Source: Candidatus Bathyarchaeia archaeon
Lineage (GTDB): Archaea > Thermoproteota > Bathyarchaeia > Bathyarchaeales > Bathycorpusculaceae
Assembly: GCA_050012755.1 (NCBI GenBank)
Contig: JBEKGO010000029.1
Location: 1-34,846 of the forward strand
Reading direction: 5' to 3'
Length of the DNA stretch: 34,846 bases
A model generated the notes under the pieces. That model worked only from the letters and a program-made list of their open reading frames with translations. It was not told the origin of the DNA and searched no databases. Shown piece after piece: positions 1-34,846 of the stretch (position 1 is its first letter; the number at the start of each line of letters is the position of its first letter). The position numbers and the translations under genes are program-made.

Positions 1-100
1 ATTGGCATTTTTCTATGAGGTACTTTGGTATCTCGCTGCTATCGCGTGGTCCAACGAGGACTTTCCAACCGCTGAGCTCTTCGATTTCGCCGCTGATACG
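1..100 (-). repeat. Displaced copy 3 of the cdhE 3' end (gene fragment, truncated by the window edge)
   Basis: Reverse strand reads RISGEIEELSGWKVLVGPRDSSEIPKYLIEKCQ, matching the C-terminus of CdhE (2194-2298). By hand count: 8 synonymous codon changes, W->C, and a changed first base in the last partial codon. No upstream cdhE sequence. Confidence 0.95.
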
Positions 101-118
101 TCATAAGATGGAATTGAA

Positions 119-480
119 TTAAGAGATTATTCTGATTCTCTTTTTTGTGATTATGAGAAGCTTGTTTTGAGTTTCGATTTTTCTTATTTTTTCTAGTGCA
201 GCATCGAGAATTCTAATGATGTTTTCGGCAGTCGTTGGGTTTGCTTTTACGAGTAAAACGGTTATCCTGCCTCTGAAGATATTATGGTATAACCGAGCAA
301 AGTCGGAGTCTAAGGTTAAAACTTGCATTCCTTTTTTAGCAACATATGCAGAGCTATAACTGAGTCTTTAGCGCTTTTCAGGAAATCCTCAGACAGACTA
401 AGAGTTTTGAAGCCTCGCATATTCAGATATTTAGTGACGCTTTCAGGAATATTTTCGTCCACTATTATTGTTTGCGCCAA
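119..480 (-). pseudogene. DUF5615/PIN-like toxin, frameshifted near 349-352
   Basis: From TTG at 480: MAQTIIVDENIPESVTKYLNMRGF...KSAKDSVIA, then the frame closes (TAA). The -1 frame continues AYVAKKGMQVLTLDSDF (ORF 119..328). The DEN...D...LTxDxDF pattern is typical of DUF5615 PIN-like proteins, and the gene lies directly downstream of DUF433. Confidence 0.8.
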
Positions 481-498
481 TTTACTTTTGTCTTCTTT

Positions 499-726
499 TT
501 AGAATGTGACTGTAACTTCGCCTTCTACAAGTTTGGAAGCATAAAGTAGCGCTGCTTTGATGTCTTCTTCTTTTAGCCGCGGGTATTCCTTGAGTATTTC
601 TTTAATTGGCATTCCATTAGCTACAAGCTCAACTATGAGATACACTGGGATGCGGGTTCCTCTTATGACGGGCTTTCCGACGAGAACATCAGGATCAACG
701 GTTATCCTGTCAAGCAACTCTTCCAT
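499..726 (-). CDS. DUF433 family antitoxin (HTH)
   Basis: RITVDPDVLVGKPVIRGTRIPV...EILKEYPRLKEEDIKAALLYA is the DUF433 signature. ATG at 726 is preferred over the ORF-track start at 765. Confidence 0.9.
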   Translation of the reverse strand: MEELLDRITVDPDVLVGKPVIRGTRIPVYLIVELVANGMPIKEILKEYPRLKEEDIKAALLYASKLVEGEVTVTF

Positions 727-807
727 GCAAACCACCAGAGCCTTTACTATTGGAGTTACATTCAAGCTACACTTAAATCTCTTGTGAAAAAAATTTTTAA
801 TATCTTG

Positions 808-852
808 ATTGACAAAATAAAGATTGTAAAAAGAAAAAGAAGAAAGGTTGGC
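808..852 (-). terminator. U-rich terminator-like tract after cdhE copy 2
   Basis: A/G-rich on the plus strand (oligo-T on minus) right after the TAA of the copy. Shares ATTGACAAAA (808-817) with the tract after native cdhE (2158-2167). Confidence 0.5.
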
Positions 853-951
853 TTATGGTTGCCATTTCTCTATGAGATACTTGGGTATCTCACTGCTGTC
901 TCTTGGGCCGACCATTACTTTCCAGCCACTGAGCTCTTCGATTTCGCCGCT
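853..951 (-). repeat. Displaced copy 2 of the cdhE 3' end including stop codon
   Basis: Reverse strand reads SGEIEELSGWKVMVGPRDSSEIPKYLIEKWQP*. By hand count: 9 synonymous codon changes and one L->M relative to native cdhE. Confidence 0.95.
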
Positions 952-973
952 TGTGCTCTTGCTTTACGTGGGA

Positions 974-1003
974 ACTTACGTCCCATAAGTACTTACACCC
1001 CAT
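974..1003. repeat. Tandem 17-bp palindromic units at the 3' end of the ATPase gene
   Basis: ACTTACGTCCCATAAGT (974-990) plus partial ACTTACACCCCAT (991-1003). The partial unit supplies the last codons and the stop of the ATPase. Confidence 0.9.
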
Positions 1004-2072
1004 CCGCGCCTGTTAGGAGAAGTGAGCGAAGCATTGGGTCCCCGACCCGGTACCTGCCATTTTCCTCCATTATCAACATGCCAGCTTTAAGGTTCTCGAT
1101 TATCCTATAAACAGTGGAATCATTGACCATTGAACCTTTAACTATGGAAACTGCACCCTTTATCTCTGTCCAACTGGAAAAAGCAGCTGCTGCTTTTAAT
1201 GCTGCAAGGTATGCGTGGCGGTCTCTATTCTGGAAGAAGTGTTCAAGTTCAGCATTGACTATTCTGAAAGCTTCTGTAGTGGTTTCTTCGATTGCTTTTT
1301 CGTTTGATAGACGTTGGACACATACCTTGTTTCCGTAGAGTGTTAGCCATCCAGGAATACCATCTAAGCGTTCAACAGCACCGTTTATCATACCGCTGGA
1401 AAAGGCTATCCCAAATTCCATGAACCCTTTCTTTAGAAAAAGACTAGAGTGTTCTTGATCAAAAGGCTGCACGTTAAGAATGGCAGGTGAACGCCCATAA
1501 AGTGGAGAAGCGGAATCGGGCTCAAGAAGCGTTTTCATCAAGCCAAACATGGATCCTGTGAAGACAAACGTTACGTTTGGGTGAGTGTTAAACAGGTTTG
1601 CCAAAATCTTGAGCAAGCGTCCTGATATGGCGATGAGTTCTTGTACTTCGTCAAGCTGGATTACATATTCTTCTTTTTGCCGTCCAAGAGCATCAAGTAG
1701 GTCCCATAATGTTGTCATTGGTTTTTTGGAAAGATTTATGCTTAAACCAGTTGACCCAACGGTCGCACCTTCGATTTTTACGCTTTTAATTTTGTGAATT
1801 ATGCTTTTGTCTTCATTCAACGCTCGAGCCAGTGCTTTTAGAAAGTCATTGGTTCCTTTTGCGCCCCATAGGTTAACATATAGCACTTTTTTGTTCTTTC
1901 GCGTTAGTATGGCGCCAGCTGCTTTGAGCAGGCTTGTTTTGCCAACCATTCTTGGGCCTAGAATAGCAACCCATCTTCTTGCTTGGATTAAGCGCACAAG
2001 GTCTTCGAGTTCTTGTTCGCGACCGAAAAGTTCCTTAGGCGATTCTTTTGGGTTAAGGTTAAACAGTGACAT
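993..2072 (-). CDS. Archaeal ATPase family (AAA+/STAND-like P-loop NTPase with probable C-terminal winged helix)
   Basis: LFGREQEL, Walker A GPRMVGKTS, Walker B IQLDEVQ, FTGS, SPLYGR, DGIPGWL, C-terminal YRVGDPML. Confidence 0.9.
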   Translation of the reverse strand: MSLFNLNPKESPKELFGREQELEDLVRLIQARRWVAILGPRMVGKTSLLKAAGAILTRKNKKVLYVNLWGAKGTNDFLKALARALNEDKSIIHKIKSVKIEGATVGSTGLSINLSKKPMTTLWDLLDALGRQKEEYVIQLDEVQELIAISGRLLKILANLFNTHPNVTFVFTGSMFGLMKTLLEPDSASPLYGRSPAILNVQPFDQEHSSLFLKKGFMEFGIAFSSGMINGAVERLDGIPGWLTLYGNKVCVQRLSNEKAIEETTTEAFRIVNAELEHFFQNRDRHAYLAALKAAAAFSSWTEIKGAVSIVKGSMVNDSTVYRIIENLKAGMLIMEENGRYRVGDPMLRSLLLTGADGV

Positions 2073-2076
2073 TTGA

Positions 2077-2117
2077 ACTTACACCCCATAAGTACTTACG
2101 TCCCATAAGTATAAAAA
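2077..2117 (-). promoter_or_regulatory. ATPase promoter/operator: two 17-bp ACTTA-N7-TAAGT palindromes between a TATA-like box and the ATG
   Basis: ACTTACACCCCATAAGT (2077-2093) and ACTTACGTCCCATAAGT (2094-2110). TTTTTATA on minus at 2110-2117. GGGGTG inside the proximal unit could serve as the RBS. Confidence 0.65.
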
Positions 2118-2157
2118 GTAATTAAAAGAAAAAACAGTAATAAGCAAAATATGTTTA

Positions 2158-2193
2158 ATTGACAAAAAAGAAACAAAGAAAGAAAAGGCTAGT
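2158..2193 (-). terminator. U-rich terminator-like tract after cdhE
   Basis: Oligo-T runs on the minus strand immediately after the last gene of the cdh cluster. Confidence 0.5.
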
Positions 2194-3618
2194 TTATGGT
2201 TGCCATTTCTCTATGAGATACTTTGGTATCTCGCTGCTGTCGCGAGGTCCAACAAGGACTTTCCAGCCGCTGAGCTCTTCGATTTCGCCACTGATTCTTG
2301 AGGCTTTGCCTGGGATGATGATTTTGCGGTGCTTGACTTTGCTCTCGATTCCTGAGGCTTTGATTGCATCTGCGACTCGTTCGGCTGTTAGTTTCCGTCC
2401 TGCGACTCCGCTGTCGATGGCTGAGCCTTCTGTTTCTACGACAATTAGGTAGGCGTTGATTTTGTTGCTTTCGAGGTCCGAGGCTACGGTGTAGTATGTT
2501 AACGCAAAGTTTGTGGTGAACATGACCGGTGAGTTTTCGTCTGGTGTACCGTACACTTTAAGTCCTGGTGCCACTGCTACTGGTTTACGTGGGTCAGTGT
2601 AGATGTTTTGGCGAAGTACTGCTGTGGGTAATAGTGACCATCCGTTGTCGCCGTGCATAATGAGAACATCTGCATATCGGACAACAAGCATTGAAGCTAT
2701 GTAGGCTTCGCGCCATTTGATCAGGTCTTCCGCTGTGTCGCCTTTGTCTACCCAAGCAACCATTGGAACACCCAACAAGGGTAAGCCGGCTAGTTCTTCT
2801 CCGCCTTTAGTTGCTGCTCTGCGTAAAATTGTAAAGTTGTTTATTGTGTCTGTTAATCCTTCATTTGTGAACGTGCCCGGGTCAAGAACTATATCTTTTA
2901 CGCCGTAGGTGATCAAAGTTTTTGCTAAGGAAACAAGTCCAGTTAAGTCGTTTGGTGAGGATGCAACTAGTGGGCAATCGTACATTATGGCGAGTTCTGC
3001 CATGTCTTTCCAGTTGCTTGCAGTTGCGGCATAGAGTAGAGGCCTTGCTTTTGGTGCCGCCATCAAGCCTGCTTCAGCTACTGCAGGGTTAAGTGCACAA
3101 AGTATCATGGGCATCTTTGTGGTTTCTGAGACTTTCTTGACGGTTGCTTTGAATTTGTCTGCGTCGTCTGATGCGCTTCTGACTGCGATCATGTCTAGTT
3201 TAAGTGTGTTGCCGATGTATTCGAAGCTAAAGTTATCTGCATGTTGCACTCTCGTGACAACTTCTTGCTCTGGCATATCATCGCTTACGTCGATTGCGAT
3301 GGCTGTCGGGTTTTTGTAGGTGAATTCGTGGCGGTACATGACAAGTTTTCCGCCGATTTTCTTTGCTTTGTCGCCAACGCCGACAATGATTTCTTTGACA
3401 GCTGGCTTCAGAAGTTCTTTGAGTTTAGCGTAGGATTTCTCGTATTCTTTCTTTAGTAGCGGTTTGCAACTGTCAAGTTCTAATTCGCGGTTTACAATTT
3501 TTGTGGCAAATGCCATGCAGTTGTCTACACCGCATTCTTTGCAGTTAATTTTGGGTAAGAGCTTGTAAATGTCTATGGGGCTTAATTCTTTTAATCCAGC
3601 TTTCTTTTTCTCGCTCAT
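2194..3618 (-). CDS. cdhE: ACDS gamma subunit (corrinoid Fe-S protein large subunit)
   Basis: DIYKLLPKINCKECGVDNCMAFA Fe-S motif, RQNIYTDPRKP, TTNFALTYYTV, GWKVLVGPRDSS. Start chosen at ATG 3618 (alternative 3627). Confidence 0.97.
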   Translation of the reverse strand: MSEKKKAGLKELSPIDIYKLLPKINCKECGVDNCMAFATKIVNRELELDSCKPLLKKEYEKSYAKLKELLKPAVKEIIVGVGDKAKKIGGKLVMYRHEFTYKNPTAIAIDVSDDMPEQEVVTRVQHADNFSFEYIGNTLKLDMIAVRSASDDADKFKATVKKVSETTKMPMILCALNPAVAEAGLMAAPKARPLLYAATASNWKDMAELAIMYDCPLVASSPNDLTGLVSLAKTLITYGVKDIVLDPGTFTNEGLTDTINNFTILRRAATKGGEELAGLPLLGVPMVAWVDKGDTAEDLIKWREAYIASMLVVRYADVLIMHGDNGWSLLPTAVLRQNIYTDPRKPVAVAPGLKVYGTPDENSPVMFTTNFALTYYTVASDLESNKINAYLIVVETEGSAIDSGVAGRKLTAERVADAIKASGIESKVKHRKIIIPGKASRISGEIEELSGWKVLVGPRDSSEIPKYLIEKWQP

Positions 3619-3632
3619 CTCAACCATGCTCC

Positions 3633-4865
3633 TTAAGCTTTTACTGTTACCCAACTTGCGTATTTTGATGGGTCAGCTTTTTTGCCGCTTGTGAGGTAGT
3701 TTGTAACGTCTTTGAGTGTTTTTACGGCTGCTGGGTGCATCATCATAAATAAGTCGACGCCAGCAAGCAATAGTGTTAGTGCAGTTGTGACTTCCCAAAG
3801 TGGGCCTCTTAGCTCGCGTGGTTCCCATTCAGCAGACATTTTTAGCCAAGCTTCACGGGCTGCCCAAGCGTTTGTCGTTCCAGAGGACATTGGTTGTGCT
3901 AGTTCTGTGTCTCCCATTAAGCCGCCTATTCTTGCACGTTCCATGTTTGTAAATGCATAGTCTAAACCGTAGCCGAGTGCTGCGGTGGTTAAGTCCATGA
4001 TAATGTCTTCCCTGCCAACATAGTCGTAGAGGCGTCTGTTGAGCTCACGTGCCAAGTTGAGATCCATGGGTGTGAATGAGAGGATTGCGTGGCCTGCTTT
4101 CTTGATGAATTTGGCACATTTCTCGACGTCCATGTCGCGTGTGACGGAACTGATAAGGAAGCGCTCGCCTGGAAATTGTGCACATACTTCTTCGAAGACA
4201 GCTGTGTCTTTAGCTGGGTCTCCGCATCCGCCGATGACTAGTGGTACATCCACGGCTTGCAGGACTTTTTCGATGGTTTTGCATGCGTCCTTTGGCGATG
4301 CGTCTTTGAGTAGTGGGTCAACACTGATTAAGTGCATAGTGACCATGTCTGCGCCGAATTTTTCAACTGCAAGTTTTGCCCATGCTGCTGGGTCGCCGAC
4401 GACGTCTTTAACGTGCATCTTAACGGCTTTGCTTAAGGGAACTTCCATGTCGAAAACGTCAAGTGTGATTACTGGTTTATGAGTTATTGGTGCTTCAAAA
4501 GTGTAGAAAGCGGGAGAAACTTCTCCACCTATGGTGAGTGATTTTCCGCGTGTACCACCGTTCTTCCTTGTTGCCCCGAGTGTTACTTCAGCGATTTTGT
4601 TTGGGTAGGTTTCGATTGGTGGTAGGAACGGTACCTGCAAAATTGAAATTGGTTTTCCGCCTGCTACTGCGCCTGGAAGCTTTAGTTTGGGCATTATTTG
4701 CCCAGCCATTCCGGGTTCAAAGATTATTTCTAAGTCTTTGACGCCCATTTGGAAGTCTTCCAGCTCAATTTGCTGGAATTTGGCGAGTGCTTCAAGCAAG
4801 TCGTCGCTTAGTTTTAGTCCTTCAACGTCTTTTTTGTCTTTGTCGTTTTGGGACGTGAAAATCAC
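3633..4865 (-). CDS. cdhD: ACDS delta subunit (corrinoid Fe-S protein small subunit)
   Basis: EVTLGAT..GGTR, DPAAWAK, TAALGYGLDY, NAWAAREAW, MMMHP; position in the cdh cluster. Confidence 0.96.
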   Translation of the reverse strand: MIFTSQNDKDKKDVEGLKLSDDLLEALAKFQQIELEDFQMGVKDLEIIFEPGMAGQIMPKLKLPGAVAGGKPISILQVPFLPPIETYPNKIAEVTLGATRKNGGTRGKSLTIGGEVSPAFYTFEAPITHKPVITLDVFDMEVPLSKAVKMHVKDVVGDPAAWAKLAVEKFGADMVTMHLISVDPLLKDASPKDACKTIEKVLQAVDVPLVIGGCGDPAKDTAVFEEVCAQFPGERFLISSVTRDMDVEKCAKFIKKAGHAILSFTPMDLNLARELNRRLYDYVGREDIIMDLTTAALGYGLDYAFTNMERARIGGLMGDTELAQPMSSGTTNAWAAREAWLKMSAEWEPRELRGPLWEVTTALTLLLAGVDLFMMMHPAAVKTLKDVTNYLTSGKKADPSKYASWVTVKA

Positions 4866-6283
4866 CGTTTGTCTTTGTTATCTTTGCTGTCTTTGACTGT
4901 TGTTATGATGACTTTGTTGGCGTAGATTTTTGCATCTTTGAGTATGATTTTGAATCCGCCAGCCATTATGGGTAGTGTGCCTGCTGTTGCAACTGGCATC
5001 ATTGTGCCTGCTGCTTCTTCGTTAACTTGGACTGCTTGTGCTTCTGGTGCTGGTGCTTCTTCTGCTTCCCATCTTGCAACTACTGGATGATTCTTAGCTT
5101 TCAAGAATGTCTTGAGTTCTTCTACATTCTTTGCGTCTTCTTCAGTCGCAATTTTGTCAACAAGATCTTTCGGTATGAAATCTTTGACTTTTTCTTTGAC
5201 TTCTTTGGGTACCCAGACTATGCGGTTCCATCCACCGTCTGCTGCAAAGAATTTCTTGCTTCTCATGTATTCTATGGACATTCCGTGGAAACCGTCGATT
5301 TGTCTTCCACCTGCTGCTGAGTCCGCGATAGTGCTGAAGGGTAAGCCGTTTACGGCTGCTCCTTTGAAGCTTCTGTTTACTACTGCTAATCCGTCGACTT
5401 CCGGCACATAGAATGTTACTGCTTCGAAGCATCCGCATGAAGTGTGTGGGTGATCAAATGCTGTGTAGAGCCAAACTTGCTGAACTTCGCCCATTGTGCG
5501 TTTCTTGGCGGCTTCGTTGACGCCTGAGAATTCACCTTTTTCTTCGTTGATCATTTCGCCTCTTGGAATTGCGAAGACTGGACCTTTCGGGTCGATGCTT
5601 GCTGAGGCTTTGCCGTCAAACCAGCTGATTGCACCGCAGTTGCTGTATCGTTGAGGTGTGATGATGCAGACGTGGCTTGGTGCGAATGATTGACATAGGG
5701 CACAGCCATAGAAAGTGTCGACTTCTGAGTCTTTTAGGCCTCTAGCTTTTGCGTCGCGTGATTCATACGCTTGCATTGCTTCAGGGGTCATTTCCTCTAG
5801 TTTTGCTGGGTCGGTTATGAAGGTAATTTGTACTTTCTCTATGATTGGTAGTTCACTCTTGAATAAGCGGTAGAGAACTTTGCCGATTGGTTCAAAACTG
5901 TTTAAGCCTTTTTGGAATGATTTTTTGCCTATGCGTATCCAGATGTCATAGCGCTGGTTTAGATGCATGAAGCCTTCGATGTAGTTTAGGTAGCCGTGAA
6001 TACGCCTTTCAATAACACCTTCGAGGCCTGCATCGAGTTTTGCTCCTGCAGCTTCAACGAGGATGCCGAATGGGTATGCACCGCCTTCCTTTAGGTCTTT
6101 TAAGTCTGGGCCGATGATGGTGATTTTGCCATCTTCGACTTCATTCATGGGTTTTACTTTTGCTAATTCAAACTTTTGTTTGACTGTGGGTCCGCCGAGT
6201 TCTACTTGCATGTCGTTTCTTCGGATACGTTCGCCTTCGTATATTACGCCAACTTCAACAGGTATATCTTTAAACATTGACAT
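4862..6283 (-). CDS. cdhC: ACDS beta subunit (acetyl-CoA synthase, A-cluster)
   Basis: GCALCQSFAPSHVC, CGAISW, PHTSCGCFE, ADGGWNRIVW. GGAGG lies upstream of ATG 6283. Confidence 0.97.
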   Translation of the reverse strand: MSMFKDIPVEVGVIYEGERIRRNDMQVELGGPTVKQKFELAKVKPMNEVEDGKITIIGPDLKDLKEGGAYPFGILVEAAGAKLDAGLEGVIERRIHGYLNYIEGFMHLNQRYDIWIRIGKKSFQKGLNSFEPIGKVLYRLFKSELPIIEKVQITFITDPAKLEEMTPEAMQAYESRDAKARGLKDSEVDTFYGCALCQSFAPSHVCIITPQRYSNCGAISWFDGKASASIDPKGPVFAIPRGEMINEEKGEFSGVNEAAKKRTMGEVQQVWLYTAFDHPHTSCGCFEAVTFYVPEVDGLAVVNRSFKGAAVNGLPFSTIADSAAGGRQIDGFHGMSIEYMRSKKFFAADGGWNRIVWVPKEVKEKVKDFIPKDLVDKIATEEDAKNVEELKTFLKAKNHPVVARWEAEEAPAPEAQAVQVNEEAAGTMMPVATAGTLPIMAGGFKIILKDAKIYANKVIITTVKDSKDNKDKR

Positions 6284-6287
6284 TTTT

Positions 6288-6830
6288 TTAATTTCCTCCA
6301 TTAAATTTTGAGGTCATTACTTTGAGATTTGCAGCCCATTCTTCAAGGGTTGCGTTTGGGAAAGACCAACTTGCGTGGACGTGGAACAGGTTGTCGAGAG
6401 TCATGGTTTTTAGGTCTGGTGCAAAATGTTTGAGTCCTGAAAGCATCAATGATTCAACATAGTAAGGTAACCCGACGAACATAACTAGGTCTGGGTGTCC
6501 TTTACCGTCTAAGCCTTGCCATGTTGGATCGACTACTAGGTTGCCTATCTCCATTGCATTCATAAATGCTGCTGGTTGGTATCCACGTTTTAGGAATTCG
6601 CCTACCATGTGGGCTGTGGCTACTACTGGTACTTTGGAGGCGTTAGCGAAATCGATTAGGTATTCGATTAATTGTTTGCCTTCCATGTACCTTTCAGTCG
6701 CGTTGCTTCCCACAATGAGAAGGGGACGTTGAGCTTTTTTGATCATTGCTACTGCTATCTCGGGTTTTTGTATTGGGTTTGCTTTTTTAGTTGAGGCTAT
6801 TTCTCCACATTGCCATGGTTCACAGGACAT
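6288..6830 (-). CDS. cdhB: ACDS epsilon subunit
   Basis: MIKKAQRPLLIVG, WQGLDGKG, ASWSFPN; lies between cdhA and cdhC. Confidence 0.93.
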   Translation of the reverse strand: MSCEPWQCGEIASTKKANPIQKPEIAVAMIKKAQRPLLIVGSNATERYMEGKQLIEYLIDFANASKVPVVATAHMVGEFLKRGYQPAAFMNAMEIGNLVVDPTWQGLDGKGHPDLVMFVGLPYYVESLMLSGLKHFAPDLKTMTLDNLFHVHASWSFPNATLEEWAANLKVMTSKFNGGN

Positions 6831-6846
6831 AGTTTATTTCCTCCAA

Positions 6847-9195
6847 TTACTCCTTCATTTTTCGGACCATTCTTGGAAGCAAGGTTGGGTCCGGAATTAC
6901 TGTTTCTTTCCAGTCGTGTGCTTCAAGTATCTTTGTGAATTCGTCTTTCATGGTCATTGGGACATCAGCCATTGTTCTCACGAATAGGTGCAAGTCGTTT
7001 GGCATAACTCCCATGTATCGTTTGCTTAGGTCCACATAGTGGCTTAGTTTTATGCTGCGTCCTTTCCATGTGTCGTTTGGTCTAATGCAAAGCTTTGCGA
7101 TTGCAACCATACATTCTTCTTTGGTTTCAACTGAGTTGAAGAGGTGTTCTGGTGCTGGTCCGACGTTAACTTTGTCGCCTGTACGGGCATCATAGACTTC
7201 AAAGTCTTCGGGGTGATCTTCTCTGCCAAGGAGCATACGACGGTATTTTACACCGTGTGGACCGACGAGGACTGGTATGCCTAAGCGCCAGAATCCTGCG
7301 GCGATTGATGCGGCTTTCTGTGAGTATGCACCCCAAGCCAAGCCGACTGCACCTAAGCGGTTGTGGATGTAATCTGCGATTTCTTCATAGTTGCCTCTTA
7401 ATGGGCGTTTGGCGAAGATGTTTGCAACTTTGATTGCTGCACCTGCAATGTGGCTGTTTGAGACACATGAGCCGACGTTTAGGACTCCTCCTGCTTCGAA
7501 TCCGCCTGGGAATTCTTCGTAGATTGTTTGGCCTTCGCTGTTTCTGTAGCTGCCAGCTGACATGGCTGAGCACCCTGAAAGGGCAACGATGTATCGTCTG
7601 AGTGCGAATTCTCTGCATATATCGTAGACGTCTTTGCCGCCTTTTGGATAGTTACTGCAGCCTACTACTGCAACGATGCCTGGGATTTCTCCGAGGACGA
7701 TTGGGCTACCGACATTGCGGATTTCGACGTCTGAAACTGCGCCTCTTCCTACGCGGCAAAGGTTGTTTTCTGCGTACATGGCTTTTTCGCCTGCTTTAAC
7801 GATGAGGCTGTGGATCATGATTTTTTGTGGGCATGCTTCTTCGCATCTGCCGCATCCGATACAGGTCTCATATAGGTCAGTTAGTAGTGATAGGTCGCCT
7901 TTTGCTGCTGCCTTGATGGCTGCTGGAATGGCGTAATCTTGTGGGCAGTTACGTTGGCAACTCTTGCATTGTGTGCAGGTCTTAGCGATTTGTGTAATTT
8001 CCTCGATGGTTGGAAGGCTACTCATTCGTTTGCGTACTGGGGCAACTTTTTGGGCAACGCGAACTGCGACTTCGCCGACTTTTTCTGGATCAAGAATTAG
8101 TACACCTTTGACTTTGCCACTGACGAGATCAGCGACGATTTCATCTGCTGGGTCGTTTGTACGGTTCTTGAAACCCACACAGTTCTTTTCTGATGCTGCA
8201 ATGACTGGTGTGTTAACTTTGGTTGCTTCGTCATACACGTCTGTTCGGATACATTGTTCGTCAAGTACGACTACGTCTGCTAAACCTGCACGGATGAATC
8301 TGAGCTCCCAACTAATTGGTCCAACAATTCTGGCGCGATTATAATATCGTGTCATGTCGTGGGCTGTGCAGCATAAGCCGACAACTTCAATTTTGTCGTC
8401 AACTTTGGTTTCTTTTGCATAGTCAATTATTCCCACTGAGGGGATGACGTTGTGACCGATGCACATTACAACTGGTTTGGTTCGGTCGACGCTTGCGATG
8501 CCTAGTTTTACGAGTGGCGCTTCTGGGTCTGCTTTTGGAAAGCCTAAGGTTGAGATTTGTGCGATGTCGCCGACTTCCATGCCTACGTGGTCAATCATGC
8601 CGACATGCATTGCTTTGGATTCAAAGTCTAAGTTGTTGCTTTCTTGACCTGTGTGACCTACTGCGAGGATTTGGGTGATTTGCTCTTCGGTGTAAGTTAA
8701 AATGTCATCTAGGTCGCCGAGTGTTTCAGGTTTTATACCAGTAACAAGGCGGCTGACTGGTGCTTCAACTTTTACGTTTAATCCACCGACGTCTAAGGGG
8801 TATCTGCGGCCGTATTTTTCAATTAAGGAGTGAAGAAGGTGTCGTGAGTGGGCTGTGTGGCAGGCTGCTCCAATTGCACAAGCTAACATCACAATACGAG
8901 ATGATTGAGTTGCGATGTCTATACCGCATGCGCCGCGTTTTCCAGCTGTCAAATCGCATTTTCCAAAAGTGCACAGACAGCATAGGTCACAATCGGGCAT
9001 GTAGAAAGGCTTGTACTTGTTGAGAAGCTTCATGTCCCAGTCCCGAAGAGTAGTCATGGAGGGCATTGGGGTTGGACCCATGGGCTCAGTATAGTTGTCA
9101 TTGATAACCTTGCCGATGGATACTTCAAGATTTTTGATAAAACCACTATTGGTCTTCATTTCGTCGATTTTTATTTGGACGTTTTTAGTTGTCAA
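6847..9195 (-). CDS. cdhA: ACDS alpha subunit (Ni-CO dehydrogenase)
   Basis: CCLCTFGKCDL, GHN, CCTAHD, DEQC, two CxxCxxCxxxCP motifs, GSCVSNSH, SQKAASIA. TTG at 9195 with an upstream GAGGT is preferred over the ORF-track start at 9285. Confidence 0.97.
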   Translation of the reverse strand: MTTKNVQIKIDEMKTNSGFIKNLEVSIGKVINDNYTEPMGPTPMPSMTTLRDWDMKLLNKYKPFYMPDCDLCCLCTFGKCDLTAGKRGACGIDIATQSSRIVMLACAIGAACHTAHSRHLLHSLIEKYGRRYPLDVGGLNVKVEAPVSRLVTGIKPETLGDLDDILTYTEEQITQILAVGHTGQESNNLDFESKAMHVGMIDHVGMEVGDIAQISTLGFPKADPEAPLVKLGIASVDRTKPVVMCIGHNVIPSVGIIDYAKETKVDDKIEVVGLCCTAHDMTRYYNRARIVGPISWELRFIRAGLADVVVLDEQCIRTDVYDEATKVNTPVIAASEKNCVGFKNRTNDPADEIVADLVSGKVKGVLILDPEKVGEVAVRVAQKVAPVRKRMSSLPTIEEITQIAKTCTQCKSCQRNCPQDYAIPAAIKAAAKGDLSLLTDLYETCIGCGRCEEACPQKIMIHSLIVKAGEKAMYAENNLCRVGRGAVSDVEIRNVGSPIVLGEIPGIVAVVGCSNYPKGGKDVYDICREFALRRYIVALSGCSAMSAGSYRNSEGQTIYEEFPGGFEAGGVLNVGSCVSNSHIAGAAIKVANIFAKRPLRGNYEEIADYIHNRLGAVGLAWGAYSQKAASIAAGFWRLGIPVLVGPHGVKYRRMLLGREDHPEDFEVYDARTGDKVNVGPAPEHLFNSVETKEECMVAIAKLCIRPNDTWKGRSIKLSHYVDLSKRYMGVMPNDLHLFVRTMADVPMTMKDEFTKILEAHDWKETVIPDPTLLPRMVRKMKE

Positions 9196-9352
9196 ATTAG
9201 GAAACCTCTGTAAAGGTTTAGGTGTATGCTGCATTACAATCTTTTTAAACCTTTCCAGATTTTTAACGCAGAAGTCACGTTGCATTTGTAGAAACGGAAG
9301 GTTTCCAGAAAATTGTGTAAAAAAAGCGTGTGGATGTGTAAAGAAATTGGGC

Positions 9353-10117
9353 TTATAAATAGCCCAAAGTTTTCAGTATGTTCTTCACTGAGAGATATGC
9401 TTGGTTGTCTTTTGGCAAGTCAAGCAGGGACTTCCCGTTGAGAACAAAATCATCCAATTGTTCATCCTCAGCTATTTTTCCCAAATACTTGAATTTTAAG
9501 TCAGCTTCAGCCTGCTTCCCTAATTCAGCTGGAAACCGGTAACCGCCAACCAAATAGAAGTTTTCAAACTTCATATCAACTTCTTTAACTATTCTGACAG
9601 CCCGTTTGACATGGTCCAAAGACTTCTTTGAATGATCAAGAATATCGAATATGTCGCTAACCGTTGAAGTTATACGCCTGTTGAGGTTTTCCAGTCCTGC
9701 TGGAGAATCAATAAGTATGTATTTGTAATTTTTTGTCAACGATTCCAAAGCACCTTTCAAGGCAGAATTAGGCATGCAGTAGCAGCCTTCAACCCATTTT
9801 GTGCCGACCGAGAGGAAATCAAAATTCTTGCTTTCATACAAGCCTTTTTCCCAAATGCGGCTTTCAATTCGCTCCGTTGGGGGAACGCCAACTGTTGTTC
9901 CACCTTGCTCGATAAAGGTGCTTACAAGGAGTTCGGCGATAGTTGATTTTCCAGCCTCTTTCAAGTCTACTCCAATCATTTCAGCAAGATTCTGATCAGG
10001 ATCAGCATCAACCAGAAGAAGAGGCGCTTGATTAGTTTCGATAAATGCTTTTGCCATCAAAGCGGTGAAACTAGATTTTCCTGTTCCACCACGACCAACC
10101 GTTACAAGAGTTTTCAT
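9353..10117 (-). CDS. cooC: CooC/AcsF-family nickel-insertion ATPase
   Basis: GRGGTGKS, VDADPD, EGCYC, DSPAGLENLNR; adjacent to cdhA. Confidence 0.88.
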   Translation of the reverse strand: MKTLVTVGRGGTGKSSFTALMAKAFIETNQAPLLLVDADPDQNLAEMIGVDLKEAGKSTIAELLVSTFIEQGGTTVGVPPTERIESRIWEKGLYESKNFDFLSVGTKWVEGCYCMPNSALKGALESLTKNYKYILIDSPAGLENLNRRITSTVSDIFDILDHSKKSLDHVKRAVRIVKEVDMKFENFYLVGGYRFPAELGKQAEADLKFKYLGKIAEDEQLDDFVLNGKSLLDLPKDNQAYLSVKNILKTLGYL

Positions 10118-10136
10118 TTAATAAAACCTCAAAGTC

Positions 10137-10916
10137 CTATGTTATTTTTTTAATCAAAAGCTCACATATATTATCTATGGTTTTAACCGCTGAGATTTCT
10201 TTGTTTTTAAGCGGAGTTTCACCAAGCATGTCAGCTTCAGTAACTTTCTGGTCAAAGGGCACAAATGCTATCAGGGATAGACCATTTTTGTCTGCAAAGT
10301 TTTGGATAGCCATTTTCTGATCTTCATTCATTACTCTGTTTCCAACAAGATAGAGCTGTTTCATTCCAGCAGCTGCAGCCATATCATGGATATGTTTGGC
10401 AATTTCCAGCGATTTCAAGTTTGAATCTGCAACGATAAGTAAAGCATCAACTTGCCTAGCAGTGCCTCGACCTATGTGCTCTACACCAGCCTCCAAATCT
10501 AAAACAACCGCCTCGTCACGTTCCACAACCAAATGCCTTAACAAAGCACGTATGACTGCATTTGGCGCGCACATGCAACCCGCTCCCATCGACTGTACGG
10601 TACCCATAACAATCAAGTTTGCACCCAAGGGAGTGGCGACAGAATATTGTTTGACTATGTCATCAACAGAAAAATTTAAATTGTAAACACCAGAGTAACC
10701 GGTGCTTGTTTTTGCTTCAACTAGTTTTGTATTCTCGGAAATTGGTACGATCTTACGCGTTTCCTCAACTGATAGACCTAAAGTTAAGCCCAGATTTGGA
10801 GAAGAATCAGCGTCGATCGCGATTGTTTTTAATCCGCGTTCAGCAAAACCTCGGGCTAAACCGCCTGCAATCAGAGTTTTGCCGACTCCGCCTTTACCAG
10901 AAACAGCTACCTTCAT
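10137..10916 (-). CDS. cooC: CooC-family nickel-insertion ATPase
   Basis: GKGGVGKT, IDADS, GCMCAP, DLEAGVEHIGRG. Confidence 0.92.
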   Translation of the reverse strand: MKVAVSGKGGVGKTLIAGGLARGFAERGLKTIAIDADSSPNLGLTLGLSVEETRKIVPISENTKLVEAKTSTGYSGVYNLNFSVDDIVKQYSVATPLGANLIVMGTVQSMGAGCMCAPNAVIRALLRHLVVERDEAVVLDLEAGVEHIGRGTARQVDALLIVADSNLKSLEIAKHIHDMAAAAGMKQLYLVGNRVMNEDQKMAIQNFADKNGLSLIAFVPFDQKVTEADMLGETPLKNKEISAVKTIDNICELLIKKIT

Positions 10917-10985
10917 TCAAATCACACATAAATAGATTTAAGAAAACATTAATTTACGTTTCTTAAAGATAAAAAGAAAAAATGT

Positions 10986-12461
10986 TTATTGGACTTTTGG
11001 TGTTTGTGCTGGAGGTTGCACTGGCATTTCTGGCTGAATTATTTTCGCAAAATTCTTCTTTGCACGGTTAAATTTCAGTGTCGCCAGCTTAACGATCTCG
11101 TCCTTGTTGACTTCAGCTGTTGTCAGTTGTGTGTTCTCCAGAAGCGTTTTTCCTATGTCGGACCGAACGATTACAGTTGAGTACCCTTCGGGGCTTCCCA
11201 CTGAACCTACTGATACGTCGGCGTATTTGTTGCTGAAGTCATCACAGAAGTTGCAGCCGTGTTCTTGAGCCGCAGCCAAATCTTTCACTGCAACAGCATA
11301 ATCTTTGCCTTCAACTGTGGCCATGAATTTGCCCTTGTGAATCTGTGTTTTCTCAACCTTATCCAAGTCGACGCCCATTTGATTCTGAACGGCAACCTTA
11401 AGCTTGTCATAATCGAACGCTTCAAAACAGAACAATCCAACAATACTAAGTTGCAGATCAGGACAACTTTTAAGCATCGAATTCTGGATTTTTCTTATAG
11501 CGCGGACCTCGCAAGGTGTACCCACAATTGCAATTTTGCGTTTGCCGCTTGCAATTACATCGTTCAACAACCAAAGCATCTTTACACGCAGGTATTTCGT
11601 CCCTTTCGCTTTGATGAGATCATCAACGTTCTCCGCTACTACGGCATCGGCTTGGTAGCCTTCTGTACGTTGCACGACGATGGCTGTGTCAAATAATCCT
11701 TTTTGCATTCCAGAGACCAGAATGGAGGTTGCAACTCCGCCGTCCTGCCCTGCTATGGAACTCTTCGCCGCAAGAATTTGATTATAAATTCCTAGTGTTT
11801 CATCGTATGTTCCATTCAGGAATTGCTGATTAATTTTTTTGCCATCTTCTTCAAGTGTTGGATACGTATAAGCCCTTGTGCGCTTTGACTTTGTTGGGCA
11901 AATGGTTGCGCATGCGCCGCAGCCTATGCAATCGTTTGAGAATGTTTCGTAGGGTGTTGTTACTTCTCGTTCTACTCCGCGTTTAGCAAAATCTATTGCG
12001 TTTACGCCGACTAATTCGTCGCAAACACGAGTGCATAACCCACAGAGGATACAATCTTCGTCTTCATCTTCTACATAGAAACTTGGTTTTTCGATACCGT
12101 ATTCAAGCGCCAACTGCTGAATCTTAGGCACTTTCGGTGTTCGCGCCAAAAGCAAATCCAAAAGGAGTTTGCGGACTTTGACAGTTTTTTCTGACTTAGT
12201 GTTAACTACCAAGCCCTCTTCAACAGGGTAGTTGCAGGATGTAACCATGCGACTTTTTCCCCGTTTGTCGATAATTTCTACTGAGCAGACGCGGCATGAT
12301 CCGAACGCAGAGAGCGCCTTATGGTAACAAAGAGTTGGAATGTTTATTCCCATGCTTTTGGCTACTTCAAGGATTGTTGCGCCTTCTTTGGCTTTTACTT
12401 CTTGACCGTCCATCTTTAATGTGATTTCTTTTAAGTTTGCTTGCACCTTGTTTGCCTCCAT
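10986..12461 (-). CDS. Fusion: HydA/NuoG-type N-terminal Fe-S module + FrhB/FpoF F420-binding domain
   Basis: N-terminal IPTLC..GSCRVC..TSC [2Fe-2S] and CILCGLCTRVC / CIGCGACATICP. C-terminal QDGGVAT, GTKY, VGTPC, GLFC, GCNFCDDF..ADVSVGSVGSPEGYSTVIVR are FrhB-family motifs. The true start may be GTG at 12446. Confidence 0.9.
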   Translation of the reverse strand: MEANKVQANLKEITLKMDGQEVKAKEGATILEVAKSMGINIPTLCYHKALSAFGSCRVCSVEIIDKRGKSRMVTSCNYPVEEGLVVNTKSEKTVKVRKLLLDLLLARTPKVPKIQQLALEYGIEKPSFYVEDEDEDCILCGLCTRVCDELVGVNAIDFAKRGVEREVTTPYETFSNDCIGCGACATICPTKSKRTRAYTYPTLEEDGKKINQQFLNGTYDETLGIYNQILAAKSSIAGQDGGVATSILVSGMQKGLFDTAIVVQRTEGYQADAVVAENVDDLIKAKGTKYLRVKMLWLLNDVIASGKRKIAIVGTPCEVRAIRKIQNSMLKSCPDLQLSIVGLFCFEAFDYDKLKVAVQNQMGVDLDKVEKTQIHKGKFMATVEGKDYAVAVKDLAAAQEHGCNFCDDFSNKYADVSVGSVGSPEGYSTVIVRSDIGKTLLENTQLTTAEVNKDEIVKLATLKFNRAKKNFAKIIQPEMPVQPPAQTPKVQ

Positions 12462-12462
12462 T

Positions 12463-14382
12463 TCAATTCGCCTTCTTTAATGGTTTTTTTAACCTCTGTT
12501 CCTCAGGTAGAGGGGGTGGAACAGGTTCTCCAGAAATCTTTGTGACAGCCTTAAATTTGCATACGTCAAAACAGGTGCCGCATTTTGTGCATTTTGACTG
12601 GTCAATTATGTGGATTTTGCCGACTGCACCGTTGATAGCCTGTACTGGGCAGTTTCTGGCGCATAAAGTACACGCCATGCATTTGGCTGGGTCAATGTAG
12701 TAGTTTATGAGTGCTTTACATGACAGCGCTGTACATCGTTTTTCCTTGATGTGGGCGTCATACTCGTCAGCAAAGTACCGCAGCGTTGTAAGCATGGGGT
12801 TCGCTGAAGTCTGGCCTAACGCACATAACGCAGCAGCGTTTGATGCCTCAGCGATTTGTCTTAGCTTTTCAATGTCCCCTTCTTTGCCTTTGCCTTCAAC
12901 AATGTCAGTTAGTATCTTTTTGGCTTGTCTTAGACCTTCCCTGCAAGGAGTGCATTTACCGCATGACTCGTCGCTGAGAAAGTTAACAAAGTACCGTGCA
13001 ACATCAACCATGCAAGTATCGTCATCCATAACAATTAATCCGCCTGAGCCCATGATTGCACCTAGCTTTTTGAGCTCATCAAAATCAACTGGTGTGTCAA
13101 GGTACTGCTCAGGAATCATGCCGCCTGAAGGTCCTCCAGCTTGGACAGCTTTGAATTTCTTTCCATTTCTGATGCCTCCACCAATTTTGAAAATCATGTC
13201 TCTTAAGGTCATGCCCATTGCTACTTCGACTAGTCCAGTGTTGTTTACTTTCCCAGCTAAAGCGAAGATTTTAGTGCCTTTACTGCCAGCTGTGCCTATC
13301 TTAGTAAACCAATCAGCACCTTTGTTTATGATGAGTGGAATGTTAGCGTAAGTTTCCACGTTATTGAGGACGCTGGGTTTGTCCCAGAGCCCTTTCTCGG
13401 CAGTATGCACATACTTTGGTCTTGGCTCACCTACTCTGCCTTCAATAGCCGTCATAAGTGCACTTGACTCGCCAGAGACGAATGCACCCGCACCCTTGTG
13501 AATTTTGACTTTGAAGTCAAATCCTGAACCAAGGATGTTTTTGCCTAGCAACCCGTAGGCTTCGGCGTCGTCGAGGGCTTTCTGCATGTTTTCGACTGCA
13601 AGCGGGTACTCTTGGCGCACGTAAATAAAGCCTTCATGTGAACCAACAGCGTAAGCAGCGATTATGAGACCTTCAAGAATGCTGTGCGGGTTTCCTTCCA
13701 TCAAAGCTCTGTTCATGAAAGCGCCAGGATCACCTTCATCACAGTTAACTATGACGTATTTGGGGTCTCCCTGCGCTTTGCGAGTGGAATCCCATTTCAG
13801 GAAAGTCGGGAATCCTCCGCCTCCGCGACCTCTCAGCTGTGACTTCTTAACTTCCTCCATGACTTGGTCAGGAGTCATCTGAAATAGAACTTTAGCAAGT
13901 GCCTTGTAGCCATCCAAAGCAATATAGTCATCTATTTTCTTGGGATCCACTTTGGCGTTATTATCCATGAGAAGCCTGTACTGGTACTTGTAGAAAGGCA
14001 CATCAACAAGCCGTTTCGCTTTCTCACCCGTATTAGGATCAGCATACAGCAAGCGCTCAACAATTTCATTGTTCACAACAGTCTTGGCAACGATTTCCGG
14101 CACATCAGAAGCCTGCACTTTAAAGTAAGCAACGTCACTTGGATAAATGACAGCACGTGGACCTTTCTCACAAAAACCTAAACAACCAGTCTCTTTGATA
14201 TCGACCTTGCCCTCTAAACCCTGCTTTTTGAACTCCGCTTTAAAGGCTTTTAGAACCTCTTTAGCACCAAGAGCTTCACAACCCGTGCTTGTGCAAAGGG
14301 TTACTGCTGGTTTAGCTGGATCAATCTTTGATAATAGCTGGTTTCGGAATTGTTCTAAATCAGCAGCAGAATTCAATCGCAT
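12463..14382 (-). CDS. HydB/NuoF-like flavoprotein with N-terminal thioredoxin-like [2Fe-2S] and C-terminal 2x[4Fe-4S]
   Basis: LRGRGGGGFP, NCDEGDPGAFM, GGPSGG, ESCGKCTPCREG, LCALG, C-terminal CMACTLCARNCP and CTKCGTCFDVC. Confidence 0.93.
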   Translation of the reverse strand: MRLNSAADLEQFRNQLLSKIDPAKPAVTLCTSTGCEALGAKEVLKAFKAEFKKQGLEGKVDIKETGCLGFCEKGPRAVIYPSDVAYFKVQASDVPEIVAKTVVNNEIVERLLYADPNTGEKAKRLVDVPFYKYQYRLLMDNNAKVDPKKIDDYIALDGYKALAKVLFQMTPDQVMEEVKKSQLRGRGGGGFPTFLKWDSTRKAQGDPKYVIVNCDEGDPGAFMNRALMEGNPHSILEGLIIAAYAVGSHEGFIYVRQEYPLAVENMQKALDDAEAYGLLGKNILGSGFDFKVKIHKGAGAFVSGESSALMTAIEGRVGEPRPKYVHTAEKGLWDKPSVLNNVETYANIPLIINKGADWFTKIGTAGSKGTKIFALAGKVNNTGLVEVAMGMTLRDMIFKIGGGIRNGKKFKAVQAGGPSGGMIPEQYLDTPVDFDELKKLGAIMGSGGLIVMDDDTCMVDVARYFVNFLSDESCGKCTPCREGLRQAKKILTDIVEGKGKEGDIEKLRQIAEASNAAALCALGQTSANPMLTTLRYFADEYDAHIKEKRCTALSCKALINYYIDPAKCMACTLCARNCPVQAINGAVGKIHIIDQSKCTKCGTCFDVCKFKAVTKISGEPVPPPLPEEQRLKKPLKKAN

Positions 14383-14852
14383 TATTCCTTCAGCTCCGTT
14401 TTTGTATATTTGGAAATTACTTGCCCCACGTTTGAGGGAGTAAGTTTGCCATGGTATTGACCGTCTATTTCTATAACTGGTCCCAGAGCACAGCAGCCTA
14501 GGCAGTTAACGGTTTCAAGAGAGAAGTTTTTATCGCTTGTAGTCTCGCCTGGTTTAATGTTTAAGGTGCGTTCAACTGAATCTAAAATTCTTGGTCCTCC
14601 ACGGACGTAGCAGGCGGTTCCGGAACAAACACGAACAAGATGACGTCCACGTTGCTTGAGGCTCAGCGCCGTGTAGAAGCTGGCAACGCGATAGATTTCG
14701 CTAACTGGAATTTTTAGCCGCTTATTTATTCTTATTATGGCTTCTTTGGGTATCCAGTTAAGTTCATGTTGAATATCCAAAAGCAACTGAATTAAAACGC
14801 CTTCGCCACCAACATATTTGTCGATGATTTTATCGATTTGCTCGATTGACAT
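14382..14852 (-). CDS. HydC/NuoE-like [2Fe-2S] subunit
   Basis: VASFY, VCSGTACYVRG, CLGCCALGP; its stop overlaps the start of the next gene. Confidence 0.93.
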   Translation of the reverse strand: MSIEQIDKIIDKYVGGEGVLIQLLLDIQHELNWIPKEAIIRINKRLKIPVSEIYRVASFYTALSLKQRGRHLVRVCSGTACYVRGGPRILDSVERTLNIKPGETTSDKNFSLETVNCLGCCALGPVIEIDGQYHGKLTPSNVGQVISKYTKTELKE

Positions 14853-15002
14853 TTATGGGGTCTCCACTGTGGTTAGAAACGTAAAATACATCTTCTAATT
14901 AAATAAGGGTTTGCTGTTATTTTTCGGAATATATATCATTTATACTAATATTAACCATTAATACGCTAGTACGCCTTTAGAAGCACATCTTTGCAATGTT
15001 AA

Positions 15003-15650
15003 TCAGGGTACTTTGCTGTTGAAATTGATCTGCTCCAAAAATCGTTTAGAAATGGTCGTATTTTTGATTTCGAATATCTTTTTCAGATCTTCTACGGAAT
15101 CAATGTCAGCCGCAAGTTGATTTGAAAAGTGCAACCTCACACTAACATCATTTCGGAATGCCTCTCGAATATGGTTTATGAAGCTTTCTGGTCCAAAACA
15201 GGCGGGAATTAGCTTGGGAGGGTTCTGGTAAAGCGCGTTAGTTCCCCAATCATGGGAAGGAGACAAAACAACAGCAGGGTTGCCATCATCGGCAAGTTGG
15301 ATAATTCGGTTGATTTCTTCAGAATTAACGAGAGGGACATCAGCCGGCAAAACAAGAATGGATTGCGCACCCTTTTCAACGCAATATGATGTGGTTTCTT
15401 CAATGGAGGAATTCAAAGTTGCTCCGTTAGCAAACCGGTAGGAAGCCCCAAACTGTTCTGCTGTTTCCTGAACTTGGAAATCTTCAGCCACTATAACAAC
15501 CTTGTCAACGGCTGAAGCTTTCAGGGCGTTTAGAACGTCTTCAAGCATAGCTAGAGTAAGCATTGCACGTTCCTGCGGTGTGAAAACTGCTGAAAGCCTC
15601 TTTTTTGACTGAGCAAGCTTCTTTACCGGGATAATTGCGTGGACAGCCAC
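15003..15650 (-). CDS. cofC: 2-phospho-L-lactate/PEP guanylyltransferase (F420 biosynthesis)
   Basis: IIPVK..SKKRLS, AMLEDVL, PADVP, GTNAL, FGPESF..H, DIDSVEDL. GTG at 15650 follows GGTGA. Confidence 0.92.
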   Translation of the reverse strand: MAVHAIIPVKKLAQSKKRLSAVFTPQERAMLTLAMLEDVLNALKASAVDKVVIVAEDFQVQETAEQFGASYRFANGATLNSSIEETTSYCVEKGAQSILVLPADVPLVNSEEINRIIQLADDGNPAVVLSPSHDWGTNALYQNPPKLIPACFGPESFINHIREAFRNDVSVRLHFSNQLAADIDSVEDLKKIFEIKNTTISKRFLEQINFNSKVP

Positions 15651-15738
15651 TTTGAAATCACCAAAGGTGATCAAACGAGCGACAAGAGTCGATATTGCTG
15701 AAATGTGAATTGAATGTTGCCTAAAAATATTTAGATGG

Positions 15739-15756
15739 GCGCGCGATTAAGCGCGC
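15739..15756 (-). terminator. GC hairpin downstream of mer
   Basis: GCGCGC-GATTAA-GCGCGC, 10 nt after the mer stop codon. Confidence 0.45.
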
Positions 15757-15766
15757 TTTCTAAAAT

Positions 15767-16765
15767 TTAGCTTTTAAAGTGTGGGATAATTTTGCTGCCG
15801 ATCAAGTCGATAGAGTTTTTAACGTTGGTTCCAATTGGGGAGCCGACTACAAATTGACTAATGTCGATTTTTTGTAGGCCAGCTATTTTTTCAATGCACA
15901 CGTCGGGCGTGCCAGAAATTGAGAATGCATCAATCATTTCGGGTGTAACGGCTGCTAATGCTTTTGGAAAATCACCTACTTTCAGAGCCGCCCGTAATTC
16001 GTCTGCTTTAGCTACGTCTATTTTGTGTTTCTCAAGAACTGGCGGTGGACTGCCTGCAACTATGAACGCGACTACAGGTGCAGCTGCTTTAACGGCTTTT
16101 TTGGGATCTTCATTAACTGAGAATGAAGTGTAAGCTGTTATATCAACATCGCCAGGTGATTTGCCCGCCTGCTTCATTCCTTCATTCGCCATTTTAACAG
16201 CAAATTCTATGTCGCTTGGGTGACTGGCGTTTATCAGAACTCCGTCGCCAATTTTTCCAGCCATCTCCAGCATTTTTGGACCTTGAGCGCCCACGTAAAC
16301 TGGGATCTTGTTTGCTGGTTTAAAATTTAGTTTGGCGCCTGCAGCCTTGAAAACTTCACCTTGGAAAGCAACTTTTTCGCCGGCTGTCAGTTTGCGGAAC
16401 ATTTCTATGGATTCCTTAACTGCGGCTAATGGTTTGCCCATTTCTATGCCGACGGCTTCAAGGGTGGTTTTGTCTCCTGCACCCATGCCAAGAACAACTC
16501 TTCCCGGCGCTAACTCATTTAATGTTGCAATTGCCTGTGCAGTTATAACTGGGTTAACCATCCATGGGTTGGTTACACCTGTACCGAAGATGATTTTGTT
16601 TGTGTATAAAGCAGCGGCTGCAAGAGTAACATAGACATTCCGATTGCCAAAGTGGTCTGTTACCCAAAGGTTGTCAAACCCGCTGTTTTCAGCTTGAATA
16701 GCGTAAGCGGCTAATTTCCAATAGGGATCTTTTGGAACAAATTCAATTCCGAATTTAAGTGCCAA
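15767..16765 (-). CDS. mer: F420-dependent methylene-H4MPT reductase
   Basis: KFGIEFVP, WVTDHFGNRNVY, GVTNP, GAGDKTTL, GAQGPKML, LINASHP, GSPIG. Confidence 0.95.
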   Translation of the reverse strand: MALKFGIEFVPKDPYWKLAAYAIQAENSGFDNLWVTDHFGNRNVYVTLAAAALYTNKIIFGTGVTNPWMVNPVITAQAIATLNELAPGRVVLGMGAGDKTTLEAVGIEMGKPLAAVKESIEMFRKLTAGEKVAFQGEVFKAAGAKLNFKPANKIPVYVGAQGPKMLEMAGKIGDGVLINASHPSDIEFAVKMANEGMKQAGKSPGDVDITAYTSFSVNEDPKKAVKAAAPVVAFIVAGSPPPVLEKHKIDVAKADELRAALKVGDFPKALAAVTPEMIDAFSISGTPDVCIEKIAGLQKIDISQFVVGSPIGTNVKNSIDLIGSKIIPHFKS

Positions 16766-16766
16766 A

Positions 16767-17051
16767 TTACATGCCTCCTTTCTTTATTTCTTCAGCTAGC
16801 TGTGTCATTTGCATTTCACCTAGCGCAGCCATAGTTTTTTCTGGTTCAAGTAGCAATGCTGCTTCGAGAAGTACTGAAACGCCAGTTTTGTTCTTTATGA
16901 TTCCTTGCTGCATAGCGGAGAGCATACAGTTAGCGAGTTTAGTTGGCATTTTTCCTTCATTCTTAGTTGTTAAAACGAAATTAAGAAGTTGATCAGATAA
17001 GGGTCCCAACTTTTCAGTGGGAACCATCTCGGCTAATTTAGGATAATTCAT
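16767..17051 (-). CDS. Hypothetical 94-aa helical protein, likely co-transcribed with mer
   Basis: ATG preceded by GGAG; ends 1 bp before the mer start; no recognised motif. Confidence 0.75.
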   Translation of the reverse strand: MNYPKLAEMVPTEKLGPLSDQLLNFVLTTKNEGKMPTKLANCMLSAMQQGIIKNKTGVSVLLEAALLLEPEKTMAALGEMQMTQLAEEIKKGGM

Positions 17052-17107
17052 ACATAGTTAACTCCTATAGCGGAAGTAATTACAAGATGCATTTAAAAAG
17101 ATGCCGT

Positions 17108-19786
17108 TCATGAAATAACGAGAGATAACAGAAGGGTTTCATCATCGACAGTTTCTGTTTTGAATCCTAGTTTGTTACACAAGTTTAGCATTTTGTCGTT
17201 ATTAACCATTACAAAACCGTACATTTTCTCTAAATTCTTGTCCTTCGCTATTTTAATCAGAGAATCCATCAGTTTGAAGCCTACTCCAAAACCTTGCCAT
17301 TGGTCACCAACTAAAACAGCAAATTCGCCGCTTTTTCCGTAAGCATCAAGAATAAGTCTGGAAACACCAATTATGTTTTTACTATTTGAAATCTCAGCCA
17401 CTAAAGCGATTTCTCTGTCATAATCCAAATTACAGTATCTGGTTAACGTTTCATGGGAAAGTTCCTTTATTATCTCAAAGAATCGAAAACGCATGGTTTG
17501 AGGAGAAAGCGATTTGAAAAGCTCATTGAATCTATCTTCATCTTCAGGTTTGATCGCTCGCAAGCGCACAAGAGAGCCGTTTTTGTCTTTCCAGTTGGAG
17601 GTATACTTGCTCGGGTAAGGAGCGATAACAAGATGTCCATGAGACCCAATGTCCTGAGTCGCGTGGTTCAAGTCCAGAACAATTCGTGCATCAACGGCAA
17701 CAGCACCATTTTCATCAACAATCAAAGGGTTAACGTCAATTTCTTTGATGTCAGGAAAATCGATAACCAGTTGAGAAAACTTTACCAAGATTTCCTCAAG
17801 AGCTTTTACATTTAACGGAAATTCTGATAAAGCTGCCTGCTTGTAGACGGTTGTATCCTCTATTAGCCTTCGCGCAAGCACTTGATTTAGAGGCGGAAAA
17901 CCTATACTTACATCTTTAAATAATTCAGCTTCTGTGCCGCCTCTACCAAAAATGACGACAGAGCCGAACTGTGAGTCTTTTTTGCTGCCGATTAACAATT
18001 CATAGCCCTTTCTACCTATCATTGGCTGAATTGCGACACCTTGAAATTCAGCATTTTCACTTGTTTTTTGTACTTTCTTGGCGAGTTCATCAAAGCACGT
18101 TTGAACTTCCGAAGCTGAGCATACATCGAGGATTACGCCTGCGATTTTAGATTTATGTGTAACCTGAGGAGACAAAGCCTTCATAACTACTGGAAAACCG
18201 ATTTTGGAAGCTAAAACTTCAGCTTCATCTGGAGTTGCAGCCACCAAAGTCTTAACAGTGGGTATCTTGTAAGATGCCAAAAACCGGAGAGAATCGACCA
18301 AATTAAGAACTTGTTGCCCTTGGCTGTACGCTTGCCTTAAGATGAACTTAAGAATTGCCGAATTTGTTGGCTCTTCAGGAAGTTCTTCAGGTGTTTGATA
18401 AAGCAGTTCCAGATCTTGAGTATAGCGGTACATATACATGAAAGTTGAAACAGCTTGTTCAGGCGTTGGAAAAGTTGGAATGCCGTTTCTTTGCAGAAAC
18501 CTGCGCGCTTCACCGCATCTGGAATCTTCACCCATTAGACAGGCAAGTATAGGCTTTTGTGTTTGTTGCGATAATTCTACAACTGCTTTTGCTACGGCAG
18601 ATGGATCAGATGCTGCTTGTGGCGCATAGATTAGCAGAAAACCATTACTGTTTTTGTCTTTCAAACACAGTTCAATAACATCTTTGAATCTTGACGGTGT
18701 TGCTTCCTCAAGAATATCAATTGGATTAGCGGTGCAGCAATACGGCGGTAAAATATTCTTTAAACCCTGCATTGTTTCGTAACTTAACGGCGACAGCTTT
18801 CCACCCTTAGCGATAAGTTGATCTGTAGCCATTATACCTGGTCCCCCAGCATTGGTAATAATTGTCAAGTTGGGTCCTATAGGGTTAGGTTGCATTGCCA
18901 ATGCTTCTGCGCAGTTGAACAAATCAATCATTGTTTCTACTCTGACAACCCCAGCACGTCTAAAAGCCGAGTCATAAACCGCATCCTCTCCACCCAAAAA
19001 ACCGCTGTGAGACAGAGTCGGGATAGCAGTCTCTTTGAAACGTCCAGCTTTGACGACTACTATAGGTTTGGTTCTAGCAAAGCCACGTGCAGCACTCATG
19101 AACTTCCTCGCATTTTTAACCGACTCAACATACAAAACGATGCTTTTTGTTTGAGAATCAGCTCCAAAATAATCTATTAAGTCACCAAAATCGACGTCAA
19201 GCATTGACCCTGTAGATACAACGGCGCTGAATCCAACTTGAGCCTCTGAGGCCCAATCCAATGCTGAAGCGCATAAAGCGGCGCTTTGAGAGATAAAGGC
19301 GATTTTTCCAGGACTAGCTTTTTCATCTGCAAATGTTGCGTATAGATTCGCTTTGGGTCTTATAATTCCAAAACTGTTGGGACCTATGATTCTCATTCCA
19401 TACTTCTTTTGGAATTCAAGAATTTTCTTTTCGATGAGAACACCTTCTTCACCGACTTCTCTAAAACCTGCGGAACAGATTATTATTCCAGAAACTCCCG
19501 CTTCACCGCATTCTTCAATGACCTGTGGCACAGTGTGTGCTGGAACAGCAATTATGGCTAAATCTATTAGCCGAGGAATTTTACTAATACTTGGATAAGC
19601 AGTAATCCCGTGCACCGTATCCCTAAAGGCGTTTACAGGAAAAACCGCACCTTTGTAACCTACTCCAATTAGATTTCCCAAAATTTTAGCGCCTATGGAA
19701 CCTTCTCTGTCACTTGCACCGATAACTGCTATTCGTTTAGGGTTGAACAGATTGTTAAGTTTCTCGATGCCCATTTTTTTAAACAC
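17108..19786 (-). CDS. ADP-forming acyl-CoA ligase alpha+beta fused to a GNAT domain (Pat/Pka-type architecture)
   Basis: IAVIGAS, RIIGPNS, SQS, KAGR, SHSG, TNAGGPG, NPIDI, THKS..GV ATP-grasp region, DVNPL; GNAT tail FAVLVGDQWQGFGVG..N..ML..KLGF. Confidence 0.92.
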   Translation of the reverse strand: MFKKMGIEKLNNLFNPKRIAVIGASDREGSIGAKILGNLIGVGYKGAVFPVNAFRDTVHGITAYPSISKIPRLIDLAIIAVPAHTVPQVIEECGEAGVSGIIICSAGFREVGEEGVLIEKKILEFQKKYGMRIIGPNSFGIIRPKANLYATFADEKASPGKIAFISQSAALCASALDWASEAQVGFSAVVSTGSMLDVDFGDLIDYFGADSQTKSIVLYVESVKNARKFMSAARGFARTKPIVVVKAGRFKETAIPTLSHSGFLGGEDAVYDSAFRRAGVVRVETMIDLFNCAEALAMQPNPIGPNLTIITNAGGPGIMATDQLIAKGGKLSPLSYETMQGLKNILPPYCCTANPIDILEEATPSRFKDVIELCLKDKNSNGFLLIYAPQAASDPSAVAKAVVELSQQTQKPILACLMGEDSRCGEARRFLQRNGIPTFPTPEQAVSTFMYMYRYTQDLELLYQTPEELPEEPTNSAILKFILRQAYSQGQQVLNLVDSLRFLASYKIPTVKTLVAATPDEAEVLASKIGFPVVMKALSPQVTHKSKIAGVILDVCSASEVQTCFDELAKKVQKTSENAEFQGVAIQPMIGRKGYELLIGSKKDSQFGSVVIFGRGGTEAELFKDVSIGFPPLNQVLARRLIEDTTVYKQAALSEFPLNVKALEEILVKFSQLVIDFPDIKEIDVNPLIVDENGAVAVDARIVLDLNHATQDIGSHGHLVIAPYPSKYTSNWKDKNGSLVRLRAIKPEDEDRFNELFKSLSPQTMRFRFFEIIKELSHETLTRYCNLDYDREIALVAEISNSKNIIGVSRLILDAYGKSGEFAVLVGDQWQGFGVGFKLMDSLIKIAKDKNLEKMYGFVMVNNDKMLNLCNKLGFKTETVDDETLLLSLVIS

Positions 19787-19944
19787 TCAAATTGAGAAAA
19801 TAGCCTGTACTATTGATATAGCAATAAGTGGTTTTAAAACTTGCCAATTCTGACCTGATTTTGAAACTTATGTGCAGAAGCAGAACAGATAAGCTTTAAA
19901 GCAATTTTCCCGTAGCCATCTTTAATTCAGAAGGAAACACGAAA

Positions 19945-20703
19945 ATGGATGTCATAAAAATAATTGCCGTTGAAAACCTACCACTAATAAAACCCGGAGA
20001 CAACATTGCAGAACTCATTTCAAACGCCGCAAAAAAACAAGGCACACCAATAAAGGAAAACGATGTAATTGTAGTCACTCATGTGGTGGTTTCAAAAGCT
20101 GAAGGAAACATAATCAACCTTGACGGAATGACACCTTCTGAGAAAGCAAAGGAAATAGCCCAACAAACAAACAAAGAACCAGCCTTAGTTGAGGTGATTC
20201 TCAGAGAAACAAAAGAAATAGTCCGAATAGGGCAAAATAGCATAATAACAGAGACTAATAGTGGAATAGTTTGCGCGAATGCTGGAATTGATAGGTCTAA
20301 TGTTTCGGGCGACCGAAATGTTGTTCCGTTGCCAAAAAACCCGAATGCGTCTGCACAAAACATTAGGCAAGAAATTAAGCAATTAACTGGAGTTAACGTG
20401 GCGGTTATCGTTTCTGACACTCATGGTAGACCCTTTCGTTTAGGGGAAATAAATGTGGCAGTTGGCGTGGCAGGAATTAAGCCGATAAGGGACAGACGCG
20501 GCGAAAAAGACCTCTTTGGATATGTGCTTCGAATAAAACAAACTGCAATTGCCGATGAATTATCCTCAGCCGCTGAACTTGTAATTGGCCAAGCCAACGA
20601 AGGAATCCCAGCTGCAATTATCCGGGGGTACAGTTACCAAATAATTGAAGGCGCCTCAACAACGGAGCTCATTAGAGCCAAAGAAAAAGACCTTTTCAGA
20701 TAA
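19945..20703 (+). CDS. cofE: F420-0:gamma-glutamyl ligase
   Basis: LPLIKPGD, VSKAEG, CANAGIDRSN, DTHGRPFR, ADELSSAAEL. Confidence 0.95.
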   Translation: MDVIKIIAVENLPLIKPGDNIAELISNAAKKQGTPIKENDVIVVTHVVVSKAEGNIINLDGMTPSEKAKEIAQQTNKEPALVEVILRETKEIVRIGQNSIITETNSGIVCANAGIDRSNVSGDRNVVPLPKNPNASAQNIRQEIKQLTGVNVAVIVSDTHGRPFRLGEINVAVGVAGIKPIRDRRGEKDLFGYVLRIKQTAIADELSSAAELVIGQANEGIPAAIIRGYSYQIIEGASTTELIRAKEKDLFR

Positions 20704-20755
20704 GGAGTCAATAAGGTTCAATAATCCAACTGCATAAGATACCTGAAAGCGTGAG

Positions 20756-21097
20756 TTGAAATTGATGGAAGTTAAAACGCCCGAAGAATTTTTTGAGAAA
20801 CAACTCCCAGTAAGATTTAAGCCAGACAAAGCGGCAGGCATTGATGCGGTAATTCAACTAAGTCTAAGCGGAGGCCAAAAGGAGCAAGATTGGGTTGTGG
20901 TTATAAAAAATCAGAAACTGCAAATAACCGAAGGAACCAACCCTTCAGCGTCATTATCACTTAGAATTTCTGAAAGCAACTTCCTAGATATTATAAATGG
21001 GAAATTAAGCGCTGAGAAAGCTTTCTTTACGGGAATAATCCGTTTTCAAGGGAACATAAGTGTAGCTTTGAAATTAAGAGACGCTGGGATACTTTAG
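20756..21097 (+). CDS. SCP2 sterol-carrier-like domain protein
   Basis: AVIQLSLSG..W...I, NGKLSAEKAFFTG.IRFQGN..ALKL fits the SCP2 pattern. Confidence 0.8.
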   Translation: MKLMEVKTPEEFFEKQLPVRFKPDKAAGIDAVIQLSLSGGQKEQDWVVVIKNQKLQITEGTNPSASLSLRISESNFLDIINGKLSAEKAFFTGIIRFQGNISVALKLRDAGIL

Positions 21098-21633
21098 CCA
21101 AGCTTTTTAACAACCTTTGGGGGCAAGTCATCCTCGCCAACTTTGAATGTTTGAGGCTCTTCAATTTTCACAATCGCCCGCAGCTCATCAGCGTCCAATT
21201 GACAAATAAGTTGAGTCAATTCTTTTTTTGCCACTTCTAAATGGTCTTTGAAAGCAGCCTTATCATTATATAAAATTCCTGCGAAAGCGCAAAGTTCTGA
21301 TTTTTTTAGGAACCATTCAATCTTTTTGGTTCTAAAGTTTATGTCAAATGTTATTGGTCCCGACACACAAGTCTCAGGCTTAACAGGATGCACCGAGCAT
21401 TTACCCGTCTCCTTGTTGAAAAGCACGCAATACACAAGTTTATCAACTCTCGGATAAGAATAATTTTTCTTGGCGAACGGTTTTTTAATTTTTATTTTTT
21501 GTTCTTCTAAATATTTTTTAATAGTTTTTTTCCTTTTTTCAGTTAACGGTGGTTTTGCATCTTGGCAGCATATGCGTTTGCATTGGCTACAAACGTCAAA
21601 CGAATAAGTTGTTCCGTTGTTGTCGTTCGCCAT
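21094..21633 (-). CDS. YkgJ-family cysteine-cluster (CxxCxxCC-like) protein
   Basis: CSQCKRICC ... CVLF...KCSVHPVKPETC..GP. Confidence 0.82.
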   Translation of the reverse strand: MANDNNGTTYSFDVCSQCKRICCQDAKPPLTEKRKKTIKKYLEEQKIKIKKPFAKKNYSYPRVDKLVYCVLFNKETGKCSVHPVKPETCVSGPITFDINFRTKKIEWFLKKSELCAFAGILYNDKAAFKDHLEVAKKELTQLICQLDADELRAIVKIEEPQTFKVGEDDLPPKVVKKLG

Positions 21634-21650
21634 TGTATGGTCACCATTTT

Positions 21651-22817
21651 TTAGAAGTAGGGTTCATTATCGGAAAGGCACTTAATAAGCGTTGAATATA
21701 CGTTGATGACGGCTTCATGGAAATCTGTTTTCTCTGCTCGCTTTAAAACGCGGTTACAAATAATTTCAGACAAGCTGCCGTTTTCCAGCCGTTTCTTGAT
21801 AATCCAGAGATACTTTTTCTCATCTTCGTCTGCATACTTAAAAGCCAAGTTAAGGTAGTGTTGGCATACTTGCCTAGCTGTTTTGCCATGGGAACTTGAT
21901 ACTTGTGCGTTTAACCCTTCCTTAACTATCTTGTTAAAGTCTCTAACTAGCAAATCATGTGGTGAAAGCTCAGCCTTTAACGCAGTCAAACCTCTAAGGG
22001 CAGCGCGTACAAAACAGCTCAGAGCCACATCAGATTTAACGCATTCTTGCTCATCAATCACACGAACTTCAAGCGCTGACCGGTCAAAACGGAAAATTAC
22101 GCCTCTTGAATTAACCCATTCCCGATTAAGCAATGTTTTGCATGCACCAGCCTTCGCTAAGTCTTGGGAGTACCGGTCAATAACGTCATGTTTGTACTTG
22201 CTAAACGAAGTAGCATATTGGGGGATGACTTCACCAGTTATGGAGGGGATTTCTTTTTGGTTTATTTTGTAGAATTGTAGTCGGTTATCAATGTCTGGTC
22301 CGATTTTGCCCTCATAAATTGGTGAGGAAGCGGCAATTGCTGGAAGGTAAGCCGATAAGTTTGCGAGTTGATTATGAATTTGGATGGCATCGGCTTCTGT
22401 TTGGTATGGGAGGTTTAAGTGGAAGCTCTGGATGTTTAGCCATCCGTGCTGGTTCAAGTTGAAAAATTTGCCGAGTTCTTGATAGATTTTTTTGTGGTAG
22501 TGAGGCCAAACGCCTGTGTCTTTTAGCCGCAGGAGGGGATGCATGCCTGTTCCAAGAAGCACCGCGCAGTGTTTTTTAACGATTCCATTTAAGGTTGTAA
22601 CTGCGTTTTGCATGGTTTCTTCAAATTCTAGGGGCGATTTGAACGGCGAGTTCGCTTTTATTTCCATTACATGCAGTTGCATCTCTTTCCCAAAAGTGAA
22701 AGAGGGCAATTCAACAAAGTTGATGATTTTTCCGTAATAATCTTTAATGATTTTGTCGGAAATAGGCAACACTTTCAGTTCTTGGTTTACAAGTGAAAAT
22801 TCATGTTCCGGTCCCAT
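21651..22817 (-). CDS. Glutamate-cysteine ligase family 2 (GCS2) carboxylate-amine ligase
   Basis: GPEHE, EMQLHVME, GTGMHP, QSFHLN, ASSP, NSRG..RFDRSALEVR..DEQEC. Confidence 0.88.
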   Translation of the reverse strand: MGPEHEFSLVNQELKVLPISDKIIKDYYGKIINFVELPSFTFGKEMQLHVMEIKANSPFKSPLEFEETMQNAVTTLNGIVKKHCAVLLGTGMHPLLRLKDTGVWPHYHKKIYQELGKFFNLNQHGWLNIQSFHLNLPYQTEADAIQIHNQLANLSAYLPAIAASSPIYEGKIGPDIDNRLQFYKINQKEIPSITGEVIPQYATSFSKYKHDVIDRYSQDLAKAGACKTLLNREWVNSRGVIFRFDRSALEVRVIDEQECVKSDVALSCFVRAALRGLTALKAELSPHDLLVRDFNKIVKEGLNAQVSSSHGKTARQVCQHYLNLAFKYADEDEKKYLWIIKKRLENGSLSEIICNRVLKRAEKTDFHEAVINVYSTLIKCLSDNEPYF

Positions 22818-22943
22818 GACTTCAAGCGATTTATACGTAGGCTATGCCTCTTCCTGTTTAGCGTTGATTTGGAATCCGAATATGGCAGTAGTTAATCTTA
22901 AATATAACTGCACCAATAACGCCCATTAGTTACCTGGTGTCTC

Positions 22944-23645
22944 ATGACCGTGTTGGTCGTCTCAAATATCGACCTAACCAATAATATACAAGTAATGAAG
23001 CCCGCAACGTTTTTAGGTTCCACAATCAGAGAGCCAACCCTTAACCTCAACAATGAATACAGATACATGAAAACAGGCTATTATGTTTCTATGCATGCTG
23101 AAATTCTCGGAAACAACGTTATTCCGTCGTGCGAAAACATTTTAGATTCCAGCAGAACCCCAATTCTGCTTCTAAGAGCATCAAAAGCGGGAGTTCCAAC
23201 CTTACCATTTCTTGTTACAGACTCGGTTAAGAAAATAGCAACTGAAATAGGCTACCCAACCATCGTATTCGCAGTAAACCCATTTATTTACGACGGCTAC
23301 AGAATCGCCCACAACAAAAGCTCATTGTATCGAGCCATGAAAAGTCTGGGCATGAATTATAAATTCGCTGTTTGCGCGCAACCGCTTAAAGGTGAACTTG
23401 TTACTGTCAAATCATTCTTTGGAAAAACAACGGATCAAGACTTCAAAACACAGGAAATTGCAGAGAAAGTTTATGAAATCTTCAAAATTCCACTCTGCAA
23501 TTTGCATATTCAAAAAACACGAGATAAGGCTTATTTGTGTGGACTGCAACCCGTAGGTAAAGAGGAGCTTACGGAAAAAGATTTGCAACTGATATCCAAA
23601 GAGGTCTCGCTCATTTCTGAGCAGGGTGAACACTTCGGTGTCTAA
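22944..23645 (+). CDS. RimK-like ATP-grasp N-terminal (RLAN) domain protein
   Basis: NLNNEYRYMKTGYYVSMHAE..G..VIPS is the RLAN signature; overlaps the next gene. Confidence 0.8.
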   Translation: MTVLVVSNIDLTNNIQVMKPATFLGSTIREPTLNLNNEYRYMKTGYYVSMHAEILGNNVIPSCENILDSSRTPILLLRASKAGVPTLPFLVTDSVKKIATEIGYPTIVFAVNPFIYDGYRIAHNKSSLYRAMKSLGMNYKFAVCAQPLKGELVTVKSFFGKTTDQDFKTQEIAEKVYEIFKIPLCNLHIQKTRDKAYLCGLQPVGKEELTEKDLQLISKEVSLISEQGEHFGV

Positions 23646-24516
23646 GATCGCATGCTTTGTTGAGAAATATAATTTTACTGACCCCCGCGAGGAAGGCGCA
23701 CTCCATAACTTCAAGCTGGCAGCAGAAAAACAGGGAAGTAAATTCAATTTCCTTTTCCGAGAAGACATTTCCAATGTTCCCAAATATGATGCTGTTTTCA
23801 TTAGGGCAACAACAGACCCCTTGAATACCGCTTACGTGGTTTCTAAAACAGCTTGGGAACTTGGTATGAAAGTTATTGACGATCCTGAATCGATCACTAT
23901 TTGTGGAAACAAAATTCACCAATATGCTTTATTTGAAAAGTTTAATGTGCCCCACATACCCACCGTTTTCCTAAACAAGGATGAATTGCACCACAAAAAA
24001 ATCAGTGACACATTCGATGAACTAGGCAAGCCAGTTGTAATAAAAGCGCCTTACACAAGCTTCTCACGTTACGTTGAAAAGGCTGCTTGCGAAACAAGTT
24101 TCAGAGACGTTGCTAAACGGTTCTTTAAGAAATCTGATGTTTTAGCTATTCAAAAGTTTACACCAACAGCTTTTGACTGGAGAGTCGGCGTCCTCAACAA
24201 CGACATACTCTATGTATGCAAGTACATGATTCCAAAAGGAAAATGGAAGCACGGCGCCAAATTGCGGGGCAAGCCGACGGTGATTTGGGGCAGAACAGTA
24301 AGCATACCCAAACAAGAGTTACCAGCAAGACTCAAGGAAGTAGCATTGAAGGCGTGCAGCGTTGTCGGTAAAGGACTCTATGGCGTTGACATCAAAGAGG
24401 CAGACGGCGACTACGTTGTGGTAGAAGTTAACGACAACCCAAGCATTTACGCTGGCTACGAAGACTCAATGGACCACGACATTTATCAGCGAATCATCAA
24501 CTACCTATCCGAATAG
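23626..24516 (+). CDS. RimK-family ATP-grasp amino-acid ligase
   Basis: YDAVFIRATT, VIDDPESI..CGNK, PTAFDWRVGVL, GLYGVDIKE, EVNDNPSI. Confidence 0.9.
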   Translation: MNTSVSKIACFVEKYNFTDPREEGALHNFKLAAEKQGSKFNFLFREDISNVPKYDAVFIRATTDPLNTAYVVSKTAWELGMKVIDDPESITICGNKIHQYALFEKFNVPHIPTVFLNKDELHHKKISDTFDELGKPVVIKAPYTSFSRYVEKAACETSFRDVAKRFFKKSDVLAIQKFTPTAFDWRVGVLNNDILYVCKYMIPKGKWKHGAKLRGKPTVIWGRTVSIPKQELPARLKEVALKACSVVGKGLYGVDIKEADGDYVVVEVNDNPSIYAGYEDSMDHDIYQRIINYLSE

Positions 24517-24581
24517 CACGATTTTTTTCGACACGTATTTATCTCAACGTTTCTTAACAAACTACATCGAGTGACTTGCGT

Positions 24582-25550
24582 ATGACCCATAAAGAAACAG
24601 AAGCACATAAGGTTCCAGTTGAAGATTATCAATTTACAGAAAAAATGTCCGTAGATGAACTTGTGCATCAAATGGATAAGGCTTGGGGTTTCACCGCGGG
24701 CAAGCTTTCTACAGGCGTCGGCATTATGGAATCCATGATAAACGCCAAAGGGTGTGTAAAGTTTCTCTCATTTACCGCTGACATAGTAGCCACGGGCACA
24801 CGAGGAGTAATCAAAGAACTTGTTAAACGCAAACTCGTCGATGTCCTCATCACGACATGTGGAACTTTGGACCATGACGTGGCACGTTGTTGGAAAAACT
24901 ATTACAAAGGCAGCTTCATTATGAACGATTCTAAATTGCATCAGGAAGGGTTAAATCGCCTTGGAAACGTTCTTGTCCCCAATGACAGCTACGGCATAAT
25001 TATTGAGAAGAAAATCTTAGGGCTACTTGAAGAGCTCTACAAAGAAGGCAAACGAGAACTGTCAACCAGTGAATTATGCCGGGAAATTGGCTTGCGATGT
25101 TGCAATAAAACGTCAATTCTTTATTGGGCAGCCAAAAACAACATACCTGTCTTCGTACCAGGCATAACCGATGGTTCAGTCGGCTACCAACTCTGGTTCT
25201 TCAGCCAAGACCACCACGATTTCAGAATTAACTTACTTAAAGATGAGGGTGACCTCAATAACATCGTTTTCGACGCTAAAAAAAGCGGTGCACTAATAGT
25301 CGGCGGAGGCATCTCAAAACACCACACCATTTGGTGGAACCAATTCAAAGACGGGTTGGATTACGTTGTCTACATTACCACGGCAGACGAATGGGATGGC
25401 AGCCTCAGCGGCGCAAGACCCAGAGAAGCAGTTTCATGGGGAAAAATCAACGAAAAAGCCAAACGAATAATGATAGAGGGCGACGCCACAGTAATAATGC
25501 CAATAATGACAAGCGCACTTTTAGACAGAATCAACAAAAGGAAAAAATGA
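24582..25550 (+). CDS. dys: Deoxyhypusine synthase (canonical archaeal type)
   Basis: GFTA, NRLGNV, PGITDGSVG, GGGISKHH, DGSLSGARPREAVSWGK (catalytic Lys present). Confidence 0.92.
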   Translation: MTHKETEAHKVPVEDYQFTEKMSVDELVHQMDKAWGFTAGKLSTGVGIMESMINAKGCVKFLSFTADIVATGTRGVIKELVKRKLVDVLITTCGTLDHDVARCWKNYYKGSFIMNDSKLHQEGLNRLGNVLVPNDSYGIIIEKKILGLLEELYKEGKRELSTSELCREIGLRCCNKTSILYWAAKNNIPVFVPGITDGSVGYQLWFFSQDHHDFRINLLKDEGDLNNIVFDAKKSGALIVGGGISKHHTIWWNQFKDGLDYVVYITTADEWDGSLSGARPREAVSWGKINEKAKRIMIEGDATVIMPIMTSALLDRINKRKK

Positions 25551-25560
25551 ATTTGGCGTT

Positions 25561-26625
25561 TTATTGGACGCCTTTGAATAGCCAGCTCATGTCTGGCCCT
25601 TTCCGTTTTTCTGGAACCCGCTCGCACAGAGCATGTGCGATGAGTGGCAGCGCGATTGTTGCATCACAGTAGCACACGGCGCGTGTTCCTTCTTTGCTGT
25701 TTATTTTGCCCCAGCTAATTGCCTCTTCCAGTGTGCAGCCGCTTAAACCGCCCCATTGTGGTGAATCAGTGGTTATTTGTATGGCATATTTGTGAGGGTA
25801 ATAGTATTCTTGCAGTCCTTTGCGTAGGCCACCTTTTCTTCCTTTTACACCTTGGTCGCAAGTTAGTGGTGACACGGAGATTGCGATGAGTTGTGTTAGA
25901 TCTTTAGGTACTCCGCCGCCGATGTAGACTACTCCGACTTCTTTGGTTCTTGTCCCTATGCTGACAAACTGGTCAAATTCCTTGACGCTGTCAATGGTAA
26001 CGTTGTGGCCTTGGTTTTTAGCCATCAAGAAAGTTTCGCCGTAGGCGCTGTCAACCATAGCTGGGCTGAAAATTGGGACACCGTTGGCTGCTGCAATTGC
26101 AGAGATGGCGGGGATCTTTTTCTTTCCCAAGTACTTGCCAAGTAAATAGAGAAATTCGGCTGAAGTATAGTTATAATCGTTTTTACAGGTCATAACAAAG
26201 TCGGTTACAAGCGTTTCCATTTCACGGTAATCGGTTTCTTTACCATAAACATCGTAATATCGGTTGACGTCGTCGTGGAGTAGTTGTTCATCGTTTACCA
26301 TGTGGCTTCCTTGATAGTAACCTAAGCCCATAGCGTCCACGATATCTTCTGAAACGTTTGCGCCTGTGGAAACCAGCACGTCGATGAAACGATTTTCCAT
26401 AAGCCAATTAATAATTGTCCATTGCCCCGCTGTGCTCATGGAGCCCGCAAAGCCCATGGCAATTGTGAGGTCTTTTTCTTTAAGCATGTTTTCCCAAACG
26501 TCAACGGCTTCGCCAAGTTTGCGGCCTTGGTAAGCGGTTTTGCTCATTTCTGATAAAAGTTGTGAAATGCTTTTTTGTTTAACTTTGATTGGTTCGAGTT
26601 TCTTTTTGAAATATGGATCGCTCAT
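25561..26625 (-). CDS. Second deoxyhypusine-synthase-like protein (possible homospermidine-pathway type)
   Basis: TAYQGRKL, VSTGAN, GGGVPKD, QITTDSPQWGGLSGCTLEEAISWGK, CDATIALPL. ATG at 26625 follows GAGGTG. Confidence 0.88.
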   Translation of the reverse strand: MSDPYFKKKLEPIKVKQKSISQLLSEMSKTAYQGRKLGEAVDVWENMLKEKDLTIAMGFAGSMSTAGQWTIINWLMENRFIDVLVSTGANVSEDIVDAMGLGYYQGSHMVNDEQLLHDDVNRYYDVYGKETDYREMETLVTDFVMTCKNDYNYTSAEFLYLLGKYLGKKKIPAISAIAAANGVPIFSPAMVDSAYGETFLMAKNQGHNVTIDSVKEFDQFVSIGTRTKEVGVVYIGGGVPKDLTQLIAISVSPLTCDQGVKGRKGGLRKGLQEYYYPHKYAIQITTDSPQWGGLSGCTLEEAISWGKINSKEGTRAVCYCDATIALPLIAHALCERVPEKRKGPDMSWLFKGVQ

Positions 26626-26855
26626 TAGTATGCACCTCGTTTTAGATTGATTGGCAGATATATGAAATTTGCCATTAAGAAAAACAGCAAACATAAACCT
26701 CAATAATCAAAAAATGGCTTAATTAGGAAGGTATCTGCACCACAAGCAAAACCACTGCTAATTTCAGTGTATATTCAAAGTGTATGTGCAAACTGTATAT
26801 GCTCTGCGTTTATAGGAGAGACAGTAAGAGAACGATATCAAACGAGGGTTGATTC

Positions 26856-28805
26856 TTACATTTTTTCTGGAGCCACAACTCCAATCAGGGTTAGGACGTT
26901 ATGCATGGCGATTTGGATAGCTTGGGTTAATGCAATTCGTGCATCGCTAAGCTCCTGCGAATCAGCTTTTATAACGGGCAACGCATTGTAGAATGTGTTG
27001 AATTTATCCGCTAACGCGTTTGCGTAATCAGCAATCAAATTTGGCTTAAAATACTCTGTGGCTTCGATGAATGTGTCGGGGAAGCTTGCAAGGTTTAAGA
27101 TGAGTTCGCGTTCAAGCTTTTCTGTGAGCAGTTCGTAGGCTGGTTTTTCTGGTTCTCTTGCTGCCTTTCGCAAAATGCTGCACGCCCTTGCATGAGTATA
27201 TTGCACGTATGGCGCGCTATTGGTTTCGAAGTTGAGAACCCGTTCCCAAGTGAATATTACTGGTTTTGAAGTATCAACATCAACAAGGGCATAACGCACA
27301 GCGCCTAATCCGACGAAGTTGGCTATTTTGCGTTTTTCTTCTTCTGAGAGTTGTGGTGAACGCTTCGAAACTTCTTCGTAGGCTCGTTGGATGGCTTCGT
27401 CGAGGACTTGGTCGAAAGTGATGTAGTGCCCTCTGCGGCTGCTCATCTTGTACCCTGGCAAAGTAACCAAGTTATATGCGAAGTGAACCAAATTGTCAGC
27501 GTATTCGTTGAAGCCTAAAGCATACAGCGCAATTTTTAGTTGCAACTGTGCAAGAGATTGCTCTATGCCAATAACATTGACAACTTTTTGTGCATGTTTA
27601 AATTTCCACAACGTGTACGCCAAATCTCGAGTTGTGTACAAGGTGGTGCCGTCTGCCCGACCAAGCGTCAATGGTGGAACCTCATTATTCTCGCTCAAAC
27701 CCAACTTGGGCTTCAACTTTAAGACTTCAACAACTTTTTGGGCGTCAAATTCGACCACGCCTTTTTCACTGTAAACAAATGGTGAAGTCTTAAGCTTCTG
27801 CAAAACCTCATTAACTTGTCCGCTCCAAACGAAGTCGCTTTCCCAATCCCACGAATCATAAGTAACTTCAACCCGCTTCATGGTTTCCCTAAAACCCTCA
27901 AGACATAAGTCGCTGACTTCTCGAATGAGTTGTTTTGCTTTTGGTTCTCCATCTTCGTAGGCGCGGTTTAGGTGGTTTATTTCTTCCTCGGGGTTTTCAT
28001 CTTCTCCAATTTTAATCATCAACAAATCAAAAAGCACAGGGTATTTTTCTTTAAGTTCAGCGGCTATTGACATCCACTCGTCAATTTCCTTGTTTGCCTT
28101 AGCCAAATCATCTGCTGACTGGACTGCAATAGCAAGTTCACGAACTTTCTTTAGCCGATTGATTTCAACAAGGCAACTTGTAACTGTGTAGATTTTGCCG
28201 ACATAAAGATCTGGTTTTTCAGTTGGCGTTGGCCGTCCAAGCTTTTCGTAACCGTACGCTACTACAGATGATTGTCTTCCAACATCATCAATATAGTAAT
28301 GAGTTGAAACCGTATGTCCCCTGCATTCAAGAATGCGTGCCAAAGCATCGCCTAACATGGGATTTCGGGCTTGACCAATGTGGATTGGATGAAGAGGATT
28401 AACGCTTGTGTGCTCCACAATAAATTTGGTCGGCTTAGAAGCTTTAACGAAGCCATAATCACACTTTAATTGCTGAACCGACTGGAGGGTTAAAGCTGAA
28501 AATTTTGCGAAATTCACGTGAAAATTTATGTACCCTGTGCCTGCACATGAAACTTTCTCAATCAGTTTAAAGGTGGATTTGTCGATTGCGTCAACAATGA
28601 GCTGTGCAATGGTTAGTGGTTTTTGGTTCAGTTTTTTTGCAAGTTCAAAGCAAAGCGACGAAGCTAATTGACCATACTCTATGTTTGGTGTTTTACTCAG
28701 CGTTATAGTCGGCGTCTTTATTTCTGGCAAAGTTTTCTTCAACGCGTTTGCTAATGCATTTTGGCATTCTTGGCGGAATTGATCGAATGGATTTTCTGAA
28801 ATCAT
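26856..28805 (-). CDS. argS: Arginine--tRNA ligase
   Basis: EHTSVNPLHPIHIGQARN, DGTTLYTTRD, KMSSRRG, PYVQYTHARACSIL, C-terminal PEKM. Confidence 0.97.
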   Translation of the reverse strand: MISENPFDQFRQECQNALANALKKTLPEIKTPTITLSKTPNIEYGQLASSLCFELAKKLNQKPLTIAQLIVDAIDKSTFKLIEKVSCAGTGYINFHVNFAKFSALTLQSVQQLKCDYGFVKASKPTKFIVEHTSVNPLHPIHIGQARNPMLGDALARILECRGHTVSTHYYIDDVGRQSSVVAYGYEKLGRPTPTEKPDLYVGKIYTVTSCLVEINRLKKVRELAIAVQSADDLAKANKEIDEWMSIAAELKEKYPVLFDLLMIKIGEDENPEEEINHLNRAYEDGEPKAKQLIREVSDLCLEGFRETMKRVEVTYDSWDWESDFVWSGQVNEVLQKLKTSPFVYSEKGVVEFDAQKVVEVLKLKPKLGLSENNEVPPLTLGRADGTTLYTTRDLAYTLWKFKHAQKVVNVIGIEQSLAQLQLKIALYALGFNEYADNLVHFAYNLVTLPGYKMSSRRGHYITFDQVLDEAIQRAYEEVSKRSPQLSEEEKRKIANFVGLGAVRYALVDVDTSKPVIFTWERVLNFETNSAPYVQYTHARACSILRKAAREPEKPAYELLTEKLERELILNLASFPDTFIEATEYFKPNLIADYANALADKFNTFYNALPVIKADSQELSDARIALTQAIQIAMHNVLTLIGVVAPEKM

Positions 28806-28890
28806 TTAGTTTTTCCCTGTTCCTTTGTTGACGCCAAGTTTGTTTGGGTTATGTTTTTTAAATGTGTAAGCATATTTATCTGTCTAATGG

Positions 28891-29751
28891 ATGCAGTTTG
28901 CGATGAAAACAAAGATAGTCTATTCAGAAAAGTGTTTAGGCTATGGCACTTGGCACATTGAAGGACCTCAAAGAGTTAAAACCGCACACGAGATTTTGAA
29001 GGCAAAAGGCTACGAATTTCTGCTGCCGACACCTGCATGCGACGATGACTTGCTAACTGTTCACGATCCAGAATACATTTGGAAAGTCAAAAAAGGCTTA
29101 GTGGAAGATTCAGATACTCCCGCATACGATAACATCTACGAGTACGCAAGACTTTCAGCAGGTGGGGCACTCCTGGCAAGCAAAATCAATGGGTTCTCGC
29201 TTATGCGTCCGCCCGGACACCACGTAGGCAGAAACGGCGCTGCATTGGGCGTTTATACACGTGGATTCTGCTACTTCAACAACATAGCAATAGCGGTTAA
29301 GCAATTGTGCAAAAAAACTTTAATTTTAGATGTTGATGGTCACCATGGAAATGGAACTCAAGAGGTGTTTCAAGGCGACGAAAAAGTGATTTATCTTTCT
29401 CTCCACCAGTCGCCAAATTACCCTGGAACTGGCGCTTTCACGGAGAAAAACTGCATAAATTTTGCTTTGCCCCCAAATTGCGGTGGACAACGGTATTTAG
29501 AGACACTTGATAAGGCGCTTGGTATGGTTGATTTAGGCAAGATTGAGGCTCTTGCGGTTTCTTGTGGTTTTGATACTAATCTCGGTGATTTAGCGTCTTT
29601 AGGCTTGATTGAGAATGATTACCATGAGATTGGCAGGAGAGTTGCATTCTTAAAAAAACCCGCCTTTTTTGTTTTGGAAGGAGGCTACATTGGTGAAAAG
29701 GTTGGGTTGGATATTGACGCCTTGCTAAAAGGCTATGAAGAAAACCTGTAA
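28891..29751 (+). CDS. Zn-dependent HDAC/AcuC/acetylpolyamine amidohydrolase family deacetylase
   Basis: RPPGHH, GFCYFNN, LDVDGHHGNGTQ, YPGTG, GFD, LEGGY. Confidence 0.93.
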   Translation: MQFAMKTKIVYSEKCLGYGTWHIEGPQRVKTAHEILKAKGYEFLLPTPACDDDLLTVHDPEYIWKVKKGLVEDSDTPAYDNIYEYARLSAGGALLASKINGFSLMRPPGHHVGRNGAALGVYTRGFCYFNNIAIAVKQLCKKTLILDVDGHHGNGTQEVFQGDEKVIYLSLHQSPNYPGTGAFTEKNCINFALPPNCGGQRYLETLDKALGMVDLGKIEALAVSCGFDTNLGDLASLGLIENDYHEIGRRVAFLKKPAFFVLEGGYIGEKVGLDIDALLKGYEENL

Positions 29752-29766
29752 ATAAAGAAGTTATTT

Positions 29767-30372
29767 TTATTTTTGCGTCTGTGCCTTCTTGTTTAAGGCT
29801 TCAAGCTTCTCTGAAACTTTTTCTGACCTTTTCTCGGCAGCTGCAAGCAGCGGCTTCCAATCCTTGTTCTTGACAATAATTGTTAACTGCTCCGTTTGTG
29901 CCGGCAACTTGTCTAGTGCGTCGCTAAATCGTTTTTCTGCTGCTTCGTCAGAATCAACAAGTTCTATGGCTTCTTCAGGGCAGAACTCTATACATTGAGG
30001 CTTGTCGCCGCAGAGGTCGCATACCGTTGCAAAGCCAGTGTCACTTTGAATAGTTATGCCACCGTATTCGCATGCTTGAACGCACCAATCGCAACCTTTA
30101 CATTTTTTCTCGTCAATCATCAGTAAGCCAGTGCTTTCCGCTTGTGTGATTGCTTTTTCGGGGCATGCTTTAACACATTTGGCGTCTTTACATGCGCGGC
30201 ATGATAATGCAAAGTTGAACATAGGAGTTACGCGGACAACTCGAATTCTCGAGCGCAATGGACTTCGTTCGTTTTTTTCTTGGCTGCACGCTAATTCGCA
30301 AATTCCGCAGCCAGTGCATTTGCTTGGGTCAACAGAGACGAATTTTCTTTGTTGGTTTTTAGCGGATTGCAT
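29767..30372 (-). CDS. 4x[4Fe-4S] electron-transfer subunit (HycB/CooF/DmsB-like) with helical C-terminal tail
   Basis: CTGCGICELAC, CRACKDAKCVKACP, CKGCDWCVQAC, CDLC..PQCIEFCP. Confidence 0.9.
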   Translation of the reverse strand: MQSAKNQQRKFVSVDPSKCTGCGICELACSQEKNERSPLRSRIRVVRVTPMFNFALSCRACKDAKCVKACPEKAITQAESTGLLMIDEKKCKGCDWCVQACEYGGITIQSDTGFATVCDLCGDKPQCIEFCPEEAIELVDSDEAAEKRFSDALDKLPAQTEQLTIIVKNKDWKPLLAAAEKRSEKVSEKLEALNKKAQTQK

Positions 30373-30527
30373 TTTGGGTAACCAAACCTGTTTTGGCGTT
30401 AAATACTTCTGTACATCAATGGCTTTTAACCGTTACTTATGAAAAACATTTTTTTCATGGAGAAAAGATTCTCAAAATTTAGTTATTTGAAGTGTTAACT
30501 GTTGATAGGTTCTGTCGTTCAATTCGT

Positions 30528-30989
30528 CTAATCGCGTTTTTTCAGTTCTTCGGCCATCGCCTTTGCTAGAAGACTCCATGCAAACTCATCCTCTTTGCAT
30601 AATCGGTCGGCAAGCAACTTTGCATCTTTTTTTTCGTCATATTCTAAGTGGGCGGCGGTAAAGTTCAAAATGGAAGCATCTTTGCCTTGAGGAGTAATCT
30701 TGTAAAGAAATTGGGAATATTTGTTTTGACCTGTTAGATGCGTAGAAGTCCATGAAAGTTCCTTGAGATAGATTTGTACGAGTTTTTGCTTCTCTACAGT
30801 TTCCTCTGACAGATGGAAAGTGTCTTTTAGGATCAATGTGTCGGGGGTGATTTGGATTATTTGTCGCTCAGCATTCTCATCACCCATTAACATATGATCA
30901 TTTTGGTCAAAGTCAATGCACCAGTCGAACGCCTTCCGGGCAGATACAGCAAAACGCTGGCTAAAATGATACCTAACCTCCAAAGCCAT
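30528..30989 (-). CDS. Hypothetical protein (possibly SRPBCC/START-like fold)
   Basis: 153-aa ORF with normal composition. The fold guess comes only from the pattern of an N-terminal strand, AFDW, and a C-terminal helix. Confidence 0.7.
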   Translation of the reverse strand: MALEVRYHFSQRFAVSARKAFDWCIDFDQNDHMLMGDENAERQIIQITPDTLILKDTFHLSEETVEKQKLVQIYLKELSWTSTHLTGQNKYSQFLYKITPQGKDASILNFTAAHLEYDEKKDAKLLADRLCKEDEFAWSLLAKAMAEELKKRD

Positions 30990-31060
30990 TTATGTCGCCA
31001 GTTGCAGAGTGCAAAGGAACCTATATTACATTTTTGCTGCCGTAAAACGTTAACTTAGGT

Positions 31061-31077
31061 TGGTGCGGAGGGTGGGA
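31061..31077 (-). other. tRNA 3'-end fragment (tRNA-Leu-like), putative att site
   Basis: Minus strand TCCCACCCTCCGCACCA equals a T-stem 3' strand + acceptor 3' strand + ACCA. No T-loop or 5' half is adjacent. Confidence 0.65.
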
Positions 31078-32596
31078 CATCCACCTTATTTTACCGGTAA
31101 AATTACTCGATGTGCTTGGCGAGAGTTCAAAGCTCTCCTGGGTTACCATCCTATAGAGTGTAATTTATATTTTGTAAAATGGCGAACCGGAGGCTCGTCG
31201 TTTCCCCTTCTTTCTTTTTCTTGATGCTATAGGAATTGTTAGAGGTTTCTTGAATGGATAAAAATCATGAATTAATGAAAATTAGGTTTTGGCATAGTTA
31301 CCTGTGATGGTGCCTGAGTCTGTAACTGTTATGGAGGTTACCCCGTTTTTGTTGGTGGTTGTACCTACGGATGATGTGCCTGTTGTTGAGGACAGCGTGT
31401 ACTTGTGTGCGGTGCCCGTTAGGGGTGAGAGGTACTGGAAGGTGTGGGTTGAGCTTGCGGTCCACCAGAACGTCGCTGGAAGATTGGATACGGCGTAGTT
31501 GACGCCATCGATTTGCGTAACTGCTCCTGCGAAGTCAGAGCCAATACCAGACTGAGTGAACGCCACTTTGAACTGGTGATAATACAGCGGGCTGATCGTG
31601 ACAGCGCCGCTTACCGTTCCGCTTGTTCCACTTGTAGCGATCCACTGCGTCGCTCCTGAAGATGCTACGATCGGGCTGTTCACGCTCCAAGCCGTGCCCG
31701 CGTCCAACCAAACAGTCTGAGGCGTAGTCTTCAAAGTAGTCGAAGAGGAGGCGCCCAACGAAGTCCCTGAAAGCACCACATTAACGGAGGGATTGGAACC
31801 GTCAGAAGTCGAATAGCTTGCTGTAACCTTGTATTGTGTCTTATAGTTTGCAGTTAGTGTTTGCGGCGCGTTCATCGTTATCGAGGAATGTGAATTTGCT
31901 TTGGAACCGTCACTCCACGATGTGAAAACGTATCTTACGCCTGACCCGTCCGAGACTGTTGAGTCTACGCCGATCGACCCTGTGGAACTGCCTGCATTGA
32001 TCCATGTGGTGTACGGGGAGGCATCGGATGCGTGGCCTTCGTTGTCGCCTCCGAGATTAACGTTGGTTGAATAGGGTGAAGGCACTCCGTTGGTTTTGAT
32101 CGTTAACTGGAACTGATGACCCCAGAATGCAAATTCCATTATTGGACCATTCATAGTTACTGCGTTAGATGCTGGGTTACTCGTACCTGTGTAACTACCG
32201 CTGCCAAATCCTATCCAGAAGTACCATAGATATCGTTCGCCTGCTACAGTGGTCGGTGCAGTCGCTGATATCGTTACCTTGGAACCCGCGTTGAACCAGC
32301 CACCTAAACTGGGAACAGTAGTACCATAATTAGTGTACATGGTCAACTGGAACTGATGATAATACATGAAAGCCAAAGTCGATGCTGAATTAACAGTGCC
32401 AGAAACCGCCTGACTCGTCAGCCAACGTTCAGAACCAGTGGAACCAGTCAAGGGATTCGGCGACACACTCCATGTTGCACCAGAGTCAAACCAGTAACCT
32501 GTAGCGGTACCAGTCAAAGTTACAGGCGCCGAAGAACCGAACCTGTTAGCAGTGAACGTTGGAGCCTTAGGAGAACCACCACCACTAACCGAGTAA

Positions 32597-32672
32597 GAAA
32601 CCGTCTCGAGATACTGATGATAGTACCCAGGATTGAAACCGTCTCGAGATACTGATGATAGTACCCAGGATT
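32597..32672. repeat. Perfect 38-bp tandem duplication
   Basis: GAAACCGTCTCGAGATACTGATGATAGTACCCAGGATT at 32597-32634 and 32635-32672. Confidence 0.97.
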
Positions 32673-34724
32673 CTCAGTCGCAGCGGCAGTAACCGAAGAG
32701 ACAACGGTGTAAGTGCCACTATCACTCGACGTAACCATCCACCGCTCACCACCAGAAGCAATCGGACTAGCATACGTAACCCCGGAGCCAGCATCAGCCC
32801 ACACCTGACTCGAAGTAGCAGAAGCCAAAACAGGAGTCGCAGCAGACCCAACGCCAAAACCAGTGAAGGAAACAATGTTAGTCACCGTAGGCGTACCCGC
32901 CGGACTATTAACAACATGATACTGCAAAATCACCTGGAACTGATGATAATAACTCGGGTTCAAAGTCCCAAAAGCAGTCACCGATAAAGAAGCAACATAT
33001 GGAGTTGCACCACCTGAAACCATCCACCTCTCACCGCTAACGCCAGCGATGGGGTTAGTGTAGGTAACGCTTGAACCAGCATTCACCCAATCAGTTGGAC
33101 CAGCAGATAGCTTCGCAGAATCCGTCGTTGAACCTCCAAAAACAGTGAAGGTCGCAGTCGGGTTAGTTGGAGTGCCCGCCGGACTGTTAGCGATAGAGTA
33201 CTGGAAAGTCACACTAAACTGGTGATAGTAAATCGGGTTCAAAGTCGCATAAGAGGTTGCTGCAAACGTGGGCACAGAAAAAGCTTGCCACCTCTCGGTC
33301 GACGTCGACACGCCTAAAGGATTGGCGTAGGTAATGGCAGTTGATGAGGAACTGTAGTCAACCCAGTCGGTGGACGAAGTGGACGGGTAGAGTGCGGCTG
33401 TGTCGGAACTCTTGGGTGATCCGATCTGATTGAAGGTTACCATTGGACCTGTGGAGGGGGTACCGGCTGGAGTATTGGTAATCGAATATTGGAAGGTTTC
33501 GAGAAGTTGGTAGTATACAGTGTTTGATTCTGTGTCTGTGCCACCTGGAGATCCGGTGGTGTAGCTCCATGTTGTGGAGGACGAGCCTGCGCTATTGAAG
33601 CGGTACCGCGAGTCTGTCAAATCACTGGACACTGTGAAGGTTATTGTTGACAATGGATCCGCCGTAAAAGTGTGTGGTAAACCATCCATAGGTATTGATG
33701 TGACTGAAACGCCTGGTCCTGAAACTGTAACTGATTGTGATGAGAGGTAAGAATTAGCTGGAGTTATTGTAACTATTTCAACAGTGATTTGATCCACCGT
33801 GACGGAAGGCGTGTTAGACTGCACAGTATACGGAGTAGAGGCGCTGTCAGTCACATTACAATAAATCGCAGGTGAACCCGCTGCAGCAGGCGTAAACGTG
33901 AAGGTTGAACCAGTACCCGCTACGCCAAAAACAGCCACACCGTCCAGGTACCACTGATAACTCAGTGTTCCCGTACCGCCAGAAGCCGCACAAGTAAACA
34001 GCTGAGGCTGACCAACATACATAGTGAGCGGACCCACAGGCGTAACACTCGCAGCCGGCGCAGGGTTTATCGTAACCGACACAGCAGAAGAATTCACCGC
34101 TGCACCCGCAGAATCAGTCACCTGAACCAAATATGACATAGTCCCATAAAGCCCAAAGCCACTCCCGTAATGGTCCTCAGTCGCACCGGTAAGCAATAAC
34201 CAAGAACCAGAACCAAGCCGCGCATACCACTGATACGAGTACGGTGCAGTGCCAGTCGTGACAGGCGTAATAGTAAGCGCTACACTTTGACCTTGATCAA
34301 GCACAGGCGGAGTAGGCGTCACAGTCGGAGCAACCAACACAGAATTCACCAAGACAGAAACCACGTTAGAAGTCACAGAAGCCGTCGTAGCGTCAGTCAC
34401 TTGAAGCTCAAACTTCCAAGATCCCAAACTAAGAGCACCCGTACTAGGACTCGACGCAGACGAGGTTGCAGAGCCAAGAGTAGAGTAACTTGAAGCGCCA
34501 GGAGCCTCACTCATCCACTGATACGAAAACGGACCCGTACCGCCAGAAACATCAGTCACCACAGAAAGCACAGCCGACTGACCAACATCCACCGTGACTG
34601 GAGACACCTTAACAGTTGGAGCAACAAGCGGGCTCGCTATCGTTGTAACTGTGCCCTCTATCACGTTTACTGTGGGGGTTGCGATTGAAGACGGAGGACC
34701 ATTAGTTGAACCCGTAATAGTACT

Positions 34725-34846
34725 TACGACTGGAGACACAACCGAAGAAGGATAATTACTTATGCCAACTATAGTACCTACGACTGGAGACACAACCGAA
34801 GAAGGATAATTACTTATGCCAACTATAGTACCTACGACTGGAGACA
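34725..34846. repeat. 54-bp coding tandem repeat (about 2.3 exact copies, runs off the window)
   Basis: CGACTGGAGACA recurs at 34727, 34781 and 34835. The unit encodes VSPVVGTIVGISNYPSSV on the minus strand. Confidence 0.95.

Follow-up and report, generated by a model that had tools for sequence, protein, structure and literature searches.

Layout of the bfuCBA locus

The window analysed here is the whole 34,846-nt stretch of DNA from Candidatus Bathyarchaeia archaeon (GCA_050012755.1, contig JBEKGO010000029.1, positions 1–34,846). Inspection of its open reading frames revealed three ORFs at 10986–14852 on the minus strand, in the order C, B and A and with exactly the boundaries given in a preliminary description of this DNA, which had proposed a HydABC/Bfu-type trimer of coupled genes. 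The stop codon of bfuC and the start codon of bfuB overlap by one base (TAATG), and the bfuB stop and bfuA start codons lie one base apart (TGAAATG). NCBIfam equivalog cutoffs were not reached for NuoE, NuoF, FrhB (171 vs 331.5) or FpoF (150 vs 475), and the subunits were therefore named by their architecture.

Table 1. Features of the bfuCBA region in the window.
Feature	Position	Strand	Evidence and remarks
bfuC, NuoE/HydC-like subunit	14382..14852	-	156 aa; one [2Fe-2S] C1; PF01257
bfuB, NuoF/HydB-like FMN + NAD(H) subunit	12463..14382	-	639 aa; Pfam and PDB matches
bfuA, HydA/NuoG-type N-terminus fused to FrhB-type FAD/[4Fe-4S] domain	10986..12461	-	491 aa; Pfam and NCBIfam
cofC/bfuC spacer	14853..15002	-	150 nt, AT-rich, TATA-like stretches, GGAG ahead of ATG; sequence reading
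T-rich tract TTTTTTCTTTTTATCTTT	10965..10982	-	A few bases past the bfuA stop; sequence reading
cofC, 2-phospho-L-lactate guanylyltransferase, F420 biosynthesis	15003..15674	-	TIGR03552, 159.8 bits (cutoff 105)
mer, F420-dependent methylene-H4MPT reductase	15767..16765	-	TIGR03555, 436.3 bits (cutoff 348.7)
cofE, F420-0:L-glutamate ligase	19945..20703	+	TIGR01916, 300.6 bits (cutoff 180.65)
Two P-loop ATPase genes	10137-10916, 9353-10117	-	Pfam CbiA, ParA, AAA_31; between bfuA and cdhA
CODH/ACS genes, whole block	2194..9285	-	All five above NCBIfam cutoffs
cdhA	6847-9285	-	Above NCBIfam cutoff
cdhB	6288-6830	-	Above NCBIfam cutoff
cdhC	4862-6301	-	Above NCBIfam cutoff
cdhD	3633-4865	-	Above NCBIfam cutoff
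CODH/ACS gamma subunit	2194-3654	-	Above NCBIfam cutoff

The spacer between cofC and bfuC may contain a promoter of bfuCBA's own, judging from its base composition and motifs; a sigma-70 promoter scan is not applicable to archaea. Similarly, the T-rich tract could be an archaeal oligo-T terminator, in which case bfuCBA would form a separate transcription unit.

The placement of the cluster between mer/cofC and the CODH/ACS genes was borne out, as mer, cofC and the cdh genes all scored above their NCBIfam cutoffs. Mer is likely to be the consumer of F420H2, and cofE provides a second F420 biosynthesis gene nearby. From their position and family, the two P-loop ATPases appear to be CooC-like. 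CODH/ACS represents the ferredoxin-dependent end of the pathway. No transmembrane-like segment was found in BfuA, BfuB or BfuC (no Kyte-Doolittle average over 19 residues exceeded 1.6), and, in agreement with the preliminary description, no hydrogenase or membrane-complex genes occurred among the ORFs scanned in the window (100 aa or longer).

Cofactor sites of BfuC and BfuB

BfuC consists of a 2Fe-2S_thioredx domain (PF01257, E 7e-48) with Cys76, 81, 117 and 121 as ligands of the [2Fe-2S] cluster C1, and its top solved relatives were 7t2r_C (151.4 bits), 8a6t_C and 9mqx_C. In BfuB, Pfam identified 2Fe-2S_thioredx (23–100), Complex1_51K (3e-45), SLBB, NADH_4Fe-4S (3.4e-31) and Fer4 (561–613). 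The features quoted earlier as typical of bifurcating HydB were all located: the N-terminal [2Fe-2S] site (Cys30, 35, 67, 71), the C...H-x5-C-x4-C site termed B2 (Cys457, His544, Cys550, Cys555), the C-terminal pair of [4Fe-4S] clusters B3/B4 (eight Cys, 568–608), and the motifs GAFM at 220, PVDF at 431, DTCMVD at 455 and HIKEKRCTALSC at 544. The [4Fe-4S] cluster B1 is assigned to Cys474, 477, 480 and 520. These BfuB ligands were kept in all six Bathyarchaeial orthologs.

The top eight PDB matches of BfuB were all Bfu-type B subunits (645–774 bits), whereas FdsB and NuoF scored at most 360 bits. The best two were the NiFe-HydB of Acetomicrobium mobile (7t2r_B, 773.7 bits) and WorB (9mqx_B, 741.8 bits); HydB of T. 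kivui, A. woodii and T. maritima and the NfnB/Stn B subunits gave 645–715 bits. Bifurcation has been described experimentally, in the available parts of the respective reports, for the A. mobile NiFe- and Wor- and the T. sibiricus Nfn- enzymes. The four B2 residues align with A. mobile C438, H525, C531 and C536. Schut et al. 2022 (PMC9304861) report that only 8 of 1558 BfuB sequences lack the B2-site His, and that homologs which do not bifurcate are without it. GAFM and the Phe of PVDF are at most candidate markers of bifurcation; A. mobile HydB has PIDY in place of PVDF. In the alignment, C476 of A. mobile HydB, the fifth B2-cluster ligand, corresponds to Val495 of the window protein; roughly two in three BfuB proteins have Thr at this position, and other Bfu enzymes hold Zn at the B2 site. 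BfuB has all the additional cofactor sites seen in bifurcating HydB/BfuB. One of the orthologous loci (L006), however, encodes a 506-aa HoxF-like paralog that retains the C/H/C/C site but lacks the C-terminal ferredoxin domain, so this motif alone is not discriminating.

BfuA is a fusion of a HydA/NuoG-type N-terminus and an FrhB-type domain

The preliminary description had assigned to the third subunit an Fe-S N-terminus fused to an FrhB/FpoF domain, and Pfam confirmed this organization along with the hydC- and hydB-like identities of its partners: Fer2_4 (11–90, 1.5e-19) and a 4Fe-4S dicluster domain (132–191) are followed by FrhB_FdhB_N (237–299, 1.5e-13) and FrhB_FdhB_C (308–444, 4.7e-38). 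The N-terminal part contains ligands for the [2Fe-2S] cluster A1 (Cys45, 56, 59, 76) and for the [4Fe-4S] clusters A2 and A4 (Cys137–188), and the motif for the His-ligated [4Fe-4S] cluster (A3/N5) was absent from it. In the FrhB-type domain, GQDGG occurs at 238 and the cluster cysteines are Cys317, 345, 403 and 406. Sixteen Cys of BfuA were invariant across 33 sequences.

No single PDB chain spanned both halves of the protein. The N-terminus matched WorA (9mqx_A, E 2.5e-41), which also lacks A3. The C-terminal domain proved closest to solved F420-dependent enzymes, scoring 147 bits against Fsr (7np8_A) and 128–137 bits against FrhB (9r51_B, 6qgr_B, 3zfs_C), but only 33 bits against HCAR (5dqr_A), a relative that does not use F420. 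Full-length homologs were found in Methanothrix sp. (45% identity over 468 aa), which belongs to the lineage of the original F420-Bfu prediction, and in ANME-1 (53%). One Methanothrix homolog carries the annotation 'F(420)H(2) dehydrogenase subunit F'. The fused BfuA constitutes a large family distributed in Bathyarchaeia, ANME-1, Methanolliviera and Methanothrix, and the fused protein forms a separate, well-supported clade.

Conservation of the gene neighbourhood

The gene cofC lies directly upstream of bfuCBA in all six loci having upstream sequence, and mer adjoins in five of the six. CODH/ACS genes follow bfuA in only two of seven loci, the window and L002, where the bfu genes stand directly upstream of cooC-cdhABCDE; a convergent P-type ATPase gene lies downstream in L001, L003 and L004, and a Hox-type hydrogenase in L006. 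The linkage with cofC and mer is therefore conserved, whereas adjacency to CODH/ACS is not a conserved gene order. This qualifies the earlier proposal that the complex connects the F420 pool of Mer with the ferredoxin of CODH.

Proposed reaction and its alternatives

Taken together, these features suggest that the product of bfuCBA is probably a soluble heterotrimer that belongs to the BfuABC (HydABC) family and represents the predicted F420-Bfu type. The preliminary interpretation is supported, since its testable parts held; complex formation, F420 as substrate, ferredoxin coupling with bifurcation, the direction and the choice between NAD and NADP we infer from the protein sequences. The FAD in the FrhB-type domain would be the site of F420 reduction or oxidation, and single electrons would pass from the [4Fe-4S] cluster of this domain through A4, A2 and A1 [2Fe-2S] to the BfuBC core (B1 [4Fe-4S], FMN and C1 [2Fe-2S]), with NAD(H) reacting at the FMN and ferredoxin at the C-terminal B3/B4 domain of BfuB. 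The most likely net reaction would be NADH + Fd(red, 2e-) + 2 F420 + H+ <-> NAD+ + Fd(ox) + 2 F420H2.

With the potentials in Table 1 of Schut et al. 2022 (PMC9304861; F420, -360 mV; NAD E', -280 mV; Fd E', -500 mV), the two donors, NADH and ferredoxin, have a mean potential of -390 mV. Passing each electron on to F420 is thus favourable by ~30 mV, or roughly -12 kJ for 2 F420H2. These values favour F420 reduction by NADH and reduced ferredoxin, not F420H2-driven ferredoxin reduction. In this Bathyarchaeon the enzyme would probably operate by confurcation: electrons of NADH and of reduced ferredoxin, supplied by fermentation or, through other enzymes, by H2, would be merged into F420H2 for Mer, and also for Mtd if Mtd is F420-dependent. 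The H4MPT Wood-Ljungdahl pathway would thereby obtain reductant for its methyl branch, with no F420-reducing hydrogenase involved. The F420H2 source for Mer in Bathy-6 'remains unclear' (Loh et al. 2021), and an F420-Bfu could explain how F420 is reduced for carbon fixation in these archaea without hydrogenase.

A simpler reading, which we regard as unlikely, is that of a non-bifurcating diaphorase acting as a plain F420H2:NAD(P)+ oxidoreductase; the ferredoxin-like B3/B4 domain and the additional clusters would then have only a structural role or lead electrons nowhere. On the same Table 1 potentials, electrons would pass from F420H2 to NAD+ with a slight energy gain even uncoupled (-360 vs -280 mV), so thermodynamics does not call for coupling; bifurcation is not a property that a sequence can reveal, the C/H/C/C site recurs in the HoxF-like paralog, and Val495 replaces a Cys/Thr ligand. 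Nevertheless, the scores of BfuB with bifurcating B subunits were about double those with FdsB/NuoF. In archaea, moreover, F420H2:NAD(P)+ oxidoreduction is carried out by the small one-subunit enzyme Fno, and a complex with ~30 Fe for the same task is thus unparsimonious. BfuB also has all the sites by which Schut et al. tell bifurcating BfuB and NADH-only homologs apart.

It is rather improbable that this is a Bfu enzyme with an FrhB-like domain that acts on a different third substrate in place of F420, be it some other flavin or deazaflavin analogue, NADP, or a small redox protein such as rubredoxin. HCAR, an FrhB-family enzyme without F420 chemistry, is a detectable relative, a Thermococcus FrhAGB is reportedly rubredoxin-reducing, and the FrhB and FpoF scores were subthreshold; however, bit scores of the domain with the F420-dependent Fsr and FrhB are four times that with HCAR, and the domain is encoded beside an invariant cofC, with cofE and the F420-dependent mer nearby. 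We give very little weight to the view that the proteins form an electron-input module docking on CODH alpha/epsilon, Hdr or an Fpo-like membrane complex instead of a free-standing three-substrate enzyme. Such docking would fit the cooC-cdhABCDE adjacency, the clustering of other FrhB paralogs with CODH alpha/epsilon and HdrA in ANME-1 (Chadwick et al.) and the annotation of the Methanothrix homolog, but it is at odds with the variable downstream genes, the T-rich tract after bfuA, the lack in BfuA of a NuoG C-terminal domain for a complex I-like arm, and the lack of membrane-complex genes among the scanned ORFs.

Comparison with known systems

The NiFe-HydABCSL of A. mobile (7T2R/7T30) gave the best overall matches for B and C; it and FeFe-HydABC (7P5H, 8A6T, 7Q4V) share the B and C cofactor sites of the window proteins but are hydrogenases, whose HydA contains A3 and ends in an H-cluster or A5 domain. 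WorABCSL of A. mobile (9MQX, PMC12318220; 130.8 bits for C) is likewise similar, WorA residues 5–180 aligning with the BfuA N-terminus. In the available text, electrons in WorA follow S4-A4-A2-A1; BfuA likewise lacks A3, and the A4-A2-A1 route would therefore apply to it. Unlike the window enzyme, Wor relies on separate tungsten subunits to oxidise its third substrate, and WorA ends in a zinc finger and adaptor helix instead of an FrhB-type catalytic domain. NfnABC of Thermococcus sibiricus (9N5U, PMC12018979; 645.8 bits for B), also an archaeal Type 1 Bfu with a BfuA FAD domain for a hydride carrier, similarly supplies biosynthetic or pathway reductant from NADH and ferredoxin; as reported in the available text, however, its third substrate is NADP(H), at an NfnL-like domain, and Zn replaces two clusters.

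The F420H2-oxidising FAD/[4Fe-4S] modules FrhB, FpoF and the N-terminal half of Fsr share PF04422 and PF04432, the four cluster Cys and GQDGG with BfuA, but their partners are a hydrogenase, a membrane arm or sulfite reductase, in place of a fused NuoG/HydA-type N-terminus and NuoEF-type subunits. HdrABC-FrhB and HdrA2B2C2, the F420-linked enzymes of flavin-based bifurcation in methanogens and ANME, resemble the window enzyme in outline, as they join the F420 pool with ferredoxin and one further couple. Their bifurcating module (HdrA FAD) is unrelated, however, and heterodisulfide stands in the place of NAD.

The architecture itself is not new: as the preliminary description had surmised, a family survey had predicted it, Schut et al. 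2022 (PMC9304861) naming F420-Bfu as a Type 1 BfuABC with BfuB in clade 45. In the literature found, the term occurs only there, three later Bfu structure papers do not mention F420, and neither an assay nor a structure of F420-Bfu appeared, in line with the preliminary statement on biochemical characterisation. As far as the available text of the survey goes, the prediction was based on two sequences, from Methanosaetaceae only, with a proposed role in F420H2 supply for biosynthesis, and it has the same BfuBC core and a BfuA with an F420-reducing FAD domain and only A1, A2 and A4. What is new is the Bathyarchaeia host, the large family of the fused protein, which forms a separate clade, and the cofC/mer synteny, joined in this genome by CODH/ACS; this neighbourhood suggests a role in the Wood-Ljungdahl pathway.

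Organization of the bfuCBA genes

The preliminary description had claimed three coupled genes between positions 10986 and 14852, and open reading frames for the C, B and A subunits (bfuC, bfuB and bfuA) were found at exactly these positions. The bfuC stop codon and the bfuB start codon overlap by one base (TAATG), and a single base separates the bfuB stop from the bfuA start. An AT-rich spacer of 150 nt with TATA-like stretches precedes bfuC, and a T-rich tract follows the bfuA stop codon. Read in the light of general knowledge of archaeal promoters and oligo-T terminators, these two elements suggest that bfuCBA may be a transcription unit of its own. A scan for sigma-70 promoters and terminators returned counts no higher than the shuffle expectation; the sigma-70 model is not applicable to archaea. 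The GC content of the three-gene region is the same as that of its surroundings, and tRNA and Rfam scans of the window gave no match. Transmembrane-like hydrophobic segments are lacking in all three proteins, and no Nuo, Fpo or hydrogenase genes were found among the scanned ORFs of the window (100 aa or longer), in agreement with the earlier statement that hydrogenase and membrane-complex genes are lacking nearby.

Coordinates of the genes described, in the window or in the homologous locus named
Sequence	Feature	Position	Strand	Remark
Window	bfuA	10986–12461	-	491 aa
Window	bfuB	12463–14382	-	639 aa
Window	bfuC	14382–14852	-	156 aa
Window	94-aa ORF	16767–17051	-	ends one base before mer start
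Window	acd-GNAT gene	17108–19786	-	892 aa
Window	gene set with cofE	19945–24516		cofE: TIGR01916 300.6 bits, cutoff 180.65
Window	deoxyhypusine synthase paralog	24576–25550	+	
Window	deoxyhypusine synthase paralog	25561–26703	-	
Window	polyferredoxin-like gene	29767–30372	-	201 aa
L004	bfuA	10001–11221	+	406 aa
L006	Hox-type cluster	11777–16591	-	
L008	RnfD/NqrB-FrhB fusion	8948–11104	+	718 aa
L009	RnfD/NqrB-FrhB fusion	8834–11005		723 aa
L010	stand-alone FrhB homolog	9764–10768	+	334 aa

BfuC and BfuB resemble the core subunits of bifurcating enzymes

Pfam searches, which the preliminary description had called for, found in all three subunits the domains claimed for them. BfuC has a NuoE-type thioredoxin-like [2Fe-2S] domain (PF01257, E 7e-48) with the four cysteines of cluster C1 (Cys76, 81, 117 and 121), and its best PDB matches are 7t2r_C (top, 151.4 bits), 8a6t_C and 9mqx_C. 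BfuB combines a partial PF01257 match at residues 23–100 (the N-terminal [2Fe-2S] cluster, B5), the NuoF FMN domain (PF01512, E 3e-45) and GRGGGGFP at 185, an SLBB domain, the NuoF [4Fe-4S] region (PF10589, E 3.4e-31) and a C-terminal ferredoxin-like domain with two Fer4 motifs at 561–613. The following residues are kept in six out of six Bathyarchaeial orthologs: Cys30, 35, 67 and 71 of B5; Cys474, 477, 480 and 520 of the [4Fe-4S] cluster B1; Cys457, His544, Cys550 and Cys555 of the B2 site; and eight cysteines at 568–608 for B3/B4. All the motifs quoted earlier for this subunit are present, and the conserved ligands include those of the three sites singled out there, namely the N-terminal [2Fe-2S] cluster, the C...H-x5-C-x4-C site and the C-terminal pair of [4Fe-4S] clusters.

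The four B2 residues align with C438, H525, C531 and C536 of Acetomicrobium mobile, which constitute the site (Cys...His-x5-Cys-x4-Cys) according to Schut et al. 2022 (PMC9304861). In the accessible text of that survey, the histidine is missing from 8 of 1558 BfuB sequences and absent from non-bifurcating homologs. A fifth B2 ligand is not found in the window protein, in which Val495 aligns with A. mobile C476; according to Schut et al. 2022 (PMC9304861), roughly two in three BfuB have Thr at this position. Because the B2 site carries Zn in Wor (the tungsten enzyme WorABCSL), FeFe and Nfn enzymes (PMC12018979, PMC12318220), Val495 probably does not disqualify the complex from the BfuABC family. 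A HoxF-like paralog at locus L006 did not make a clean negative control, since it keeps the C/H/C/C site; the B3/B4 cysteines, and with them the C-terminal pair of [4Fe-4S] clusters, are missing from it.

The eight best PDB matches of BfuB were all B subunits of Bfu-type complexes: NiFe-HydB of A. mobile (7t2r_B, 773.7 bits, residues 27–616), WorB (9mqx_B, 741.8 bits), and HydB of 8a6t, 7q4v and 7p5h together with the B subunits of 9bov, 8oh5 and 9n5u (645–715 bits). A truncated HydB construct came next, and the beta subunit of NAD-dependent formate dehydrogenase and NuoF scored at most 360 bits, over the core only. By clade, NiFe-HydB of clade 49 thus ranked first and WorB, with a stated clade of 45, second.

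BfuA is a fusion with an FrhB-type domain

In BfuA, Pfam places a Fer2_4 domain at 11–90, a dicluster domain at 132–191 and the two halves of the FrhB/FdhB family at 237–299 (PF04422, E 1.5e-13) and 308–444 (PF04432, E 4.7e-38), above the cutoffs. We aligned the window protein with 32 homologs hand-picked from the best 120 of 1886 matches. Sixteen cysteines are invariant across these 33 sequences, 12 of them N-terminal: Cys45, 56, 59 and 76 of the [2Fe-2S] cluster A1; Cys137, 140, 143, 147, 178, 181, 184 and 188 of two [4Fe-4S] clusters; and Cys317, 345, 403 and 406 of the FrhB cluster. After the [2Fe-2S] cluster there is no His-x3-Cys-x2-Cys motif; the sequence there reads LLLARTPKVP, and no cysteine lies between residues 76 and 137. 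The His-ligated cluster A3 (N5) of HydA/NuoG is therefore absent from BfuA. A1, A2 and A4 as the only clusters of this series, and an FrhB-like domain in place of the H-cluster domain, are the features of F420-Bfu, a predicted subtype of the HydABC-type Bfu family.

Residues 13–190 align with WorA (9mqx_A, E 2.5e-41), and no PDB counterpart spanning full-length BfuA was found. The C-terminal domain alone (215–477) matched Fsr, a sulfite reductase that is F420-dependent (7np8_A), with 147 bits, the FrhB structures 9r51_B, 6qgr_B and 3zfs_C with 128–137 bits, F420-FdhB with 42 bits and a non-F420 relative, 7-hydroxymethyl chlorophyll a reductase (5dqr_A), with 33 bits. The four FrhB-cluster cysteines and the GQDGG stretch are kept in the alignments with these relatives. 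The fusion of a HydA/NuoG-type N-terminus to an FrhB/FpoF domain, as proposed earlier, is borne out by the Pfam domains and the PDB alignments.

Genomic context

A genome scan returned ten loci (L001 to L010), six of which have the fused gene (L001 to L006), and synteny counts are therefore small. We compared these six loci with the window.

Genes adjoining bfuCBA in the window and at L001 to L006
Locus	cofC upstream	mer next to cofC	Downstream of bfuA
Window	yes	yes	cooC-cooC-cdhABCDE
L001	yes	yes	convergent P-type metal ATPase
L002	yes	no	cooC-cooC-cdhABCDE
L003	yes	yes	convergent P-type metal ATPase
L004	yes	yes	convergent P-type metal ATPase
L005	no upstream sequence	no upstream sequence	short contig, only bfuB and bfuA
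L006	yes	yes	Hox-type NiFe hydrogenase cluster

The F420 biosynthesis gene cofC lies directly upstream of bfuCBA at all six loci with upstream sequence, and mer, encoding the F420-dependent methylene-H4MPT reductase, adjoins cofC at five of them; in its place, L002 has an ORF that is divergent and truncated and whose MtdB-type N-terminal match is weak and falls below threshold. The cooC and cdh (CODH/ACS) genes follow bfuA at only two of the seven loci. Thus, the conserved partners of bfuCBA are F420 biosynthesis and Mer, and CODH/ACS is not one of them. Of the placement between mer/cofC and CODH/ACS noted in the preliminary description, the mer/cofC side holds generally and the CODH/ACS side does not.

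Nine of the ten loci are titled Bathyarchaeota or Bathyarchaeia. The remaining one, L003, is a 9.7-kb contig titled Candidatus Acidoferrum sp.; its mer, cofC and bfuCBA are 74–93% identical to those of the window, and it is probably a mis-binned Bathyarchaeial contig. The bfuA ORF of L004 is shorter than elsewhere, with a tblastn match covering 396 residues, probably owing to a frameshift or assembly error in that MAG. The Hox-type cluster of L006, directly downstream of and convergent with bfuA, comprises genes for a NuoE-like protein, the 506-aa HoxF-like protein, HoxU with the NuoG His-cluster domain, a small subunit and a NiFe large subunit. The last is split into two overlapping ORFs (275 and 201 aa), which may reflect a frameshift or a real division.

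Other genes of the window were also noted. The 94-aa ORF beside mer occurs in the same place in L001, L004 and L006 (54–93% identity); it matched no Pfam or NCBIfam family, and its top ESM Atlas score of 0.76 is below the useful range. The 892-aa protein has an NDP-forming acyl-CoA synthetase-like region (CoA-binding, Succ_CoA_lig, ATP-grasp_5) and a C-terminal GNAT domain, an order that we take to be the architecture of Pat-type protein acetyltransferases. It falls below all NCBIfam equivalog cutoffs, so that a plain label of ADP-forming acetyl-CoA synthetase is uncertain; its gene is kept beside the cluster in L001, L004, L006 and L010. Further along lie cofE, a GCS2/YbdK-like ligase, an RLAN-domain protein and a RimK-family ATP-grasp ligase with a weak match to the H4MPT:glutamate ligase MptN (67 bits, cutoff 350); this set may serve further F420 or H4MPT tailoring. 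The two convergent deoxyhypusine synthase paralogs pass different NCBIfam equivalogs (PRK01221, 450 bits, cutoff 350; PRK00805, 441 bits, cutoff 434). The 201-aa HydN/DmsB-like polyferredoxin, with multiple 4Fe-4S motifs, has no obvious partner gene adjoining it.

Distribution of the fused protein

Of 8000 entries scored in the 90%-identity collection, 1886 matched BfuA at E <= 1e-3; the top 120 of these are 64–100% identical to it and 449–494 aa long. A strict pattern ([2Fe-2S] motif, two CxxCxxCxxxC, GQDGG) was passed by 118 of the 120; the other two differ only in GQDGG. Among 1.84 billion 50%-identity representatives, there were 14023 matches at E <= 1e-3 and 390 at E <= 1e-30. Of the best 150, P0081 (67% identity) and P0122 (42%) alone match over the two halves without a break; the rest are mostly FrhB-only proteins or BfuA-like ones of about 250 aa. 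With P0122 as query, 613 matches at E <= 1e-60 were obtained out of 8000 scored, and by their protein names those with the fused architecture include Methanothrix sp., Methanotrichaceae, ANME-1 GoMg2, Candidatus Methanolliviera, Methanomicrobia and Halobacteriota. Over 468 aa, the window BfuA shares 45% identity with an identically arranged protein named Methanothrix sp., in line with homology to the Methanosaetaceae enzyme of the predicted F420-Bfu subtype.

A quick maximum-likelihood tree of 52 rows was built from the window protein, 14 of the 120 BfuA matches, 34 of the 118 new P0122 matches and three FrhB-only outgroups. In it, 16 rows form a Bathyarchaeia-labelled clade (SH-aLRT 99) and 24 rows a Halobacteriota clade (80), within which ANME-1/Methanolliviera and Methanothrix make up subclades; nine further rows group around P0122 in a clade with a long stem. 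The root lies on long outgroup branches and is unreliable.

Other FrhB-domain proteins in Bathyarchaeia

The scan also returned a different fusion, at L007, L008 and L009, which joins a membrane RnfD/NqrB-like domain, a 4Fe-4S dicluster domain and a full FrhB domain. The L008 protein has PF03116 at residues 3–357 with several hydrophobic segments and is 51% identical to residues 108–470 of the window BfuA; no other Rnf genes adjoin its gene in L008. Such fusions occur in genomes that have F420-Bfu, L008 being on the contig of L001 and L007 from the MAG of L002. The family is large, with 978 of 8000 scored entries matching at E <= 1e-30; PF03116 and the FrhB domains are present in every one of the best 120, and its named members are from Bathyarchaeota and one Hodarchaeota. 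No literature naming both 'RnfD' and 'FrhB' was found, and the protein may represent a so far undescribed kind of F420-linked oxidoreductase bound to the membrane. At L010, from another Bathyarchaeota genome, a stand-alone FrhB homolog (50% identical to BfuA residues 220–470) and a TrmB-type regulator lie between cooC-cdhABCD and acd-GNAT, the position of mer-cofC-bfuCBA in the window.

Proposed reaction and alternatives

Bathyarchaeia are among the most abundant archaea of anoxic sediments and soils and have been argued to be acetogens. Genome papers leave a gap in their pathway, namely how F420 is reduced for Mer without an FrhAG hydrogenase; the accessible text of Loh et al. 2021 (PMC7886697) mentions no more than 'a homolog of FrhB', with no hydrogenase subunits, and says that the source of F420H2 for Mer 'remains unclear'. 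We propose that bfuCBA encodes the missing hydrogenase-independent F420 reductase of non-methanogenic archaea with the H4MPT Wood-Ljungdahl pathway. Working reversibly, such an enzyme would confurcate or bifurcate between NADH + ferredoxin and F420, as the first Bfu whose third substrate is a deazaflavin. Its conservation would reach from Bathyarchaeia to ANME-1, Methanolliviera and Methanothrix, and it would determine the redox balance in archaeal acetogenesis and, in reverse, in methane and alkane oxidation. We give this proposal an even chance of being right.

In the predicted complex, F420 and FAD would exchange hydride in the FrhB-type domain of BfuA, and single electrons would pass from its [4Fe-4S] cluster through A4, A2 and A1 to the B1/FMN/C1 group, termed the 'flavobicluster' (PMC12018979). 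NAD(H) would react at the FMN, and ferredoxin would dock at the B3/B4 domain of BfuB, adjoining BfuC's C-terminal domain. We propose this path by homology with the Wor, NiFe and Nfn enzymes, whose structures are solved. With E' values of -280 mV for NADH and -500 mV for ferredoxin, and with -360 mV for F420 (Schut et al. 2022, Table 1, PMC9304861), the mean of the two donors is -390 mV, a drop to F420 of about 12 kJ per 2 F420H2 by our arithmetic, so that confurcation toward F420H2 would be downhill; running it in reverse takes a high ratio of F420H2 to F420. In a Bathyarchaeon that ferments or uses H2, confurcation would supply Mer and would allow the Wood-Ljungdahl pathway to act as a sink for both NADH and reduced ferredoxin.

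Activity as a ferredoxin-independent F420H2:NAD(P)+ diaphorase seems unlikely to us, given a BfuB that retains the B2 and B3/B4 sites. Domain homology and the neighbouring genes cofC, cofE and mer suggest that BfuA binds and reduces F420. A different third substrate, for which the non-F420 relative among the PDB matches would speak, appears improbable. CODH/ACS adjacency is down-weighted as functional evidence on account of the two loci in seven, and it is, in our view, very improbable that BfuCBA serves CODH, Hdr or an Fpo-like complex as a docking module.

If the confurcating F420 reductase is real, a soluble enzyme producing F420H2 from NADH and reduced ferredoxin closes the Bathyarchaeial gap, the pathway stoichiometry becomes computable, and a class predicted from two methanogen sequences extends to a large archaeal family. 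The three genes would then be a concrete target for expression and assay, in a first test of the Bfu 'flavobicluster' core coupling to a deazaflavin, and the conserved cofC/mer context makes the recognised gap in acetogenesis directly testable.

Comparison with known systems

Several named systems were considered and rejected. The complex I N-module (NuoEFG) was not supported by the scores (nuoF 479.5, cutoff 558.65; NuoE 137.3, cutoff 141), nor the Hox diaphorase HoxEFU (HoxU 125, cutoff 333), and the A3 motif of both is missing. FrhB proper (TIGR03289, 171.4, cutoff 331.5) and FpoF proper (NF040616, 150.4, cutoff 475) fell below their curated equivalog cutoffs, and BfuA is, as judged by these scores, a family relative rather than an ortholog.

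The Bfu family is defined by its conserved BfuBC core, and the accessible text of Schut et al. 2022 (PMC9304861) lists F420-Bfu as an uncharacterised Type 1 enzyme of BfuB clade 45 with 2 sequences, proposed to oxidise NADH and ferredoxin and to make F420H2 for biosynthesis. The preliminary description had suspected that surveys might have predicted such an architecture, which is the case, and knew of no biochemical characterisation; our literature search likewise found none. In that search, whose sources may hold further entries in supplementary tables, the term 'F420-Bfu' occurred in Schut et al. 2022 only, no paper describing such a complex in Bathyarchaeia was found, and the other Bfu papers found from 2022 onward do not mention F420. 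The complex is also unmentioned in the accessible text of Qi et al. 2021 and Berben et al. 2022. The ANME system in Chadwick et al. may belong to the same family, because the window BfuA is 53% identical to an ANME-1 protein over 465 aa and NuoE is a thioredoxin-like ferredoxin.

The initial observation is thus confirmed and its interpretation supported. WorA of A. mobile likewise lacks A3 and passes electrons from A4 through A2 and A1 to WorB, as described in the accessible text of PMC12318220. The window complex is a member of a kind of enzyme already predicted in print but uncharacterised, to which the present analysis adds a new host lineage, a family far larger than the two published sequences, and a conserved cofC/mer context.
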